A stretch of 64,000 nucleotides of DNA, from NCBI GenBank assembly GCA_964463355.1, contig CAYXBP010000002.1, positions 77,846 to 141,845 on the forward strand, given 5' to 3'. Made by a program: the position numbers and the translations under genes. The notes beneath the pieces are model-generated. The model had not been told where the DNA came from. It searched no databases and saw only the letters and a list, made by a program, of their open reading frames with translations. How positions within the stretch are numbered: position 1 is the first letter of the stretch; each line of letters starts with the position of its first letter. Origin of the DNA: an uncultured Ruminococcus sp. GTDB lineage: Bacteria > Bacillota > Clostridia > Oscillospirales > Ruminococcaceae. Positions 1 to 64,000 of this stretch are shown here, piece by piece.

Positions 1-3000
1 GCCTGCACCGCCAAGCGAATCACAGCATAAACACTGAACGCGAACAGGCAATTGCCACCTTTTTCTTTTCCATAAAGCAGCCGCAGAACAAAACCAAGTG
101 CAAGCAACGGCAGCAAATGATATTTCCCAGCAAAGTAGGTATCTGTAAAATCGAACATAGGCTGCATCCACAGAGTAATGGTGCCTATTACAGCCGAAGC
201 GGTATAGCAACCACGCCGCATCGTATCGGGCAGCACACTGCGCCCCAGATGAAACAAGAAAGCTGTCAGCAAAAACCAGGCAGCGAACAAGATCCAATCG
301 GACTGCGCTGCGGAGAATGCCCCATCCAAAGAAACAATGATCAGCCAAAGAGGCACAGCACCGCCAGCATAAGTCATCGCCCAGCCCTTACGAATGCCAC
401 CGCTGCGCAGTACGAAACCCAAATAACAAAACAGCACAAACAACAACATCAGCACGATGAGCATACAAGCAACATAAAGATTCGACCACCACATACAATG
501 CGCACGCAATGCTTCAGTAGAAAGAATCAGCGAAAAAACGGCAATGCATCCACCAACGATACGGTCATTGTGGGCAGTAAACCAGGCGGCAATGCAAAGC
601 ATCAATGCGAAAAAATAGTAGAAAGTATGCCATTGATGCGCTCCCACTGTCATCAAGGTGATACTAAAGAGCAGCGCAACGGCAGCAGTCAAAACACGCA
701 CGGCATTTTCCATGGCAATGCCGCCTGCAAATTTTCGCAGAATACCGCGATGGTACAGCACAGCAAACAATGCAAAAGGCATCAACAGTACGTAAGCAAG
801 CATCAACGCATCATTAGAAATAAGGCCGATCTGCGCACCCAATGCATAACCGCTGCGCATCAGCATTACCAGTGCAGCACCGATGCTCACAGTCGCAAAG
901 GTTTCTTTCCGTGCGGCGGTAAAGCCCACAAACAACATGACTGCCGAAAGCGTGGCGGTCAGTGCAAGCCACACCGAATTGTGTAAGCCAAGAAGTTGAT
1001 CCGTAGCAAACAGAGATCGCAGCCCATAGAAAAAAACAGTACCAACAAGCATCGTCTGCGCGACAGTATCAACGGCACAATCACCCATAAATTTCGCTTT
1101 GCCACAGCGAATCAACAAAGATACGATACCGATCAACAAAATCGGCACATAACAGCAAAGCATCACGGAACAGCTTGAAAGGGTGCCTTTCACCAAATAA
1201 TGCTCACTACCCACAGAAACGGTTTGCAGGATGCAGCACATCACTGAGAAAAACGACAATGCAGACAGTACTTTCTTTCCCTGATGTGCATAGTCCACTG
1301 TCAGCAACCAGCCAAGCAGAGCCGTAAGCACAGCGAGGAGCATCTGCCACAGGGGGAGATTCACACTCATACAAAACAGCGGCGTGATGAAGGTCACAGC
1401 GGGCAGCAGCACGGTTGCCACCGCATGGGGAGCGTAATCGCCTGTAAAATGCAGCTTTCCGCGGTGGAGCAGATAGACTGTCACGCCCAACATCAAGAAG
1501 ATGCACAAGCAGATCATTACCGATCCGTATAGAGCAACACCGCTTTGGGCATCGACAAACAGAAAATGGGTCGCAGCACTGACGCAGGCGGTCAGCACAG
1601 AGAGCAAAAAGGCTGCAAAATGCACAATGGCAAGACGCTTGTCTTGTGCAAACGCAAACAAAGCACAGCCTAACGCAAACATCACAGCGGCAAGCACTGC
1701 AAACAGCATCTGCCACGTCATCAGCTGCGTAACAGAAAAAGCAAGCACCAGATATAGCAAACCTGCGATAGGCAAAGCAACCGATGCGCAAGCCTTCACA
1801 GAATCATCGCCCACAAAGCGCACATGGCTGCGGCAGATCAAATATGTACCCACGCCCAATAAAAGCGGTACGACACTTGCAGCGCAAAGACCAGGATAAT
1901 GATCCACAAGTGCGGTCACGGTATAGCCTTCAAAAAGCTGCCAAATGCCACGGTATGCAAAAAAGAGCATCTCAGCAAACCCAAGCACAGCCAGTGGTCT
2001 TTTGCCATGGCTTGCGTAAATGCGATACACACCCACTCCGATCAGTGCATTGGCAAACAGCAGCAAACAGCAAATCGCTTTGCTGCCAGTTGGCAAAATC
2101 AAACCAACGATTGCAGGCAGAAGCACACACATCAAGAAAATACGGTGGCGCACACCAACGAATCCACGTTTTGTATGGCAATACAGTCCAAAAGCTGCTG
2201 CCGCAGAAAGCAGCGTCCAGAGCAGATATGACCAATCACAATGCGCTTGCAGACACACATCGCCTACTGCACCGCAAGACAGTGCAAGACTCAGCACAAA
2301 AAAGATACCGAAAGCGTGCTGCTTCGGAGTTTGCAGCCGACGTTCTATCGCCATGAAGAAACACCAGATTACTGCAACAACAAGCAGAATCACGGCAGCA
2401 ATGTATATAAAGCGGAATTGCCCAGCAAAACCATTTACCACCAGTTGCGCACAAAAGATCATTCCGAGCGGAAAAAGAAAATCAGAAAAAGGAGAACGCA
2501 GCGTATTGCTGCATATAAACAGAAGCCCAAATCCCAAACAGAGGACAGACATCAGCAGCAAAGCCGCATCGGCCTGTTGCAGCACAGTGTTGGAGAATCC
2601 AAGTGCAAGCACAAACAATTCAGCTGCCAGATAAGTACGAAGCCAGATATTTCCACTACGCAGCATCGAAACAAAAGTTGCCATACAAAGCAGTGCCATG
2701 CCCAGCAGCATCAACCAGTTCCAGTTTGTTCCGCTAACGCCGATACAGAGAAAAATCACGATGGCTACACCAGAAAAAATACGGAACATGATATGATAGC
2801 TTTTGGTAATATCATCAGGAAGCGTATTTGCAGTAATGAATACCAATAACACCGCAGAGGTTACTACACAGACAAGAGCGGTAAAAATCCAGCCATTGAT
2901 AGAAACCGTTTCATTGGTAAGCAAGGGTTGCATCACCCGCGCAAAGCCATAAACAGTCAGCAAGGACATCACAACCGCCGAGCCCTGCTTCAGCCTTGAC

Positions 3001-4226
3001 AACATTGCAGGAGTAACAAAGGCAACAGCAGCAGAAAATGCTGCAAATCCATACCATGCACTGCTGCCATTCATAGGAATAAACATGGGTACAGCGGCAC
3101 AGACAGTGTAAATCATAGAGAAAGCCCCAAGTGTTTCGCCAATGGGTGCAGGCAAACGAAAAGAAAGAGAGGGTGCAAAAAACGTCAGCAGCAGCGCATA
3201 GGCGGCAGCAGAGAGCGTCCACGCACCATAAGAAGGCAGAAGCGCCCACATTGCGCAAAGAAAGGAGGCAGAGAATCCAATAAGGGTTGCAATACCCCAT
3301 GGCTTTTCATGACTGCATTTTACTCCAATAGCAGCGGTAACGGTAAATGCAGCAGTAGCAATCGTCAACAACCACGGATTTGATCCACCAGAAAACGTTT
3401 CGCCTAGAAGAGAGAGATACCCTGCCGCCCAAATGGAGATCGGCAAAAACGTTGCACCCAACGAGAAAAATGCCATACCAGTACGTTTCAAATCCCAGAC
3501 CTTATATGCCAACGCTGAGGCACCAAAAAACAGCACACTACCTGCGGCAAGCGTCATAAGTTTGCCAAAATCTGCCATTGCATTCCACGAAGTACGCACA
3601 AAAAGCAATCCTGCAAGAATAATAAGCACAACGCCCACACCAAGCATCACACTAATGGCAGAGGTGGTACTCTTTTTTTGATGTGAAGATGCCTTTTGTG
3701 GCACAGATTCAGCAGAACTTGACATGGCTTTTTGTTGATACACAGGCTGCGATGCAGGGGTTCCTGGTGCGACCATGGGCTGGGCAGAAGAGAGTTTGCC
3801 CGCCGAAGGCACTTGTGCCTGCGGCGCAGGCGATGCTTGCATCGCCTGTTGCCCGAAAAGCTTCGCTTTTTGGGCAACAAACTCCTCATCAGTGAGAACA
3901 CCGTTTGCGTTAAGGGCACGCAGCTTTTGCAGCTCCTGCTGCAAAAGTGTCTGCGTTGCAGAGGCAGCCTGCGGCTGCCCTGCGTGCCCTTCCAAAGAAT
4001 GCAAATTCTGCTGCGGTATCACTGTTCCCTGCACAACATATGGTGGTACTGAAAGTCCCTCTTGTAAAATATCTTTTGGCGAGATGCGGTTTTCTTGCAA
4101 TAACCGCCGCAACAAATTCTCATATCGGCACTTTTCATCGCGCAAATTTCGATCTTGATTATGTTTTAGAAGCAGACACGAAGTTGCAATTAAGAGTATG
4201 ATACTTAACATAATCCAGAATATCAT
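1..4226 (-). CDS. Giant polytopic membrane protein: N-terminal TM helix, SHOCT domain, Q/P/S-rich linker, then roughly 30 or more hydrophobic helices. The 3' end runs off the window (partial, at least 1408 codons).
   Basis: My own translation of complement(3..4226). The ATG at 4226-4224 is preceded by AAGGAG with an 11-nt spacer. The protein reads MIFWIMLSIILLIATSCLLL..., then a SHOCT-like LQKLRALNANGVLTDEEFVAQKAKLF (about 3855-3935), then continuous membrane-protein-like sequence down to ...GGNCLFAFSVYAVIRLAVQ at position 3. I met no stop. None of the listed minus-strand ORFs in 1..4226 is in this frame, which fits an open-ended ORF that the track omits. Plus-strand ORFs here are Q/H/K/C-rich antisense shadows. 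Confidence 0.8.
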   Translation of the reverse strand, partial: MIFWIMLSIILLIATSCLLLKHNQDRNLRDEKCRYENLLRRLLQENRISPKDILQEGLSVPPYVVQGTVIPQQNLHSLEGHAGQPQAASATQTLLQQELQKLRALNANGVLTDEEFVAQKAKLFGQQAMQASPAPQAQVPSAGKLSSAQPMVAPGTPASQPVYQQKAMSSSAESVPQKASSHQKKSTTSAISVMLGVGVVLIILAGLLFVRTSWNAMADFGKLMTLAAGSVLFFGASALAYKVWDLKRTGMAFFSLGATFLPISIWAAGYLSLLGETFSGGSNPWLLTIATAAFTVTAAIGVKCSHEKPWGIATLIGFSASFLCAMWALLPSYGAWTLSAAAYALLLTFFAPSLSFRLPAPIGETLGAFSMIYTVCAAVPMFIPMNGSSAWYGFAAFSAAVAFVTPAMLSRLKQGSAVVMSLLTVYGFARVMQPLLTNETVSINGWIFTALVCVVTSAVLLVFITANTLPDDITKSYHIMFRIFSGVAIVIFLCIGVSGTNWNWLMLLGMALLCMATFVSMLRSGNIWLRTYLAAELFVLALGFSNTVLQQADAALLLMSVLCLGFGLLFICSNTLRSPFSDFLFPLGMIFCAQLVVNGFAGQFRFIYIAAVILLVVAVIWCFFMAIERRLQTPKQHAFGIFFVLSLALSCGAVGDVCLQAHCDWSYLLWTLLSAAAAFGLYCHTKRGFVGVRHRIFLMCVLLPAIVGLILPTGSKAICCLLLFANALIGVGVYRIYASHGKRPLAVLGFAEMLFFAYRGIWQLFEGYTVTALVDHYPGLCAASVVPLLLGVGTYLICRSHVRFVGDDSVKACASVALPIAGLLYLVLAFSVTQLMTWQMLFAVLAAVMFALGCALFAFAQDKRLAIVHFAAFLLSVLTACVSAATHFLFVDAQSGVALYGSVMICLCIFLMLGVTVYLLHRGKLHFTGDYAPHAVATVLLPAVTFITPLFCMSVNLPLWQMLLAVLTALLGWLLTVDYAHQGKKVLSALSFFSVMCCILQTVSVGSEHYLVKGTLSSCSVMLCCYVPILLIGIVSLLIRCGKAKFMGDCAVDTVAQTMLVGTVFFYGLRSLFATDQLLGLHNSVWLALTATLSAVMLFVGFTAARKETFATVSIGAALVMLMRSGYALGAQIGLISNDALMLAYVLLMPFALFAVLYHRGILRKFAGGIAMENAVRVLTAAVALLFSITLMTVGAHQWHTFYYFFALMLCIAAWFTAHNDRIVGGCIAVFSLILSTEALRAHCMWWSNLYVACMLIVLMLLFVLFCYLGFVLRSGGIRKGWAMTYAGGAVPLWLIIVSLDGAFSAAQSDWILFAAWFLLTAFLFHLGRSVLPDTMRRGCYTASAVIGTITLWMQPMFDFTDTYFAGKYHLLPLLALGFVLRLLYGKEKGGNCLFAFSVYAVIRLAVQ

Positions 4227-4305
4227 GTAACGATCAACTCCTTTCCCATTGCCATGACAATATCGTCTTTATGCACATAATAATTGCATCATGAACTTTT
4301 CATTT

Positions 4306-4334
4306 ATTATAGCACACATTCACTCCATTTGCAA
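4306..4334 (-). promoter_or_regulatory. Sigma-A-type promoter for the giant membrane protein gene
   Basis: On the minus strand, TTGCAA (4334-4329), 17-nt spacer, TATAAT (4311-4306), with a TGc extended -10. Confidence 0.55.
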
Positions 4335-4345
4335 GCTTTTCCATC

Positions 4346-4379
4346 AAAAAACAAGGCGCACCGCCCTTGCGATGCGCCC
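4346..4379 (-). terminator. Rho-independent terminator after rlmH
   Basis: On the minus strand, the GGCGCA/TGCGCC stem (4378-4373 pairing with 4360-4355) is followed by TTGTTTTTT. Confidence 0.55.
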
Positions 4380-4392
4380 TGTGGTTACTCCT

Positions 4393-4869
4393 CTATTTAT
4401 GATATTTTCCACCTTCTGCAATCTGGTAGCCCCGATAGATTTGCTCCAACAACATCACCCTTGCCAGCTGATGTGGAAATGTCATGGGAGAAAAAGACAG
4501 CTTATGCATTGCCACTTGTTTGATCTTCTCCGCTAACCCATGACTGCTGCCAATAACAAAAGTTAGCGCCGAACATCCACTCAACGCAGGCGCAATCAAC
4601 ATTTCTGAGAAAGCCTCACTTGTGCAAGGCTTTCCCTCAATGCACAGTGCAAACATTTCTCCCTCGATATGGCGCAGAATTTGCTCTGCTTCATTCTGCA
4701 ACGCTCTCCGAATTTCCCCATCCGACGGATTCTCAGGCAGTCTGCTCTCGCTTAGCTCCACGATGTGCAATTTGCAATATCGTCCTAAACGCTTTGTGTA
4801 CTCCTCACAAGCCTCTCTCAACCAACGCTCTTTCAGCTTGCCCACTGCAATGATACTCACACGCGTCAA
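4393..4869 (-). CDS. rlmH: 23S rRNA (pseudouridine1915-N3)-methyltransferase RlmH (SPOUT family)
   Basis: (M)TRVSIIAVGKLKERWLREACEEYTKRL...TFPHQLARVMLLEQIYRGYQI is typical RlmH of about 158 aa. The TTG start at 4869 overlaps the upstream TGA (TTGA). The tracked 222-aa form has an implausible G/C-rich extension. A GTG at 4860 is an alternative start. Confidence 0.88.
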   Translation of the reverse strand: MTRVSIIAVGKLKERWLREACEEYTKRLGRYCKLHIVELSESRLPENPSDGEIRRALQNEAEQILRHIEGEMFALCIEGKPCTSEAFSEMLIAPALSGCSALTFVIGSSHGLAEKIKQVAMHKLSFSPMTFPHQLARVMLLEQIYRGYQIAEGGKYHK

Positions 4870-5651
4870 AACGCGATCATCTCCCCCTCGGTTTCCACCT
4901 TTGCCACTTGCAGCAGATAATCCTGTCCACGCACCATATCTGCAAGTGCATCTACCACCGCATCCTCCGCAAGCTGCGGGCGGTTGTTCTCCTGGCTGAG
5001 ATGTCCCAAAATCAACCTTGTTGTTCCACTTTGCACGAGTTTTCGCACTTGCACTGCGCAATCCATATTAGAAAGATGCCCCACTTTCGAAAGTATCCTT
5101 GCCTTGACATAAGGTGGATATTTTCCACTGCGCAGCAGATTTTCGTCATAATTTGCTTCCAACAGCACCAGATTACAGCCGTTTAACGCCTCCTCCACGC
5201 CACGAGTCACATAGCCAAGATCTGTACAAACAGCGCAAATCTTGCCATCCGGCATTACAACGCGATATCCACAGCTTTGCACTGTATCATGAGGGGTTTC
5301 AAAGGCATTCAGTGAGATATCTGCCACATGAACACTCCCCGTGTTGATTTCCTGCAAATTTGCGCAGGATGCTATTGCATTATGGTCAATAAGATTCCGC
5401 AGTGTTTTGCCTTGCCCATAGATCGGCACAGGCAAATGCTCTGTCAGCGTTTTCAGTCCACGCACATGGTCAGAGTGGTCGTGGGTGATGAACACCCCCT
5501 GTATCGCTGAAAGCGGCAGATTACAGCGTTCCATCCCCATGCACAGTCGCCGATATGTAACCCCTGCGTCAATCAACACACCGCCCCTTGGCGTACCAAT
5601 GAATGTTGCGTTGCCTTTGCTGGAGCTAAACAACGGGTAAAGTCGTGCCAA
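4866..5651 (-). CDS. MBL-fold metallo-hydrolase (YycJ/WalJ-like)
   Basis: HxHxDH motif (ITHDHSDHVRGL) with an LFSSSKGNATFIG N terminus. The TTG start at 5651 follows GGGAGG by 8 nt. The tracked upstream extension overlaps a terminator hairpin. Confidence 0.85.
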   Translation of the reverse strand: MARLYPLFSSSKGNATFIGTPRGGVLIDAGVTYRRLCMGMERCNLPLSAIQGVFITHDHSDHVRGLKTLTEHLPVPIYGQGKTLRNLIDHNAIASCANLQEINTGSVHVADISLNAFETPHDTVQSCGYRVVMPDGKICAVCTDLGYVTRGVEEALNGCNLVLLEANYDENLLRSGKYPPYVKARILSKVGHLSNMDCAVQVRKLVQSGTTRLILGHLSQENNRPQLAEDAVVDALADMVRGQDYLLQVAKVETEGEMIAF

Positions 5652-5671
5652 GATATACACCTCCCTGATCG

Positions 5672-5705
5672 TATGAAAGAAAGGGCGAAAATGCATTTCG
5701 CCCTT
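5672..5705 (-). terminator. Rho-independent terminator after murA
   Basis: 10-bp stem AAGGGCGAAA (5681-5690) / TTTCGCCCTT (5696-5705). On the minus strand it is followed by TTCTTTCAT. Confidence 0.6.
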
Positions 5706-5759
5706 AACTTATTTCGAATTTCGAAAAATCACAGAACCGCTTTGCTGCCGCAAAAAGCC

Positions 5760-7085
5760 TCAGTTTTCGCCCACAGCAGCAGACAATTCTCCTGTCGCAG
5801 AGTCAGCATCCGTTGGCAGTATCTCACGCGTGATGCAAGCACCAAGTGCTGTAAGCTTGCCTGCCATATCCGCGTAGCCACGCTCAATGTGGTGGATATC
5901 CTCAATGTAGGTCACACCAGAGGCTGCCAACCCCGCAATCATCAATGCAGCACCCGCACGAAGATCACAAGCCTTCACTGGCGCACCAGTCAATGCACCT
6001 TTCCCCTCAATGATAGCGACCTTGCCATCCACCTGAATATCCGCACCCATACGGCGCAACTCGTCCACATACTGGAAACGTTGCTCAGATACTTCCTCCT
6101 TCACCATGCTTGTGCCCGATGCAAGACAAAGCAATGTGGAAATCTGTGGCTGCATATCTGTAGGAAATCCTGGGTGCGGTCTGGTACGCACGCTTGCCTT
6201 CACCAAGGGGCCATCCACATATACGCGGACGCAATCGTGTTCCTCATCGGCTTCAACATTCACGCCGATCTTCTCCAGCACGCTGATGATAGAATCCAAA
6301 TGCTTCACCGTCACATTTTTGACCATTACATCACCGCCAGTAGCAGCTGCGGCAACCATATAGGTGCCTGCCTCAATCTGATCGGGAATGACAGGATAAC
6401 TCGTACCGCGCAGAAATTTCACGCCGCGAATCTTAATGGTATCCGTACCAGCGCCGATGATATCGGCACCCATAGAGTTTAAAAAGCTTGCCAAATCAAC
6501 AATATGCGGCTCTTTTGCGGCATTATTGATCACCGTAAGTCCCTCTGCCTTCACCGCCGCAAGTATGGCATTCATGGTTGCGCCCACGGTCACCACATCA
6601 AAAAAGATCTGGTTGCCCTTCAAAGGCTTTGCGACCAAATCCACCATACCACGCTCAATCTTGCACTCAGCACCCAATTTTGTAAACGCCTTGATATGCT
6701 GGTCAATCGGTCTGCCGCCCAATGGGCAGCCACCAGGCATGGATACTCTCGCCAGACCGCATCTTCCCAGCAGCGCGCCCATGAAATAATATGAAGCACG
6801 CATTTTTCTCGCGGATTCATAGGGTACACAGGTACTGTTGACAGGGCGTGGGTCGATACGATAGGTATGCGCGCTGAGCTGTTCCACAACGGCACCCAGT
6901 TCACGCAGAATTTGCACGCTAATAGTTACATCGCTGATATCGGGTACATTTTCGATGACGCAAGGCTCATCGCAGAGCAAAGCCGCAGGCAAAATGGCAA
7001 CGACAGCATTTTTTGCGCCGCTGATCTCCACCTCGCCACACAGCCGTCTGCCGCCCCGTATTACAAAACGAGCAGGTGCTTTCAT
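5760..7085 (-). CDS. murA: UDP-N-acetylglucosamine 1-carboxyvinyltransferase
   Basis: MKAPARFVIRGGRRLCGEVEISGAKNAVVAILPAALL... shows full-length MurA similarity. The start at 7085 follows a GGAG RBS. The tracked start at 7184 is an extension. Confidence 0.96.
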   Translation of the reverse strand: MKAPARFVIRGGRRLCGEVEISGAKNAVVAILPAALLCDEPCVIENVPDISDVTISVQILRELGAVVEQLSAHTYRIDPRPVNSTCVPYESARKMRASYYFMGALLGRCGLARVSMPGGCPLGGRPIDQHIKAFTKLGAECKIERGMVDLVAKPLKGNQIFFDVVTVGATMNAILAAVKAEGLTVINNAAKEPHIVDLASFLNSMGADIIGAGTDTIKIRGVKFLRGTSYPVIPDQIEAGTYMVAAAATGGDVMVKNVTVKHLDSIISVLEKIGVNVEADEEHDCVRVYVDGPLVKASVRTRPHPGFPTDMQPQISTLLCLASGTSMVKEEVSEQRFQYVDELRRMGADIQVDGKVAIIEGKGALTGAPVKACDLRAGAALMIAGLAASGVTYIEDIHHIERGYADMAGKLTALGACITREILPTDADSATGELSAAVGEN

Positions 7086-7183
7086 AGTGGTATCTCCTTG
7101 GTTCATTCTGTCTGTTCTGTGGATAGTATGTGCAGATTCTCTCTCTGTATCGTTCACGCTGCACATACTGTAATGCTGCTGCA

Positions 7184-7954
7184 TTACTCCACCACGGCAG
7201 GCGTTTGCTGCTCGCCGTTTGCGTTTCGATAATTCACGCCGCTGCCATCGTACTCGATCACAACTGCCTTTTCGATAATCACCTGCGACTTTGGCTTATC
7301 GTTTGCATCCACGGCGACCTCTTGCACAGCAAGGCAATACTCCAAACCATCGAACACCTGTCCGAAGATTTCATAGCCGCCGTCCAAATCAGGTCTGCCG
7401 CCCATCAGCTTGTACATATCCTTGACAGGCCCCGTGTAAGTAAGCCCATAGGTCGTTTTCAGCTGTTCAAAGTAATTGTCACTCGTTTCCAGCCCAGTGA
7501 CAATGTAAAACTGACTTGCATTACGTTTATCTTGCCCCACGGCATACGCCAGCGCCCCTGCATAATGCTGCAAATTCGGGGAGATATTCTGTGCAAAGCC
7601 CTCGGTACCGTTTGCATCCACGCCACCAGTGCCATCACCTTTCGGATCGCCGCCCTGCACCACAAAATGCTTAATGACGCGGTGGAAGATCAGTTCATCG
7701 TAATAGCCGCTTTCCACCAGCGATTTAAAATTCTCCACGCCCTCGGGACATTCTTCAGGAAACAGTTTGATTTTCACATCACCGTAGCCTTTAATGGTCA
7801 TGACTACGATTTCCTCGCCCACCTCAGGCTGTGTGAAATTCAAGATTTTCTGGTTCTCCAGAACCACTTCTTTATTACAAGCGCAGAGCATCGGCACGGT
7901 AACAGCACAGCAAAGTGCCACCGCTGCGATACGCTGCAAACGCTGCTTAAGCAT
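7184..7954 (-). CDS. Cyclophilin-type peptidyl-prolyl cis-trans isomerase, probable lipoprotein
   Basis: HRVIKHFVVQGGDPKGDGTGG core. N terminus MLKQRLQRIAAVALCCAVTVPMLCAC carries a lipobox-like cysteine. AAGGAG lies 9 nt upstream of the ATG at 7954. Confidence 0.85.
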   Translation of the reverse strand: MLKQRLQRIAAVALCCAVTVPMLCACNKEVVLENQKILNFTQPEVGEEIVVMTIKGYGDVKIKLFPEECPEGVENFKSLVESGYYDELIFHRVIKHFVVQGGDPKGDGTGGVDANGTEGFAQNISPNLQHYAGALAYAVGQDKRNASQFYIVTGLETSDNYFEQLKTTYGLTYTGPVKDMYKLMGGRPDLDGGYEIFGQVFDGLEYCLAVQEVAVDANDKPKSQVIIEKAVVIEYDGSGVNYRNANGEQQTPAVVE

Positions 7955-8131
7955 TCCAAAGGACTCCTTGATACAAGGTTTTCGCGGCCGTTTCATGGGT
8001 ACGAACGAACAGAGCGCGACCGCGTAAGGAATATTATACCACAGATTTTTGGTTTTGTAAAGCAATTCTTAAGATTTTCTTCATCTTGCCGAAAAGCAAC
8101 GCCCGAAACGGCTGTATTTTATTCTTTGTTA

Positions 8132-8959
8132 TCAATCAGCGACCATTGAGGGCCAATATTCTACGATCTCCACAGAGGTGATCATAATATCCTCAACAGG
8201 GCGCATGGCGTTTTCTTCCCCTGTAAGAGTCGCTCCGGTAATAGTTTCCAAGACCGAAAAGCCGTCATAGAGCTGTCCAAATACCGTCATCTGCTGGGAA
8301 TAATTGGGAATACCGCCATACTTCACGAAGGCATCTGCCACGGGATTATCCTCCTCACCCTCTTGCAGACCGTTTATGATCTCCTCGGTCATCTCAATGC
8401 TATCCACAACCAAAAAGCGACTGCCGTTAAAGGTTTTCTGGGTTCCCGTCAACAACTTCCAAAAGCCCTGTTCGCTGCCCGTGGTCAACGAGCAAAGTGC
8501 GCCACGGAAGGGCCACATATTTTGTGTTAACTCACGTTCAACATTTTCCTGCGGCTGATCGCTGCCGCCCTCCGCCAAGGAACCGTCTGCATTGGGGCTG
8601 CCGCCTGAAAAAAACACATTCTGCTCCACGCGGAACACATAGGTATTATTATAATATCCGCTTTGGGCGAGCTGCGTGAAATTGGCAACGGCAAGAGGGC
8701 ACTCATCGGGATATAATAAAAAAAACATATCTCCTACGGTTGTATGCATAATAGCAACGGGATCGCCCTCTTCTGGCTCTTCCAGCTGCACTAGTTTGAC
8801 TTCATCCAGATTGACTCTTGCGCTGATATCTTTGGAAACGGAATACCACACCGAACAAAGCAGTGCCAGCACCAACGATACAGCAATCAGAATCGACAAA
8901 ATTTTGACAGTACGCGCCGTAGAGGGCGTATTACGTGTTGCAAGATTTGAGGGCTTCAT
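8132..8959 (-). CDS. Membrane-anchored cyclophilin-like protein (divergent PPIase domain)
   Basis: TM anchor ILSILIAVSLVLALLCSVWY. Cyclophilin-like segments are LYPDECPLAVANFTQLAQSGYYNNTYVFRVEQNVFFSGGSP and NGSRFLVV...TVFGQLYDGFSVLETI. Start trimmed to the ATG at 8959. Confidence 0.7.
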   Translation of the reverse strand: MKPSNLATRNTPSTARTVKILSILIAVSLVLALLCSVWYSVSKDISARVNLDEVKLVQLEEPEEGDPVAIMHTTVGDMFFLLYPDECPLAVANFTQLAQSGYYNNTYVFRVEQNVFFSGGSPNADGSLAEGGSDQPQENVERELTQNMWPFRGALCSLTTGSEQGFWKLLTGTQKTFNGSRFLVVDSIEMTEEIINGLQEGEEDNPVADAFVKYGGIPNYSQQMTVFGQLYDGFSVLETITGATLTGEENAMRPVEDIMITSVEIVEYWPSMVAD

Positions 8960-9048
8960 GGCAATAGGATTCCTTTCTTGAGGCAAAGTATGCGAACACA
9001 ATCCTACACTATTATACCTTTTTTTGTCGCATAAGTCAAGTTATGCCG

Positions 9049-9094
9049 AAAAAAAAAGCCAAAACAGCAGGAGCATTGCAAGCCCCTGCTGTTT
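9049..9094 (-). terminator. Rho-independent terminator after purL
   Basis: 9-bp stem AACAGCAGG (9063-9071) / CCTGCTGTT (9085-9093). On the minus strand it is followed by GGCTTTTTTTTT. Confidence 0.7.
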
Positions 9095-9104
9095 CATCAT
9101 GCAA

Positions 9105-12100
9105 TCAATCTGCGAAATAACGCACGCCACTTTCAAAAATTTTCTGATCCTTTTCGCCAGGAACGTTCTTGCACACCTGCGTGCCCATACGCTCACTGTG
9201 GCCCATCTTGCCCAGCACACGGCCATCGGGAGATGTAATGCCCTCAATTGCATCCACTGAGCCATTCGGATTAAAACGAATATCCATGGTAGGACGACCA
9301 CTGAGATCCACATACTGCGTTGCAATCTGCCCATTGCCAGCCATGCGGCGCAGCAACGATGCCGGAGCGATAAATCGCCCCTCACCGTGAGAGATCGCCA
9401 CGGTATGCAGATCATCGGGCTTACAGGCAGCAAGCCACGGCGATTTATTAGACGCGATTCGGGTAGTGACCATCATGCTCTGGTGGCGCGCAATGGTGTT
9501 GAAGGTCAATGTGGGGGAATTGTCGCTCATCTCCACAATCTCACCAAAGGGCACCAATCCCAGCTTGATAAGGGCTTGGAAGCCATTGCAAATACCCAAC
9601 ATCAGACCATCGCGCTGTTGCAGCAGCTTGTGAACCGCCTCTGCCACACGAGGATTACGGAAGAACGCCGTGATGAATTTACCAGATCCGTCTGGCTCAT
9701 CGCCGCCAGAGAAGCCACCAGGCAACATGATCATCTGGGCATTGGCGATGGACTTCACCGCTGCCTCCACAGATTCCTCAATCGCATCTGCGGAAAGGTT
9801 ACGAATCACGAGAATCTCAGGTTCTGCACCAGCACGTGCAAAGGCACGGGCGGTATCATATTCGCAGTTGGTGCCAGGGAACACAGGAATCAGCACACGA
9901 GGCTTTGCGTATTTCACCGCAGGAGTCGGACGGCGTTCTGCGGTATGACTATATGCCTCTATAGTAGCAAACTCAGTCTTGATGCGGCATGGATACACAG
10001 ATTCCAGCTTACCCTCCCATGCTTTTTGCAGTGTATCAAGACTGATCGTGTAGCTGTCGCTGAAGATCTTGTACTGCTCGGTTGTGCGACCGATGACCTC
10101 CTCATCTGCCTTGGCAGCACCGTCAAGCTCAATGATAAACGATCCGCTAAAGGGTGCAAACAAGATTTGCTCGGGCAAAGTGCAGCTGAATTCAAAGCCG
10201 ATATGGTTGCCAAAGCACATCTTTGCAATGCCTTCTGCGACACCGCCGCCAGCAACTGTCCAAATCGCTTTTGCTCTACCCTCGGAGATCAGCTGTTCCA
10301 CACGTTCAAATGTAGCACGAACGCTGTCCCAATCAGGCAGCCCATTGCTGTCATAAGAGGGAGCAAGACGAATGACGGTATCTCCCGCCGCTTTAAATTC
10401 GGTAGAAAGCACGCGCGTGGTGTTGGCAGTAGATACGGCAAAGGAAACAAGCGTTGGTGGCACATCGACGTTTTCAAAAGTGCCAGACATGGAATCCTTT
10501 CCGCCGATGGATGCACAGCCAAGTTCCAGTTGCGCCTTGAAGGCACCCAGCAGCGCAGAGAAGGGCTTACCCCAACGAGCGGGATCATTCTGAGTGCGCT
10601 CGAAATACTCCTGGAAGGTCAGCCAGCACTGATGCCGACTGCCGCCTGCGGCGATCACTTTTGCCACAGACTCGATGACAGCCTCCATAGCACCGTGGTA
10701 GGGCGAATGCTCTGAGATGCTGGGCTGGAAGCCGTATGCCATCAGCGAGCAGGTTGTGGTATCCCCTTGCAGTATGGGAATCTTTGCCGCCATTGCCTGT
10801 GTGGGAGTCAGCTGATAGACACCGCCAAAGGGCATCAGCACGGTACCCGCACCGATAGTGGAATCAAATTTCTCTACCAAGCCCTTCTGCGAACAGACAT
10901 TCAAATCAGACATCAGTTCTTTCCATCCATCGGGGGTATCCTCAAAGAGAATCGGGGCACTCTGCTGGGGCGCGGCTGCCACGATATCGGTATGCTTTTC
11001 CGCGCCATTGGAGTTCAAAAACGCTCTGGAAAGGTCAACGATCACATTACCATTCCAGTGCATACGCAGACGATTCGTATCTGTTGCCTTTGCCACCACG
11101 GTTGCCAGCAGATTCTCTGCTGCGGCGGCTTTCATGAAGGCATCCACATCTTCTGGCGCAACAACCACCGCCATACGCTCCTGAGATTCAGAAATGGCAA
11201 GCTCGGTGCCGTCCAGACCGTCATATTTTCTCGGCACTGCATTGAGGTCAATATCCAAGCCGTCGGTCAGCTCACCAATGGCGACCGATACACCGCCCGC
11301 GCCAAAATCATTGCAACGTTTGATAAGCTTCGTCACGGCAGGGTCACGGAACAATCTTTGCAGCTTTCGTTCTTCAGGGGCATTGCCCTTTTGCACCTCC
11401 GCACCGCAATGGGTCAACGATTCCAGCGTATGAGATTTGGAAGAGCCTGTTGCGCCACCACAGCCATCTCTGCCAGTTTTTCCACCCAGCAGGATGATCA
11501 CATCGCCAGGCACGGGTGCTTCACGGCGGATATTCTCCGCAGGGGCAGCACCCACCACCGCGCCGATCTCCAGACGCTTTGCCACATAACCTGGGTGATA
11601 CACCTCTGTGACATGACCCGTAGCCAGACCAATCTGGTTGCCGTAGGAGCTGTAGCCGTTTGCCGCACCCACCGTGATCTTTCTCTGGGGCAGCTTGCCA
11701 GGCATGGTATCTGCCACAGGCACCAGCGGATTTGCCGCACCAGTCACGCGCATTGCCTGATACACATAGCTTCTGCCAGAAAGCGGGTCACGAATCGCAC
11801 CGCCCAGGCAGGTTGCCGCACCACCAAACGGTTCAATCTCGGTGGGGTGATTGTGGGTTTCGTTTTTAAACATCAAAATCCAGTCCTCATCACCAGCATC
11901 GGTTTCCACCTTAATCTTTACAGAGCAGGCATTAATCTCCTCGCTTTCATCCAATGCAGGAATTTTCCCATCTGCCTTCAGCTTGCGCATTGCCATGGTT
12001 GCCATATCCATCAAGGTTACAGGCTTTGCCTCTCTACCCAGTTCTTTACGGATGCGCAGGTAGTCCTCATACGTTTCGCGGATATAGGGGGTGTCCACCT

Positions 12101-12812
12101 CCACATTATCGATCGTGGTCAGGAAGGTCGTATGGCGGCAGTGATCGCTCCAATAGGTATCAATCATGCGTATCTCAGTGATAGTTGGGTCACGGTGTTC
12201 TGTATCACGGAAGTAGGACTGGCAGAATTTGATATCATCCAAATCCATTGCCAGTGCATACTCATGTAAGAATGCTTTTAAGCCGCTCTCATCCAGCGTG
12301 CAGAAGCCCTCGAGAGTAGCGACGGTGCTGGGGATAGCATAGTTGGTATCCAAAGAATCCACGGTGTCCAGTGATGCCTCACGGCTTTCCACGGGATTGA
12401 TGAGATACTGCTTCAGACGGTCAAATTCGGCATCGGTAATGCTGCCGCCAACGATGTACACACGTGCATTGCGCACACGGCATCGCTCCTTACCGTTTAA
12501 GATCTGAATGCACTGTTCGCAAGAATCGGCGCGCTGATCAAACTGTCCAGGCAGATACTCTACAGCAAAAATACGCTCCTGATTAGAGAGCATAGGCAAT
12601 TTTTCATAAACATAGTCCACGGCAGGCTCAGAGAACACAGTGGGCACAGCGCGGCGAAAATCCTCCTCCTCAATGTGGTCTGCATCGTAGCGGTTCAGCA
12701 CGCGGATGCTCAGCACATTCAGGCGCAGTGCGGTACGCAAATCTGCCAACACAGACTGTGCTTCGACTGCAAAGGGGGGCTTTTTTTCGGTATAAATGCG
12801 ATAAACTGACAT
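9105..12812 (-). CDS. purL: Phosphoribosylformylglycinamidine synthase (single-chain large FGAM synthase)
   Basis: 1235 aa. The N-terminal, AIR-synthase-like and C-terminal glutaminase domains (LGICNGFQALIKLG) are all recognisable. Confidence 0.96.
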   Translation of the reverse strand: MSVYRIYTEKKPPFAVEAQSVLADLRTALRLNVLSIRVLNRYDADHIEEEDFRRAVPTVFSEPAVDYVYEKLPMLSNQERIFAVEYLPGQFDQRADSCEQCIQILNGKERCRVRNARVYIVGGSITDAEFDRLKQYLINPVESREASLDTVDSLDTNYAIPSTVATLEGFCTLDESGLKAFLHEYALAMDLDDIKFCQSYFRDTEHRDPTITEIRMIDTYWSDHCRHTTFLTTIDNVEVDTPYIRETYEDYLRIRKELGREAKPVTLMDMATMAMRKLKADGKIPALDESEEINACSVKIKVETDAGDEDWILMFKNETHNHPTEIEPFGGAATCLGGAIRDPLSGRSYVYQAMRVTGAANPLVPVADTMPGKLPQRKITVGAANGYSSYGNQIGLATGHVTEVYHPGYVAKRLEIGAVVGAAPAENIRREAPVPGDVIILLGGKTGRDGCGGATGSSKSHTLESLTHCGAEVQKGNAPEERKLQRLFRDPAVTKLIKRCNDFGAGGVSVAIGELTDGLDIDLNAVPRKYDGLDGTELAISESQERMAVVVAPEDVDAFMKAAAAENLLATVVAKATDTNRLRMHWNGNVIVDLSRAFLNSNGAEKHTDIVAAAPQQSAPILFEDTPDGWKELMSDLNVCSQKGLVEKFDSTIGAGTVLMPFGGVYQLTPTQAMAAKIPILQGDTTTCSLMAYGFQPSISEHSPYHGAMEAVIESVAKVIAAGGSRHQCWLTFQEYFERTQNDPARWGKPFSALLGAFKAQLELGCASIGGKDSMSGTFENVDVPPTLVSFAVSTANTTRVLSTEFKAAGDTVIRLAPSYDSNGLPDWDSVRATFERVEQLISEGRAKAIWTVAGGGVAEGIAKMCFGNHIGFEFSCTLPEQILFAPFSGSFIIELDGAAKADEEVIGRTTEQYKIFSDSYTISLDTLQKAWEGKLESVYPCRIKTEFATIEAYSHTAERRPTPAVKYAKPRVLIPVFPGTNCEYDTARAFARAGAEPEILVIRNLSADAIEESVEAAVKSIANAQMIMLPGGFSGGDEPDGSGKFITAFFRNPRVAEAVHKLLQQRDGLMLGICNGFQALIKLGLVPFGEIVEMSDNSPTLTFNTIARHQSMMVTTRIASNKSPWLAACKPDDLHTVAISHGEGRFIAPASLLRRMAGNGQIATQYVDLSGRPTMDIRFNPNGSVDAIEGITSPDGRVLGKMGHSERMGTQVCKNVPGEKDQKIFESGVRYFAD

Positions 12813-12836
12813 AATGCAACAACCTCCGGTTTTGTA

Positions 12837-14252
12837 TCATTGGATACGGGCGATACAGCAATCGTCCTCATACCCTTCTATTGTAACACAAATAATAGAA
12901 TTGTGCAAACGTTTTTCGGCTTTTTCCGGAAAAATTTTCACAAGTGTACCATCTGGCATATGCCCTTGGTAATAGCTATGTGCATTTTGATACACAAGCG
13001 GCGCACTTTCAAGCGTCTTGTCCCAAAACCGTTCTCCGGATCCCGCGCAATCCTTGCAATTTTCCACCAGTACCGATACTGCACGCCCCACATATTGCTC
13101 CAGATGCTTTTTGGTACAACGTGCAGCCACCACCGCAAGCTCACTTGCGCGCTGATTTTTCACATCTCCAGGCACCTGATCTGGCATAGCGGCGGCGAGA
13201 GTGCCTTCTCTGGGCGAATAGGGAAAAATATGCACCTTGGCAAACCCGATCTGCTGTACCATTTGCAGGGTTTGGGCAAAATCCTGATCCGTTTCTCCAG
13301 GGAAGCCCACGATCACATCGGTAGTAATGGCAGATTCTGGAAACAGCGCGCGAATCTGATGCACGAGGTGATCATAGCTCAGCGAAGAATAGTGGCGATT
13401 CATTCGTCGCAGCACGCTATCTGCACCGCTTTGCAGCGAAAGATGAAACTGCGGGCAGAATTTTCCGCACGCTGCAAATCGCCGCAACAGTTCTGACGTA
13501 ATGCGCTCTGGTTCCAGTGAGCCAAGCCGCACGCGTCGGATTCCTTCGGGCGCGGCACAGGCATCTACGGCATCTGCAAGGGAATCTCCCGTATCAACGC
13601 CATAAAATCCAAGGTTGATCCCCGTCAGTACGATCTCTTGAAAGCCTTGTTCGGCAAGGCTTTTGGCCTCCGCAGCAATGCTCTCCAGCGGCATGGAACG
13701 GCATCTGCCGCGTGCATAGGGAATGATGCAGTAGGTGCAAAACTGATTGCAGCCCTCCTGTATTTTGAGAAACGCCCTGGTGCGTTGTGTATCAGCACTG
13801 GCAAGCAATGAAAAAGGCTCCCCGCCTTTGGGTAAATAGGGCACGATGACATTACAGGGAGTATCGGCAGCCGGTTTTGATTGTGCAGAGGGGCATTCAC
13901 TTTTGTGGTTGTTCAGGAAATGTGCTTGCAGCAAGGCAGCGATCTGTTCTCGATTTTTGGTGCCCACCACATAATCCGCCTCATCAAAAGCATCCTTGGG
14001 AAAAGCCTGCGGCCAGCAACCCGTCAGCACAATCACCGCTTTGGGATAGCGTTTGCGCAGTGAGCGCATGGTCTGCCGCACTTTGCGCACGCTCTCGGCG
14101 GTTACTGCACAACTGTTGATGATCAAACAATCTGCAAGCATGGCGCGCGCTGCTTCATCAAAGCCATTGTCCAGCAGCAGTTTACGGATTCCTGCACTAT
14201 CTGCCTGATTGACTTTACATCCAAAAGTAAATACTTTGAATTTTTTTAACAT
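12837..14252 (-). CDS. mtaB: tRNA t6A37 methylthiotransferase MtaB (radical SAM, MiaB family)
   Basis: MLKKFKVFTFGCKVNQADS N terminus and radical-SAM motif IQEGCNQFCTYCIIPYARG. Confidence 0.85.
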   Translation of the reverse strand: MLKKFKVFTFGCKVNQADSAGIRKLLLDNGFDEAARAMLADCLIINSCAVTAESVRKVRQTMRSLRKRYPKAVIVLTGCWPQAFPKDAFDEADYVVGTKNREQIAALLQAHFLNNHKSECPSAQSKPAADTPCNVIVPYLPKGGEPFSLLASADTQRTRAFLKIQEGCNQFCTYCIIPYARGRCRSMPLESIAAEAKSLAEQGFQEIVLTGINLGFYGVDTGDSLADAVDACAAPEGIRRVRLGSLEPERITSELLRRFAACGKFCPQFHLSLQSGADSVLRRMNRHYSSLSYDHLVHQIRALFPESAITTDVIVGFPGETDQDFAQTLQMVQQIGFAKVHIFPYSPREGTLAAAMPDQVPGDVKNQRASELAVVAARCTKKHLEQYVGRAVSVLVENCKDCAGSGERFWDKTLESAPLVYQNAHSYYQGHMPDGTLVKIFPEKAEKRLHNSIICVTIEGYEDDCCIARIQ

Positions 14253-14397
14253 AAAAACGTTCTCCTCTGGATTTGTTTACTTTGCACAAATATTTGAAGG
14301 TTTTATTGTGCAATATGCACTGGATATCGGAGGTGGCGAAAAGAATTTCACCCAAGCCGAAAAAATGGGTCAAATATCCGAAAAATGGCGATTTTGC

Positions 14398-14426
14398 TTG
14401 ACAAACCGCATTTATAATGTTATGAT
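14398..14426 (+). promoter_or_regulatory. Sigma-A-type promoter upstream of the HPr-like gene
   Basis: TTGACA (14398-14403), 17 nt, TATGAT (14421-14426). This leaves a leader of about 90 nt. Confidence 0.5.
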
Positions 14427-14521
14427 TAGCACAGAAATGGTCATACTAATGCACACTGCAAGAAGCAAAGTGCGGTATCTCAACCGTATTCCGCAGAAAA
14501 ATGAAAATGAGGTAAACTGCT

Positions 14522-14776
14522 ATGTCTACGATGACAGTTTTTCTTCCTGCGATCACCGATGTAACGGAATTTGTTAACATCATGGGGCGGTTCCCCTTTG
14601 AAGCACAGCTGACCGTTGGTTCCTACGCTGTGGACGCAAAATCCCTGATGGGCATCTTCACCCTTGATCGTGCACAGCCCTTGCGGTTGGTTGCTGAAAC
14701 AACGGATTCCGACGCACTAACTGACCTGACACAAGCCATTGGCAGATTTTTACAGCCCATTTCTCAAGAAGCATAA
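14522..14776 (+). CDS. HPr-family (PTS phosphocarrier-like) small protein
   Basis: 84 aa. FVNIMGRFPFEAQLTVGSYAVDAKSLMGIFTLDRAQPLRLV resembles the orphan HPr-like proteins of Clostridia. Confidence 0.7.
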   Translation: MSTMTVFLPAITDVTEFVNIMGRFPFEAQLTVGSYAVDAKSLMGIFTLDRAQPLRLVAETTDSDALTDLTQAIGRFLQPISQEA

Positions 14777-14948
14777 ACAGGGCACACAAACAAACGCATT
14801 TTTCTCATTGGGAGGCAGATGCTGCTCCTACTCCCCCTTTTTTCATGTTGCTCCCCAGCCATGGGGGGCAATACCAATTCCGTGGCTGACTGCATCCGAT
14901 GCTGCTGGCTGCGTTATTATACATTCAACCCCCTCTCATTTTTCTTTC

Positions 14949-14970
14949 GACGGCTTTTGCCGTCTTTTTT
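14949..14970 (+). terminator. Rho-independent terminator
   Basis: GACGGC-TTTT-GCCGTC followed by TTTTTT. Confidence 0.65.
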
Positions 14971-15000
14971 GTTGCCGAAAAAGCCAGAATATCCTCGCAG

Positions 15001-15543
15001 TCACAGCAGCCTTCGCGCCATCAGATAATATGTACCTTCCGCGGCATAAAAAAAGTAGGAATAATCAGTAAAATCCGTACGGCAGCGAATCGCCTGCACA
15101 GTACCCTCTCGCGTTTTCAAACGGGTGGTATCGCCATCAAACTGATCATCCAGAAAATAATCGGTGAAATCGTGGTAATTGGTCAGATATTGCTCGCTGT
15201 CGGCTTCCTGTCCAAAGCACTGCGTCAACACATCGGCAATGTCGCCATCCATGCGCATCACGATGCCCGTGTAATGACTGTGGCTTTCTGCCGTGCCCCG
15301 TTCAAAAGTGTAAAGCGGTGTCAGCAAATGCTCCGTGCCAATGTGATAAGTGTCACGCATATGCTTGACCTCCTGCTCGCTGAAGCTTTCACGCAGAACG
15401 ATAAACTGGTTGCGAAAAAAATAGTTGATGCCAAAATATGCCGCCGTTGAAAGAATCCCCAGTGTGATGACGATGATCACAATGGGTTTCATCAGTGCGC
15501 TGATACTGCGACTGCGCTCATAGGGTGATTGATAACTGTTCAT
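15001..15543 (-). CDS. Hypothetical protein with one N-terminal TM anchor
   Basis: MNSYQSPYERSRSISALMKPIVIIVITLGILSTAAYFGINYFF... The start at 15543 follows GGAAAGAGG. I recognise no family. Confidence 0.6.
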   Translation of the reverse strand: MNSYQSPYERSRSISALMKPIVIIVITLGILSTAAYFGINYFFRNQFIVLRESFSEQEVKHMRDTYHIGTEHLLTPLYTFERGTAESHSHYTGIVMRMDGDIADVLTQCFGQEADSEQYLTNYHDFTDYFLDDQFDGDTTRLKTREGTVQAIRCRTDFTDYSYFFYAAEGTYYLMARRLL

Positions 15544-15685
15544 GTGATTTGCCTCTTTCCGTAGTATGTGAATATGCATAGTATAGCATATTTTCATGCG
15601 AAATGCAAGGGATAGACTGTTGCACTCTGTGGGCATATCTGCGATAACTTTTGAAAAGGCTTGCACAATATATGGTTTTTTGGAA

Positions 15686-15716
15686 AGAAAAAAGCCCCAA
15701 AGTAGGGGCTTTTTTG
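15686..15716 (-). terminator. Rho-independent (bidirectional-looking) terminator after citrate synthase
   Basis: AAAGCCCC / GGGGCTTT stem with T-runs on both strands. Confidence 0.7.
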
Positions 15717-15732
15717 CATCATTTGCAATTGA

Positions 15733-17103
15733 TTACCGCTGATCAATGGGTACATATGCGGCATCTGGTTTGACGCTGCGGTAAGCAGGCCGAATAATTT
15801 TGTTGCCGTTAAGCAGTTCCTCCAAACGGTGTGCCGACCACCCTGCGATACGTGCCATGGCAAACAGCGGCGTAAACAACTCGCTGGGCAGTTCCAGCAT
15901 ACGGTACATCAAACCTGAATAAAAATCAATATTGGCACACACACCCTTATAGATCCGTCGTTCCTCAGCGATGACCTTCGGCGCAAGCTGTTCGATCATG
16001 GAATACAGCGCATATTCCTTCATGCACTGCTTCTCTTCGGCTAGCTGCTGCACATAGCCACGCAGAATCGTCGCGCGGGGATCGCTTTGAGAATACACCG
16101 CGTGGCCCATGCCATAAATTAAGCCAGAATGATCAAAAGCATCCTTATGCAAAATCCGGCGCAGATAGTCCGCGACTTCTTCCTCATCAGTCCAGTCGTG
16201 AACGCTTTCTTTGATATCGTCAAACATTTGCACCACTTTGATATTAGCACCGCCGTGCTTGGGACCTTTCAGAGAGCCAAGTGCCGCAGCCATGGTAGAG
16301 TAAGTATCAGTGCCGGATGAAGTAACCACATGGACGGTAAAACTGGAATTATTGCCGCCTCCGTGTTCCGCGTGCAGCACCAGTGCCAAATCCAGAATTT
16401 TAGCTTCCAGCGCGGAAAACTTACGATCCTCACGCAAAATGCTCAACAGGTTTTCGGCAGTGGACATGGCAGGATCTGGTTGATGAAGGAACAGACTCTC
16501 ATCGTTTTTGTAGTAACGATATGCCTGATAGCCGTAGACGGCGATGAGTGGAAACTGCGCAATCAGTTGGATGCACTGCCGCAACACATTGGATACGGAA
16601 GTATCGTTTGGATTGTGATCATACGAATAGAGTGTCAACACGCTGCGCGCGAGAGTATTCATCATATCATCGCTGGGGGATTTCATGATGACATCACGGG
16701 TGAAGGAGGGCGGAAGCGAGCGGCAGCTGCGCAGCAGGGTGCAAAACTCGTCCAGTTGGGCATGGTTAGGCAGCTCACCAAACAACAGCAAATACGCTGT
16801 TTCTTCGTATCCGAAGCGGTTATCGCTAACAAAGCCCTGCACCAAATCTGCGATATTGTAGCCGCGGAAGAACAGCTGTCCCTCGCCTGGTTCAGTACCA
16901 TTGGGGCCTTCTACGCCAGGTACAATTTTGCTGACATTGGTCAGACCCGCGCAAACACCTTTGCCGTTGATATCGCGCAAGCCGCGTTTGACATCATATT
17001 TTGCGTATAACGAGGGGTCGATCTGGTAGTTTTTTTCACAGAGTGAGGTCAGTTGCTCGATCTTTGACTGCATTGCAAACTTGTTGAGCATAGGTTTTTC
17101 CAT
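15733..17103 (-). CDS. Citrate synthase
   Basis: 456 aa. Citrate synthase signatures are present (HAEHGGGNNSSF, GMGHAVY, GWSAHRLEEL). Confidence 0.9.
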   Translation of the reverse strand: MEKPMLNKFAMQSKIEQLTSLCEKNYQIDPSLYAKYDVKRGLRDINGKGVCAGLTNVSKIVPGVEGPNGTEPGEGQLFFRGYNIADLVQGFVSDNRFGYEETAYLLLFGELPNHAQLDEFCTLLRSCRSLPPSFTRDVIMKSPSDDMMNTLARSVLTLYSYDHNPNDTSVSNVLRQCIQLIAQFPLIAVYGYQAYRYYKNDESLFLHQPDPAMSTAENLLSILREDRKFSALEAKILDLALVLHAEHGGGNNSSFTVHVVTSSGTDTYSTMAAALGSLKGPKHGGANIKVVQMFDDIKESVHDWTDEEEVADYLRRILHKDAFDHSGLIYGMGHAVYSQSDPRATILRGYVQQLAEEKQCMKEYALYSMIEQLAPKVIAEERRIYKGVCANIDFYSGLMYRMLELPSELFTPLFAMARIAGWSAHRLEELLNGNKIIRPAYRSVKPDAAYVPIDQR

Positions 17104-17150
17104 GTGAATCGGCTCCTTCCTGTGGGGGATGGTTGGTTTTTCGTTGATTT

Positions 17151-19580
17151 TCAGCGTTGGGTGATCTCGAACTGCTTTCCCAGCTTTTTCAGGATCGTTG
17201 CCACAAATTTGTCTATCTCACTGTCAGTAAAGGCGTGATCATCGGGAGTAAAGGTCAGTGCAAAAGCCATGGACTGCTTGCCTTTTTCAATCTGCTCACC
17301 GCGATAGACATCGAACAGGGTTACATCGCCCAGTGCCTTGCAAGCGTTTTTCATGGCGGTAATCAGGTCGCCACACAGGACGGTATCCTCCACCAACAGT
17401 GCCAGATCGCGACGCACAGTTGGGTATTTGGGCAGCGGTGTAAAATGATACGCGCAGTGCAGCACGGGCATCAACAGATCAAGGGAGATCTCACAGAAAC
17501 AGGCAGTATGTTCGGGAATCAGGCTGTCGGCAAGATCGTGGGCAAGCATGCCTACGAAACCGAGCTTCACATCACCCAGGAATACTTCTGCGGTCATGCC
17601 AGGATGCAAGAAGGGATAGGCGGCTGCATCTTCAGGCTTTTTGTATTGAAAAGTCAGGCGGAAGCTGTCTGCGAGTGCTTCAAGCACCGCCTTACCTGCA
17701 AAGAAATCCACTTTGCTGCCGAACAGCGCAATGGCGAGGGCTTCCTTTTCTTTCGGGGGTTCCACGGGAGGGATGGTATCTGCATGGAAGGTCTTTGCCA
17801 CCTCGAACAATCTGCCGCTGTCGTTACCACGACGGATATTCCGCACTACCGCATTAACCATGGAGGGCGTGAGCATGGTGCGCATCACGGAGAGATCCTC
17901 GCTGATGGGATTGCGGATGCGGATCGCCTTGCGCTGGGGTGCATCCTCGGGCAAACGGAGCATATCAAAATCCTTTGGGGAGCAGAACGAGTAATGGACT
18001 GTTTCATAACAGCCCTGCGCGCACAGCGTCTGCTTCAGCTTCAACAGATTGCGCTGCTTGTCGTTTCTGCCGCCAGGCGTAACCTGTGCCGCAGCAAGGA
18101 ATGTGGGTTTGATGTGATCGTAGCCGTACATACGAATGAGTTCCTCGGCAATATCAGGGGCATTCTCGATATCCTCGCGGTAGGGGGGCACCTGTATCCG
18201 CAGTGTATCACCTTCTATTGCGGGCTGAAAATCAAGGTTTGTCATAATGCGCAAGATTTCCGCATCGGGGATGGTGATGCCAAGCAATGCGTTCATTTTT
18301 GCGATGCTCACTGCAAGCGGGCGACGCGCAATGGCATTGCCTGCGGATACCTCAAAGTGTGAGGCTGTCACGATACCGCAGCCCAGCGCCTCAATGAGAT
18401 GCAGCGCGCGCTGCATACCCAACTGTGTGGTATACTCATCCAAGCCCTTTTCAAATCGTGCGGAGGAGTCAGAGTGTTGCCCAAGTCCGCGCGCAGTCCG
18501 TCGGACATTATCTCTTGCAAATTTGGCAGATTCAAACACCACATCGACAGTATCGGGTTTGATCTCGGAGTTTAAGCCGCCCATGATACCCGCCAGTGCT
18601 ACAGGCTTTTTGCCATCGCAGACCACCAGATTGGCAGGGCTGAGCTTAAATTCCTTTTCGTCCAGCGTGACGATCGGTTCCCCTTCAGTCGCGCGGCGCA
18701 CGCAGATGGCGTTATCTTCCAGATTGCGCAAATCGAAAGCGTGCATGGGCTGACCAAATTCTTTTAGCACATAGTTTGTGATATCCACGATATTGGAGAT
18801 GGAGCGAATGCCCACCAATGCCAATCTGCGACGCATCCATGCAGGAGAAGTGCCTATTTTCACATCACGGACGTAATGTGCGATATAGCGTGGGCAGAGT
18901 TCGGGTGCCTCTACCATTACTGTAAAATGTTCCAATGTTGAAGCATCTGGTGTGAAATCCAGTGCAGGCATTTTCAGCGGCTTACCCAATGCAGCGGCAA
19001 CTTCCCTTGCAATGCCCAGCACCGACTGACAATCGGGACGATTGGCGGTAATGCTGATGTCGTACATCCAGTCGTCCAATCCGACGATAGGTTTCACATC
19101 AGCACCGTTTTCGGCATCGGCGGGCAGCACCAGCAGACCGCAATAATCCCCACCGGGATACAGATCTTCGTTGAGTCCGATTTCTACGCCAGAGCAGAGC
19201 ATACCAGCAGATTCATAACCACGCATTTTGCCTTTTTTGATTTTCATGACACCTTCTATGGTGACATGATCTTTCGCTGTGGCATAGACCGTTGCGCCAA
19301 CCAATGCCGCGGGATACTTTCCGCCGACTTTGACATTATCCGCACCGCAGCAAATTTGGAACATACCTTTCTCGCCGCAATCCACCTGGCAAACATGGAG
19401 ATGGGTATCGGGTACAGGCTCACATTCTTTCACTTCGCCGACCACCACGCCAGAAACATCCGCGCCCAGTTCGGTAAGCGTTTCCACCTCAAAGCCGCAG
19501 TCAAAAAGTTTTTCCTGCAATTGTTGTGGCGTTACATCAATATCTACATATTCTTTCAACCAACTAAGGGGTATCAGCAT
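17151..19580 (-). CDS. pheT: Phenylalanine--tRNA ligase beta subunit
   Basis: MLIPLSWLKEYVDIDV... with tRNA-binding, B3/4, B5 and FDX-ACB-like regions. The start at 19580 follows GAAAGGAAG. Confidence 0.96.
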   Translation of the reverse strand: MLIPLSWLKEYVDIDVTPQQLQEKLFDCGFEVETLTELGADVSGVVVGEVKECEPVPDTHLHVCQVDCGEKGMFQICCGADNVKVGGKYPAALVGATVYATAKDHVTIEGVMKIKKGKMRGYESAGMLCSGVEIGLNEDLYPGGDYCGLLVLPADAENGADVKPIVGLDDWMYDISITANRPDCQSVLGIAREVAAALGKPLKMPALDFTPDASTLEHFTVMVEAPELCPRYIAHYVRDVKIGTSPAWMRRRLALVGIRSISNIVDITNYVLKEFGQPMHAFDLRNLEDNAICVRRATEGEPIVTLDEKEFKLSPANLVVCDGKKPVALAGIMGGLNSEIKPDTVDVVFESAKFARDNVRRTARGLGQHSDSSARFEKGLDEYTTQLGMQRALHLIEALGCGIVTASHFEVSAGNAIARRPLAVSIAKMNALLGITIPDAEILRIMTNLDFQPAIEGDTLRIQVPPYREDIENAPDIAEELIRMYGYDHIKPTFLAAAQVTPGGRNDKQRNLLKLKQTLCAQGCYETVHYSFCSPKDFDMLRLPEDAPQRKAIRIRNPISEDLSVMRTMLTPSMVNAVVRNIRRGNDSGRLFEVAKTFHADTIPPVEPPKEKEALAIALFGSKVDFFAGKAVLEALADSFRLTFQYKKPEDAAAYPFLHPGMTAEVFLGDVKLGFVGMLAHDLADSLIPEHTACFCEISLDLLMPVLHCAYHFTPLPKYPTVRRDLALLVEDTVLCGDLITAMKNACKALGDVTLFDVYRGEQIEKGKQSMAFALTFTPDDHAFTDSEIDKFVATILKKLGKQFEITQR

Positions 19581-19613
19581 AACTATGATCTTCCTTTCTA
19601 TTGCAAGCGGCAC

Positions 19614-20639
19614 TCAGTCGCGGAATTGTTCCAGCACGCGGACGTCAGATTCAAACAGCAGCTTAATGTTGTTGATGCCGTATTTCAGCATAGCGATACG
19701 CTCTACACCCATGCCGAACGCAAAACCTGTATATACATCGGGATCAACACCGCAATTCTCCAGCACATGACGATTCACCATGCCTGCGCCAAGCACCTCG
19801 ATCCAGCCAGTATCCTTGCACAGACGGCATCCCTTACCACCACAGGCAAAACAACTCACGTCCACCTCCACGGAAGGCTCAGTGAAGGGGAAATAAGAAG
19901 GACGCAGACGAGTTTTAACCTGTTGCCCGAAAATGCGCTGTGCGAACACATCCAGCATACCTTGCAGGTCGCAAAGGGTGATGCCCTTATCTACTACCAA
20001 CCCTTCCATTTGGGAAAACATAGGCGAGTGCGTAGCATCGTCATCAGAACGGAACACCTTGCCAGGGGAAAGAATCTTGATGGGCGGCTGCGCGTTTTCC
20101 ATTACGCGGATTTGACCAGCAGAGGTCTGAGTGCGCAACAGCAACGCCTCGGTGATGTAAAAAGTATCCTGCATATCACGCGCCGGGTGATCGGCAGGGG
20201 TATTCAGGGCAGTGAAGTTATAGTAGTCATTTTCGATTTCCGGGCCTTCAAAAATCGTGAAGCCCATTCCTGCAAAAATGTCGATCAGTTCGTTTACGAT
20301 CAGGGTATTGGGGTGCAGGGCACCAGCAGAAAATGGGCGTGCAGGCATCGTTACATCAATCTGCTCGGCGGCATTTTTCTGAGCCAACTCAGCAGCTTTC
20401 AGCCGTGCATCCTGCGCAGTGAAGAAATCCAGTGCCCATTGTTTCAGCTCATTTACCACCTTGCCCAAAGCAGGGCGATCTTCAGGTGCGAGGTCACGCA
20501 TATTCTTCATCAGCGCGGAGATCTTTCCGGTTTTATTATCGAGATACTGCTTGCGAAGCAGGTACATCTCTTTGGAATCGGTAATTGATGCGGCAGCGGT
20601 TTCAATTTCCTGCTGCATCACGTGCATTTGCTCATCCAT
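19614..20639 (-). CDS. pheS: Phenylalanine--tRNA ligase alpha subunit
   Basis: 341 aa with class II aaRS motifs ([28 protein letters not shown]). Confidence 0.96.
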
Positions 20640-20693
20640 CAGTGTGATACCGTCCTCTCATGAAAAATCAAATGGAAACAAAAACATATCTTA

Positions 20694-20722
20694 ATTATAC
20701 TCCAATTTTGCAGGATTGTCAA
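20694..20722 (-). promoter_or_regulatory. Consensus sigma-A promoter for pheST
   Basis: On the minus strand, TTGACA (20722-20717), 17 nt, TATAAT (20699-20694). The leader to the ATG is only about 55 nt. Confidence 0.6.
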
Positions 20723-20879
20723 GTATTACCACAATGAGCAATCGATAAAGTGAAGGCGAAACCGCATACATGCTGTTTTCAAGAACAGGATATCAAAAGC
20801 CTTGTCAGAGAACCATCTTAGCGCATCTAGAGGAACCAGCAAAGCGAAGGCGCATATGTTCCTTTTCTACAATTTCCTC

Positions 20880-20908
20880 TTGACAAACTGGGGCATCTAT
20901 GGTATAAT
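20880..20908 (+). promoter_or_regulatory. Consensus sigma-A promoter for the 20949 operon
   Basis: TTGACA (20880-20885), 17 nt, TATAAT (20903-20908). Confidence 0.6.
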
Positions 20909-20948
20909 ATGACCATAAAAATCCATCTTTGTAAAGGAGGCGACCTCG

Positions 20949-21500
20949 TTGGAACTGACACCGCAGCGCATGGAGCATTCACGCAAGAATTTTAATGTGC
21001 TAATCACCATGCTGGAACAAAAGCAGCTAAAATATGTCATTGAGGAGAATCGGCAGGATTTCGCCCATGTGTGCATTCGCTTTACTGGCGAGGATTTGCC
21101 CATGGATCTGCATCTGTTGTTTCGTCCAGAACGGCAGATGGTATCACTGTATTCGCCCATGCCGTTTTCTGTACCCGCAGGACGCAGCGCAGATATGGCT
21201 GTGGCGGTGGCAGCGGTAAATCACGGATTGGCAGACGGCTCTTTTGACTTTGACTACAGCGCAGGTATCTTGCAGTTCCGCCTGACCGCCGCTTTTATAG
21301 AAACTACCCTGAGTGTCGCCTTGTTCGATTATATGATTTATGTTGCGGCAGATACCATCGACCGCTATAACGACCGCTTTCTGGCACTAAGTGAAGGCAG
21401 CCTGGCTTTGATGGATTTCTTGCATCCAGATGCCAAACAAGGCAACCGCGTGAAACAAAAATCTGAACAAACGGAGAAAAGCCAATGCGAAAGTATCTGA
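20949..21500 (+). CDS. YbjN-like (T3SS-chaperone-fold) domain protein
   Basis: The TTG start is 8 nt after AAGGAGG. The pattern LHLLFRPERQMVSLYSPMPFSVPAGRSADMAVAVAAVNHGLADGSFDFDYSAGILQFR resembles the YbjN family. Confidence 0.6.
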   Translation: MELTPQRMEHSRKNFNVLITMLEQKQLKYVIEENRQDFAHVCIRFTGEDLPMDLHLLFRPERQMVSLYSPMPFSVPAGRSADMAVAVAAVNHGLADGSFDFDYSAGILQFRLTAAFIETTLSVALFDYMIYVAADTIDRYNDRFLALSEGSLALMDFLHPDAKQGNRVKQKSEQTEKSQCESI

Positions 21501-21928
21501 CCGAGTATTTAAGCCGTATTGAGGACTTGCTGAAGCGCAATGTTCCTTTGGATTACGACGAATTGATACGCAATCATTTGCAGAAAATTGAGTTTATGCA
21601 GCATGAGCGGTTGATCCATTTTCTGGTAACGATGCTCTTTGCGCTGGGACTGTTTTTGATGATGGGAACTTTTCTTGTAGCGGAAACGGTGTTGTTGTTG
21701 CCGCTGCTCTTTTTGATTCTGATTCTGCTGATCCCGTATATTTTGCATTACTATTTTCTGGAAAATTCCGTGCAGAAAATGTACCGCATCTATGATGAGC
21801 TGAATCATCGACGCTTGGAGCGTAACCGTTTACAGCGCGAGGCCGCCGAACGTGCTGCCATCGCAGAGGCTGTGCAAGCAACAGATTCTGTGAAGCAGGA
21901 CACGAAGAACGCAGCATCTGCAAAATAG
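21485..21928 (+). CDS. Hypothetical two-TM membrane protein
   Basis: Overlaps the upstream gene by 16 nt. It has a FMQHERLIHFLVTMLFALGLF motif, two hydrophobic helices and a charged coiled C-terminal tail. Confidence 0.6.
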   Translation: MRKYLTEYLSRIEDLLKRNVPLDYDELIRNHLQKIEFMQHERLIHFLVTMLFALGLFLMMGTFLVAETVLLLPLLFLILILLIPYILHYYFLENSVQKMYRIYDELNHRRLERNRLQREAAERAAIAEAVQATDSVKQDTKNAASAK

Positions 21929-21975
21929 CCCCTCGTATGTATCCCCCTCTTTGAACGGAAAGGAATGAAATTTCC

Positions 21976-22341
21976 ATGGAGTTATATCGTCCCGTGACCA
22001 ATCAGGAATATAATGCTATCGCCGCAAAAGATTTTTCTGGCTTCCCGAGTCAGAATGACAAACCTCTGCTGACACTGTTGCTTTCCTGCGAAGGTGCCCT
22101 GCAAATTGCCCGTCATCTGCATATGCCCGATGGCGACCGCGATGTCTATGTGCTGAGTATTCTGGTCGATGATGCGTATATCCGGCAGTTCCCTGTGCAA
22201 AATGCTGACGACATCCACCGCCGTGCGCTGTGGCTTGCTGCCGATGAAACTGATATTCTCAACCAGCACCTCATTGGCAAGATTCGTGTGGTAGAGCATT
22301 TTCAGCCTGACCCTGGTGAGCGTGATACCTTTTTTGTATAA
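21976..22341 (+). CDS. Conserved hypothetical protein (LYRxV...FP family)
   Basis: MELYRPVTNQEYNAIAAKDFSGFPSQ...IGKIRVVEHF. I recognise the pattern from widespread uncharacterised bacterial proteins of about 120 aa. Confidence 0.55.
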   Translation: MELYRPVTNQEYNAIAAKDFSGFPSQNDKPLLTLLLSCEGALQIARHLHMPDGDRDVYVLSILVDDAYIRQFPVQNADDIHRRALWLAADETDILNQHLIGKIRVVEHFQPDPGERDTFFV

Positions 22342-22419
22342 TGGTCGCTGCCGCATGGAGCGTAACTGCTCTGTGCGGCGTTGGCTTGCATGAACGAATT
22401 TGAACGAAGGAGTTTTATC

Positions 22420-23028
22420 ATGGCAATGACAATTTTGTATCCGGTGGGCAAGCAGTTGTATGTGAATCTGACAAATCGCTGCCCTTGCAACTGTACTTTT
22501 TGCATCCGTCACAATGGAGATGGCGCATACGGTTCCGATAGTTTGTGGTTGGAGCATGAGCCAACTTTCGAGGAAGTAAAAGCAGCCTTTGCAGAGTATG
22601 ACCTTTCACAGTGGACAGAGCTGGTCTTTTGTGGCTATGGTGAACCAACTTCAGTGCTTGATTTGTTGCTGCAAACAGCGGCATATGCAAAATCACTGAA
22701 AAATTGCCCTCCTGTGCGTTTGAATACCAACGGACTTGCCGATTTAATCCACGGCAGAAGCACTGCCGAAGCGTTTGCAGGCAAGTTTGATGTGATTTCT
22801 ATCAGCCTCAATGCCGGCACTGAGGCTGCATACATGGCGGTAACTCGTCCAAAATGGGATAACGCTTTTGCTGCGATGCAGGCATTTGCGCGATCCGTAA
22901 AGGATTATGTGCCAACAGTAATGTTTACTGTGGTGGATGTGATCTCCAAAGAGGAAATTGCCGCCGCGCAGGCGGTTGCAGATGCCGCAGGCATTCCGCT
23001 GCGAGTGCGGGAATATATTGCAGAGTAA
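22420..23028 (+). CDS. Radical SAM protein (TatD-associated radical SAM type)
   Basis: MAMTILYPVGKQLYVNLTNRCPCNCTFCIR contains the CX3CX2C motif. GAAGGAG lies 7 nt upstream of the ATG at 22420. Confidence 0.75.
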   Translation: MAMTILYPVGKQLYVNLTNRCPCNCTFCIRHNGDGAYGSDSLWLEHEPTFEEVKAAFAEYDLSQWTELVFCGYGEPTSVLDLLLQTAAYAKSLKNCPPVRLNTNGLADLIHGRSTAEAFAGKFDVISISLNAGTEAAYMAVTRPKWDNAFAAMQAFARSVKDYVPTVMFTVVDVISKEEIAAAQAVADAAGIPLRVREYIAE

Positions 23029-23047
23029 CATGAAAGGGAAAACAAAT

Positions 23048-24208
23048 ATGTCTTTGAAAAATTCCATGAAACGGCTCGCAGCGGTGACACAGAGCATCGT
23101 AATGCTCTGTGCTGCAACCGCCTGTACCGATCTCTCTTCCGATGTATCCTCTGATCATCTATCCGTTAGTGCCCCATCTGATCTGGTCGTATCCGATGGC
23201 ACTGCAAGAGTCTATATCGAAAACGGCGTGTTCAAGGTCAATGGTGAGGATATCTGGTTCAGTGGCACCAATACCCCATGGGATAACTGGGACGACTTCG
23301 GCAGAGATTTTGACGCTTCTTTCTGGGACAGCCACTTTGCCGATCTCCATGCATCAGGTATCAATTCTTCCCGTGTGTGGATTCTGTGCAGTGGTGACTA
23401 TGGTATCCAGTTTGATGCCAATAATCATGTCACAGGCATGACCGAGCAGTTTTGGGCAGATGTTGATGCACTGATGGCGATTGCTGCAAAGCATAGGATC
23501 TATATTATGGCGACTATGATGTCTTTTGATTGCTGCAAAGAAGGCAACAAAAACCATAAACGATTCCGCCATATCATTAACGATGAGCCTGCCCTGCAAA
23601 GCTATATCGACAACTATATCGTCCCATTTGTTAAACGATACGATAGCAACGATTATCTGTACAGCATTGATATCTGCAACGAGCCAGATTGGATCAACGA
23701 AAATGAGGAGTGCGGTAAGATTGATGTGCAGCCGCTGGTGAATTTCTATGCAAAAGTGTCCGCTGCAATCCACCAGAACAGTGATATTTTAGTGACCACG
23801 GGCATTGCTATGGTACGCAATAATTCCGATAAGCACAAGCTGAATTGGGTGGGCGATGCCGCCATGAAGCAGTACGGCGGCGATGATGCTTGCATGGACT
23901 TTTACTCCGTGCATTTTTACGATTGGATGCTGCCATGGTACGGCAATCCTTTTGTGATGACCCCAGAGCAGTATGGGTTGGATATCTCTAAGCCCAATGT
24001 GATGGGTGAATGTTCTGCCCTTGGTTCACAGGTGGAAAACATGGATTTATGTCAAGCGGCGCAATCGCTGTATGATAACGGTTGGGACGGCGTGTTTCCT
24101 TGGACATCCAATGGCTCCGATGCCAATGGCGGTTTCGATGAGGTCAGTGCTTATGGCAAGCAGATGCTCACAAAGATCCCCGAATTGATTTTCCCTATGG
24201 ATCACTGA
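23048..24208 (+). CDS. Glycoside hydrolase family 5 (mannanase-like), probable lipoprotein
   Basis: Signal/lipobox-like MSLKNSMKRLAAVTQSIVMLCAATAC. Contains WFSGTNTPWDNWDDFG and the GH5 acid/base motif CNEPDW. The start could also be 23030. Confidence 0.75.
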   Translation: MSLKNSMKRLAAVTQSIVMLCAATACTDLSSDVSSDHLSVSAPSDLVVSDGTARVYIENGVFKVNGEDIWFSGTNTPWDNWDDFGRDFDASFWDSHFADLHASGINSSRVWILCSGDYGIQFDANNHVTGMTEQFWADVDALMAIAAKHRIYIMATMMSFDCCKEGNKNHKRFRHIINDEPALQSYIDNYIVPFVKRYDSNDYLYSIDICNEPDWINENEECGKIDVQPLVNFYAKVSAAIHQNSDILVTTGIAMVRNNSDKHKLNWVGDAAMKQYGGDDACMDFYSVHFYDWMLPWYGNPFVMTPEQYGLDISKPNVMGECSALGSQVENMDLCQAAQSLYDNGWDGVFPWTSNGSDANGGFDEVSAYGKQMLTKIPELIFPMDH

Positions 24209-24348
24209 AGCACTGTTTCTTTCCCTCGCAAGCCTTTTCAAAAATCTTGCAGATAGCAGAACGGCTCAGTTATCTTTTCACAAAAACAACGTATGAATGA
24301 CGATAAAACGGCAATACTGGTAGCATCTTGTATTTACGGAGGGATTCC

Positions 24349-24960
24349 ATGAATTTTCAAAGTTCGCAAACCTGCCAGAATTTGCTACGCGCTTTTGCTG
24401 GAGAAAGTCAAGCACGCAACCGCTACACCATTGCTGCAAAAGCTGCCAAAAAACAGCAATACCCCGTGCTGGAACAGGTCTTTCTGTTCACTGCCCAGCA
24501 GGAGCTGACCCACGCCTCTCTATTCTACGAATGTCTGCAAAAACAGGGCGTGACAAATGTAGATATGACTGCTGGTTATCCGATTGACCCCATTGGCGAT
24601 GTTGCAGCTCTTCTGGAAGCTGCACAGCGCAACGAATTGGAGGAATTTGACCCCATATACCCCGATTTTGGACGAATTGCAGCATCAGAAGGCTTTGAAC
24701 GTGAAGCGTTTCTGTTCCGCAGCATTGCTGAAATTGAACGCACACATGCCGAACGATTTGCCATGTTTGCTCGTCTGATGCGGGAAAACCGTCTGTTTAG
24801 CGATGAAACCGAACAACCCTGGTTGTGCCTGCATTGTGGAAATATTCATTACGGCAGCAGTGCGCCCATGCGCTGTCCCGTCTGCGGTGATGAACAGGGT
24901 TACTTTATCCGACAGAATTGCGCCCCCTACTCTTGCGGAGGTGGCGTATGCAAGCAATGA
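24349..24960 (+). CDS. Rubrerythrin
   Basis: Ferritin-like diiron domain ([14 protein letters not shown]..., ERTHAERF) plus a C-terminal rubredoxin-like CLHCG...CPVCG. Confidence 0.88.
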
Positions 24961-26210
24961 AAATTGCCGCTGTACACGGCTATGAGATCCTGGATTCGCG
25001 TGGCAACCCCACTGTACGCGCTGAGGTCATCTGTGAGGGCGGTGCTATGGGTGTTGCTGCTGCCCCTTCTGGCGCATCCACAGGACAGTTTGAAGCGGTA
25101 GAACTGCGCGACAATATCTCCCACCGATATCAGGGACTGGGCGTTCGGCGCGCAATCAAGGGTATCCACGAGGTAATCGCGCCAAATCTCCACGGCATTT
25201 CGGCTGCCGACCAAAGCCGCATTGACCATATTCTTTGTGAACTTGACGGCACAGAGCAAAAATCCTCGCTGGGTGCCAACGCAATCCTTGCAGTATCTCT
25301 TGCCGCCGCCAAAGCCGCTGCTCAACAGCTGCATCAGCCGTTGTATCGATATCTGGGCGGTCTGCGCAGCAATCGTCTGCCTGCCCCGATGATGAACATC
25401 CTTAACGGTGGTGCGCACGCTGGGAACAATATTGATATCCAGGAATTTATGATCCAGCCTGTGGGGGCACGTTGCTTTGCCGATGGACTGCGCATGGGTG
25501 TGGAAATCTATCACGCGCTCGGCAAATTGCTCAAATCAAAGGGACTTTCCACGGCAGTGGGCGATGAGGGCGGATTTGCCCCCGATCTTCCATCCGATGC
25601 CGATGCCATTGCGTGCATTATAGAAGCGATCAATACAGCGGGATATTCCACCGATGAAGTGAAAATCGCATTGGACGCTGCTTCCTCGGAATGGTATCGT
25701 AACGGCGTTTATCATCTGCCAAAACGCGGCAAAGATTACACTACGGAACAGCGCATCGCTTATTGGCAGGAACTATGCGAGAAATACCCCATCACATCGC
25801 TGGAAGACCCGTTGGCAGAGGAAGATTGGTGCGGCTGGCAGCAGATCACCGAAACGCTAGGGAAAAAGGTGCAGCTGGTAGGCGATGATCTTTTTGTAAC
25901 CAATACGAATCGCCTGAAAAAAGGCATTTCCCTGAAAGCGGGCAATGCAATTCTGGTGAAGCCAAACCAGATCGGCACATTGACTGAAACTATCGCTGCG
26001 ATAGATATGGCGCAAAATGCAGGATTTCGCAGTATTATATCTCACCGTTCGGGCGAAACCGAGGATACAACCATTGCTGATCTTGCAGTCGCATTCGGCG
26101 TGGGGCAGATTAAAACCGGCGCACCCTGCCGCAGTGATCGTACCGCGAAGTATAATCGGCTGTTACGCATTGAAGCAGCATTGGGGAAATCTGTCACCTA
26201 TGGCATATAA
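24948..26210 (+). CDS. eno: Enolase (phosphopyruvate hydratase)
   Basis: [27 protein letters not shown] and [15 protein letters not shown] motifs. The ATG at 24948 is 6 nt after GGAGG. The alternative ATG at 24957 forms an ATGA overlap with the rubrerythrin stop. Confidence 0.95.
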
Positions 26211-26240
26211 TAACCCTGTGCAAGGCAAACGGCTATCACA

Positions 26241-26272
26241 AAGGGCACTCCACAACGGAGTGCCCTTTTTTG
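26241..26272 (+). terminator. Rho-independent terminator after eno
   Basis: 11-bp stem AAGGGCACTCC / GGAGTGCCCTT followed by TTTTTT. Confidence 0.75.
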
Positions 26273-26301
26273 GTATATACATCAACGCGGATTGTATCAA
26301 A

Positions 26302-27735
26302 TCAATGATTCCAGCTTTCCAGCTCGCGGTAAAGCCCCAGATACAGCTCTGCGGAATTCGCCCAACTGAAGTCTTGGCTCATGGCATTCATCATGATCTG
26401 CTTCCACCGCACAGGATCATAATAGGCATCTTTGGCGCGGCACACAGCCCCCAACATATCGTGCGCATTATAGGTTTTGAAGGTAAAGCCCGTACCATTT
26501 TCGCCGCCAGCATCGCGAACAGAATCGCGCAGACCGCCTGTTTCGCGAACGATGGGCATCGTGCCATATCGCATAGCATACATCTGTGCCAATCCGCATG
26601 GCTCGCTTTGAGAGGGCATCAAGAACATATCGCAGCCAGCATAGATCTTGCGCGCCAGCGATGGAATAAAGCCCAATGTTACGCTGACCTGCTCTGGATA
26701 CCGCCATGCCATTTCGCGGAAAAAGTCCTCATAAATTCGCTCGCCGCTGCCAAGAATAGCAAACCGGATCCCCTGATGGAGCATTTCTTCAAATACATAG
26801 CGAATCAGATCAATGCCCTTATGGGCGACAAATCTTGTGCAAATGCCCACCAATGGTGCATCGCTTTCGGGCAGCCCGATCTCCGCAAGCAGTGCCTTTT
26901 TACAGGCTTTTTTGCCCGTCAGATTCTTCAGGCTGTAGTTGCTGTAGGGCGGCATCAGCGTAACATCTGTGGCAGGGTCATAGCTTTCCACATCAATACC
27001 GTTTAGGAAGCCAGTGAGCTTATACTGCTTTTCGGTGAGGATGCGATCCAGGCCATGGCTATACCACGGGTCAAGAATCTCCCACGCATAACTGGGGCTA
27101 ACTGTAGTGATCTTATCGGCAGTTTCAATAGCACCCTTCATCATGTTAACGTTGCCGTCGTACTCCAGCAAATTTGCATGATACATAGGGATGCCCATCA
27201 GCTCGTTGATCACTTCCATGCCATACTTACCCTGATAGCCGATGTTGTGAATGGTAAACACGGTACGGATATTATCATAGCCCTCCTGGTACATATAAAA
27301 GATCTTATAGTACACGGGCACCAGTGCCGTCTGCCAATCGTTACAATGCAGAATAGTCGGCTTAAAATCGATCACGCGCAGCATCTCCAGAATGGCGCGG
27401 CTAAAGAACACGAAACGCTCGCAATCATCATAAAAGCCGTAGATGCCATCACGCTTAAAATAATATTCGTTATCAATGAAGTAATAGGTTACACCCTCAT
27501 ACACGGCGGTAAAAATGCCACAATACTGCTTGCGCCAAGCCACATCCACGGTTATGGACGCAAGGAAGGTCATCCCCTGTCGAAGCTCATCGCTGATTGC
27601 CTGATAGAGCGGAACCACCACGCGGCAATCGTGCCCCTTCGCGTTCAGTGCCAGTGGCAACGCACCTGCCACATCCGCCAACCCGCCTGATGCCACATAG
27701 GGTCTTGCTTCACTCGATGCATATAAAATGTTCAC
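26302..27735 (-). CDS. glgA: Glycogen synthase
   Basis: (M)NILYASSEARPYVASGGLADVAGALP. The GTG at 27735 is 8 nt after AAGGAG. The tracked GTG at 27744 abuts the RBS. Confidence 0.94.
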   Translation of the reverse strand: MNILYASSEARPYVASGGLADVAGALPLALNAKGHDCRVVVPLYQAISDELRQGMTFLASITVDVAWRKQYCGIFTAVYEGVTYYFIDNEYYFKRDGIYGFYDDCERFVFFSRAILEMLRVIDFKPTILHCNDWQTALVPVYYKIFYMYQEGYDNIRTVFTIHNIGYQGKYGMEVINELMGIPMYHANLLEYDGNVNMMKGAIETADKITTVSPSYAWEILDPWYSHGLDRILTEKQYKLTGFLNGIDVESYDPATDVTLMPPYSNYSLKNLTGKKACKKALLAEIGLPESDAPLVGICTRFVAHKGIDLIRYVFEEMLHQGIRFAILGSGERIYEDFFREMAWRYPEQVSVTLGFIPSLARKIYAGCDMFLMPSQSEPCGLAQMYAMRYGTMPIVRETGGLRDSVRDAGGENGTGFTFKTYNAHDMLGAVCRAKDAYYDPVRWKQIMMNAMSQDFSWANSAELYLGLYRELESWNH

Positions 27736-27768
27736 AAATTGCACTCCTTTCCATGAAAATCCGTATCG

Positions 27769-28896
27769 TCAAATCTGTGCGCCCTTGCCGATGTACAGCG
27801 GATAGCCCTTAGAGCCAGTCAACTGCCGTTCATCTGCGATGCGTACATTCTTATCGGTAATGACACTGCGAATGGCGCAGCGCGCACCGATGATAGTATC
27901 CTGAGTAATAATGCTATCGCGCACAACAGTACCTTTGCCGATGCGCACGCCGCGGAACAGCACGCAATTTTCCACTTTTCCCTCAATCACGCAGCCGTCC
28001 GCAATCAGCGAATTCTTAATATGCGATTCCAATCCGAAGCGCACGGGGGCGTTATCCTTGGTTTTGGTGTAGATGGGCTTATCCTTGGTAAAGAGTGCTT
28101 CGCGATTTTTGCTATCCAACAATGCAAGATTCGCCTCAAAATAGCTGGGCAGGGAATCAATCTTTGCGAAGTAGCCCGTATGCTCGTAGGCAAAGATGCG
28201 GTAGCTTGCGTTTCGATCCTGCAAAATATCCCTGCGGAGGCTATAACGGTTTCTGCTCATGGATTCTTTCACGATCCTGCGCAGGAACTCCTTGCTCATG
28301 ACATACATATTCAAACCGAGGTTGCACGCACCTGTCATAGGTGGATCCACCATCACATCGTTTACAAATCCATCGTCATCCACGCCGAAAATGGTGGCTG
28401 AAGTTTCAGTAGACTGATCATAGAAGCCCTTGGCATAGATCGCAGTAATATCTGCGCCGCTGCGGATATGCGCCGCCACGACAGGACGATAATCAATGGT
28501 AGTGACGATATCGCAATCGGAGAGAACAACGTAGTCAGCGGAGGAATGCTCCACAAAGCTCCAAACATTGCCCAGCGCATCCAGTTTGCCGCTATAAACG
28601 GTGGAACTGGTATGGCTATAGGGCGGCAGCAAATGCAAGCCGCCATTCTTGCGTGCAAGATCCCACTCTCTGCCAGAGCCGAGGTGATCAAGCAACGAAC
28701 CGTAGTTGCGCTTGGTAATCACGCCTACCTGCGAGATGCCCGAGTTGACAAAGTTGGAAAGAGGAAAGTCGATCAGGCGATATCTGCCGCCAAACAGCAC
28801 CGAGCCCATAGTGCGCTGCTTGGTCAGGTCGGAAATTGCGGTATCATGAACACTGGCAAAGACCAGCCCCAGTACATTTTGATTGGTTCTTATCAT
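27769..28896 (-). CDS. glgD: Glucose-1-phosphate adenylyltransferase subunit GlgD
   Basis: [18 protein letters not shown] with no GGxGxRL catalytic loop, located downstream of glgC as in Firmicutes. Confidence 0.88.
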   Translation of the reverse strand: MIRTNQNVLGLVFASVHDTAISDLTKQRTMGSVLFGGRYRLIDFPLSNFVNSGISQVGVITKRNYGSLLDHLGSGREWDLARKNGGLHLLPPYSHTSSTVYSGKLDALGNVWSFVEHSSADYVVLSDCDIVTTIDYRPVVAAHIRSGADITAIYAKGFYDQSTETSATIFGVDDDGFVNDVMVDPPMTGACNLGLNMYVMSKEFLRRIVKESMSRNRYSLRRDILQDRNASYRIFAYEHTGYFAKIDSLPSYFEANLALLDSKNREALFTKDKPIYTKTKDNAPVRFGLESHIKNSLIADGCVIEGKVENCVLFRGVRIGKGTVVRDSIITQDTIIGARCAIRSVITDKNVRIADERQLTGSKGYPLYIGKGAQI

Positions 28897-28911
28897 AGTG
28901 GTACGCCTCCC

Positions 28912-30117
28912 TTATATATTTTCCGAAAGAATCTGCTTCGGGGCAACTTCCTTCCCCTCGCTGACAGTAATATTATGACCCACCACAGCGATACCCCACT
29001 CATCTCGATTCTCCACATATCCTTCGGGATTTCTGCCAATATGCGCACCCGCTTCAATCACGCACTCCTCACCGACGATAGCATACTCCACTACAGCACC
29101 TGCCTTGATCACCGTACCAGGCATCACGATGCTATACTGCACCTTTGCACCCTCCTCGATGGTCACACCTGCAAAAATGATGGAGAAATCCACCTTGCCG
29201 TTAATGACAGAGCCCTCCGTAATCATGGCATTTTCCACCTCGGCGGAAGCACCAATATACTGTGGTGGCATATTGTTGTGGCGGGAGTAGATTTTCCATT
29301 CCTTGTCGTAGAGGTCAAGTGGCTCACTGGGGCTTAAAAGATCCATATGTGCGTCCCAGAGAGAATCCAGCGTACCCACATCCTTCCAGTAGCCCTCAAA
29401 AGTATAGGCATACAAACGCTCGCCATTTTGCAGCATGGCAGGGATGATATCCTTACCGAAATCCTTGGATCCGGTATTGGCGTTTTCGTTTTCGATCAAA
29501 TATCTCTTTAGTTTCTCCCATGTAAACACATAAATGCCCATGGATGCCAACGTAGACTTTGGCTGCTTCGGCTTTTCGGTGAAATCCACCACGCGCATTT
29601 CGTCATCACAGGTCATGATTCCCATACGGCTTGCCTCGGAAAGCGGCACATCCAACACGGCGATGGTGAGATCAGCATTTGTCGCCTTGTGGAAATCCAA
29701 CATTTTAGAATAATCCATTTTGTAGATATGATCGCCGCCCAGCACAACAACATATTCTGGATTATAACGTTCGATGAAGCCGATGTTCTGATAAATGGCA
29801 TTTGCGGTGCCCTCATACCATGAAGCCCCTGCCGATGTCTGGTAAGGGGGCAGCACATGAACACCACCGTGGAGCTTGTCCAGATCCCAAGGCTGACCGT
29901 TTCCGATATAGTCATTCAGTACCAGCGGCTGATACTGGGTAAGCACACCCACGGTATCAATGCCCGAATTGGTGCAGTTAGAAAGCGGAAAGTCGATCAA
30001 GCGATATTTGCCCCCAAAGGGCACTGCCGGCTTTGCCATATCTTTGGTGAGGGCGTACAAGCGGCTGCCCTGACCGCCGGCAAGCAGCATGGCAACACAT
30101 TCTTTCTTGATATACAT
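28912..30117 (-). CDS. glgC: Glucose-1-phosphate adenylyltransferase
   Basis: [44 protein letters not shown]. Confidence 0.95.
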
Positions 30118-30149
30118 TACAGTATGAATCCTCCTTTATCGTTGCGCAA

Positions 30150-32159
30150 TCATGATTTGGTCTTTGCTGCGGTTTTTTTACGAGTTGTTGTTTTGGCTGG
30201 TTTCACATCGGAAGCGTCCTGCGCTCCGTCGGTGGGTTTTGCTTTCGGCGTACGGGGTTTTCTTGGTTTGTAGTGATAATACTGCACCGAAAGCGGTGGC
30301 AAGGTCAGCGATACGCACTGATCGAAGCCGTGCATGGGTTCTTTTTGGGTTTTTGCAGTTGCGAGTGCTGCGCCACTGCCACCAAATTCCACCGCATCGG
30401 AGTCCATAACCAGACGGTAAGTACCTGCATATGGCACACCAATCTTATAATTCTCGCGCTGTACGGGCACAAAGTTGCACACTGCCACGATCTCATCGCC
30501 ACTGTCGTCAATTCTACGGAAAGCGATAACGCTTTGGCGGTAATCGTCGTTGCTGATCCACGAGAAGCCACCCCAGGAATCGTCATTCTGCCACAGCGGG
30601 GCAGTATTCAGGTAAAACCGATTCAACGCTTTGGAGTAGTCCAACATCTGTGCGTGGGCGGGATATTGCAGCAGCATCCAATCCAACTGTGTTTTGTAAT
30701 CCCACTCCTTCATCTGGGCAAATTCCTGCCCCATAAACAGCAGTTTCTTACCAGGATGCGCCATCATATAGGCAAGAAATGCACGGTAGGCAGCAAATTT
30801 TTGTTCATACTCGCCAGGCATTTTCTGAATCATGGAACATTTACCGTGTACGATCTCATCATGGGAAATGGGCAGCACATAATTCTCGGAGAAGCAATAG
30901 AAGAACGAGAAGGTCAGCTTATCGTGATTATACGCGCGGTACAGCGGATCCATGGAGGCATAGCAGAGCATATCATTCATCCAGCCCATGTTCCACTTAA
31001 AGTTGAAGCCCAATCCGCCGATATCGGTAGGCTTTGTCACCAGTGGCCAGGCGGTAGATTCCTCAGCGATCATCAGTACATCTGGGTGGCGGCCAAACGC
31101 CGTTTCGTTCAACTCCTTGAAGAAGGACACAGCCTCCAGATTCTCCTTGCCGCCGTTTTGATTCGGACGCCACTCACCATCTCTGCGATCGTAGTCGAGG
31201 TAGAGCATGGAAGCCACGGCATCCACACGCAGACCGTCGATATGGTAGGAATCCAACCAGAAGCAGGCAGAAGATATTAAGAATGACCGCACTTCCGGTC
31301 TGCCATAATCAAACACGCGCGTGCCCCAGCCCTTATGCTCCATTTTCAGAGGGTCGCCGTACTCATAGCAATAATTGCCATCAAACTCGCACAAGCCATG
31401 GGCATCCTTCGGAAAATGTGCGGGCACCCAATCCAGAATCACGCCGATGCCTGCCTGATGGAACAGATCCACCATTTGTCGGAAATCATCTGGTGTACCA
31501 AATCGGGAAGTAGGGGCAAAATACCCCACCACCTGATATCCCCAAGAGCCATCAAAGGGGTACTCTGTCAGGGGCATAAACTCAATGTGGGTATACGAGA
31601 GCGACTGCATATAGGGGATCATCTGCTTTGCAAATTCAACATAGGAAAGCGGGTTGCCGTCCTCATACATACGCCACGAATTAAGATGCACCTCATAGAT
31701 GTTCATAGGGCTTTTGTAGACATTCGTCTTGCGTTTTTTGGCAAACCACATGGCATCTTGCCATTCATATGCTGATTCATAGATGCGCGAAGCGGTCTGC
31801 GGCGCAGTTTCATAGTGCATAGCGTAGGGGTCAGATTTCATCAGCGTTCTGCCATCTTGCGTAGTAATGCAGTATTTATAAGCGGTATACTGGGGCAGTT
31901 GCTTGATTCTTGCGTACCAAATGCCGTTTGAAACCTGCTCCATGGGCAATTTGCCAGGCTGCCAGTCGTTAAACTCGCCCACCACGGAGATCGCTTTGGC
32001 ATGGGGTGCCCACACACGGAACACAGTATACGCGCCTCTCCCCTTTTTTTCGGTGTGCGAACCGAAGTACATCTGCGCATCAAAATTTCTGCCTTGATGA
32101 AACAGATGCAGCGGTACGGCATCGGCAGCAGGGGGAATGATCTTCTCATTTTCTTTCAT
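30150..32159 (-). CDS. glgB: 1,4-alpha-glucan branching enzyme with a Lys/Pro/Thr-rich C-terminal tail
   Basis: FRVWAPHAKAISVVGEFNDW and the GH13 core (GVILDWVPAHF, GLRVDAVASM, EESTAWP). Start trimmed to the ATG at 32159. Confidence 0.94.
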   Translation of the reverse strand: MKENEKIIPPAADAVPLHLFHQGRNFDAQMYFGSHTEKKGRGAYTVFRVWAPHAKAISVVGEFNDWQPGKLPMEQVSNGIWYARIKQLPQYTAYKYCITTQDGRTLMKSDPYAMHYETAPQTASRIYESAYEWQDAMWFAKKRKTNVYKSPMNIYEVHLNSWRMYEDGNPLSYVEFAKQMIPYMQSLSYTHIEFMPLTEYPFDGSWGYQVVGYFAPTSRFGTPDDFRQMVDLFHQAGIGVILDWVPAHFPKDAHGLCEFDGNYCYEYGDPLKMEHKGWGTRVFDYGRPEVRSFLISSACFWLDSYHIDGLRVDAVASMLYLDYDRRDGEWRPNQNGGKENLEAVSFFKELNETAFGRHPDVLMIAEESTAWPLVTKPTDIGGLGFNFKWNMGWMNDMLCYASMDPLYRAYNHDKLTFSFFYCFSENYVLPISHDEIVHGKCSMIQKMPGEYEQKFAAYRAFLAYMMAHPGKKLLFMGQEFAQMKEWDYKTQLDWMLLQYPAHAQMLDYSKALNRFYLNTAPLWQNDDSWGGFSWISNDDYRQSVIAFRRIDDSGDEIVAVCNFVPVQRENYKIGVPYAGTYRLVMDSDAVEFGGSGAALATAKTQKEPMHGFDQCVSLTLPPLSVQYYHYKPRKPRTPKAKPTDGAQDASDVKPAKTTTRKKTAAKTKS

Positions 32160-32255
32160 TTTCAGAAATCTCTCCTTATCGCCGCAGCGATCCAGCAATA
32201 CTGTAAAGAAGTATCCTGCCGCGGCGCTTGATTACAGGACATATATAGTTCATGA

Positions 32256-32308
32256 CAAAAACAGGATATGGTCAGTCTGTTTTTTCAAACGATACTACAC
32301 CATATCCT
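32256..32308 (-). terminator. Terminator-like hairpin between spoIIE and glgB
   Basis: On the minus strand, AGGATATGGT (32308-32299), a 26-nt loop, ACCATATCCT (32272-32263), then GTTTTTG. Confidence 0.45.
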
Positions 32309-32461
32309 ATTCTATCACAACTTGCGTTTGGTTGCAAGTATTTTGGGAAATCAAAATTAATTTTTACGATTCTCACGAAATTCGCCCTCCATATTTGTGC
32401 AACCTGCACAATCGCTTTTCAGGCGATTTTTGCAAAACCGTAAAATATCCACGAAGTAAGA

Positions 32462-34696
32462 TCACACCTTTATGGCGTCACAAAGGATATTTGCGGCGGC
32501 AACGGTTACATCATCTTTTGGGGCACCCATGGCATCGCGCTGTGCTTTGGCACAGACAGTATGGGCAAGCAATTGCAGATCCCCTCCCTGCATCAGCTGC
32601 TGCCGAATAAAGGGGTACAACGATTCATCCAATCCATCCGAGAGCAAAAACAGCATATCGCCGTGCTGCAAGCGAAACACCGTGGTATACGGCTCCGCTT
32701 TGGGCAAAATGCCAATGGGTGCGGTTGCCGCCTGACACAATGTCACGCGATCCCCATGGCGGATAAACGTAGGCCCTGCACCGTATTTGTAGAGCGTCAC
32801 CGCCGCTGTTTCTTCGCAAATTTTGGCAACATCCAGTGTTGCAAAGCGTTCCTCCCCCGATTTTGTCAGCATAATCGCATTGATCATCTGTGCAGCGGAA
32901 ACACAATCCATACCCGATTGCACCAATCTGCGGAAATTGCTTAGTACAATGCGCGCATCCACAGCGGCGTGCTTGCCCGTACCCATGCCATCAGAAAGCA
33001 CCAGATAGCGACTGCCGTTACCATCAGCAAAATAATCCCAGCCGTCGCCGCAAGGCTCGTCTTCGTGAACAGCGCACTGAGCGGCAGCAGTCACAATGCG
33101 ATAGTGTGGCAGTGTTTGCAGCATCAAACGATGATGTTCTCCTGCGGTATCTGGGCCAACAGCAGTCAGCGGGCGATGCAGTGCGTCAGAGAGGCATTCC
33201 GTAATGGCTTCAGCATCGGGGGCAAAACCCTTGGGGATATACAGTTCAATGGTTAGTGCGCGGCGATCGCTCCCCCATACGGCGGCGGCACGTAGCGGCA
33301 CGCCAAATCGTTCCAATGCATCCGTCACCAGACGAGTGGTTTCACCATTATACGATTGCTGCATCCGATCACTGGTATTATGCAGCAAATCTTCTGTCAC
33401 ACGCATCTGGTCAAACAGCATATTCTGCGATTCACGCAGACGCAATGCCATGGCACGGGCGGTGGCATTCTGCCGTTTCACCCGTTGAAATTCTTCCGTC
33501 ACACGCTCTGGCCTTAAGCAACCTTCAGGGCTGCTCAGCGTTTCAGTGATGCCTGCATCCTCCAAACGCTGAAAGCAGGCATTGGTATCGGCAAAAGCAC
33601 TCTCCCAACAGGTAGATTTGCTTCTGCACTTACCGCAAACGCTCTCACAAACACGTTCTGCTGCGCGTTGTGGGATATCCTTGGCAGCAAGCATATTTGC
33701 AATGCGTTCCGCCGATCCACGCACTCCAGCAATAGATTGCGACATAAACTCCATCCGCGCACCAGTCACGGCAGCAATGGCAGGGGCATCGCAAACGATC
33801 ACCAGCACACGGTCAAGATACTCCCACAATGGAACAAACAGAAACAGCATCCCCCCAATGAGATGATTCACCCATAGCAACACAACAGTACTGCTCGCGG
33901 CGGTAAGCATGGTACCTGCGCCGCTGATCGCACTGTAAACACTGTACATCGCGCCATTTTTGCGATGGGCGCAATAGCCTGCGGCTAGTCCAGCAAGCGG
34001 CAGCACTGCCGCCATACCAGCTCCATCAAAATCTACCAACAGTAACGCACACGCGTGAAGCGTACCGCAAAGCAAGCCACCCATGGCACGATATCGTTTT
34101 GCGACTGTCAGCAATATCAATGCCGAAAGCATCTCGCCAATACTGACCAAACCGATTCGTACAGCGCACAAAGCAGCCAACGTAACAATGTAGCAAATAG
34201 CAGCGGCAGGCGCATCCCCTGCATACAAACGCAGCGGAAACCCATCCTTACAGCGATGCCGCACAACCGCAGCAGCATATCCAAACACAGCCGCCGAAGC
34301 AATCTGCACAGGCAGCAGCAGCAAGCTGCCCGGGAGCATCTTCACCAGCGCAAAGGTCACAGCAGCGGCGGCGGTACCGCCCCCTGCAATCACCGCAGAA
34401 AGCACCGCACCACCACGATTTGCAAGCATCCAGCGCAACAGCACAGTCGCCACTAAGGCAGCCATCAGCCAAACGGTTTGCAGGAGCGTACCGCTGAAAC
34501 AGTACGCCAGTAAGCCACCAGCGAGAACCGCAGGAGCGTAAAAAGGAGACAGTGCCGCAGCTAGCCCGCAACAAAGCGGCAGAGGCACACCATTGAATCT
34601 TGCGGCAGCCAGCAAACAGGCTGCCACGGCGCAGGCAAGCAGAGCAAGGCAGCGCAGAAGTTGTGGTTTTTCGTGAATTTTTGCCATCGTGAGCAT
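32462..34696 (-). CDS. spoIIE: Stage II sporulation protein E (membrane PP2C phosphatase)
   Basis: About 10 N-terminal TM helices plus a C-terminal PP2C domain (LVLSDGMGTGKHAAVDA...LFLLSDGL). Confidence 0.9.
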   Translation of the reverse strand: MLTMAKIHEKPQLLRCLALLACAVAACLLAAARFNGVPLPLCCGLAAALSPFYAPAVLAGGLLAYCFSGTLLQTVWLMAALVATVLLRWMLANRGGAVLSAVIAGGGTAAAAVTFALVKMLPGSLLLLPVQIASAAVFGYAAAVVRHRCKDGFPLRLYAGDAPAAAICYIVTLAALCAVRIGLVSIGEMLSALILLTVAKRYRAMGGLLCGTLHACALLLVDFDGAGMAAVLPLAGLAAGYCAHRKNGAMYSVYSAISGAGTMLTAASSTVVLLWVNHLIGGMLFLFVPLWEYLDRVLVIVCDAPAIAAVTGARMEFMSQSIAGVRGSAERIANMLAAKDIPQRAAERVCESVCGKCRSKSTCWESAFADTNACFQRLEDAGITETLSSPEGCLRPERVTEEFQRVKRQNATARAMALRLRESQNMLFDQMRVTEDLLHNTSDRMQQSYNGETTRLVTDALERFGVPLRAAAVWGSDRRALTIELYIPKGFAPDAEAITECLSDALHRPLTAVGPDTAGEHHRLMLQTLPHYRIVTAAAQCAVHEDEPCGDGWDYFADGNGSRYLVLSDGMGTGKHAAVDARIVLSNFRRLVQSGMDCVSAAQMINAIMLTKSGEERFATLDVAKICEETAAVTLYKYGAGPTFIRHGDRVTLCQAATAPIGILPKAEPYTTVFRLQHGDMLFLLSDGLDESLYPFIRQQLMQGGDLQLLAHTVCAKAQRDAMGAPKDDVTVAAANILCDAIKV

Positions 34697-34892
34697 GGAT
34701 CGTCCTTCTTTCTTTCGGTATCGTATAGCACCTGCCTCACCGCCATCAGGAACCTGTCCTTTCTACAGATACTCCTGCGGCAGCCCGTGCAGATACACAT
34801 AGTATACCGCAGCTTAGGCGCAAAATTGGTCGAAACCCCGTACCCACGCCGCGATTTTTGAAAAAGCACGATTTTTTCACGCATCTTTTGCA

Positions 34893-34935
34893 ATAGAAAA
34901 AGAAACAGGGTATCTACCAAACTGGTAGATACCCC
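34893..34935 (-). terminator. Rho-independent terminator after rpmB
   Basis: 11-bp stem GGGTATCTACC (34908-34918) / GGTAGATACCC (34924-34934). On the minus strand it is followed by a T-rich run. Confidence 0.7.
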
Positions 34936-34991
34936 ATTACTCACATTGAAACCGTTTTCGGTAAATCAAGCATCGGTGCAGCCATGACGGC

Positions 34992-35183
34992 TCAGCCGAT
35001 CGCACGCTCTACCTTACCGGAGCGCAGACATCTGGAGCAAACATAGATGTGGCAGGGCGTACCCTTCACAATTGCCTTCACGCGTCTGACATTGGGCTTC
35101 CAGGTGCGATTGGTACGACGGTGAGAGTGAGACACCTGAATACCAAAGCTAACGCCCTTGCCGCAAACTTCGCATTTTGCCAT
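34992..35183 (-). CDS. rpmB: 50S ribosomal protein L28
   Basis: [37 protein letters not shown]... AAGGAGG RBS before the ATG at 35183. Confidence 0.95.
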
Positions 35184-35307
35184 AGCTGGCACCTCCTTTA
35201 CTGACAAATCAACAGTGTCTATTATAACAGATACGACGAAAAAAAGCAAGCGTTTTTTGAAATTTCTGAAAATTTATCAGATTTGACCGAAAAAATCGTT
35301 TTCAGAC

Positions 35308-35336
35308 TTGAAAAGAGCCGCAATTTATTGTATAAT
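35308..35336 (+). promoter_or_regulatory. Sigma-A-type promoter for the M50 protease/scpAB operon
   Basis: TTGAAA, 17 nt, TATAAT. Confidence 0.55.
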
Positions 35337-35382
35337 GAAGGGTGTATCGTTGTATTTTATCCCCTGAAAGGAGAACCTTACT

Positions 35383-36108
35383 ATGTTATCCCTGTTTCAA
35401 TTTGATCAGTATTCCATCCTACAAATATTCGTAAACCTGTTCGTCATTTTCATGATCCTGCCGCTGCACGAATACGCCCACGCATGGGCTGCCTGCAAGC
35501 TTGGCGATGATACTGCCACCTATCAAGGGCGCATGACGCTCAACCCCCTTGCACACATCGACCCAATGGGTATGCTCTGTATGCTGCTGTTCGGTTTCGG
35601 TTGGGCAAAGCCTGTGCCCATTGATCCAACACGATTCAACCGTAAGCACAGCATCCGCTTCGGCGTTGCGATGACTGCTCTTGCCGGTCCTATCAGCAAT
35701 CTCATCGCTGCATTGGTGGGTAAGATCATACTGCGATTCTACCAGTGCAGCCCCTACTTCACCGAATATATAGCGGAAAACCCCGATACAGAATTGTTGC
35801 TCAGATCCACTCCCCTGCTAATCTTCTACTTCTTGTATATTTTCGTATCCGTGAACATCGGACTTGCGGTATTTAATCTGCTGCCCATTCCGCCGTTGGA
35901 TGGCTCCAAAGTCATCGGTTATTTCACCAGTGCCAAGGTGGATCGCTGGTTTCAGCAAAACGCGCAGATCATCCACTTTGTTTTCCTGATTGTGCTATGC
36001 ACCGGCATCCTCAGCGAGCCAATTCAATTTGTAGCAAACCTAATCAATAAGCTGTTTGACCTGCTGACCATCTGGGTACCCATGCTCGGCGGCGTAATCT
36101 TTGGTTGA
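35383..36108 (+). CDS. Site-2 protease family (peptidase M50) membrane protein
   Basis: HEYAHAWAA (HExxH) and the NLLPIPPLDG motif, with multiple TM helices. Confidence 0.85.
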   Translation: MLSLFQFDQYSILQIFVNLFVIFMILPLHEYAHAWAACKLGDDTATYQGRMTLNPLAHIDPMGMLCMLLFGFGWAKPVPIDPTRFNRKHSIRFGVAMTALAGPISNLIAALVGKIILRFYQCSPYFTEYIAENPDTELLLRSTPLLIFYFLYIFVSVNIGLAVFNLLPIPPLDGSKVIGYFTSAKVDRWFQQNAQIIHFVFLIVLCTGILSEPIQFVANLINKLFDLLTIWVPMLGGVIFG

Positions 36109-36112
36109 TATT

Positions 36113-36856
36113 ATGCCAACATTATCCTTTCATCTGCCCATATTTGATGGGCCAATGGATCTGCTGCTGCATCTGATTGCCAAGCATAAGCTCAATATTA
36201 ATGATATCGAAATCTCCGTGCTGCTGGATCAATATTTGCTGTACATTGAACAGTGCGCCCAACAGGATTACGAACTGGCAGGCGAATTTTTGGAAATGGC
36301 CGCAAGACTCATCTGGATGAAAACTGTCTCGCTGCTGCCCGCCCCGGAAGAAGCTGCCGTTGCAAAAAAAGAACTGGAAGGCGCACTGATCGAATACTCG
36401 CTGTGCAAACGTACCGCCGAACTGCTGCGTGCGCAATATCTGGGCGATGTGCTTTTTGTACGCAAGCCAACTAAGCTCCCGATGGATATGACCTACCGCC
36501 GTCAGCATCCGCCCACCCTGCTGCTGGATATCTACCGTAATATGGGCTTGCGCAAACAGCCGCAAGGCGAGGAAGGTAAGCATCTGGGTGATAAAATCCA
36601 TGAGATGGTGCAGGCACATCACCATGTCACCAGCGTGTTTTCCAAAGTTGTATACATTTTACGGCAGTTTTTTGTTACCGATACTGTTGTGATCGCAGGA
36701 TTGTTTGACGATCTGCCCGAACGCACCGACCGTGTGGCAGTTTTTCTCGCCATACTGGAGCTAACCAAAGCAGGACGCATACTCATCAGCGATGACGGCA
36801 CTGCACTGACGATGCGCAATCGCGAACAACTTACGCGGCGCACCAAAAGGACATAA
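36113..36856 (+). CDS. scpA: Segregation and condensation protein A
   Basis: FDGPMDLLLHLIAKHKLNINDIEISVLLDQYL is typical ScpA. Confidence 0.9.
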   Translation: MPTLSFHLPIFDGPMDLLLHLIAKHKLNINDIEISVLLDQYLLYIEQCAQQDYELAGEFLEMAARLIWMKTVSLLPAPEEAAVAKKELEGALIEYSLCKRTAELLRAQYLGDVLFVRKPTKLPMDMTYRRQHPPTLLLDIYRNMGLRKQPQGEEGKHLGDKIHEMVQAHHHVTSVFSKVVYILRQFFVTDTVVIAGLFDDLPERTDRVAVFLAILELTKAGRILISDDGTALTMRNREQLTRRTKRT

Positions 36857-36913
36857 TCGCGCGATAGCATCCGCTATGGCAAGTGCATGAACAATCAACA
36901 AAAAGGAAGTGAA

Positions 36914-37540
36914 ATGATGCGAATTGAATGTGCATTGGGTGCGCTGGAAGCTGTACTGTTCGCTTCGGGAGAACCTGTGGAGATTCCACGACTTGCTGAG
37001 GCACTGCAAATCGACCACGACACCGTGCGCCGACTGGCAGATCTGCTGACCGAAGCGTACGACAAACGTGACAGCGGTTTGCAGCTGTTGACCCTTGATG
37101 GGACACTACAACTAACTACACGCAGCCAATATGCCGAGCAAATCCGTGCGGCGTTGGAGGTCAAGCGGAATGCCCCGCTTTCCAACGCCGCGCTGGAAAC
37201 CTTAACCATTATTGCGTACAATCAGCCTGTAACGAAGGGCTTTGTGGAGCGTGTGCGTGGTGTGGATAGCAGTTCGGTGGTGAATACGCTGGCAGAACGC
37301 GGTCTATTGGAGGAGGCAGGACGCATTGAAATCCCTGGTAGACCCGTGACTTACCGTACCACAGCTCAGTTTTTGCGATGTTTTGGTCTACATTCTCTGG
37401 CAGATTTGCCTCCACTGCCAAATGCCGAACAGCCGACTATGTTCGATATGCAGCTTACGGAGAACGAGGAGGATGCCATCGACATCACAGAGGAAACAGA
37501 GCCTGCCGAAGAGAATCTGGAAACCATTGAGCAGGAATGA
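36914..37540 (+). CDS. scpB: Segregation and condensation protein B
   Basis: LEAVLFASGEPVEIPRLAEAL...ETLTIIAYNQPVTKGFVERVRGV. The ATG at 36914 follows AAAGGAAG. Confidence 0.9.
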   Translation: MMRIECALGALEAVLFASGEPVEIPRLAEALQIDHDTVRRLADLLTEAYDKRDSGLQLLTLDGTLQLTTRSQYAEQIRAALEVKRNAPLSNAALETLTIIAYNQPVTKGFVERVRGVDSSSVVNTLAERGLLEEAGRIEIPGRPVTYRTTAQFLRCFGLHSLADLPPLPNAEQPTMFDMQLTENEEDAIDITEETEPAEENLETIEQE

Positions 37541-37663
37541 CATCCTCCCCCACCGAAAGATGTGGGGAAAAATTAGCCGTCCTTTTCAATATCTGCTCTT
37601 GCTTAGTATCGTTTCCAACTTTGCTAGTATATCGGATCGTTTTCATTCCCTGTCTGGTATCAT

Positions 37664-37692
37664 CTCCCGCCACTTGTGCGGGGGATTTTTTG
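37664..37692 (+). terminator. Probable terminator after scpB
   Basis: CCCGC...GCGGG hairpin followed by ATTTTTTG, about 125 nt after the scpB stop. Confidence 0.5.
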
Positions 37693-37850
37693 TTGTGTGA
37701 TCACTCCTCGTCCACGTAGAGGATCACTCCCGCAGATGCGGAGAAAAGTGAGCGCACGGAAAAAGTGATTGCCGATACAACCCTATGTATATTACTTTTC
37801 TCTGCTGATTTCAGCATTGTTTTTTCTGGTGTCGGGGCATCGGTGTGAGA

Positions 37851-38681
37851 TTACAGATAATCCTCCAGTTTGCGCAGCAGCGGCTCAAACAGCAGGCCTT
37901 CCTCCGCCGGCGCACCCTGATGCAGGGTGTATTGGGTCACAGCCGAAAGGAATCTGCCTGCGGTACTGACGGCATTGGGCAGCGCAGAACCTCTGGCAAG
38001 GGCGGCACATAGCACCGATGCGAACAGATCACCCGTGCCCGAAAACAAGCATTTGGTGCGGTGTACAGTATCAAAGGTATACTCGCCATCCATGTAGGTC
38101 ATGTTGCAGATGATATCTTCACGAACAATGCCTGTAATGACAATCGCTTTGCAACCCAATCTGGAAAGCTGCCCAGCCAGTGCAACGGCTTCAGCGGTGT
38201 GCAATGTTTCACCGTGATAGGGCGTATTAGTCAGCAAACAGGCTTCGGTGACATTCGGAGTGATGATATCCGCATAAGATACCAGTGTACGCATGGCGCG
38301 GCAAAGGGCAGGCGTATAAGTATCATAAAGCTTGCCGTTATCGCCCATAACAGTATCCAGCAGTACCGTGCAGTGAGGATTTCGCTTTTTTTGTGCGATA
38401 AAGAAATCCCGCACGGTATTCATTTGCCCCTCGGCACCTAAAAAACCGCTATAGATCATATCGAATTGCAGATCATGCCAGCTTTGCAAATAGGCCGGCA
38501 GAGCATCCGTCAGATCCGTAAAGGCATAGCCCGTAAAGCCAGTGTGCTTGGAAAGCACAGCGGTGGGTACAGGGCAAGCTTGTACACCCAGTACAGAAAG
38601 CACAGGCAGTGCAGTAGTCAGTGAGCAGCGTCCATAGCCTGAAAGATCATTGATGCAGGCAACACAGGGTAATCGTCCCAT
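37851..38681 (-). CDS. pdxK: Pyridoxal/pyridoxamine kinase (ribokinase superfamily)
   Basis: CINDLSGYGRCSLTTALPVLSVLGVQACPVPTAVLSKHTGF matches the Firmicutes pyridoxamine kinase pattern. Confidence 0.8.
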   Translation of the reverse strand: MGRLPCVACINDLSGYGRCSLTTALPVLSVLGVQACPVPTAVLSKHTGFTGYAFTDLTDALPAYLQSWHDLQFDMIYSGFLGAEGQMNTVRDFFIAQKKRNPHCTVLLDTVMGDNGKLYDTYTPALCRAMRTLVSYADIITPNVTEACLLTNTPYHGETLHTAEAVALAGQLSRLGCKAIVITGIVREDIICNMTYMDGEYTFDTVHRTKCLFSGTGDLFASVLCAALARGSALPNAVSTAGRFLSAVTQYTLHQGAPAEEGLLFEPLLRKLEDYL

Positions 38682-38705
38682 GGGATCTCATCTCCTTACC
38701 GAGTT

Positions 38706-38734
38706 ATTATAGCACACTGCACAGCGGATTGCAA
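38706..38734 (-). promoter_or_regulatory. Sigma-A-type promoter for pdxK
   Basis: On the minus strand, TTGCAA, 17 nt, TATAAT, with a TGc extension. Confidence 0.55.
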
Positions 38735-39098
38735 GGGGACAGATGCGCGTTTTTCATCTGTAACAGCGGCAAGCTTTCGGGAAAAATCACTAAAAATTGC
38801 GGCGCAATAAGATGATGTTGCTGCAATTTGTGGTATTTCAATTACCTTCACAAAACGTACACACACCAGTGATATAGTAGTATGCGTAGTGAGGGCACCC
38901 TGTGGCAAAAAAATGGGATTCGCCTCGTCTGCTTCGTTTTTGCAGTACGTTTTCCTGTTGACAGCGTGGTTTTTTGTTCGCTCTTTGCAGCATCCAGATG
39001 GGAAGTCGAAGGTGCTTGAATAATTGGGCGTGGAAGCGCATTTGGGCGCAAACGGACGGTTTTCTTCCATAATCCGCCAACGCTGGTTGTCAGCGGAT

Positions 39099-39128
39099 TT
39101 GCTGTCTGCAAACGGAATATGCTATCAT
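39099..39128 (+). promoter_or_regulatory. Candidate promoter for the fused ABC transporter gene
   Basis: TTGCTG, 18 nt, TATCAT, with a TGc extension. Confidence 0.4.
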
Positions 39129-39184
39129 ATATGGGCAATGCAGCGCAGATCAGCACTGCAATGATTAGAAAGGTCGTGTTTTAT

Positions 39185-42100
39185 TTGCTCAAACTTAATG
39201 GGATTACCAAGAACTATCTTTCAGGTGATACGCAGGTGCAGGCACTCAAGGGAATTGATGTCGCATTCCGTAAAAATGAGTTTGTCGCCGTACTGGGAGC
39301 CTCTGGTTGCGGCAAAACTACATTGCTGAACATCATCGGCGGTCTGGATCGCTACACCACAGGCGACTTGATGATTCAGGGTGTTTCCACAAAGGAGTAC
39401 TCCGACCGTGACTGGGACGATTACCGCAATCACACCATCGGTTTTGTATTCCAGACCTATAACCTCATTCCCCACCAGACCGTGCTTGCCAACGTAGAGT
39501 TGGCATTGACGCTTTCAGGTGTTTCCAAAGCGGAACGCCGTGAGCGAGCCAAGGCGATGCTGGAAAAAGTCGGTTTGGGCGACCAGATCCACAAAAAGCC
39601 CAACCAGATGTCTGGCGGTCAGATGCAGCGCGTGGCAATCGCCCGTGCGCTGATCAATAATCCGGAGATTTTGCTTGCCGATGAGCCGACCGGCGCATTG
39701 GATACCGAAACCAGTGTGCAGATCATGGAGTTGCTCAAAGAGATCTCCAAGGACAGACTGGTGTTGATGGTCACGCATAATCCGGAGCTTGCAGAGGCAT
39801 ACGCAAACCGTATCGTTCGCCTGAAAGACGGCAAGATCGTGGACGATACCAACCCCTATGAAGGTGAGCCGCAGCAGAAAACAAACGCGAAGGAAAAGAA
39901 AAAAAGCAGGAAAAAGCACACCTCTATGAGTTTTGCCACTGCCACTTCCCTTTCGCTGAACAACCTGATGACGAAAAAGGCACGTACCCTGCTAACCTCC
40001 TTTGCGGGCAGTATCGGCATCATCGGCATCGCGCTGATCCTTTCGCTTTCCGATGGCTTCCAAAGCTACATCGATACCGTGCAGGAAAATGCACTGTCCT
40101 CTTATCCGCTGACCATTCAGGAGCAGGCAGCCGATCTTTCGGGTATTCTGGAATCCATCGCCAACACAGCCCCCGAAGAGAAAAATCACGATATGGATAA
40201 GGTCTATATCAGCGATACGGCAAGCTCCATGCTCAATGCCATGGTCGCCGAGGTGCAGGAAAACGATATGACCGCCCTCAAAAAGTATCTGGAGGAACAC
40301 GCCGACGAACTGGAGCATCAGCATATCGAGTATTCCTATACCATCACGCCGCAAATTTATCTGGCAGATACCGCAGACGATATCACCGCAGTAAACCCCA
40401 ATCCTATGGTCGATGCCTACTACAAGATGCTTGGCTACGATATGAGTAATGCTGCATCAGGCTACTCTTCCATGATGAGCATGAGTACTTCGACTATGGA
40501 CGTATGGACAACACTGTACAGCGATATGGAACTGCTGGAATCCCAATACGACCTGATCTCTGGCAGCTGGCCAAAGAATTTTCAGGAAGTGGTTCTGGTG
40601 GTGGACGATAACAACGAAATCACCGATTTGACCATGTACGGTCTGGGGCTGCGTGACGCAGATGAGATCCCCAAGATGTTTGAAACCATCATGAGCGGCG
40701 GCACGCTGGAATCTCTCGCAGATAGCTTCGATTTCGAAGAGTTGCATAATCTTCGCTTCAAGCTGATACTCAATACCGATATCTACGAGTACGATGAAAA
40801 ATCCGAATGCTGGGTTGACCGCAGCAAAAACGATGACTTCATGCGGGAAGTCATCGACAACGGCGTGGAGCTGAAAATCAGCGGAATTATCCGCGTGAAG
40901 GAGGATGCAGCCACCGCCGCCATGATGCCTGGCACAATCTGCTACACCAAAGAGCTGACCGAGTATCTTATCGAAGAGATTGGAAAAACCCAGATTGTGA
41001 AAGAGCAAAAGGCGGATCCCGAAACAGATGTGTTTACGGGCTACGCGTTTGAAGATCCCGATGAAGATGTGACCATTAAGGATGTCTATGACTACATTGA
41101 TGGTATGAGCGAGGCAGAGCTGCAACAAATGCAGATGATGTTCGGCTCGATGTTTGGCAATTCGTTCTCTGCCGACGATGTGCTGAAAACCATTGATTCT
41201 ATGAGCGATGAGGAATTGGTTGCCGCGCTTGCACCCCAAATGGTGGCAGGCATTACCGTATCGGATGCAAAACTGTTTGCACAGACCGAGCAGGGCAAAG
41301 CGGCTCTGGCACAGGCAATTGCCGCAGGTACGGGCGCAGCACCTGATCTTACAGCAGTGGACACTCTTTCCGATGAGCAGTTGCTTGCGACCTATCAGCA
41401 AATAGCCATGGCAAATCTCACCGCAGAGCAGATCCGCACCAAAATCGCCAATATGTCCGAAGAAGAAATAGCCGCCTTCACCGCAGCAATGAACCCTGGC
41501 AGCGATGCAGAAAGCATCAAGAAAATGCTTGCCACCATGGATGAGGAAACACTGCTTACCATCTTCAAGGAGCAGGTTCTCAACGCCTCTACCGAAAACA
41601 CCTATGAGGGTAACCTCAGCGTGTTGGGCGTGCATGATCCCGAACACCCCAATGCAATTCTGATCTACTCCGACAGCTTTGAAGCCAAAGAAGCGTTTGA
41701 AGCATTTTTGGAAGACTACAACCAACAGCAGCTTGACAACGGCAATGAAAACGGCGTGATCGAATACACAGACTATATCGGCATCATGCTTTCCTCCGTG
41801 ACTTCTATCATCAATATGGTTTCCTATGTGCTGATCGGCTTTGTATCCATATCGCTGGTGGTTTCGTCCATCATGATCGGCATCATCACCTATATTTCTG
41901 TGCTGGAGCGCACCAAGGAGATCGGCATTCTGCGTTCCATCGGTGCTTCTAAAAAAGATGTCAGCCGTGTGTTCAACGCCGAAACCTTCCTTGTTGGTCT
42001 GGTTTCCGGTCTAATCGGTGTGGTGATTACCATGCTGCTGGATATTCCCATCAATCTCATCATTGAGGCGGTTTCGGGCGTACCGAATGTCGCTTTCCTG

Positions 42101-42220
42101 CGACCTGTCTATGCAGTCATCCTGATCGCCATCAGTGTGATTCTGACGCTCATCGCAGGTCTTGTGCCTTCTCGCCTTGCTGCCAAGCAAGACCCCGTCA
42201 TCGCCCTCCGCAGCGAGTAA
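39185..42220 (+). CDS. Fused ABC transporter ATP-binding protein / FtsX-family (MacB-type) permease with an extracytoplasmic domain of about 600 aa
   Basis: (M)LKLNGITKNY, Walker A GASGCGKTT, signature MSGGQMQRVAIARA, Walker B ILLADEPTGALD. This is followed by TM1 (LLTSFAGSIGIIGIALILSL), a long soluble region and a C-terminal FtsX module (ERTKEIGILRSIGASKKDV plus 3 TM). The start is ambiguous: TTG at 39185 after AGAAAGG, or ATG at 39161. Confidence 0.85.
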   Translation: MLKLNGITKNYLSGDTQVQALKGIDVAFRKNEFVAVLGASGCGKTTLLNIIGGLDRYTTGDLMIQGVSTKEYSDRDWDDYRNHTIGFVFQTYNLIPHQTVLANVELALTLSGVSKAERRERAKAMLEKVGLGDQIHKKPNQMSGGQMQRVAIARALINNPEILLADEPTGALDTETSVQIMELLKEISKDRLVLMVTHNPELAEAYANRIVRLKDGKIVDDTNPYEGEPQQKTNAKEKKKSRKKHTSMSFATATSLSLNNLMTKKARTLLTSFAGSIGIIGIALILSLSDGFQSYIDTVQENALSSYPLTIQEQAADLSGILESIANTAPEEKNHDMDKVYISDTASSMLNAMVAEVQENDMTALKKYLEEHADELEHQHIEYSYTITPQIYLADTADDITAVNPNPMVDAYYKMLGYDMSNAASGYSSMMSMSTSTMDVWTTLYSDMELLESQYDLISGSWPKNFQEVVLVVDDNNEITDLTMYGLGLRDADEIPKMFETIMSGGTLESLADSFDFEELHNLRFKLILNTDIYEYDEKSECWVDRSKNDDFMREVIDNGVELKISGIIRVKEDAATAAMMPGTICYTKELTEYLIEEIGKTQIVKEQKADPETDVFTGYAFEDPDEDVTIKDVYDYIDGMSEAELQQMQMMFGSMFGNSFSADDVLKTIDSMSDEELVAALAPQMVAGITVSDAKLFAQTEQGKAALAQAIAAGTGAAPDLTAVDTLSDEQLLATYQQIAMANLTAEQIRTKIANMSEEEIAAFTAAMNPGSDAESIKKMLATMDEETLLTIFKEQVLNASTENTYEGNLSVLGVHDPEHPNAILIYSDSFEAKEAFEAFLEDYNQQQLDNGNENGVIEYTDYIGIMLSSVTSIINMVSYVLIGFVSISLVVSSIMIGIITYISVLERTKEIGILRSIGASKKDVSRVFNAETFLVGLVSGLIGVVITMLLDIPINLIIEAVSGVPNVAFLRPVYAVILIAISVILTLIAGLVPSRLAAKQDPVIALRSE

Positions 42221-42242
42221 GCACCCTGCGAATCAAGAAGAA

Positions 42243-42278
42243 GATACCCCCTCGTTCAGAGGGGGTATCCGTTTTTTT
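42243..42278 (+). terminator. Rho-independent terminator after the ABC gene
   Basis: GATACCCCCT / AGGGGGTATC stem followed by a T7 run. Confidence 0.8.
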
Positions 42279-42295
42279 CAACAAGCTGTGGAATC

Positions 42296-42323
42296 AAAAA
42301 GGCGCGGGGGGAAGCCCCGCGCC
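42296..42323 (-). terminator. Rho-independent terminator after the pectate lyase gene
   Basis: GGCGCGGGG / CCCCGCGCC stem. On the minus strand it is followed by TTTTTG. Confidence 0.75.
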
Positions 42324-42343
42324 TTTTCTGTACAACCCCCGTA

Positions 42344-44911
42344 TCAGTCGGCTGCAAATCCCGCAAGCATACTAAGAATACGGGTAGCATCATCGCTATC
42401 CAGCACACCTGAAGCATTCATATCCGCATTGGCAAGCCCCTGCGTGCTGATCGTTACCGTGTCATCCTCCGCAAGGAATCGATTAAGCAAAATTACATCA
42501 CTGATCTTCACAAAGCCATCGCAATTCACATCGCCTTTTTGCACCGTCACAATAGGCGCAGTGGTAGTCTGGGCAGTATCTGCAACTGCCATCACGCTGT
42601 AGTTTATACAGCCCGATGCCTGTCCGTTTTCCCCCAGGGTGATCTGTTCCCCAGCAGCCAGCTTGATTTGATACACGGTAAAATGAACATCACTGGAACT
42701 TTGGAAAGTCAGATTGGTTTTTTCCCAAGAGGAAAGCCATGCGGGCGTTGTACCCACGCGAGCATCCTGCGCAACATACAGAGTCATATCGGCAGCGGCG
42801 GTAAACTGAAGCAGATTGGTAGTCAAATTTTTTGCATCACAGGCAGTCAGGATATACTCAGCCCCCAGCAGCTCCTCAGGCAGGTTGACGAAAGTCACAT
42901 TACGATCGCCAAAGATCAACGCACCGTCGGAAAGCTCCTGTCCAATGGAGTACGCGGAAAAATAAGTTTCATCCAATACATACAGATCGCGAATCAGCTT
43001 GCCGTTCAAAGGCATGGCATCTTTGCCGAACACAAGGCTGTCGATATTGCAGAGGTAGCCATCGCCGCCCACAAATTTCAGATAAATGTTCTTTTTGCCG
43101 CTGACCGTTGCCATATTGCAGGAAACCGCAGTGTAATCCTGCCAGCCTCCCGTGTTTGGTACAGTAAGCTTTGCAACTGGTGTACTATCTAAACTGTCCA
43201 CATACACCTCAATGAATGCCCCTGCCGACGTACTTGCCACATTGGCGGTAAAGCACCTGCCGCCGTCTGCAAAATCTACATTACGAAACATGATGTAGTC
43301 GCCGCTTTCGATATAGCCTACATTCACAGTACCATTGCCGTTATGCTCTGTCTGTACACCGCTTTGCATTGCATAATCCTCCGCCTGAATGGTAGAAAAT
43401 GCAGAAATCGGCTCAATGGCAGCAATTTCAGGGGATGGTGTCACTACACCTGTCGGGAATGCATCCACGGTCAAATCGTTGATATAGTATTCGATGTTGG
43501 TATAGCCACCGCCACAGTAATCGCCGTTGACATCGGAAGGATCGTTGGGATCTAAGCCGCGCAGCAGCTCCCAAGTATCGTCCATACCGTCATTGTCCGC
43601 ATCTGTGATCGTTTTGGTCAATACAGCAGCTGGATATTCATAGGTAACGCCGCAAGCGATGTTGTATTTGTTCAAATCACTAACAGAAGAATCATAAGCA
43701 GCCGTACCGCTGCAAGAACCAGTGCCGTTTTTTGTTTCCTCAGCGCACTGTCGGTCAATGGCAGTGCGCAGTTCCGAAGAGATTCCGTTGCCTGCATAAG
43801 CAATGACATGCTCATAAGAATCGGCTGCGCTCTCAGCGGTCATAGCGGTAGAAACATCCTCGCCATTGACAGTAACAGCAAAATGTGTATCGGAGCGCGT
43901 ACTCGCCTCATTTTTACCGCTTTTGTAGGAGATCGCAGACCAGTTCGCATTTTCAGCATTCCGTACGGAGCCATCTTTGTTGAGAATCCGGTTGCCTGTC
44001 AGATACAGCATAAAATTCTCGCTATTAGAAACCTGTGCGTAGTGGTAAGCACCCGTGGTGGAGTTTCCTGCTTTCAAAGTGTTGTTGACATAATTCACAT
44101 GACCGATGGTGCCATAGGTGGTCTGGTAGCCCCAGTCGTAGATCACGTTGTTGGTGAAATCGGCAGCGTTCTGATCAGGCACCTTGCCGCGGAAATTACG
44201 GGATACGCAGTGAATCACCAGATTGTGGTCATAGGTAACATTCGATCTGCCCAGCATGATACCAAAGCCGTGAACACCCTTTGCATGACCGCCCCACGAG
44301 TTTGCAGGCCCAATGATCGAATACTGCAAGGTGTAGTTATCGTTTTTGGAATACAAACCCCATTGCTCGTCTGATGCCCAACCGATAGAGCAGTGATCAA
44401 GGATAGAATTGGAGCCGCCTGCACCACCCAGCGCATCATTGCCAGAACTGGTCGCTTTGTATGGGCCAGGTCTGGAACTGATAAATCGACAGATGACATT
44501 CGTGCCACCCAGTCCCAGCTTATAATTCTTCAGGGTTATGCCGCTGCCGCCGGGGGCTGTCTGCCCTGCAATGGTGATATTGCTCTGACAGACCACATTG
44601 CTTTGCAACTCGATCGTACCGCTGACATCAAACACCACGATACGATTGGACTTGCTGACTGCATCACGGAACGAACCTGCACCGCTGTCATTCAGATTCG
44701 TTACATGGTAAACTTCTCCGCCACGGCCGCCCGTAGCATATTTTCCTCCGCCCACAGCTCCTGGAAATGCAAGCAAATTGCCTGCTGCACCGTCTGCCTC
44801 AGGGAAACTGTTTCCCGTGATCAATCCTGCCGCAAGCATACAAAGGCTCATAGCAACCGCCCCGATCCTGCCCATGCGACGGCGTGCAGCATTGCGCATA
44901 TTCTGTTTCAT
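42344..44911 (-). CDS. Secreted pectate lyase (PL1-like) with a CBM6/35-like module, a further beta-sandwich-like region and a C-terminal type I dockerin
   Basis: Signal peptide, then AFPGAVGGGKYATGGRGGEVYHVTNLNDSGAGSFRDAV...ITIAGQTAPG (PL1 pattern). IQAEDYAMQSG...GGWQDY is CBM6/35-like. GDVNCDGFVKISDVILLNRFL...ADMNASGVLDSDDATRILSMLAG is a dockerin duplicated Ca-binding repeat. Confidence 0.85.
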   Translation of the reverse strand: MKQNMRNAARRRMGRIGAVAMSLCMLAAGLITGNSFPEADGAAGNLLAFPGAVGGGKYATGGRGGEVYHVTNLNDSGAGSFRDAVSKSNRIVVFDVSGTIELQSNVVCQSNITIAGQTAPGGSGITLKNYKLGLGGTNVICRFISSRPGPYKATSSGNDALGGAGGSNSILDHCSIGWASDEQWGLYSKNDNYTLQYSIIGPANSWGGHAKGVHGFGIMLGRSNVTYDHNLVIHCVSRNFRGKVPDQNAADFTNNVIYDWGYQTTYGTIGHVNYVNNTLKAGNSTTGAYHYAQVSNSENFMLYLTGNRILNKDGSVRNAENANWSAISYKSGKNEASTRSDTHFAVTVNGEDVSTAMTAESAADSYEHVIAYAGNGISSELRTAIDRQCAEETKNGTGSCSGTAAYDSSVSDLNKYNIACGVTYEYPAAVLTKTITDADNDGMDDTWELLRGLDPNDPSDVNGDYCGGGYTNIEYYINDLTVDAFPTGVVTPSPEIAAIEPISAFSTIQAEDYAMQSGVQTEHNGNGTVNVGYIESGDYIMFRNVDFADGGRCFTANVASTSAGAFIEVYVDSLDSTPVAKLTVPNTGGWQDYTAVSCNMATVSGKKNIYLKFVGGDGYLCNIDSLVFGKDAMPLNGKLIRDLYVLDETYFSAYSIGQELSDGALIFGDRNVTFVNLPEELLGAEYILTACDAKNLTTNLLQFTAAADMTLYVAQDARVGTTPAWLSSWEKTNLTFQSSSDVHFTVYQIKLAAGEQITLGENGQASGCINYSVMAVADTAQTTTAPIVTVQKGDVNCDGFVKISDVILLNRFLAEDDTVTISTQGLANADMNASGVLDSDDATRILSMLAGFAAD

Positions 44912-45008
44912 AAAAGAACCTCTCTGTTTTCACTCTGTATTTATGTAAGCGGCAACCTTGCGCCACCGATTCTGTGCGCTGTTACCCAAATAGGATCGCG
45001 CTGACAGT

Positions 45009-45037
45009 ATCATAGCATATGCGGCAAAGAATTGCAA
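45009..45037 (-). promoter_or_regulatory. Sigma-A-type promoter for the pectate lyase gene
   Basis: On the minus strand, TTGCAA, 17 nt, TATGAT, with a TGc extension. Confidence 0.5.
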
Positions 45038-45099
45038 GGCAGAATCCGCAACATGATACAATATCACATAAATGCAGCGCAAAAGATCAATTCTACCAG

Positions 45100-45128
45100 T
45101 TGCGAGGAATCGTAACCTGTGCTATAAT
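45100..45128 (+). promoter_or_regulatory. Sigma-A-type promoter for birA
   Basis: TTGCGA, 17 nt, TATAAT, with a TGc extension. Confidence 0.55.
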
Positions 45129-45164
45129 AGGCTTGGTGAAATCATCCGTAAAGGAGAAAGCTTC

Positions 45165-45941
45165 ATGAATCCGCAAATAATAGCAAAACTTCTACAAGGC
45201 AGCGGCATCACTGTACTGGAATCAACCACATCCACCAACGATGCCCTGCGTACAATGGCAAATGCAGGCGCACCAGATGGCACAACCATTATTGCATTGC
45301 GGCAAACAGCAGGCAAGGGGCGCATGGGCAGAACGTTTTTTTCGCCCGATGGCGGCCTGTACTGGAGCATTTTACTGCGCCCCCCATATACCATGAAGGA
45401 ATGTCTTGGATTAACGCCAATGGCAGCAGTTGCTGTGCATGAGTGCCTGCAAGAGGTATTCGGCGTGTCGGCAGGCATCAAGTGGGTGAATGATCTGCTG
45501 CTTGGTGGAAAGAAAATCTGCGGTATTTTGACAGAATCGGTAGCGGATGGGCATTCACCGCAGCCGGCTTTCGTGATTGTCGGCATTGGCATTGATCTGA
45601 TTCCACCGCGCGAGGGGCTGCCCGATGATCTGAAATCCATCGCAGGGACTGTATTGCCATCGGCAGAACAGCTTACCGAACAGTTGTATGCTGCTGCGGC
45701 ATTGACGCTTCGCAAACGATTTTTGCAGTATTATCAAACACTGCGTGAAAAATCGTACGTTTCGCAGTATCAAGCAGCATTGTGTATGCTCGGGCAGCCT
45801 GTGACAGTGCTGGAAAACGGCACCGAACGTGCTGCGATGGCGTTAGCAGTGGATGACGATCTGCGGTTGCTGGTGCGGTATGATACTGGAGAAGAACAGT
45901 GGCGCAGCAGCGGAGAAATCCGCATACGGTTGTGCGGTTGA
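45165..45941 (+). CDS. birA: Biotin--[acetyl-CoA-carboxylase] ligase (no N-terminal HTH, group I)
   Basis: RQTAGKGRMGRTFFSPDGGLYWSILLRP and GIKWVNDLLLGGKKICGILTE motifs. The ATG at 45165 follows AAGGAG. Confidence 0.85.
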   Translation: MNPQIIAKLLQGSGITVLESTTSTNDALRTMANAGAPDGTTIIALRQTAGKGRMGRTFFSPDGGLYWSILLRPPYTMKECLGLTPMAAVAVHECLQEVFGVSAGIKWVNDLLLGGKKICGILTESVADGHSPQPAFVIVGIGIDLIPPREGLPDDLKSIAGTVLPSAEQLTEQLYAAAALTLRKRFLQYYQTLREKSYVSQYQAALCMLGQPVTVLENGTERAAMALAVDDDLRLLVRYDTGEEQWRSSGEIRIRLCG

Positions 45942-46039
45942 AACCACAGGGGCCACCTTTCAAAAAAACTTGACAAAATTGCGATTCTGTGGTACTCTAG
46001 TATCAATCTCGAATGCATTTTTATAAAGGAGCGAACAGA

Positions 46040-47683
46040 ATGGATCATCAGGCATTGGCTACACTGCTTTTTCCAAATATTACAAAAACCATTGCAGATT
46101 ATGAGCTTCGTTACCCCAAGCGCAATCTGCCCGAGGGCGCGGTGGTTACCCGCATCGCCCCCTCCCCCACAGGATTCGTGCATCTGGGCAACCTGTACAA
46201 CGCAATCGGCGAACGCCTTGCCCACCAGACCAACGGCGTTTTTTTTCTGCGCATTGAGGACACCGACCAGAAACGCGAAGTAGAAGGCGCGGTAGAGGCG
46301 TTGATGGATTCCATGCACTATTACGGCATTGAGTTTGATGAAGGCGCAACCGTGGACGGCGAAATCGGCGATTATGGCCCTTATCGTCAGCGTCAGCGCA
46401 AGGAACTCTACCAGACCGTGGCAAAATCGCTGGTAGAGCGCGGACTTGCCTACCCATGCTTCTGCTCCGAGGAGCATCTTACCGCTATGCGCGATGCGCA
46501 AATGGCGCAGAAAGAAAACATCGGGTACTACGGCAAATGGGCGGATTGCCGTGACCTTCCCTACGATGCGATTGCAGCCCGTATCGCAAAGGGTGAACAA
46601 TGGGTGCTGCGTTTTCGCAGCAGCGGCAACCCCGAAAATATGATTCCCGTACAGGATGGCATTCGCGGCGAGTTGAAAGTGCAGGAGAATTACACCGATT
46701 TCGTACTGCTCAAATCCGATGGCATCCCTACCTATCACTTTGCTCATGTCTGCGATGACCACTTTATGCGTACCACTCATGTTTTGCGCGATGAAAGCTG
46801 GCTTGCTACACTTCCCATTCATGTGCAATTGTTTGATACTTTACACTGGGAGCGTCCGTTATATTGCCATACCGCAACCCTGATGAAGATGGATGGTGCC
46901 TCCAAACGGAAGCTTTCCAAGCGCAAGGATCCCGAACTGGCACTTTCCTACTACCGCGCAGAGGGCTTTCCTCCCGAAGCAGTACAGCAGTATCTGCTGA
47001 CGGTGCTTAACAGCAATTTTGAGGAGTGGCGCATGGCAAACCCCACGGCAAACTCTCGCGAATTTACCTTCTCGCTGGAAAAGATGAGCAGTTCTGGTGC
47101 GCTGTTTGATCTTGCAAAGCTCGACCATATCGCAAAAGAGTATCTCTCTCACCAGAGTGCAGCATTCGTTTATGATAATCTGCTGGCATGGGTAAAGGAA
47201 TATCGCACCCCCGAAGAAGCATCCCGTCTGGAACAGAACCGCGACTACTATCTGGCGGCACTGCGCATCGGCAGAGGTGGAGATAAGCCCCGTAAAGACT
47301 TCGGCAGCTGGAAACAGGCATACGATTTTCTTTCATTTTATGATGCAGCGCGGTTTGCCCGCGAAGATGCCTGCCCCGAAAACATCTCCCCTGAACATAA
47401 AAAAGAGATCCTGACCCGCTACCTCACCACCATGGATTTTGCAGACGATTCCACTGTGTGGTTTGGCAAGGTCAAAGAAATTACCGAAGCACTGGGCTAT
47501 GCGGTACAGGTGAAAAAGTACAAGAAGAATCCTGAACTGTACCCTGGCAGCATCGTGGATGTAAGCAACCTGATCCGTGTGGCATTGACAGGGCGCCGCA
47601 ATTCCCCCGATTTGTGGGAAATCAGCCATGTGCTGGGCGAAGCAGAAACGCGCCGCCGCATCGAAGAATACGCAGCCCTATGA
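46040..47683 (+). CDS. gltX: Glutamate--tRNA ligase (long clostridial form)
   Basis: The class I HIGH region is PSPTGFVHLGN and the KMSKS-like motif is KLSKRK. The ATG at 46040 follows AAGGAG. Confidence 0.88.
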   Translation: MDHQALATLLFPNITKTIADYELRYPKRNLPEGAVVTRIAPSPTGFVHLGNLYNAIGERLAHQTNGVFFLRIEDTDQKREVEGAVEALMDSMHYYGIEFDEGATVDGEIGDYGPYRQRQRKELYQTVAKSLVERGLAYPCFCSEEHLTAMRDAQMAQKENIGYYGKWADCRDLPYDAIAARIAKGEQWVLRFRSSGNPENMIPVQDGIRGELKVQENYTDFVLLKSDGIPTYHFAHVCDDHFMRTTHVLRDESWLATLPIHVQLFDTLHWERPLYCHTATLMKMDGASKRKLSKRKDPELALSYYRAEGFPPEAVQQYLLTVLNSNFEEWRMANPTANSREFTFSLEKMSSSGALFDLAKLDHIAKEYLSHQSAAFVYDNLLAWVKEYRTPEEASRLEQNRDYYLAALRIGRGGDKPRKDFGSWKQAYDFLSFYDAARFAREDACPENISPEHKKEILTRYLTTMDFADDSTVWFGKVKEITEALGYAVQVKKYKKNPELYPGSIVDVSNLIRVALTGRRNSPDLWEISHVLGEAETRRRIEEYAAL

Positions 47684-47868
47684 ATAAACCATTACAGTGT
47701 CTGCGCTGCGGTGCCGAAATGAAACCCTCCCTGCCTGTTCCAAGCGGTACCAAGCAGCCTCTGCTCCGTGAAGCCAATCGCTTGATGACGCAAGCACTGC
47801 ATATCACTATGTATGAATGCACATGCTGCGGCAAGGTGGAGTTTTTTCGGCAAAAAAACCTGCGGTAA
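47680..47868 (+). CDS. Small zinc-ribbon protein (hypothetical)
   Basis: MNKPLQCLRCGAEM...YECTCCGKVEFF has two CxxC pairs. Its ATG overlaps the gltX TGA (ATGA). Confidence 0.5.
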   Translation: MNKPLQCLRCGAEMKPSLPVPSGTKQPLLREANRLMTQALHITMYECTCCGKVEFFRQKNLR

Positions 47869-48046
47869 CATAAACACAGCCCGTGCAAGATGTGCCGCCA
47901 GCCTTCTGACAGGCTTTATGTGGCGTTATCTTCAGTAAAATGGAAACACCAAAGCAGCCGTCTTGCGTTTTGCAGGATGGCTGTTGCTTTCGATATCCTT
48001 GTGTGTCGCTTCCATCTGCCGCTATGAGAAAATTCTGCAAAAGCCC

Positions 48047-48075
48047 TTGCCAATGCGTCGAAAGTATGTTATAAT
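48047..48075 (+). promoter_or_regulatory. Sigma-A-type promoter for the VanY-like gene
   Basis: TTGCCA, 17 nt, TATAAT, with a TGt extension. Confidence 0.55.
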
Positions 48076-48142
48076 AATAGAATGAACTCGAATCAATGCT
48101 TTTCGATGCAAGGAAAGTTGAAATAATGGATGGAGGTTTACT

Positions 48143-49096
48143 ATGGCTCGCCGTCGTATTTTGTGGGGACGCGTCTTTGCGTCCGCCTGTGTATTGATCG
48201 CTCTGGTCTTTCTGCTGGGTGCCTGTGTCAGTTCCTGCTTCGGAGGAGATGACATCGACAGTTCCGTCCCTGGGCCAATCGTCGTTTCTACCCCCGACAG
48301 TTCCCTTACAGACTCTGGTTCTTCTGCGCAGGATTCTACACCATCTAACCCATCCGGCACCACCCTGAACAACTATACTGAAATTACTGTGGAACCCGCA
48401 CAAATCTATTCTGGCAATCTGGTGCTGGTCAACAGCAGCCACGCATCCCATCTCTCAGAGGAGGAATTGGCTCTGGAAGCGGTTGCTTATGTGCAGGGCA
48501 AACCTGATTGCTATACGGTTTCTTACCCTGCAAGAACCCTGCTCAACACCACTGCACTCTCTTCGTTTAACAAGTTGATGGAAGCCTACTTTTCTGCCAC
48601 TGCCAATAAAGAGATCATGGTCAATGACGGATATCTGGCAAAAGATGCGCCCAAAAGCACCAAAGAATCAACCACTGGTCTGAGCATTCAGCTGCACCTG
48701 AATAAAACAGGTGGCGGCTTCGGCTATATCACCAATACATCGCCCTATTCGTGGCTTTATGAGCATATGGCAGAGTACGGCTATATTCTACGCTACCCAG
48801 AGGGAAAAGAAGAGCTAACTGGCAGCACCGCCACCGATACTGTCATTCGATATGTAGGTGCGCCTCACGCAAAGTATATCAGTGCGCACAACCTCTGCCT
48901 GGAAGAATATCTTGACTTGCTCAAGGAGCAATACGGATACGGCAAGGGTATGTTGCATTATGAGGGCTACATCATTTACTATGTGCCAGCAAATCTCACT
49001 GGAAGCACCACCGTGCCCGTACCCACCGCCGCAGACTACACCATCAGCGGCAATAATATCGATGGCTTTATCGTTACCGCGAATGAAAGCGAATGA
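48143..49096 (+). CDS. Membrane-anchored VanY/peptidase M15B-like protein with substituted catalytic residues
   Basis: TM anchor, S/T/P linker, then WLYEHMAEYGYILRYPEGKEELTG and IRYVGAPHAKYI, which match the D,D-carboxypeptidase VanY fold pattern. Confidence 0.7.
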   Translation: MARRRILWGRVFASACVLIALVFLLGACVSSCFGGDDIDSSVPGPIVVSTPDSSLTDSGSSAQDSTPSNPSGTTLNNYTEITVEPAQIYSGNLVLVNSSHASHLSEEELALEAVAYVQGKPDCYTVSYPARTLLNTTALSSFNKLMEAYFSATANKEIMVNDGYLAKDAPKSTKESTTGLSIQLHLNKTGGGFGYITNTSPYSWLYEHMAEYGYILRYPEGKEELTGSTATDTVIRYVGAPHAKYISAHNLCLEEYLDLLKEQYGYGKGMLHYEGYIIYYVPANLTGSTTVPVPTAADYTISGNNIDGFIVTANESE

Positions 49097-49103
49097 TACG
49101 CAC

Positions 49104-49670
49104 ATGATACGCAAACATCATGCCGAGGGTGATGAAAAAAAAGGATTCCTTTCATGGCTTCGCAAATCGGCACAAAAGCCTGCCGATACTGTCGTATTTC
49201 TTCCAAGACTGATCTGTTGTATGGAACAGATGCTGTATATCAACTTATCCGATGCCTTTATCTGCCTGCGCAATACCAAAACCGAATGTATCTTCCGCCA
49301 TAAGCAAAACGGTTTGCGCCTTTGTGTTTCGGTAATGCAAAGCGATCTGCCCATCCATCGGCTCACTACCGAAGAGATTTGCAATGCACTGGGCAGACGG
49401 CTGATTCCTTCCTGCAGAACCGATGACTGTCATTTGCAGGTTTGCGAGCAGCTGCGTGGATTCGTCAAACACTCCCCTACGCTACAGGTGCATTTCATCA
49501 TTGGCAGTGGCACTAACGCAGAGGAACACGCATTATATCTGCTGCAATGGAATCACAAGCTGTATGCAGCAGCCTTTTCAAATATCACCGAGCAAAATGC
49601 GCCGCTGATTGCGCCCATTTGCGCAAGCATTTCCCTGCGGCATCACCACCCCGAACAGGCAAATCCATAA
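49104..49670 (+). CDS. Hypothetical Cys/His-rich protein (tentative)
   Basis: This is the C-terminal part of tracked ORF 48858..49670. It starts just after or overlapping the VanY-like stop (ATG at 49083 or 49104). By eye its codon usage resembles neighbouring genes. It is followed by an 11-bp hairpin at 49714-49742. Confidence 0.4.
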   Translation: MIRKHHAEGDEKKGFLSWLRKSAQKPADTVVFLPRLICCMEQMLYINLSDAFICLRNTKTECIFRHKQNGLRLCVSVMQSDLPIHRLTTEEICNALGRRLIPSCRTDDCHLQVCEQLRGFVKHSPTLQVHFIIGSGTNAEEHALYLLQWNHKLYAAAFSNITEQNAPLIAPICASISLRHHHPEQANP

Positions 49671-49713
49671 TAAAGCAACAGTCTGATGCAATAAACAATC
49701 ATAAGTTTTACGA

Positions 49714-49742
49714 GGGGAAAGCGGTATATGTCCGCTTTCCCC
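49714..49742 (+). terminator. GC-rich hairpin (weak U-tract)
   Basis: GGGGAAAGCGG-tatatgt-CCGCTTTCCCC. Confidence 0.4.
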
Positions 49743-49838
49743 TCTAATTGCAATATATGAAGTGTTCCGCTGCCTTACGGAATCGCCCCACTGTGCGCCA
49801 CGGGAATGTGCAGTTTCACAAAGGAGAAATGATCAAAA

Positions 49839-50582
49839 ATGCTGACGCAGAACTTCACCCATAGTGATGCTGCTGCAATCAGAGAAAGAGAAAATGCAAT
49901 GAATACATGCGAGATTCAACGAGTACTTTTCAACAATCAAGAAAAACAATATCGTGATTTTCTGGTGAAGCTTCTGCCTACGCTGGATGCACAAACAGTG
50001 ATCGGTATTAGAACACCGTTTTTGCGCAGATTCGCCAAAATGCTTTACAAAGAACACGATTTTACTGGTTTTTTGAACGATTTGCCGCATCCGTATTTTG
50101 ATGAGAACCAACTTCATGCTTTTTTGATTTGCGAAATGGAGGATTTTGCTCTTTGTATGGATGCCTTGAACCAGTTTCTTCCTTATGTTGATAATTGGGC
50201 AACCTGCGACCAGATGTCCCCAAAGGTTTTCAAAAAGCATAAGGAACGGTTGCTGGAACAGATAAAAGAATGGCTGAATTCCCCTGAAACCTATACGTTG
50301 CGGTTTGCGGTGAAAATGCTGATGGAGCATTTTCTGAATGAGGACTTTGCGACGGAATACCCAAGAAGGATTGCCAAGATCCGCTCTGAGGAATACTATG
50401 TAAACATGATGATCGCTTGGTATTTTGCAACGGCACTTGCAAAACAATATGAGGCAATTCTGCCCTTTTTGGAAGAACAGTATCTTGACAAGTGGACGCA
50501 TAATAAAGCAATTCAAAAAGCACTGGAAAGTTATCGTATTTCGGAGGATCAGAAACAGTATTTGCGAACTTTGAAGATTTGA
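49839..50582 (+). CDS. DNA alkylation repair protein (AlkD-like HEAT-repeat family)
   Basis: YRDFLVKLLPTLDAQTVIGIRTPFLRRFAK...NWATCDQMSPKVF matches the pattern of the DNA alkylation repair family. The ATG at 49899 is an alternative start. Confidence 0.75.
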   Translation: MLTQNFTHSDAAAIRERENAMNTCEIQRVLFNNQEKQYRDFLVKLLPTLDAQTVIGIRTPFLRRFAKMLYKEHDFTGFLNDLPHPYFDENQLHAFLICEMEDFALCMDALNQFLPYVDNWATCDQMSPKVFKKHKERLLEQIKEWLNSPETYTLRFAVKMLMEHFLNEDFATEYPRRIAKIRSEEYYVNMMIAWYFATALAKQYEAILPFLEEQYLDKWTHNKAIQKALESYRISEDQKQYLRTLKI

Positions 50583-50816
50583 AAATGCATCGCAGATGTA
50601 CTGGCACGGTTTTTCCAATCGGCAGCATCACTTTGCATCGACACCTGCCCAGTGCAAGCTGTACTTATCCCCCAGCGTGCGTATCTATTTTTGTTTGACA
50701 GTGTCCTTTTGTGTCGAATCGGCATATGATGTAGCAAGGCATCACCTTGCGGCAATACCGCTCAAAGTCCGAACTGCGCGGTGATGCCTTACTTTCCCGA
50801 AAGGAGATACACTGCA

Positions 50817-51014
50817 ATGCAGACAACGATAGAAATTCGCAGTGAAACCAATGCACAGCAGGTCAAGCGACTGCTGCAAAGGCAGCATATTGCCTTTGAA
50901 AGCCGCAAACAGACCACATCCAGCGGCTGCATAACCGTTTTTCGCACGGCTGCCTCGCCCGAAGTGGTACGAGAGCTGCTCCGACAGCACCGTATCCCCT
51001 TTGAAATCCTATGA
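50817..51014 (+). CDS. DUF3343-like small protein (putative S/Se carrier)
   Basis: MQTTIEIRSETNAQQVKRLLQRQHIAFESRKQTTSSGCITVF. AAGGAG RBS. ATGA overlap with the downstream desulfurase gene. Confidence 0.6.
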   Translation: MQTTIEIRSETNAQQVKRLLQRQHIAFESRKQTTSSGCITVFRTAASPEVVRELLRQHRIPFEIL

Positions 51015-52174
51015 ACGCACAGCGATGGGACAAAGGGCAGCGGCAGCCTGCCCCAATCTATTTTGATAATGCCGCAACAACGTTTCCAAAGCCCACTTGC
51101 GTTCATGAGGCAGTATCGAATGCAATGCGATACAGTGGTGGTAATCCAGGGCGTGGAGGGCATATTCTGGCAGAGCGCGCCGGAGATGTGGTTTTCTCTG
51201 CCAGAGAAACCATTGCGCGTCATTTCGGCACCGAACCACAGCAGATTATCTTTACGGCAAATTGCACCCACGCGCTCAATCTTGCGATATATGGTGCAGT
51301 GCGACAAGGCGACCATATTATCATCAGCAGCATGGAGCATAATTCCGTGTATCGTCCCGTTGCAGCACTTGCTGATGCAGGTGTCTGCACCTACAGCATC
51401 GCAACCGTTGCCCCTGATGCCGAAACAACCATTGCAAACTTCAAACGATGCCTGCACCCCAACACGCGCATCGTGATTTGTACCCTGGTCAGCAATGTCA
51501 CAGGGCAAGTTCTCCCTTACCGCCAAATCGCTGCATTTTGCCACGAAAAAGGGCTGATTTTCATCGCTGACGGCGCACAGGCTTGCGGCGTGCTGCCCAT
51601 CACTTTGGCTGACGGTATGCAAATTCTCTGTACGGCAGGGCACAAGGGTTTATACGGCCCGATGGGCACAGGCTTGCTCATCAGTGATGGTACCATCCCT
51701 CTTACCCCATTGATGCAGGGCGGTACGGGTTCATTGTCGGCAAGCATCAAACAACCCGACTTTCTCCCCGATGCACTGGAATCAGGTACAGTGAATGTAT
51801 GCGGCATAGCAGGGTTGCACGCTGGTTTGCGATGGGTAGAACAACAAGGCATACAGCAGATCCATGAACGGGAATCTGTACTGTGCCAACAGTTCCTAAA
51901 AGGTCTGCGCAACATTCCAAATACCGTCATATTTCGCTATAGAGATGCCCGATATGCCCCGGTGGTTTCCTTTGCACCCAAAACAGGCGAATGTTCTGCC
52001 CTTGCCACCAGACTGCAACAGCAAGGATTCTGCCTGCGCAGTGGCTTGCATTGTGCCCCGCTTGCCCACGAAACCATCGGTACAAAAGCACAGGGTACCA
52101 TACGATTTGCACCATCGGTGTTCAATACACCGCGTCAAGTCAATGCGCTGCTGCGTGCTATTCAAACCGCATAA
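51011..52174 (+). CDS. Class V aminotransferase-fold PLP enzyme (cysteine desulfurase / selenocysteine lyase-like)
   Basis: IYFDNAATTFPKP, and CTAGHKGLYGPMGTGLL containing the PLP-lysine context. Confidence 0.8.
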   Translation: MNAQRWDKGQRQPAPIYFDNAATTFPKPTCVHEAVSNAMRYSGGNPGRGGHILAERAGDVVFSARETIARHFGTEPQQIIFTANCTHALNLAIYGAVRQGDHIIISSMEHNSVYRPVAALADAGVCTYSIATVAPDAETTIANFKRCLHPNTRIVICTLVSNVTGQVLPYRQIAAFCHEKGLIFIADGAQACGVLPITLADGMQILCTAGHKGLYGPMGTGLLISDGTIPLTPLMQGGTGSLSASIKQPDFLPDALESGTVNVCGIAGLHAGLRWVEQQGIQQIHERESVLCQQFLKGLRNIPNTVIFRYRDARYAPVVSFAPKTGECSALATRLQQQGFCLRSGLHCAPLAHETIGTKAQGTIRFAPSVFNTPRQVNALLRAIQTA

Positions 52175-52216
52175 AGTGTACAGTTTGCCCGCGAATCATT
52201 GGAGTAATTGGCATAC

Positions 52217-52257
52217 GGAGGGAAGAACCCCATGGGGGCTTCCCTCTCCTTTTTTTG
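52217..52257 (+). terminator. Rho-independent terminator after the desulfurase gene
   Basis: GGAGGGAAG...CTTCCCTC stem with an inner CCCCATGGGG palindrome, followed by a T7 run. Confidence 0.75.
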
Positions 52258-52396
52258 TGATTTTGACGAATCGCAGATTTTACAAAATTGTGAAGAAATC
52301 GTCAGGATTTATTGGCGTTTTTTGAAAAGTTAGAGTCGTTTGACGGATTTGTGGAAAGGCACAAAAAGAATCCATAAAAGTTGTGCATTTTTAATC

Positions 52397-52425
52397 TTGA
52401 TTTTTTGTGCGCAATATGGTACAAT
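52397..52425 (+). promoter_or_regulatory. Sigma-A-type promoter for hydCBA
   Basis: TTGATT, 17 nt, TACAAT, with a TGg extension. Confidence 0.5.
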
Positions 52426-52532
52426 TGTACAAGCATAGCATCGTTATCGAATGAATGACCTCAGGGCGGCAATGACGATGCTTTTTCTATGTCGCCTGCT
52501 GAAACAATTCTTATAAGGAGGAAACCTGTTTC

Positions 52533-53030
52533 ATGAGCAAAAAATTCTCTACACTCCCGTTCCAGGGCACCAAGCAGCAGGAGGAGGAGCTCGTTGCCGT
52601 GATTGAAGCCACCAAGGGCGATTCCGGCGCACTGATGCCGATCATGCAGAAAGCACAGGATATCTACGGCTATCTCCCCATTGAGGTGCAGACCATCATC
52701 GCCGAGCATCTGAACATTCCGCTGGAGAAGGTCTATGGCGTAGCAACCTTCTATGCACAGTTCACGCTTGCCCCCAAGGGTAAGTACCGCATCTCCGTAT
52801 GCCTGGGTACTGCCTGCTATGTCAAGGGCGCAGCAGCACTGGTGGATCGTCTGTCGGAGTGTCTGGGCATCGGCGTAGGTGAGATCACCCCCGATGGCAA
52901 GTTCTCACTGGATGACTGTCGCTGCATCGGTGCTTGCGGTCTGGCTCCCGTGCTGACCATCAACGATGATGTTTATGGCAGACTGACAGCGGATGACATT
53001 GATTCCATTCTGGCAAAGTACGCGGACTGA
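52533..53030 (+). CDS. hydC: NuoE-like [2Fe-2S] subunit of the NADH-dependent/bifurcating [FeFe]-hydrogenase
   Basis: VCLGTACYVKG...CRCIGACGLAPV is the NuoE/HndA pattern. Confidence 0.9.
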   Translation: MSKKFSTLPFQGTKQQEEELVAVIEATKGDSGALMPIMQKAQDIYGYLPIEVQTIIAEHLNIPLEKVYGVATFYAQFTLAPKGKYRISVCLGTACYVKGAAALVDRLSECLGIGVGEITPDGKFSLDDCRCIGACGLAPVLTINDDVYGRLTADDIDSILAKYAD

Positions 53031-53081
53031 GCAAATCTTGCTGAGGCTGTGTAAAACCAATCCAATCTAGGAGGATATACA

Positions 53082-54959
53082 ATGAAGACTTATGAGGAAC
53101 TCAAGGCGATCAGAGAGCGTGCCGAAAAGGAAGTTGCTCTGAGAACCCATGGCGGCGCCTCTTCCCGATACGAAAGACATGTGCTGGTTTGCGGCGGTAC
53201 CGGTTGTACTTCTTCCGGCTCCCAAAAGATCATTGCCGAGCTGGAAAAGCAGCTTGCTGCTTTTGATCTCACCGATAAGGTGCAAATCGTAAAGACTGGC
53301 TGCTTCGGTCTGTGCGCAAAAGGCCCGATCATGATCGTTTACCCCGAAGGCTCTTTCTATTCGATGGTCAAGGTAGAAGAAATCGCCAAAATCGTTGAAG
53401 AGCACCTGAAGAATGGTAACCCTGTTAAGGAATTCCTGTATGAGGAAACCTTGCACGGCGACCACATCAAAGCATTGGATGAGACAAACTTCTACGCAAA
53501 GCAGCACCGTGTCGCTCTGCGTAACTGCGGCGTGATCAACCCTGAGTGCATCGAGGAGTACATCGGCAGAGGCGGTTATGAGGCTCTGGCAAAGGTGGTC
53601 ACCTCCATGACCCCCGAAGAGGTCATCCAGACCGTTCTGGACAGTGGCCTGCGTGGCAGAGGCGGCGGCGGCTTCCCCACTGGTATGAAATGGAAGCTCG
53701 CAAGAAACCTCGTGCCCGATGCCGATATCAAGTATGTATGCTGTAACGCCGATGAGGGCGACCCAGGCGCATTTATGGATCGTTCCATCCTGGAGGGTGA
53801 CCCCCATGTTCTGATCGAAGCAATGGCAATCGCAGCTTTCGCCATTGGCGCAAGTCAGGGCTATGTCTATGTCCGCGCAGAGTACCCTATCGCTGTACAG
53901 CGTCTGCGCTTCGCCATCCAGCAAGCGCGCGAAACTGGTCTGCTGGGCAAGAACATCTTCGGCTCCGACTTCAGCTTTGATATGGATCTGCGTCTGGGCG
54001 CAGGTGCGTTTGTCTGCGGTGAGGAAACTGCACTGATGACCTCTATTGAGGGCAACCGTGGTGAGCCTCGTCCCCGTCCGCCTTTCCCTGCTGAGAAAGG
54101 TCTGTACAACAAGCCTACCATCCTCAACAACGTGGAAACCTACGCAAACATTCCCCAGATCATCGTGAACGGTGCTGAGTGGTATGCCGCAATGGGTAAG
54201 GATAACTCTAAGGGCACGAAGGTGTTCGCGCTGGGCGGTAAGGTCACCAACACTGGTCTGGTGGAGGTGCCTATGGGCACCACACTCCGTGAGATTATTG
54301 AGGAAATCGGTGGCGGTATTCCCAACGGAAAGAAGTTCAAGGCAGCACAGGCAGGCGGCCCGTCTGGCGGTTGTATCCCCGCACAGCATTACGACGTGAA
54401 TGTTGACTACGACAGCCTCGCAAAGATTGGCTGTATGATCGGCTCTGGCGGTCTGATCGTTATGGACGAGGATAACTGCATGGTCGATATCGCAAAATTC
54501 TTCCTGGAGTTCACCATGGATGAATCCTGCGGTAAGTGCGCACCTTGCCGTATCGGTACTAAGAGAATGTACGAGATTCTGGATAAGATCACAAAGGGTC
54601 AGGGCACTCTCGAGGATATCGACAAGCTGGAGGAGCTGTGCAACCACGTAAAGGCAAATTCCTTGTGTGGTCTGGGTCAGACTGCCCCCAACCCCGTTCT
54701 TTCTACGCTGCGTTTCTTCCGTGATGAGTATATCGCTCACGTTGTTGAAAAGCGTTGTCCCGCAGGTGTTTGTAAGGATCTGTTGCAGTACACCATTCTT
54801 GAAGATAAGTGCAAGGGCTGTACCGCTTGTGCAAGAAAGTGCCCCGCAAACGCGATCTCTGGCACCGTGAAGCAGCCGCACACCATTGATCCCGCAAAGT
54901 GCATCAAGTGCGGTGCTTGTATCGATACCTGTAAGTTCGGCGCAATCATCAAAAAGTAA
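53082..54959 (+). CDS. hydB: NuoF-like flavoprotein subunit of the [FeFe]-hydrogenase
   Basis: GLRGRGGGGFPTGMKW (FMN/NADH site), ESCGKCAPCR, and C-terminal 2x[4Fe-4S] CKGCTACARKCP / CIKCGACIDTC. Confidence 0.92.
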   Translation: MKTYEELKAIRERAEKEVALRTHGGASSRYERHVLVCGGTGCTSSGSQKIIAELEKQLAAFDLTDKVQIVKTGCFGLCAKGPIMIVYPEGSFYSMVKVEEIAKIVEEHLKNGNPVKEFLYEETLHGDHIKALDETNFYAKQHRVALRNCGVINPECIEEYIGRGGYEALAKVVTSMTPEEVIQTVLDSGLRGRGGGGFPTGMKWKLARNLVPDADIKYVCCNADEGDPGAFMDRSILEGDPHVLIEAMAIAAFAIGASQGYVYVRAEYPIAVQRLRFAIQQARETGLLGKNIFGSDFSFDMDLRLGAGAFVCGEETALMTSIEGNRGEPRPRPPFPAEKGLYNKPTILNNVETYANIPQIIVNGAEWYAAMGKDNSKGTKVFALGGKVTNTGLVEVPMGTTLREIIEEIGGGIPNGKKFKAAQAGGPSGGCIPAQHYDVNVDYDSLAKIGCMIGSGGLIVMDEDNCMVDIAKFFLEFTMDESCGKCAPCRIGTKRMYEILDKITKGQGTLEDIDKLEELCNHVKANSLCGLGQTAPNPVLSTLRFFRDEYIAHVVEKRCPAGVCKDLLQYTILEDKCKGCTACARKCPANAISGTVKQPHTIDPAKCIKCGACIDTCKFGAIIKK

Positions 54960-54973
54960 GGAGGCTTCTCGGC

Positions 54974-56734
54974 ATGAGTGAAATGCTGAATGTAACAATC
55001 AACGGTCAGGCAATTCAAGTTGCCAAGGGCAGCACCATTCTGGAGGCTGCACATCAGGCAAATGTGACCATTCCCACCCTCTGCTACATGAAGGATATCA
55101 ACGAAATCGGTGCTTGCCGTATGTGTATCGTTGAGGCAAATGAAGGCAGAGGCTTCCGCTGCGTTGCAGCATGTGTATATCCCTGCACCGAGGGCATGGA
55201 GATTCTTACCAACAGCCCTAAGGTGCTTGATTCCCGCAAAAAAACACTTGAGCTGATTCTCTCCAACCACGACAGAAAATGTCTCTCTTGCGTACGCAGC
55301 AATAACTGCGAGCTGCAAAAGCTTGCAAAAGATCTGGGCGTTGAGGACGCAAGCCGCTATGACGGTGAGCGAATCGAGTATCCCATTGATACCACCGCTG
55401 CCCATATGTACCGCGATAATAACAAGTGCGTGCTGTGCCGTCGTTGCGTCGCTGTCTGCGAAAAGACACAGGGTATCGGCGTCATTGGCGCCAACGATCG
55501 TGGCATCAGCACCCATATCGGCTCTGCGTTTGAAAAGGGTCTTGGCACAACTGCCTGCGTAAATTGCGGTCAGTGTATCGCCGTGTGCCCCACTGGTGCC
55601 CTCTCCGAAAAGGACTTCACCAAGGAAGTGTTCGCCGCCATCGCTGACCCCAACAAGAAGGTAATTGTTAACACGGCACCTTCCGTCCGAGCTGCTTTGG
55701 GCGAGGCGTTCGGTATGCCCATCGGAACCAATGTGGAAGGAAAAATGGTCGCCGCCCTGCGCAGACTGGGCTTTGACTTCGTGTTCGATACCAACTTCTC
55801 CGCCGACCTGACCATCCTTGAGGAAGGCACAGAGCTGATTGATCGCGTGACCAATAACGGCGTACTGCCGATGATCACCTCCTGCTCTCCTGGTTGGGTC
55901 AAGTTCTGCGAGCATTACTATCCCGATATGCTCCCCCACCTCTCCTCTTGCAAGAGCCCGCAACAGATGTTCGGTGCGGTCACCAAAACCTATTTTGCAG
56001 AAAAAATGGGTTGGGATCCCAAGGATGTCGTATGCGTGAGCATCATGCCCTGTACCGCCAAGAAGTTTGAAAGCGGCAGAGAGGATCAGGCAGCTTCTGG
56101 CTATCCCGATATCGACTACGCACTGACTACCCGTGAGCTTGCCCGTATGATCGAGCGCGCAGGTTTGCAGTTTACTGCCCTGCCCGATGAGAAATTTGAC
56201 GATCCGCTGGGTATCTTCACTGGTGCAGGTCTGCTGTTTGGCGCAACTGGCGGCGTAATGGAGGCTGCTCTGCGTTATGCCGTTGAGGAGATCACTGGCG
56301 ATAAGCTGGGTGCCGACGCCATTGATTTCAAGGAAGTCCGTGGTACCGATGGCATCAAGGAAGCAGCCTACAAGGTTGGGGATCTGGAAGTCAAGGTTGC
56401 AGTTGTCAGCGGTCTGGCAAATGCACGTATCGTAATGGACAAGATCCGCAGCGGCGAAGCAGACTATACTTTCGTTGAGATCATGGCTTGCCCTGGCGGC
56501 TGTGTCAACGGCGGTGGTCAGCCCATCCAGCCTGGCAGCGTTCGTAATTTCAACGATCTGCGTTCACTGCGCGCAAAGGCTCTGTACGATCAGGATGCTA
56601 CCATGGAACTGCGTAAATCTCAGGATAACCCCGCTGTTCAGGCACTTTATACCGAATACCTCGGTAAGCCTGGCAGCCACAAGGCACATGAGATTCTGCA
56701 CACCAGCTATGTCGCAAGAAAGGTCAATTTCTAA
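54974..56734 (+). CDS. hydA: [FeFe]-hydrogenase catalytic subunit (multimeric group A type)
   Basis: N-terminal ferredoxin-like clusters plus H-cluster motifs TSCSPGW, MPCTAKKFE and EIMACPGGCVNGGGQP. Confidence 0.94.
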   Translation: MSEMLNVTINGQAIQVAKGSTILEAAHQANVTIPTLCYMKDINEIGACRMCIVEANEGRGFRCVAACVYPCTEGMEILTNSPKVLDSRKKTLELILSNHDRKCLSCVRSNNCELQKLAKDLGVEDASRYDGERIEYPIDTTAAHMYRDNNKCVLCRRCVAVCEKTQGIGVIGANDRGISTHIGSAFEKGLGTTACVNCGQCIAVCPTGALSEKDFTKEVFAAIADPNKKVIVNTAPSVRAALGEAFGMPIGTNVEGKMVAALRRLGFDFVFDTNFSADLTILEEGTELIDRVTNNGVLPMITSCSPGWVKFCEHYYPDMLPHLSSCKSPQQMFGAVTKTYFAEKMGWDPKDVVCVSIMPCTAKKFESGREDQAASGYPDIDYALTTRELARMIERAGLQFTALPDEKFDDPLGIFTGAGLLFGATGGVMEAALRYAVEEITGDKLGADAIDFKEVRGTDGIKEAAYKVGDLEVKVAVVSGLANARIVMDKIRSGEADYTFVEIMACPGGCVNGGGQPIQPGSVRNFNDLRSLRAKALYDQDATMELRKSQDNPAVQALYTEYLGKPGSHKAHEILHTSYVARKVNF

Positions 56735-56765
56735 TCTTTCAGGCATATTTGTGATGTAAACAACA

Positions 56766-56804
56766 CAAACCCGAAGGGCTGCAACGTCCTTCGGGTTTGT
56801 TTTT
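56766..56804 (+). terminator. Rho-independent terminator after hydA (bidirectional-looking)
   Basis: AAACCCGAAGG / CCTTCGGGTTT stem followed by GTTTTTT. Confidence 0.8.
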
Positions 56805-56845
56805 TATAAGTGAGCATGAAGATTCAAGCACGCCTTAGCAGAATC

Positions 56846-57514
56846 TTATAAGCCATATTTGATTTCAATGCGCGAGAGTTTATCATCCACGGGCTTGCGC
56901 ATCAGCCACAAAAACAGTACATTGCTGCAAGCGTATAGCAGTGTGTATGGCAATGCAGCAGCCAATGCCGCGCGGTACATCGCAACGGAGAAAGCCTCGT
57001 ACTGCCACACTACTGTCCAGATATCCATCAGCAAAGAATAAACCACTCCCGTTACACAACCGTAGAGCAGTAACAGCCATCTATACCGCCGCAGCACGCG
57101 GTGTATCGCCCCTGCTCCCCAGCCGATGCCCCCCCACGCCAGCATCTGAAAGACTGTCCATGGACCTTGCCCGAAAAACACATTGGAGAGCAGTGCTGTT
57201 CCTGCCCCGATCAGAAAACCAGATTCCTTGCCCAGATACAGCGCACCGAGGATAATAATCGCAGTGACTGGCTTGACCATAGGCAGCATTCTGCCCAAAA
57301 CCGCCAACGCCATAAAAATCACCGAAAGTACCAGCCTACGCACCCCAATCTCCTTCTGCCCGATGCCGCAAACGAACAGCAGCAATATTAGTGCTGCCAT
57401 CATAAAGATGAAGAGCGCGGTATATTTTGTTGGCAATTGTGCCGATATCCAAACAACAGTGGGCAACACAAGCAGTGGCAGTAGATAACAACAAATGGCA
57501 CGTAAGTGTTTCAT
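56846..57514 (-). CDS. ECF transporter S component (substrate-capture subunit; CbrT-like by context)
   Basis: 222 aa, about 6 TM, with an LSNVFFGQGPWTVFQMLAWGGIG motif. ATGA overlap with the ATPase gene. Confidence 0.75.
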   Translation of the reverse strand: MKHLRAICCYLLPLLVLPTVVWISAQLPTKYTALFIFMMAALILLLFVCGIGQKEIGVRRLVLSVIFMALAVLGRMLPMVKPVTAIIILGALYLGKESGFLIGAGTALLSNVFFGQGPWTVFQMLAWGGIGWGAGAIHRVLRRYRWLLLLYGCVTGVVYSLLMDIWTVVWQYEAFSVAMYRAALAAALPYTLLYACSNVLFLWLMRKPVDDKLSRIEIKYGL

Positions 57515-59133
57515 TGCGATGCACCACCTTTTGGTTTAGCCTTGCAGCAATCCGCCACAGCGTCCACAGTGACCGCATTCTCACATAATCCATTGCTCAT
57601 CCGCCTTGCAGCAGTGGTATAAAAGTAGTTTTGTGAGAAAAAAGCAGTCGGTGATTGCATCCCGATAACCGCACCGCGAAACAGCAAGCCGCAAGTATCC
57701 GCAAAAAGAGCCGCAAATTCCACATCATGAGTTACTGTCAGTATCGCAATGCCGCGAGCGCACAAGCTACGCAAAATCGCACCCAATTCAGCTTTGGCAA
57801 TGGCATCCAAACCCTTGGTTGGCTCATCCAACAGCAAAACCTGTGGTTGCTGCCCCAAGATCTTGGCAAGTGCCACCAATTGTTGCTGTCCGCCGCTGAG
57901 ATCATAAGGGTGCCGCTGCAAAAAAGGGGTCAAATCAAAAGGCAACGCATCCACCGCACACTGTGTTTCGGCAAGTTCCTCAGCAACTGTGTTCCGTGCA
58001 AAGAGCATCTGAACATTTTGCGGCAGCATGGCAAGGCAGTTGTGATACAGATCCCCACCCTTATATTTACCAATCGGCTTTTGCAGCACAGTAATTTTGC
58101 CACAATATGGCCGCAGCAGACCAGCAGCATTTTTTAACAGGGTCGATTTTCCTGCACCATTATCCCCCAGCAAACAAATCCATTGCCCACGATGCAGCGT
58201 CAAATCACAGCCATGCAGAATATCTTCCGCACTGCGCTCGTATCGAAAGCAAATATCTTTCAGTGAGAGTGCCTCGTCCCCAAAAACCTTTTGCAAGGGC
58301 AGCTGCCCATTGCACAGTGTAAAATGTTGTTGTAGATATGCCTTGCCCTCTGCCACAGAGAGCGGTGTATGCTCCTGCATTTTCGGCAATTGGTGATACA
58401 GTCGCACAGCTGCGGGCATGGCACCTGCCATTGGGTGATGAGCAGGCAAAGCCGATAGCACTGCACGAGGTGTGCCAAAGGCAGCGATTTCCCCTTTTTC
58501 CAGCAACAACATGGCAGTAGATGCAGCAATTGCCTCCTCCAGACGATGCTCCGTCAGCAAAATTGTCAACGAAAAGTCCCGATGCAGCCGTTCCAGAGTC
58601 GCCATAAAAGCGGCAGCAGCAATGGGGTCAAGCTGCGCAGTCGGCTCATCCAGAATCAGCACCCTGGGCTGCATCACCATCACCGAAGCAAGATGCAAAA
58701 GCTGTTTTTGTCCGCCCGAAAGGCTTGATGTGTCGCAGTTGTATTGATCCGTCATGCCAAAGTACGATACCATCTCTGCCACACGAACGCGGATCTCATC
58801 AGGGGGCGTGCCCAGATTTTCCAGCCCGAATGCCAACTCATGCCATACACGGTCGGTCACAATCTGTTCTTCAGGATGCTGAGATACAAACCCAACCATT
58901 TCGGGCGGTACCTCCTTGATGGGTGCATCGCCGAGCAAAATATCACCCGAACAGCTGCCCTTTGGTGTCAGCTGAGGTTTCAGCAACCGCAGCAGTGTGG
59001 TTTTACCGCAGCCTGTTTCGCCGCAAATGGTCAGAAATGCACCTTCCTCCACCGCAAAAGAAATGTTACGCAAGGCTGGCGTATCCGCTACAGGATACGA
59101 AAAGTTCACATTACGGAACGCAAGTGTCGCCAT
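57511..59133 (-). CDS. ecfA: Fused tandem ECF/ABC ATPase (EcfA-EcfA')
   Basis: Two Walker A motifs (GETGCGKTT, GDNGAGKST) and two signatures (LSGGQKQ, LSGGQQQ). Confidence 0.88.
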   Translation of the reverse strand: MATLAFRNVNFSYPVADTPALRNISFAVEEGAFLTICGETGCGKTTLLRLLKPQLTPKGSCSGDILLGDAPIKEVPPEMVGFVSQHPEEQIVTDRVWHELAFGLENLGTPPDEIRVRVAEMVSYFGMTDQYNCDTSSLSGGQKQLLHLASVMVMQPRVLILDEPTAQLDPIAAAAFMATLERLHRDFSLTILLTEHRLEEAIAASTAMLLLEKGEIAAFGTPRAVLSALPAHHPMAGAMPAAVRLYHQLPKMQEHTPLSVAEGKAYLQQHFTLCNGQLPLQKVFGDEALSLKDICFRYERSAEDILHGCDLTLHRGQWICLLGDNGAGKSTLLKNAAGLLRPYCGKITVLQKPIGKYKGGDLYHNCLAMLPQNVQMLFARNTVAEELAETQCAVDALPFDLTPFLQRHPYDLSGGQQQLVALAKILGQQPQVLLLDEPTKGLDAIAKAELGAILRSLCARGIAILTVTHDVEFAALFADTCGLLFRGAVIGMQSPTAFFSQNYFYTTAARRMSNGLCENAVTVDAVADCCKAKPKGGASQ

Positions 59134-59996
59134 CGGTACACCTCCATGATCTCAGCTACCGCAGGATACAGGCAAAGCAGCCCATAGGCAAGATATGCTG
59201 CCACAGCATACAAATTCGCAGGGCACATTTTCCAGCGAGGATAGAACTGCACGGTCAGTACACCGCTGCCCCAAGCAAACAATATCAACGATATCAGCAG
59301 TAAAACTACCCCAAGGTGCAGACCATCTCGCCACCGAAAACGATACTCCGCAAGCTGGGTTCGCTTAACCGTGCCATAACAACGTGCAGCCATACTATCC
59401 GCCGTGATAATGCCGTTTTCGATCGCCCAAGAAAGCGTTGCGGAAAAAATATGCAGGTTTTCGGCAATGCGGTAGATGGGGTTATCCTCCTGTGCAAGCC
59501 CCGCAGCGCATCTTGCTTCGCGTATCTGCCGCATAATCTGTGACAGTCTTGCCGATTGCCGCAACCCCATGGAAAAAACCAGTGCCAACTGTGGAGAAAT
59601 TCCACCAAGCATACAAAAAACACGCTCTGCGGTCATATGGGAGGCAAAAAAAGCAAACCACAAAAGCGCAGCAGCAAGCATCAGCCCGGCAACCAACCCG
59701 TAGCAGAGTGCCTCTGCGGTCACCGCCGTATCATTGATAAAAAAGAGTATCGTTTCCCCTCTTTGATTCCATAGAGGATTCAACAACGCCGAAGCAATGA
59801 TCATCACCGCAGAAAGCCCCCAAAGGCGCAGCAACAATCGTTTTTCATGGTATGTATCGGGCAGCAAAGAATACGCCCCCGCCCCTACCAGTGCAATGCA
59901 AAGTAGGACGGGGTTGCGCAAAAACATTGCAATCAGAATCACTGCCAGTAAATGTGCAGCGATCGTCACAGGATGCATTTGCTGCAAAGGGCGCAT
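59106..59996 (-). CDS. ecfT: ECF transporter transmembrane (T) component, CbiQ family
   Basis: MRPLQQMHPVTIAAHLL... is polytopic, with an ARCYG-type coupling-helix region. AAGGAG precedes the ATG at 59996. It overlaps the ATPase start by 28 nt. Confidence 0.8.
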   Translation of the reverse strand: MRPLQQMHPVTIAAHLLAVILIAMFLRNPVLLCIALVGAGAYSLLPDTYHEKRLLLRLWGLSAVMIIASALLNPLWNQRGETILFFINDTAVTAEALCYGLVAGLMLAAALLWFAFFASHMTAERVFCMLGGISPQLALVFSMGLRQSARLSQIMRQIREARCAAGLAQEDNPIYRIAENLHIFSATLSWAIENGIITADSMAARCYGTVKRTQLAEYRFRWRDGLHLGVVLLLISLILFAWGSGVLTVQFYPRWKMCPANLYAVAAYLAYGLLCLYPAVAEIMEVYRWRHLRSVM

Positions 59997-60019
59997 GATA
60001 CTTCTCCTTTCAGCGTCAA

Positions 60020-61729
60020 TCAGGGCACAATATCTCGCCCTAGATCCAGCGTATAGATCCATTGAATGCAGTCACCATCAACAAGAGGCACTTGCCCGCA
60101 CCCCACAGATGCAGTTTCACCATTCACAAAAAACATCCACCCCGAAAGTTCGCCGTAATCAAATTCATACAAATTGGCAATACCGCGAACATAGGCAAGC
60201 GTATCAGAGCCGTCAATCTCCACTTGCAATTGATACTCCTTGCAAGCCAGTTGCAGCGCATCCAACACGGTATCATCCTGTTCAAAATACAGCACGGTTG
60301 GCGGAAGAATATAACCGTCATCGAACTGCGCAGTATACTGACTATCCTCAGGAAGCAGATCACAGCAAATAGAAAAGGTGATGCTTCCAACCGCATTTTG
60401 CGGCGTATTTGCATTTTGATAATGCTGTTCAGGGGATTCCACACGAATCAGATGCACTGCTGCAATCAGCAATGCCGCGATTAGCCCCAACAGAATATAA
60501 TAAAAAAAATGCCGCCGACCTTGCTTCATCAATACAAGTACAGCGATAGCAGCAGCAACCAGAATCGCGGCTGTCAGCACCCATTTCAGCAGATAAGGCG
60601 TGGATTTTCGTGCAAATGTCGATTGTGTGGTAATGATGGTTATGGTGGTTGTTTCCGTCGTAGATATGCTTTCCACGGTAGTACCGTCTTGCAATGTGTT
60701 CATGGTAGTAGCAGTGGCAGTGGTTGTTTCAACAGTAGTAGATGTGGTCATTGCAGGATTCGACTGCGAAACTGTAGACTCTTCTTGCTGAGGAATGGGA
60801 TCGGCAAAGTGATAAAAATCGCCCTTTCCCGATTGCAACATCTCATATGCAACCAATGCAAGATACACCTGCACCGTTGCGATTTTGTTTGCCTTTCCAC
60901 CAATGTTGTGCGAATACATTCCAGCTGAAACAGAAAATTCCTGAATAGATGCATAGAGGTCACAGTATTTCATGAATCTCGCATCATTCAACGCGTCAAT
61001 ACCAAGCAGTGAGAGAGCAATCCAGACCTGTGCTGTGCTTTCTGGATTCGGCGTACCGTAGCTTTGATATCCGCCGTTTTCCAGTTGCGCCCCCGAAAGA
61101 TATTCCACAGCTTTTTCAACAGCAGCTGCAACCGCAGCATTCTCCCGATGAGGTGCGAGTGCCTGTAGTGTCATTGCTGTAACATCCACATCAGCGTTGC
61201 CGCCTGTAACCGTCCATCCGCCATCTGCAAGCTGCATAGAGAGAATTTGTGCTATGGTTTCTTCAGCGGATTTGACACATGGCACCCCGTTATTCTGCAA
61301 ATGCAGACCAAACACCCAGCTCATCAATCCCTGCTGCCCGATGGTTTCATCAAGCAATGCACGCAGTGAATTGACTTCTTCAGGTGCCACTGCAAGATAG
61401 GTCAATGCGCTTCTCTGCCGCGAAACTGCATTGTGGCTGCCCTTTGCAATGACATCACGTAATGCAGTTTCACAAGCAGAAAAATCATACTGGGTATCGC
61501 TATGGGATAGTGCCATGATATACCAGTCCGTGCCGCTGCTGCCAATGGTGGCAGCCAATGGCTCATCGAGCCATTGCTGCACTGAAACCGCGCCATCTTG
61601 TTCCAACTGCGCCGCAAGAATCGAATGCGCGGTTTCAGTGCAGTCAGCGGCACGGACACACCAAGGCATACAGCACCCGAGCAGCAATATGGAAAACAGT
61701 ACAGCAATTGCCCTCGCAGACGATTTCAC
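60020..61729 (-). CDS. Secreted alpha/alpha-toroid (prenyltransferase/squalene-cyclase-repeat-like) domain, T/S-rich linker, TM hairpin, and C-terminal DUF4430 (transcobalamin-like beta domain)
   Basis: Signal peptide MKSSARAIAVLFSILLLGCC. Repeats QLADGGWTV and QLENGGYQSYG. T-rich linker. Two TM helices (LLKWVLTAAILVAAAIAVLVL, FFYYILLGLIAALLIAAVHLI). C terminus ...GELSGWMFFVNGETASVGCGQVPLVDGDCIQWIYT is the DUF4430 pattern. The GTG start overlaps the upstream TGA (GTGA). Confidence 0.75.
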   Translation of the reverse strand: MKSSARAIAVLFSILLLGCCMPWCVRAADCTETAHSILAAQLEQDGAVSVQQWLDEPLAATIGSSGTDWYIMALSHSDTQYDFSACETALRDVIAKGSHNAVSRQRSALTYLAVAPEEVNSLRALLDETIGQQGLMSWVFGLHLQNNGVPCVKSAEETIAQILSMQLADGGWTVTGGNADVDVTAMTLQALAPHRENAAVAAAVEKAVEYLSGAQLENGGYQSYGTPNPESTAQVWIALSLLGIDALNDARFMKYCDLYASIQEFSVSAGMYSHNIGGKANKIATVQVYLALVAYEMLQSGKGDFYHFADPIPQQEESTVSQSNPAMTTSTTVETTTATATTMNTLQDGTTVESISTTETTTITIITTQSTFARKSTPYLLKWVLTAAILVAAAIAVLVLMKQGRRHFFYYILLGLIAALLIAAVHLIRVESPEQHYQNANTPQNAVGSITFSICCDLLPEDSQYTAQFDDGYILPPTVLYFEQDDTVLDALQLACKEYQLQVEIDGSDTLAYVRGIANLYEFDYGELSGWMFFVNGETASVGCGQVPLVDGDCIQWIYTLDLGRDIVP

Positions 61730-62538
61730 GACCGCTTTCTCCTTGTCACCATAACGGCAAGTGCCGCACCAGCAAACAACATCGCAGCGACAGGCGATGC
61801 ATCACCAGTTTCCACCGCAGGAGCAGCAGTAGTTGTGGTTGCAGCACCCGCAACGGACATTTTGCAGCAGGGAGGTACCAAAATCTGCGTATCAGATGCG
61901 GCACTGATGATATGTTCTCCAGCATCGGTAAGCGAAACATCCACCACACCATCAGCATTGGTCTTATACGCACTTTCTTTGCCGTCAATCAGAATTGTCG
62001 CATCTGCTACTGGCAACGTAACAGGATTCCAATTTTCATCATATCCTGCCGCAGAAAGCGTTAATGTCACTGTATCACCGCTTTTCATCTCCACCGTCTG
62101 CACATCAAAATAGCAGTAAGTATCAGAATACATCGTCGTATCTGTGTACACAAATGCGTTGATACGATCACCATCCGACACTGCATCTGCCAAACTCATC
62201 GCAGAAGCATCGTTGCGATAATACCCGTAGCTGCCGCCATTTTCGCAGCCCCACAGCTTTGTCATACTCAAACCGTAATCAGTCAGCTCTGCACCAAAAC
62301 CTGCTGCGCCCTCAGCATAATACGCCTCATGTGCCAAATAAAGCGCGTCGTGAATGGTCAGTGTGCCGTCACCATCGATATCAGTCACTATAACTTCGCC
62401 CTGCGCCAATGCAAGATTTCCTTCTTCGTCGGCAATGGTCACGGTCACGGTGGGTGCTTCGGCAGCAGATACTGTCATTGCTCCCACAGAAAGTGCTGCT
62501 GAAGCCAACAGCGCGGTCATGATTCTGCGTTTCTTCAT
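61726..62538 (-). CDS. Secreted DUF4430-like plus Ig-like domain protein with a sortase-type C-terminal sorting signal
   Basis: Signal peptide MKKRRIMTALLASAALSVGAMTVSA. TVTIADEEGNLALAQGEVIV...GYYRNDASAMSLADAVSDGDRINAFVY is DUF4430-like. The C terminus is PAVETGDASPVAAMLFAGAALAVMVTRRKRS. A GGAGGA RBS precedes the ATG at 62538. Confidence 0.7.
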   Translation of the reverse strand: MKKRRIMTALLASAALSVGAMTVSAAEAPTVTVTIADEEGNLALAQGEVIVTDIDGDGTLTIHDALYLAHEAYYAEGAAGFGAELTDYGLSMTKLWGCENGGSYGYYRNDASAMSLADAVSDGDRINAFVYTDTTMYSDTYCYFDVQTVEMKSGDTVTLTLSAAGYDENWNPVTLPVADATILIDGKESAYKTNADGVVDVSLTDAGEHIISAASDTQILVPPCCKMSVAGAATTTTAAPAVETGDASPVAAMLFAGAALAVMVTRRKRS

Positions 62539-62837
62539 GGTTGAATTCCTCCGTTTTCTTCCTCTTGGCGTAATACGCCTGTATGATGATCTGCCTTGGT
62601 ACGCAAGCGTTTTTGCACTGTTTTGTGATGCCGTGTATCCTCTCTCGGCGGTTTCAGCCCTGCTGATTCCAATGCTCTGCCCCACGGCCCTAACGCTGCC
62701 TTGATATTCGCCACCTGCTGCGGCGCAAAATCACTGCGCCGTGGATACCGCTGCACGCCCTGTTGACACAGCAAAGCCTGCATCTCACACAACAAACGGA
62801 TCGCCTCCTGCTGTTTTTCATCAGCCAAAGTCTGCAC
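62535..62837 (-). CDS. Small hypothetical protein, first cistron of the riboswitch-controlled operon
   Basis: RYPRRSDFAPQQVANIKAALGPWGRALESAGLKPP resembles a repeat common in Firmicutes (homing-endonuclease-associated repeat type). ATGA overlap with the next gene. The start is ambiguous: GTG at 62837 or TTG at 62828. Confidence 0.5.
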   Translation of the reverse strand: MQTLADEKQQEAIRLLCEMQALLCQQGVQRYPRRSDFAPQQVANIKAALGPWGRALESAGLKPPREDTRHHKTVQKRLRTKADHHTGVLRQEEENGGIQP

Positions 62838-62850
62838 CTGCCTTTCTCAC

Positions 62851-63093
62851 AAAATAAAAACGCCCTCTATTGACGCGGCAAACGATCAATAAAGGGACAC
62901 AGCAATTCCACACTGCAACGCGAAAAAGGCACAACTCTCCCGTTACAGATGCGAAAGCGGCTGCACCCTTCATACCCAAAGGTGTCGGCATTATTGCCGA
63001 TTTGCCAACAGTCACGGGGAGTATTCCGACTGTAACGGTAATGGCGGTTGCGACGGATTTTCACCGAACTTCCCTTCCACCGTGCTGTTTGAT
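62851..63093 (-). promoter_or_regulatory. Cobalamin riboswitch (compact aptamer plus long expression platform ending in an intrinsic terminator)
   Basis: Minus-strand RNA: P1 CACGG (63084-63080) pairs with CCGUG (63017-63013). The enclosed core is UGGAAGGGAAGUUCGGUGAAAAUCCGUCGCAACCGCCAUUACCGUUACAGUCGGAAUACUCC, which carries the conserved GGGAA...GGUGAAAAUCC...GC..CCGCC...ACCGU and B12-box-like AAUACUCC elements. The terminator is an 11-bp stem (62896-62886 / 62873-62863, one G-U pair) followed by CGUUUUUAUUUU, ending 14 nt before the first start codon. Confidence 0.7.
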
Positions 63094-63099
63094 GTTGTA

Positions 63100-63128
63100 A
63101 TCTTACCATATTTATCGAAAAATGTCAA
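63100..63128 (-). promoter_or_regulatory. Sigma-A-type promoter driving the riboswitch operon
   Basis: On the minus strand, TTGACA (63128-63123), 17 nt, TAAGAT (63105-63100), with a TGg extension. Confidence 0.55.
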
Positions 63129-63335
63129 GAGCAAAGCTTGCCGTGGCTCTTTTCCTAAAACCGTGAAAAAGCAGAAAGATGTAACGGAACAATGCATCCT
63201 GAAGCTCAGTAAACGAGCCGTAGGAGCGGCGGTTTGTTTCCTCATGCTTGAGATATTTGAAAAAACATTCCATCACAGCTTGTCATAAGGATAGCCTTTG
63301 GCAGAAAACGACTGGATCATACCATAGCGTTCTCC
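63112..63335 (-). mobile_element. IS3-family transposase (OrfB integrase core) C-terminal remnant, frameshifted
   Basis: Three-frame reading gives GERYGMIQSFSAKGYPYD / AVMECFFKYLKHEETNRRSY..ELQDALFRYI / KEPRQALLLTFFDKY. This matches the IS3 pattern ..SMSRKGNCYDNAVMESFF..LK.E...Y.....FEYI..YN..RPHQALG..TP. Stops and frameshifts interrupt it. No orfA and no N-terminal part are present. Confidence 0.5.
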
Positions 63336-63347
63336 TATAACTGCAAT

Positions 63348-63890
63348 TTACTCACCGTGAATAAAATTACAACCGATTTTTCCTTTTGCATACCTAGCTC
63401 CTTTTCGCGTAAAGGGGGAAGCGCAACTGCGCTTCCCCCACGCCTCTGTTGCCTTACAACGTCTCATGAAAAGAAGAGGGTCTTTCTCAGAATCACGGTA
63501 GCTATTCAGCAGAAGCAACCAATTCTCGATATCCGCATCAGACTGGAAGTTGTGACCAATACAGGGTGCCCATGATCTGGTTGCCCATGTGGCTGCACCG
63601 TTTGAGCCTGCAACCGTAATTGCACCGTAGTCAATCCAGTTCACAAGGTCATCGGAAGAAATGCAGTTGATCTGATTGATCTGATTGTAGGTGTTCTCGG
63701 CTATGTTTCCTTCGCTGTCATACTCGACCACATCGTTTGTCATGTAAACGTAAACACGTCCGTTATACTCCATCACACCAGGGTCAGCACCGAAACGCTG
63801 TGTGAAGAGAGGGTTATTTTCACCATCTGCCTTGTAACTGTCAGCAACTGTCACCGTACTGAAAATCTGCTTCATTGCCGCAGTATCCAC
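63348..63890 (-). pseudogene. Truncated glycoside hydrolase family 43 gene (N-terminal ~105 aa retained)
   Basis: NPLFTQRFGADPGVMEYNGRVYVYMTND...SSDDLVNWIDYGAI...SWAP matches GH43 N-terminal blades. Similarity stops near 63570. The rest of the ORF looks unrelated and contains a hairpin (GGGGGAAGCGCA/TGCGCTTCCCCC, 63424-63449). Confidence 0.5.
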
Positions 63891-64000
63891 TTCTTTTTCA
63901 TTATATCACTTCTTACTGGAAAAAACAAGTTCTTGGAGAAAGAATCTATTTGTATGATGGTGTAGAGGTTAATGGCAGGTATCGTATTACAACGAAGGCT

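What the first reader, a model, noticed from the sequence alone, without database searches (positions are those of the whole stretch)
1..4226. Giant SHOCT-headed polytopic membrane protein that is invisible in the ORF track
The first 4.2 kb look empty of credible genes in the track, which shows only Q/H/K/C-rich plus-strand ORFs and short Cys-rich minus ORFs. Yet complement(3..4226) reads as one uninterrupted ORF of at least 1408 codons with a good RBS and a consensus promoter (4334-4306). It is simply not closed inside the window. Its architecture is one TM helix, a cytoplasmic-looking segment with a SHOCT motif (LRALNANGVLTDEEFVAQKAKLF), a Gln/Pro/Ser-rich linker, then a very long run of hydrophobic helices. 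I do not recognise a characterised family. It may relate to the large DUF-type membrane proteins of Firmicutes, but that is a guess. Its size and placement next to rlmH are unusual.
Basis: seen in the sequence. Interest (0 to 1): 0.7.

Follow-up and report, generated by a model that had tools for sequence, protein, structure and literature searches.

The report
Giant 47-helix repeat membrane protein gene
The first 4.2 kb of the window encode most of a real, conserved but uncharacterised 1504-residue membrane protein of an uncultured gut Oscillospiraceae bacterium, predicted to cross the membrane about 47 times because a four-helix building block was copied in tandem; its function is unknown.

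Summary
Complement(3..4226) is an uninterrupted 1408-codon ORF with its own promoter and RBS. It is missing from the ORF list only because it runs off the window. A 99.98%-identical metagenome contig closes it at 1504 aa.

The protein has an N-out anchor helix, a cytoplasmic head with a sub-threshold SHOCT hairpin, and a disordered Q/A/S/P linker. About 46 more transmembrane helices follow.

The first membrane block matches Pfam DUF2157, just above threshold. In relatives, the last block weakly matches NCBIfam SCO7613_CTERM. In between lie four tandem 4-helix modules of about 118 aa; shorter relatives have one.

Other lineages amplified different modules independently. The gene is under purifying selection (dN/dS about 0.13).

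The close family occurs only in uncultured herbivore-gut Oscillospiraceae MAGs. The wider superfamily has about 980 clusters, none with a functional name where names were available.

AlphaFold models are confident, but nothing in the PDB matches them. I found no conserved operon partner and no phage or plasmid link.

Function is unknown. My best guess is a non-enzymatic, extensible membrane scaffold or envelope sensor, held with low confidence.

The parts
3..4226 (-). Partial CDS: codons 1-1408 of a 1504-codon gene for a giant polytopic membrane protein. The last 96 codons lie beyond the window start.
   Evidence: No stop in 1408 codons. Closed at 1504 aa by contig L001, with 1 mismatch in 4224 nt. 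dN/dS 0.13 against a 79%-identical orthologue.
4306..4334 (-). Sigma-70-type promoter, TTGCAA-17 nt-TATAAT, with TG before the -10 element
   Evidence: Best promoter-like site in 1-5200, 10 of 12 matches
4238..4247 (-). Ribosome-binding site GGGAAAGGAG, 11 nt upstream of ATG 4226
   Evidence: Read from the sequence. An in-frame TAA at 4271-4269 has no start codon between it and the ATG.
4351..4382 (-). Intrinsic terminator of the upstream rlmH gene, which makes the giant gene a separate transcription unit at its 5' end
   Evidence: 14-bp stem with 9 GC pairs, followed by a T-run
4167..4223 (-). TM1 (aa 2-20), an N-out/C-in signal-anchor helix
   Evidence: Hydropathy 2.69. It is followed by a K/R-rich segment; the head has 18 K+R.
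4053..4124 (-). Membrane-proximal basic helix (aa 35-58, NLLRRLLQENRISPKDILQEGL), conserved across the family and superfamily (LLxxLxxxxRIxPxE, or GRIS..EY)
   Evidence: Family consensus. N-termini of 38 distant representatives.
3858..3935 (-). SHOCT-type two-helix motif (aa 98-123), cytoplasmic
   Evidence: PF09851 at 22.4 bits in the whole protein and 25.9 bits in the isolated head; cut-off 27. 15 of 38 family members match. Helices 95-111 and 117-132 in the AlphaFold model of P0013.
3672..3857 (-). Q/A/S/P-rich disordered cytoplasmic linker (aa 124-185)
   Evidence: Composition. pLDDT about 30 in the equivalent part of the P0013 model. dN/dS 0.84.
3267..3671 (-). Conserved N-terminal membrane block (aa 186-320, TM2-TM6), which matches DUF2157. 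It includes the conserved outward loop LLGxxxSGxxNPW.
   Evidence: PF09925 at 33.1 bits (aa 174-296) and 36.6 bits when isolated; cut-off 32.4. Most invariant columns fall here. dN/dS 0.05.
2052..3266 (-). Middle membrane region (aa 321-725, about TM7-TM20). No family match. The last block (aa 603-713) is possibly a degenerate copy of the repeat module.
   Evidence: AlphaFold helices. hhalign probability 30% in register with module 2.
1701..2051 (-). Repeat module 1 (aa 726-842, 4 TM helices)
   Evidence: Iterated module HMM, domain E 1e-35. hhalign 98-99.5% to the other modules.
1335..1691 (-). Repeat module 2 (aa 846-964, 4 TM helices)
   Evidence: Domain E 8e-32. hhalign 99.8% to module 3.
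996..1325 (-). Repeat module 3 (aa 968-1077, 4 TM helices)
   Evidence: Domain E 2e-33. hhalign 99.3-99.8%.
618..956 (-). Repeat module 4 (aa 1091-1203, 4 TM helices), the copy shared with short-form relatives
   Evidence: Domain E 3e-25. Short forms lack exactly aa 768-1126.
3..617 (-). Start of the conserved C-terminal membrane region (aa 1204-1408). It includes the outward loop WMQPMFDFTDTYFAGKYHLLPL (window 105-170). The SCO7613_CTERM-like block and the invariant FWEDWEW tail lie mostly beyond the window.
   Evidence: Conservation profile. NF047321 matches in 25 of 38 relatives. dN/dS 0.08.

Best explanation
Shown: the locus is a genuine, separately promoted gene for a 1504-residue integral membrane protein of an uncultured gut Oscillospiraceae ('Ruminococcus sp.') bacterium. 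It is predicted to have about 47 transmembrane helices, with the N-terminus outside and the C-terminus inside. From N- to C-terminus it has an anchor helix, a cytoplasmic basic helix plus a SHOCT-type hairpin, a disordered tether, a strongly conserved DUF2157 membrane block, a variable middle array, and a strongly conserved C-terminal membrane block. That last block resembles SCO7613_CTERM in relatives and ends in an invariant Trp-rich cytoplasmic tail. The protein is so large because an ancient tandem amplification raised one 4-helix module of about 118 aa from one copy to four. Other lineages of the same superfamily amplified other 4-helix modules independently.

Inferred: the protein is most likely not an enzyme or a classical transporter. 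I think it is a membrane-embedded helical-repeat scaffold or sensor of the cell envelope. The two conserved end blocks, with their conserved outward-facing loops, would form the functional core. The middle array would be an extensible in-plane platform whose length can change without loss of function. The tethered SHOCT head and the C-terminal tail would couple the protein to the inner membrane leaflet or to cytoplasmic partners. In this clade a partner could be the TPR protein that appears to be co-transcribed downstream.

I put the gene and architecture at about 0.9 and the scaffold/sensor role at about 0.35. The confidence value given for this explanation refers to the functional claim.
For: Real gene. 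The ORF is open, with a promoter, RBS and upstream terminator. It is closed by a near-identical contig. dN/dS is 0.13 overall, 0.05 in the DUF2157 block and 0.08 in the C-terminal block. There are 39 close homologues and 36 loci among species genomes. The exhaustive search found 981 cluster representatives at E<=1e-3.

Topology. AlphaFold models have mean pLDDT 78.5 and 81.7 and pTM 0.58 and 0.61, with 4 helices per module. Loop K+R is 37 on the predicted inside against 7 outside in the window protein. Across 24 short forms it is 37.5 against 11.9.

Repeats. Short forms lack exactly aa 768-1126, which is 3 modules. The module HMM finds 4 copies in all 11 long forms and 1 strong copy in short forms. 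hhalign gives 98-99.8% between modules. Other members have independent repeats with periods of 106-111 or 125 aa.

Domain matches. DUF2157 matches 33 of 38 members, SCO7613_CTERM 25 of 38, and SHOCT 15 of 38.

Scaffold rather than enzyme or transporter. Loops are only 8-23 residues, so there is no soluble catalytic domain. Module number varies and module dN/dS is more relaxed at 0.18. No transporter or enzyme family matches in Pfam or NCBIfam. No PDB fold reaches E<=1e-3, and the top hits are helical-repeat solenoids. The literature equates DUF2157 with the LiaI/LiaF membrane domain and sees SHOCT-like domains as anchors to the inner leaflet (PMC11237479).
Against: There is no experimental or expression evidence of any kind. 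No operon partner is conserved across the family, and no PspA/LiaH, Toastrack or LiaRS genes are nearby. The Lia link rests on one paper's equation of PF09925 with LiaF, and no Lia-specific model matched here. I could not inspect model coordinates or PAE, so the overall shape (arc, ring or bundle) is unknown. Conserved polar residues in outward loops (N283, Q1355, K1368, H1370, E1413, D1417) could equally mark a catalytic or substrate-binding site. The helix count is uncertain by about 2, because TM9 and TM43 are short and the charge bias is weak around TM9-TM12.
Confidence: 0.35

Rival explanations
1. It is a transporter, channel or flippase, for example for a lipid-linked envelope precursor or for lipids. 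The conserved end blocks would form the pathway and the repeats would add auxiliary helices.
For: The protein is polytopic with very short loops. Conserved polar and charged residues sit in outward loops and at helix ends: WMQPxFDxxxTYxxGKxHLLPL, ExxAD and NPW. Single modules give weak sub-threshold hits to Na_Ala_symp (E 0.008) and ABC2_membrane_3 (E 0.06). Envelope genes (MreC, PASTA kinase, MFS, peptidase S11, VanY, LytR) lie in the wider neighbourhoods.
Against: No transporter family passes any threshold. No transporter fold appears among the Foldseek hits at E<=1e-3. None of the invariant columns lies in mid-membrane as a charged residue. A helix number that varies freely between lineages is unusual for a defined translocation pathway.
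Confidence: 0.25
2. It is a membrane-embedded enzyme acting on the outer face, such as a glycosyl-, acyl- or polymer-transferase of the GT-C, Wzy or ligase type, or the PHA-related activity once proposed for SCO7613.
For: Relatives' C-terminal block resembles SCO7613_CTERM. Deletion of SCO7613 lowered PHA in Streptomyces coelicolor (PMC8313934). His, Asp, Glu and Lys are conserved in outward loops. One short-form locus lies near MBOAT/DHHW and UDP-glucose dehydrogenase genes.
Against: No GT-C, Wzy, O-antigen ligase, MBOAT or PhaC model matches. The SCO7613 authors found no catalytic triad and suspected an indirect effect. The largest outward loops are only 19-23 residues, far smaller than the catalytic loops of such enzymes (my knowledge). 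The SCO7613_CTERM matches are all below the curated cut-off.
Confidence: 0.15
3. It is part of a phage, a mobile element or an anti-phage defence system. The TIR-like/TPR neighbour would be the sensor and the giant membrane protein the effector.
For: The downstream 547-aa protein has a weak CAP12-type TIR hit (E 0.11) and PHROG hits (E 3e-20) in its N-terminal domain, plus TPR repeats. It appears to be co-transcribed. The pair is inverted as a unit in a relative.
Against: PADLOC gives no hit for either protein. No relatives were found in viral contigs, phage genomes or plasmids. The flanks are core housekeeping genes in stable synteny. The neighbour is absent from short-form loci. The gene is under steady purifying selection.
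Confidence: 0.04
4. It is not a functional gene: a chance ORF, a pseudogene or an assembly artefact.
For: Nothing beyond the fact that the ORF is unclosed in the window and has no functional name in public records.
Against: The ORF has 1408 open codons and dN/dS of 0.13. Full-length orthologues occur in dozens of independent assemblies. The AlphaFold models are confident. The charge bias in the loops is strong.
Confidence: 0.01

Closest known systems
Pfam DUF2157 (PF09925), 'predicted membrane protein'. One comparative study (PMC11237479) equates it with the LiaI/LiaF 4-TM membrane domain of the Lia/Psp envelope-stress system.
   Same: The first and most conserved membrane block (aa 174-296) matches the model above its gathering score, as do 33 of 38 relatives at E<=0.01. 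The cytoplasmic SHOCT-type head fits the membrane-proximal theme described in that paper.
   Different: DUF2157 covers under 10% of the protein. No Toastrack/DUF2154 domain and no LiaH/PspA, LiaRS or PspC genes lie nearby. No Lia-specific model matched. The function of DUF2157 itself is unknown.
SCO7613 C-terminal domain-containing membrane proteins (NCBIfam NF047321; Streptomyces coelicolor SCO7613)
   Same: The conserved C-terminal membrane block matches in 25 of 38 family members (best E 7.6e-11) and in distant superfamily members. Some distant members also have a zinc-ribbon head, a linker and DUF2157 (P0145).
   Different: All scores are below the 45-bit cut-off, and the window protein's full-length form gives no hit at E<=0.01. 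Most of that block lies outside the window. SCO7613 has only an indirect PHA phenotype (PMC8313934).
PIEZO1/2 blades: nine repeated 4-TM 'transmembrane helical units' in a 38-TM protomer (PMC12377734)
   Same: It is a very large single chain built from tandem 4-TM units with short loops. The predicted helix count of about 47 exceeds PIEZO's 38.
   Different: No sequence or Foldseek similarity was detected: no hit at E<=1e-3, and no Piezo entry in the top 50. No pore module, beam or cap is evident. This is an analogy of construction only.
SHOCT domain proteins (PF09851; PMC3581485)
   Same: A two-helix amphipathic motif, LRALNANGVLTDEEFVAQKAKLF, lies next to a membrane anchor.
   Different: It sits N-terminal to the bulk of the protein rather than at the C-terminus, and it is below the Pfam cut-off here. 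Only 15 of 38 relatives have it. The function of SHOCT is itself unresolved, and an oligomerisation test was negative.
Soluble alpha-solenoids (TPR and HEAT proteins such as Ctr9, Ski3 and CRM1)
   Same: They are the top Foldseek matches, which reflects a long array of antiparallel helix pairs.
   Different: E-values are all above 1e-3, TM-scores are 0.25 or lower, and rmsd is 17-48 A. Those proteins are soluble, whereas this one is 68% hydrophobic.

Membership tests
Pfam DUF2157 (PF09925) | Score at or above the curated gathering cut-off (32.4 bits) | tested here: met
   33.1 bits for the window ORF and 36.6 bits for the isolated block. 33 of 38 relatives match at E<=0.01.
Pfam SHOCT (PF09851) | Score at or above the gathering cut-off (27 bits) | tested here: not met
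   22.4 bits in the whole protein and 25.9 bits in the isolated head. The relative P0009 reaches 27.6 bits.
Pfam SHOCT (PF09851) | Short two-helix amphipathic hairpin | tested here: met
   The AlphaFold model of relative P0013 has helices 95-111 and 117-132 with block pLDDT 79-87. The window protein's head was not modelled.
NCBIfam SCO7613_CTERM (NF047321) | Score at or above the curated cut-off (45 bits) | tested here: not met
   P0001 gives no hit at E<=0.01. 25 of 38 relatives hit with best E 7.6e-11, all below the cut-off. This suggests remote homology, not membership.
LiaI/LiaF-type envelope-stress module | 4-TM LiaI-LiaF-TM domain | tested here: inconclusive
   The only link is the literature's equation of the domain with PF09925. 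No Lia-specific Pfam model matched at E<=10.
LiaI/LiaF-type envelope-stress module | Genomic association with LiaH/PspA, a Toastrack domain or LiaRS | tested here: not met
   None of these appears in 6-10 kb flanks of 36 loci. Whole genomes were not examined.
PIEZO-like mechanosensitive channels | Tandem 4-TM helical units | tested here: met
   There are four homologous modules of 4 helices each. This shows analogy only.
PIEZO-like mechanosensitive channels | Sequence or structural similarity to Piezo, and a C-terminal pore module that forms a trimer | tested here: not met
   The profile search of PDB sequences found nothing. Foldseek gave no hit at E<=1e-3 and no Piezo entry in the top 50. 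Oligomeric state cannot be tested here.
Known transporter or GT-C/Wzy/MBOAT-type membrane enzyme families | A match to any curated family model or solved fold | tested here: not met
   Pfam and NCBIfam scans of the whole protein, its blocks and 38 relatives gave only noise-level hits. Foldseek gave nothing significant.
Anti-phage defence systems (PADLOC) and phage proteins | A match to a defence or phage family, or presence on viral or plasmid DNA | tested here: not met
   PADLOC gave none. PHROGs matched only the SHOCT-like stretch. Viral contigs, plasmids and phages gave no relatives.

The most novel reading that the evidence does not exclude
This is the founding example of an undescribed class of single-chain 'membrane solenoids'. 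These would be proteins made of tandem 4-helix transmembrane units whose number is tuned by repeated amplification: about 35 helices in short forms, about 47 here, and probably more in the 1700-1800-residue relatives. They would form a large arc or ring in the membrane plane that senses or shapes membrane mechanics or corrals a lipid or protein patch, in the manner of Piezo blades but evolved independently in bacteria.
Probability: 0.15. Interest if true: 0.85.

Novelty: new variant of a known kind. Interest (0 to 1): 0.55.

Why it matters
If the prediction holds, this would be one of the highest transmembrane-helix counts in any single polypeptide. About 47 helices compares with 38 for PIEZO1, which I believe is often cited as the record among solved structures. 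The protein has no structural relative in the PDB. It also shows that membrane proteins can grow by tandem amplification of 4-helix units, as soluble repeat proteins do, and that this happened several times within one superfamily. The superfamily has about 980 clusters at 50% identity. Where names were available they were only 'hypothetical protein', and I found no functional study of this family. It therefore marks a sizeable blind spot in the envelope biology of gut Clostridia. It also offers a handle on what DUF2157 and SCO7613-type proteins do. The practical lesson for genome scans is simple: an ORF that runs off the window edge can hide the largest gene in the window.

Tried and rejected
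1. A plain self-BLAST for internal repeats returned nothing. Offset autocorrelation, a module HMM and hhalign were needed.
2. I tested whether the whole membrane region is a concatemer of one 4-TM unit related to DUF2157. This was rejected. Only the four modules are clearly related. The block upstream is weak at 30%, and the DUF2157 and C-terminal blocks show no relation.
3. I looked for an operon partner conserved across the family. None exists. The dockerin/M66-like neighbour seen in 11 loci is explained by synteny, because the giant gene alone flips orientation. The 547-aa TPR neighbour is restricted to one clade.
4. A word-indexed profile search added almost nothing. The exhaustive HMM search was required to see the superfamily.
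5. A PDB sequence search, Foldseek against the PDB for both models and Foldseek against BFVD gave no significant match.
6. PADLOC, PHROGs, viral contigs, plasmids and phages gave no mobile-element or defence link.
7. Rfam on the whole window gave nothing.
8. The PhaC-type function suggested for SCO7613 was considered and judged unsupported, since the authors themselves doubt it.
9. Literature searches for comparable single-chain proteins with 40 or more TM helices, or for 'membrane solenoid' proteins, found none in the library.
10. Model coordinates are not exposed to scripts, so I could not test whether the two conserved end blocks touch.

Full report
**Observation**

Translating complement(3..4226) gives 1408 codons with no stop. 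The ORF lister omits ORFs that run off the source, so the region shows only short shadow ORFs.

ATG 4226-4224 is the first possible start after an in-frame TAA at 4271-4269. GGGAAAGGAG at 4247-4238 precedes it (read). The best promoter-like site in 1-5200 is TTGCAA-17-TATAAT at 4334-4306, with a TG extension. A strong hairpin terminator at 4382-4351 ends the upstream rlmH. So the gene has its own 5' transcription signals.

The plus-strand AT skew of +0.31 to +0.44 over 1-3500 comes from 42% T at codon position 2 of this minus-strand gene.

**Closing the ORF**

A protein search found a 1504-aa protein, P0001. Its contig (L001, Logan SRR19576295) differs from the window at 1 of 4224 shared nucleotides. 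The window therefore lacks only the last 96 codons.

**Is it a real gene?**

- Against a 79%-identical orthologue (L002), dN/dS is 0.13 overall.
- By region it is 0.05 in the first membrane block, 0.08 in the C-terminal region, 0.18 in the repeat modules and 0.84 in the linker.
- Full-length relatives occur in 36 loci among 185,579 species genomes. All are uncultured Oscillospiraceae, 'Ruminococcus sp.' or Clostridia MAGs. Those whose source is named come from sheep, goat, buffalo, horse or pig gut.
- An exhaustive HMM search of 1.84 billion cluster representatives found 981 at E<=1e-3 and 282 at E<=1e-30, with lengths of about 835-1800 aa among the full-length listed hits.
- The only names seen are 'hypothetical protein'.

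**Architecture and topology**

- The head is TM1 (aa 2-20), then a basic helix conserved throughout the superfamily, then a SHOCT-type motif at aa 98-123.
- That motif scores 22.4-25.9 bits against a cut-off of 27. It passes in relative P0009 and matches 15 of 38 relatives.
- A Q/A/S/P-rich linker follows. It is disordered in the AlphaFold model of relative P0013.
- Two AlphaFold models were made. The complete short form P0013 has mean pLDDT 78.5 and pTM 0.58. Window residues 185-1384 have mean pLDDT 81.7 and pTM 0.61. Both are all-helical with short loops.
- Using the modelled helices, loop K+R alternates strongly. The window protein has 37 on the predicted inside against 7 outside. Across 24 short forms the figures are 37.5 against 11.9.
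- This gives 43 helices up to residue 1383. Four more follow by homology to P0013, for about 47 in total, N-out and C-in. The count is uncertain by about 2, because two helices are short and the bias is weak around TM9-TM12.

**Internal repeats**

- A motif (R/H-x-G-K-x-x-F-x-G-D, alternating with H-x-K-R) recurs about every 120 residues. Module pairs score up to z=12.5 against shuffles.
- Short-form relatives (about 1075-1231 aa) lack exactly residues 768-1126, which is 359 aa or three modules.
- An iterated module HMM finds four copies in all eleven long forms. In P0001 they are aa 726-842, 846-964, 968-1077 and 1091-1203, with E from 1e-25 to 1e-35. Short forms have one strong copy.
- Profile-profile comparison gives 98-99.8% probability among the four modules. 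The block just upstream scores only 30%, and the two end blocks show no relation.
- Each module is 4 helices. Modules are 16-27% identical, so the amplification is old.
- Other long superfamily members carry their own tandem repeats, with periods of 106-111 aa or 125 aa at other positions; P0050 reaches z=20. Amplification of a unit of about this size has therefore happened repeatedly and independently.

**Known families**

- The first membrane block matches Pfam DUF2157, at 33.1 bits in the whole protein and 36.6 bits isolated, against a cut-off of 32.4. 33 of 38 relatives also match.
- The C-terminal block of 25 of 38 relatives matches NCBIfam SCO7613_CTERM, with best E 7.6e-11. All are below the 45-bit cut-off, and P0001 itself gives no hit. 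Distant members also match.
- One distant member has a zinc-ribbon head instead of SHOCT.
- The middle region and the modules match no family.
- Nothing significant was found in PDB sequences or by Foldseek against the PDB for either model. The top hits are soluble TPR or HEAT solenoids, with TM-scores of 0.25 or lower. BFVD also gave nothing.

**Literature**

- The only paper in the library that discusses DUF2157 equates PF09925 with the LiaI/LiaF membrane domain of the Lia/Psp envelope-stress system. It proposes that SHOCT-like domains anchor proteins to the inner leaflet (PMC11237479).
- The original SHOCT paper found no oligomerisation (PMC3581485).
- Deleting SCO7613 lowered PHA in Streptomyces coelicolor, but the authors suspect an indirect effect (PMC8313934).
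- PIEZO1 is the best-known array of tandem 4-TM units, with 38 TM helices and nine units (PMC12377734).
- No paper describing comparable bacterial proteins was found.

**Genomic context**

- In the window's clade the order is rlmH, giant gene, a 541-547-aa soluble protein, then MFS, with MreC and a PASTA kinase beyond.
- In the 49%-identical relative, the giant gene and that neighbour are inverted together.
- No terminator separates them in L001. The gap is 49 nt and contains a GAGGAGG RBS.
- The neighbour has TPR repeats and an N-terminal domain with PHROG hits and a weak TIR-type hit. It is 72% identical between those two genomes.
- Short-form loci have entirely different neighbours.
- Clustering the flanks of 36 loci shows only synteny blocks, with the giant gene sometimes flipped on its own.
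- There is no defence, phage or plasmid signal and no paralog in the window.

**Interpretation**

The gene, its topology, its repeat structure and its phylogenetic spread are shown by the analyses above. Its function is inferred.

Several features argue against a classical enzyme or transporter:
- the loops are very short, so there is no soluble catalytic domain;
- the helix number varies freely between lineages;
- selection on the modules is relaxed, while the two end blocks are tightly conserved;
- no enzyme or transporter family or fold matches.

These features fit a membrane-embedded helical-repeat scaffold or sensor. Its conserved ends would form the working core, and its tethered head and invariant C-terminal tail (…RFWEDWEW) would contact cytoplasmic partners. 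I put this at about 0.35. A transporter or flippase gets 0.25 and an outer-face enzyme 0.15.

The Piezo comparison is an analogy of construction only. Membership was tested and not met.

**Verdict**

This is a real and unusually large gene. It belongs to a catalogued but uncharacterised DUF2157/SCO7613-like superfamily, and it stands out for a four-fold tandem amplification of a 4-helix module that gives about 47 predicted transmembrane helices.

Noticed in passing
L001:13794-15437 (+), just beyond the window's left edge: A 547-aa soluble protein lies 49 nt downstream of the giant gene with no terminator between them. Its N-terminal domain has PHROG hits (E 3e-20) and a weak CAP12-type TIR hit, followed by a coiled coil and TPR repeats. 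It is 72% identical between two genomes in which the giant protein is only 49% identical, and it is inverted together with the giant gene. PADLOC gives no hit. The giant protein's invariant free C-terminal tail FWEDWEW could be a TPR ligand, but that is speculation.
   Followed up: partly
Loci L012/L015/L031 versus L020/L023/L025/L036; L001/L024/L028 versus L006/L035: The giant gene has flipped orientation between otherwise syntenic flanks in several genomes, either alone or with its downstream neighbour. No inverted repeats or recombinase genes were looked for.
   Followed up: no
Superfamily members P0050, P0020, P0029, P0035, P0038, P0048, P0051, P0163, P0171, P0087: These have independent tandem repeats with periods of 106-111 aa (P0050 z=20) or 125 aa (P0087), at positions different from the window protein's 119-123-aa repeat. 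Some members reach 1700-1800 aa and may have well over 50 TM helices.
   Followed up: partly
window 4866-5696 (-) and 4393-4869 (-): The MBL-fold hydrolase upstream of rlmH carries a precomputed Pfam hit to Anti-Pycsar_Apyc1 as well as Lactamase_B. An MBL-fold gene followed by rlmH resembles the walJ(yycJ)-rlmH arrangement of Bacillus (my knowledge), so this is probably housekeeping. The ORF lister over-extends rlmH to 222 aa (TTG start at 5061), whereas the called gene is 158 aa starting at TTG 4869 and overlapping the MBL stop codon.
   Followed up: no
window 1-64000: Rfam at gathering thresholds finds no RNA family at all in the 64 kb: no rRNA, riboswitch, T-box or leader. ARAGORN was not run.
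   Followed up: no
window 4167-4223 (-), TM1: Most superfamily members have a conserved W-L-I-S-P-I motif in the N-terminal anchor helix. The window protein (MIFWIMLSIILLIATS) has lost the Ser-Pro.
   Followed up: no
L004/L005:6144-7847 and 11697-13262; L006:14432-15949: Short-form loci often have a 567-aa SBP_bac_11+VWA protein immediately upstream on the same strand, and a roughly 521-aa dockerin-containing, M66-like protein adjacent. A dockerin+GDSL lipase lies near the long form in L006. This is probably synteny in cellulosome-bearing ruminococci, but it was not tested.
   Followed up: partly

Follow-up and report, generated by a model that had tools for sequence, protein, structure and literature searches.

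A 64,000-nucleotide stretch of DNA from an uncultured Ruminococcus sp., referred to here as the window, carries on its minus strand an operon (56846-63128) in which six closely packed genes follow a promoter, a cobalamin riboswitch and an antiterminator/terminator. The locus raises the question of what such an operon, which encodes both secreted proteins and a transporter, does for its host. Most probably, it is a vitamin B12 (corrinoid) scavenging and import system of an uncultured Oscillospiraceae/Ruminococcus-like gut bacterium, which is repressed by B12 via transcription attenuation. This operon of gut Clostridia would combine a membrane-tethered bacterial look-alike of the human transcobalamin and an ECF importer of B12 type dedicated to it.

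Organisation of the operon

The six minus-strand open reading frames listed in a first-pass annotation of this DNA, here named p1 to p6, were recovered at the same positions. The same holds for their junctions, namely ATGA at 62535-62538, GTGA at 61726-61729, a 28-nt overlap at 59106-59133 and ATGA at 57511-57514, and the view that the six genes form a single translationally coupled operon stands with them. The sigma-70-type promoter proposed in the annotation (TTGACA-17-TAAGAT with a TG-extended -10 box; 63100-63128, minus strand) is the best match of the region, agreeing at 10 of 12 positions. As a class, promoter-like sites are not enriched in this region (8 found versus 7.3 expected). Similar TTGACA/TTGACT-17-TATAAT promoters are located about 25 nt ahead of the aptamer in the related loci L087 and L091. 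At the distal end, a 15-bp G+C-rich hairpin with no assigned strand (56765-56800) separates p6 (minus) from a converging hydrogenase gene (plus) and is likely a bidirectional terminator closing the operon.

The gene order p2-p3-p4-p5-p6 is kept in nearly all of 86 related loci, and relatives occur in at least 539 species. The design of the operon is common among gut Firmicutes.

The leading gene p1 (62535-62837, minus strand) encodes a conserved cytoplasmic protein of 100 aa with a single HNH_repeat unit (PF18780) and a Lys/Arg-rich tail. PF18780 is matched by all 25 family members inspected (best E = 1e-12), and a cobalamin riboswitch lies no more than 700 nt upstream of p1 in 51 of 52 p1 loci. 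In variant DUF4430/toroid/ECF loci, p1 is again the leading gene. This small basic protein is a dedicated cytoplasmic component, and its gene nearly always comes first behind the riboswitch.

Riboswitch and probable transcription attenuation

The leader contains a cobalamin riboswitch aptamer of the short AdoCbl-II type (RF01689; 63012-63085, minus strand; 36.0 bits, E = 9e-7). In the Rfam check suggested with the first-pass annotation, no riboswitch match was obtained in the window at the gathering score, but in E-value mode RF01689 was matched at full length (model positions 1-81 of 81). The gathering score of this family is 36.5 bits; the 0.5 bits by which the window aptamer falls short were counted against the B12 reading. 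Orthologous leaders reach 36.5-44.1 bits with RF01689, at or above gathering, and some orthologous operons carry the classic RF00174 instead, with up to 93.8 bits. The aptamer was also recovered by nhmmer (E = 2e-20), and its P1 helix covaries. A cobalamin aptamer is located upstream, on the operon strand, in 78 of the 86 related loci. The leader, which had been described as cobalamin-riboswitch-like, does contain a cobalamin-clan aptamer, a borderline one in the window.

Downstream of the aptamer, an antiterminator element, GUAUGAAGGGUGCAGCCGC (62957-62975, minus strand), forms a duplex with positions 62887-62905, the terminator's 5' arm. The element is conserved across nine leaders. For this duplex, the free energy in the window amounts to -18.2 kcal/mol (z = -3.1); in eight of the nine leaders it lies between -15 and -20. 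Compensatory changes are present, and z values range from -2.4 to -5.1. The intrinsic terminator (62851-62896, minus strand) consists of a hairpin (62896-62863) and a U-run (62860-62851) that ends 13 nt before the GTG start codon of p1 (62837). RNAalifold recovered a 14-pair hairpin followed by a U-run, with compensatory pairs, in all nine leaders. The antiterminator and terminator helices are mutually exclusive.

Extracytoplasmic proteins

The p2 gene (61726-62538, minus strand) encodes a secreted protein of 270 aa, which comprises a signal peptide, a novel N-domain, an Ig-like/CarboxypepD_reg-like domain and a sortase-type tail. The N-domain shows an invariant DxDxDG..T..DAL loop in the family alignment. 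The tail is tripartite (AVETGD, a hydrophobic stretch and RRKRS), and its sorting motif is the degenerate AVETGD, not LPXTG; Gram_pos_anchor is matched by 4 of 30 family members. The first-pass annotation was right in describing p2 as secreted and Ig-like with a sorting-type tail, but not in calling it DUF4430-like: DUF4430 is matched by none of the 30 members, and the predicted structure (pLDDT 86) returned only Ig-like matches in Foldseek. As a second DUF4430 binder, p2 was therefore rejected. In other lineages, p2 module and toroid are joined in one polypeptide, as in the 741-aa protein of locus L091.

The p3 protein (60020-61729, minus strand; 569 aa) has a signal peptide, an alpha/alpha toroid (residues about 30-300), a disordered Thr-rich linker (313-378), a transmembrane hairpin (381-402 and 408-427, separated by a cytoplasmic KQGRRH loop) and a DUF4430/SLBB beta-domain (448-560). 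The combination of toroid and DUF4430 had been recognised from the start and is borne out. DUF4430 is matched in Pfam with 60 bits (cutoff 23.8), and the profile of the p3 family matches squalene-hopene-cyclase (SHC) repeats with E = 2e-11; for the window protein itself, the toroid matches in Pfam stay under their cutoffs. With the predicted structure (pLDDT 80, pTM 0.55), the Foldseek comparison that had been recommended placed intrinsic factor and transcobalamin at ranks 1-13 of the PDB matches and haptocorrin at rank 21, with E-values of 2e-6 to 5e-5 and alignments that all span both domains. The RMSD to transcobalamin over both domains is 13-20 A, the relative orientation of toroid and beta-domain being unreliable in the model. 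The beta-domain alone matches the transcobalamin beta-domain 5no0 (TMt 0.76) and 3u7z. Exactly two mid-protein transmembrane segments were found in 119 of 120 p3 homologs, and the beta-domain is membrane-tethered in every case, by a transmembrane hairpin or a lipoprotein signal. As modelled, p3 is a bacterial transcobalamin analogue with both domains extracytoplasmic and tethered to the membrane through a conserved hairpin of two helices.

ECF transporter

The remaining genes, judged by their sequences, encode an ECF transporter of the dedicated type (group I) with a CbrT-related S component. The p4 protein is an EcfT (CbiQ-type T component). Its earlier identification holds through matches of its relatives and of the family profile, but its start had been placed too far upstream: the open reading frame extends to 60062, and the gene calls in L001 and L002 put the start at 59996 (59106-59996, minus strand; 296 aa). 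The window protein alone has no match in Pfam, PF02361 (CbiQ) is matched by 21 of 24 relatives, and the family profile matches the Lactobacillus delbrueckii EcfT 5d3m_D with E = 4e-13. As annotated, p5 (57511-59133, minus strand; 540 aa) is a fused EcfA-EcfA' double ATPase with two ABC_tran domains, scoring 320 bits against TIGR04520 (ECF_ATPase_1; cutoff 315).

The p6 protein (56846-57514, minus strand; 222 aa) is a CbrT-like S component, extended at its N-terminus by about 55 aa. It scores 29.6 against the 30.7 required for Pfam ECF_trnsprt, and ECF S-component Pfam families are matched by all 21 of its relatives. Placement relative to CbrT had been proposed as a check, and CbrT is by far the closest solved relative. 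The single sequence matches CbrT (6fnp_A) with E = 4e-8 and the profile with E = 1.4e-16, covering residues 5-177 of 182. The next-best S component reaches 5.8e-5 with the profile, which leaves CbrT as the only strong relative in the PDB.

Proposed mechanism and alternative readings

The reading as corrinoid capture and import, already put forward in the first-pass annotation, is well supported because the riboswitch, the p3 fold, the identity of the transporter with its CbrT-like S component, the synteny, the fusion of p2 to the toroid and an independent prediction (Burroughs et al., 2007) all point to it. Each check run among those suggested with the annotation came out in favour of this reading, and none of the outcomes named there as refuting it was observed. 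At low intracellular corrinoid, the antiterminator would form and the operon would be transcribed. The p2 protein would be anchored to the wall or membrane, and p2 together with the toroid and beta-domain of p3 would clamp the corrinoid, in the manner of transcobalamin, on the membrane's outer face. From these binders, the ligand would pass to the adjacent S component of CbrT type, to be imported by the EcfT-EcfAA' module at the expense of ATP. In B12-replete cells, ligand bound to the aptamer would let the terminator form.

The step from binder to S component is one that we infer. Alternatively, the system may be corrinoid-related while its surface proteins give no ligand to the transporter, the S component capturing free ligand alone. 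The surface proteins might then sequester or store corrinoids to outcompete other cells, strip B12 from other carriers, select or remodel particular cobamides or their precursors (cobinamide, cobyrinate diamide), or serve as receptors for B12 in protein-bound form. ECF S components bind their substrates with high affinity without an extracytoplasmic partner (PMC5997447), and reviews list CbrUVT for precursor uptake. Furthermore, L005/L006 and L037 carry a p2-p3 pair with a riboswitch but no adjacent ECF genes, and two aptamers are present in 11 loci, one ahead of p2-p3 and the other ahead of p1-p4-p5-p6. However, the binders are tightly coupled in translation and keep synteny with a dedicated ECF module in almost every case, and the constant membrane tether of the beta-domain suits delivery at the membrane. 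Such a separation of binders and transporter is therefore improbable, though it is the best placed of the alternatives.

Import of heme or another non-corrin tetrapyrrole is considerably less probable. It has been concluded for L. sakei lsa1836-1840, a similar five-gene operon linked to heme uptake, whose S component was argued to lack cobalamin-binding residues (bioRxiv 10.1101/864751). Against this stand the cobalamin riboswitches, often two, that 78 of 86 loci have ahead of the operon, the match of the binder fold to B12 carriers, and the closeness of p6 to CbrT, whose B12 transport is not competed by hemin (PMC5997447). That the toroid is an extracellular terpene-cyclase/prenyltransferase-type enzyme acting on an envelope lipid, with a merely regulatory link to B12, is hardly credible: it is nearest to class II terpene cyclases by sequence, and its invariant D-V-D-V-T-A motif aligns with their DxDDTA motif, but the last Asp is replaced by Val, the toroid is extracytoplasmic and fused to an SLBB domain of B12-binding type, two-domain matches to intrinsic factor and transcobalamin rank above the cyclases, and the toroid is encoded alongside an ECF-CbrT transporter that a B12 riboswitch controls.

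Relation to known systems

The proposed corrinoid capture and import system is not new in kind, and its novelty had been overstated at first. Operons of this type were predicted in 2007 to serve B12 scavenging, on purely computational grounds, CbrUVT is already recognised as a dedicated B12 ECF transporter, and the L. sakei operon has been studied. According to the operon descriptions in the 2007 article (Burroughs, Balaji, Iyer and Aravind, 2007; Biol Direct 2:4; PMC1796856), the predicted operons have in common with the one in the window an alpha/alpha toroid fused to a secreted SLBB (DUF4430) domain, anchor signals of Gram-positive type, another extracellular protein, and transport genes like those for CbiO and CbiQ. 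These descriptions make no mention of an interdomain membrane hairpin, a CbrT-type S component, a riboswitch or an HNH_repeat leader gene, and they expect a paralogous SLBB protein as the second protein, whereas p2 is no SLBB protein. The annotators' remark that they knew of no characterised example appears still true for corrinoids; in a review of 2026, the extracellular capture of cobamides by Gram-positive bacteria is termed "entirely uncharacterized".

Close to the system are also the CbrUVT subsystem and ECF-CbrT of Lactobacillus delbrueckii (PDB 6FNP; Santos et al., 2018). The S component, EcfT and EcfA modules are homologous to those of ECF-CbrT, a proven importer of B12 and cobinamide (PMC5997447). 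ECF-CbrT is a group II transporter with a shared ECF module, and no surface binders are reported in the CbrT paper (PMC5997447). In contrast, the system in the window has a group I dedicated module, a fused A-A' ATPase, a 55-aa N-terminal extension of the S component and co-encoded extracytoplasmic binders.

In L. sakei, the single transcription unit lsa1836-1840 likewise encodes ECF S, A-A' and T components and extracellular proteins resembling the alpha and beta parts of transcobalamin, but these parts are not joined in one polypeptide (bioRxiv 10.1101/864751). The two operons are likened by description, and the word riboswitch does not occur in the text of that paper. As the sole related operon studied experimentally, its tie to heme was counted against the B12 reading.

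Mammalian transcobalamin, intrinsic factor and haptocorrin share the alpha/alpha toroid and beta-grasp (SLBB) domain with p3, but at a sequence identity of no more than 9-12%, and by sequence the toroid of p3 is nearer to terpene cyclases. In p3, the domains are joined via a transmembrane hairpin, in the mammalian carriers via a soluble linker. The former is cell-anchored, with an ECF transporter as the predicted route of the ligand, and the latter are secreted and lead to an endocytic receptor. In its proposed logic, the system resembles BtuG/BtuH/BtuJ/BtuK of Bacteroides, where high-affinity surface binders encoded in B12-regulated loci bind a scarce tetrapyrrole and supply it to a transporter in the membrane. 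The Btu proteins have unrelated folds (beta-propeller, DUF4465) and are outer-membrane lipoproteins feeding the TonB-dependent BtuB. A similar capture logic is found in the Gram-positive Isd heme relay, in which sortase-anchored NEAT proteins of unrelated fold feed a type II ABC importer.

Organisation of the operon

The minus strand of the window carries, between 56846 and 63128, six head-to-tail open reading frames with the junctions described by the first-pass annotation. In the order of transcription, they encode p1, a small HNH_repeat protein (62535-62837, 100 aa, GTG start); p2, a secreted Ig-like protein (61726-62538, 270 aa, ATG start); p3, a putative transcobalamin-like binder (60020-61729, 569 aa, GTG start); p4, assigned to EcfT (59106-59996, 296 aa); p5, a fused EcfA-EcfA' (57511-59133, 540 aa); and p6, a CbrT-like S component (56846-57514, 222 aa). 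The p4 frame is open to 60062, and its start is placed at 59996 by gene callers in identical contigs. The overlaps are ATGA for p1/p2, GTGA for p2/p3, 28 nt for p4/p5 and ATGA for p5/p6.

The promoter proposed for this operon, TTGACA-17-TAAGAT at 63128-63100, has a TG-extended -10 element and is the best consensus match of the region, in which promoter-like sites as a class show no enrichment over shuffled sequences. A terminator had also been placed ahead of p1; it is present as a leader hairpin at 62896-62863 followed by UUUUUAUUUU, with 13 nt left between its end and the start codon of p1. At the other end, a 15-bp hairpin (56765-56800) lies between the operon and converging hydrogenase genes. 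Overall, the operon observation was confirmed with one correction, namely that p2 is not DUF4430-like.

A cobalamin riboswitch in the leader

An Rfam search of the whole window at gathering thresholds gave zero matches. With permissive filters, RF01689 (AdoCbl-II, clan CL00101) was found at 63012-63085 with 36.0 bits (E = 9e-7), 0.5 bits short of the gathering score of 36.5, and the alignment covers model positions 1-81 of 81. Since this score is borderline when taken alone, the aptamer was validated via the leaders of orthologous operons, which were retrieved through p3 homology (all related loci are numbered here with the prefix L). RF01689 occurs at the same position, at 36.5-44.1 bits, in the leaders of L003, L004, L008, L009 and L024, the last being an R. 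flavefaciens locus. Other homologous operons (L005/6, L012, L013, L016, L020, L023, L028, L034, L036, L047, L064, L066 and L081) carry the classic RF00174 aptamer with up to 93.8 bits, so that one or the other Rfam aptamer is present in 18 of the 21 distinct loci sampled. With nhmmer profiles made from the Rfam-verified matches, an aptamer on the operon strand was detected in 78 of 86 loci, and the window aptamer was matched with E = 2e-20; for several of the eight negative loci, the upstream DNA is missing. The core of the short-type aptamers is invariant, and their P1 closing helix covaries among six orthologs.

The leader is ordered as promoter, aptamer, antiterminator, terminator and operon. 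A conserved element, UUUGGRUAUGAAAAGYGCAGCC, is present 3' of the aptamer in nine leaders of divergent systems. These leaders also share a terminator that RNAalifold folds into a 14-pair hairpin with compensatory pairs, followed by a U-run. The conserved element, which represents the antiterminator (62957-62975 in the window), is complementary to the 5' arm of the terminator (62887-62905), and the resulting duplex has a dG of -15 to -20 kcal/mol in 8/9 leaders (z = -2.4 to -5.1). Both strands of the duplex change in concert, for example from GCAGC/GCUGC to GUAGC/GCUAC and, in the window, from AAAAG/CUUUU to AAGGG/CCCUU. The leader had been annotated as cobalamin-riboswitch-like; the full-length RF01689 match, the orthologous leaders at or above gathering and the conserved expression platform bear this out. 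Because of the ortholog aptamers, the conserved terminator and the complementary antiterminator, the leader is regarded, at the level of sequence, as a genuine cobalamin riboswitch predicted to act by transcription attenuation. As is usual for OFF switches responding to B12, cobalamin binding would favour the terminator.

Two cobalamin riboswitches per cluster were seen in 11 loci (L012, L014, L016, L033, L039, L056, L060, L062, L068, L077 and L085); in L012, the pair lies at 5782-5924 and 8578-8704. In these loci, the first aptamer precedes p2-p3 and the second p1-p4-p5-p6, and therefore binders and transporter form separately B12-controlled transcription units there. In L003, a publicly annotated 101-aa gene (5519-5824) overlaps the cobalamin riboswitch at 5591-5668; this ORF is probably not genuine.

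A dedicated CbrT-type ECF transporter

The last three cistrons had been read as a complete ECF transporter, and each assignment was upheld. The p5 protein contains two ABC_tran domains and matches the equivalog TIGR04520 (ECF_ATPase_1) with 320.1 bits against a cutoff of 315, as expected for the double EcfA of the earlier claim. Taken alone, p4 has zero Pfam or NCBIfam matches in a single-sequence scan. Its identification as EcfT rests on its orthologs, 21/24 of which match PF02361 (CbiQ), and on the family profile, which matches solved EcfT chains, best of all that of L. delbrueckii (E = 4e-13). The p6 gene adjoins that of p5; its product falls just below the cutoff for PF12822 (29.6 against 30.7), and all 21 orthologs tested match both PF07155 and PF12822.

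The grouping of p6 with CbrT, on which a corrinoid assignment had been made to depend, is favoured by the structural database. The sole significant single-sequence relative of p6 among all PDB sequences is 6fnp_A (E = 4e-8). The p6 profile matches this chain with E = 1.4e-16 over residues 5-177 of 182, and the next S component, 4hzu_S, follows at E = 5.8e-5. Chain 6fnp_A is identified as CbrT because, of the chains in 6FNP, that of 182 aa occurs in no further entry; the EcfT chain, by contrast, recurs elsewhere in the PDB. The 6FNP structure is that of ECF-CbrT, for which ATP-driven import of cobalamin and cobinamide has been reported, with hemin not competing (PMC5997447). EcfT, two EcfA-type domains and the S component are all encoded in the operon, as in a group I (dedicated) ECF system. 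Thus, p6 is a predicted CbrT-type S component that would form a corrinoid importer with p4-p5. Dedicated "CbrUVT" systems already serve as markers of B12 uptake in comparative genomics.

Unlike CbrT of L. delbrueckii, p6 is extended at its N terminus by a hydrophobic, conserved stretch of about 55 residues (residues 1-57). This stretch could add a TM helix or two, which might contact the membrane hairpin of p3 described below. In L. delbrueckii, a cbrS gene adjoins cbrT.

p3, a putative transcobalamin-like binder

The two domains attributed to p3, an alpha/alpha toroid and a C-terminal DUF4430 (PF14478), the SLBB beta-domain, were both recovered. PF14478 matches residues 485-560 with 60 bits against a cutoff of 23.8. 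The toroid matches of a single-sequence Pfam scan are all sub-threshold, and the family profile matches repeats of the squalene-hopene-cyclase (SHC) type with E = 2e-11. In the AlphaFold model (mean pLDDT 80), a confident helical toroid (~30-300) is followed by a Thr-rich linker that is disordered (313-378), by helices at 381-402 and 408-427 and, at 448-560, by a domain rich in beta-strands.

The likeness to the animal B12 carriers transcobalamin (TC) and intrinsic factor (IF), which the annotation had invoked, is evident in this fold. A Foldseek search of the PDB places IF and the human, rat and bovine TCs at ranks 1-13, with haptocorrin (HC) at rank 21. The alignments to IF, TC and HC include both domains over about 560-600 columns (E = 2e-6 to 5e-5, probability 1.00). 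At lower ranks come matches to one domain only: for the toroid, terpene cyclases; for the C-terminal domain, 3U7Z, a DUF4430 protein of R. gnavus, and the beta-domain of human TC (5no0, TMt 0.76). The geometry between the two domains is uninformative, as the two-domain RMSD is high. A search of PDB sequences with the p3 profile finds terpene cyclases and not TC, and the relationship to TC and IF is visible at the fold level only.

Exactly two hydrophobic segments are located between the domains in 119/120 p3 homologs, and a short loop of basic character, similar to KRGRRH, connects them. Given this loop and the positive-inside rule, both domains should face outward. From sequence and model, p3 is a putative transcobalamin-like clamp stitched into the membrane. 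Within the toroid, residues ~177-186 (GGNADVDVTAM; window 61185-61202, minus strand) contain the motif D-V-D-V-T-A, which is invariant and can be aligned with the catalytic DxDDTA motif of class II terpene cyclases; Val stands where the cyclases have the last Asp. It looks like a relic linking the toroid of the B12 binder to terpene cyclases.

p2, a probable partner of the toroid

The p2 family comprises more than 648 clusters, all of them "hypothetical", and a Pfam search found no domain for it. The protein has a signal peptide, an N-terminal domain marked by the invariant loop DxDxDG.LT..DAL and, towards the C terminus, a beta-sandwich. The family consensus of the tail is [AS]PxTG[DN] followed by a hydrophobic stretch and basic residues, and PF00746 (LPXTG anchor) is matched by 4/30 relatives; in the window, the motif is AVETGD, which lacks the proline, and the hydrophobic stretch and an RRKRS tail are present. 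The invariant loop (residues ~51-66; window 62380-62421, minus strand) resembles a calcium-binding loop of the EF-hand or dockerin type.

The first-pass annotation had called p2 both Ig-like and DUF4430-like, and only the former designation holds. Foldseek matches of the p2 model (pLDDT 86) are Ig-like only, CarboxypepD_reg-like domains are weakly matched by 20/30 relatives, and none of 30 relatives matches PF14478 at E <= 1. What p2 shares with the p3 beta-domain is a similar order of secondary-structure elements and a short motif, YGYY.N..DGD.I.AFVYT, on equivalent strands. Further comparisons speak against p2 as a second DUF4430/SLBB protein: hhalign of the p2 N-domain with the p3 beta-domain gives a probability of 3%, the DUF4430 profile misses the p2 module in L091 (E = 3.1), and Foldseek and the PDB profile search likewise rule against it. 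No kinship of p2 with DUF4430/SLBB is thus detectable in these comparisons, and a weak remote homology may exist.

The evidence points instead to an association with the toroid. In L091, the complete p2 module (E = 4e-51) and a toroid of the p3 type (E = 2e-59) are parts of one 741-aa protein, and L005/L006 have riboswitch-controlled p2-p3 pairs without adjacent ECF genes. Because of this fusion, the GTGA coupling of the two genes and the ECF-less pairs, p2 is predicted to be a toroid partner in its own right and not another SLBB protein.

p1, the first cistron

The least expected element of the locus is p1. It is a real conserved protein, belonging to a family of more than 5000 clusters, all unnamed. 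PF18780 (HNH_repeat) was found in 25/25 relatives tested (best E = 1e-12), and C-terminal to this domain is a Lys/Arg-rich tail. Small basic proteins of this kind are encoded at L012:8816-8998, L028:2250-2462, L087:6001-6276, L089:6001-6309 and L091:6001-6306. As a hydrophobic segment is lacking, p1 is presumably cytoplasmic. Its PDB profile search gave only a marginal match to Prp17 (E = 1e-3), which was judged uninformative, and a link of the family to B12 was not found in the literature searched.

The p1 gene is kept through rearrangements of the cluster (p1-p2-p3-p4-p5-p6, p2-p3-p1-p4-p5-p6 and p1-p4-p5-p6-p2-p3), and a cobalamin aptamer lies at most 700 nt upstream of it in 51/52 loci, with a median gap of 175 nt. 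The gene following the aptamer is p1 for 51, p2 for 36 and p4 for 2 of 89 aptamers. Three p1 contexts sampled independently of p3 all proved to be variant DUF4430/toroid/ECF loci; in all three an aptamer precedes p1, and in two a second one lies between p1 and the binder genes. The aptamers of L087 and L091 were missed at Rfam gathering thresholds and found by nhmmer with the Rfam-verified profiles.

Variant architectures and distribution

In L091, DUF4430 is encoded on its own, as a protein of 397 aa whose signal resembles that of lipoproteins. The binder genes of this locus are the p2-toroid fusion (7221-9446) and the DUF4430 gene (9593-10786); a DUF2284 gene was seen between p1 and the binders. 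In L089, genes of the variant type are at 6639-10244 and 10324-11364. EcfA-EcfA' and the S component are joined in a single 881-aa protein, whose genes start at L089:12233 and L091:11646.

Relatives of p3 were found in at least 539 species-representative genomes. Among the matches listed, the carriers are mainly Oscillospiraceae, Acutalibacteraceae, Ruminococcus, Lachnospiraceae and other Clostridia, and four cultured R. flavefaciens strains are included; the strains YL228, MA2007, Y1 and SAb67 of this species have the operon. The closest named relatives among these matches, with 76-77% identity, are an Oscillospiraceae MAG and an uncultured Ruminococcus.

Relation to known systems and proposed function

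The SLBB superfamily was defined by Burroughs et al., 2007. That study describes bacterial transcobalamin-like SLBB proteins with signal peptides, Gram-positive anchors and alpha/alpha toroid fusions, whose operons include a second extracellular protein and CbiO/CbiQ genes. It reports the transcobalamin-like members from bacteria that usually lack B12 synthesis, and proposes both B12 scavenging and a bacterial origin of the animal transcobalamins. The L. sakei operon lsa1836-1840, which combines an ECF transporter with separate alpha- and beta-like proteins, has been studied experimentally; that study concerned heme. A review of September 2026 calls extracellular cobamide capture in Gram-positives (Firmicutes) "entirely uncharacterized". 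In view of these three sources, the window operon belongs to a kind known so far from prediction. In the literature searched, descriptions were not found of the membrane hairpin, the identity and fusion of p2, the p1 leader gene, or the near-universal riboswitch control including dual riboswitches.

The functional interpretation offered at first, a surface apparatus that captures corrinoids and feeds its own ECF importer, is supported by every computational test available. A corrinoid would be the ligand of the operon's proteins and would be handed from the binder to the transporter. A joint reading that goes beyond "bacterial transcobalamin plus ECF", and which we consider tentative and rather doubtful as a whole, is that of a machine of three tiers, in which p1 and p2 would be dedicated parts that have so far escaped recognition. 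Outside the cell, p2, with its Ca-loop-like DxDxDG domain, would dock on the toroid, to which it is fused in other loci, and might act as an outer capture or gating element. The hairpin-tethered clamp of toroid and beta-domain could represent the ancestral, cell-bound form of the animal transcobalamins. In the cytoplasm, p1 would be a new factor of the B12 regulon. It might, for instance, bind nucleic acids as a regulator that carries the B12 signal to genes outside this operon, or serve the ECF ATPase as acceptor or adaptor.

The dominant Gram-positive Clostridia of gut and rumen compete for scarce and structurally varied corrinoids. For the capture step, the operon family provides riboswitch-validated candidates: the p3 analogue, its partner p2, the CbrT-type importer and p1. 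If they bind and deliver cobamides, they would form a Gram-positive counterpart of the BtuG/H/J/K relay of Bacteroides, help to clarify the evolutionary origin of the animal B12 carriers and test the reach of the L. sakei heme assignment across the operon family. Such a system is ecologically important and, to the specialist, more expected than surprising.

Genomic surroundings

The start of the window (1-4000) has a strong AT skew (+0.39 and +0.29), and no ORF was listed at 986-4393. The skew at 1-4268, at first suspected to be unusual, proved ordinary: the minus strand encodes here a hydrophobic membrane protein, and its ORF of more than 1400 aa runs past the window start. A phage match for this region was not found. 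Next to the operon and converging on it, the plus strand encodes at 53082-56734 a HydB/NuoF-like protein (625 aa) and a HydA [FeFe]-hydrogenase (586 aa), and a NuoE-like gene was seen upstream in identical contigs. The three genes form an electron-bifurcating hydrogenase cluster of the HydABC type. Identical proteins are present in two Logan assemblies, with the same HydABC-type hydrogenase neighbours.
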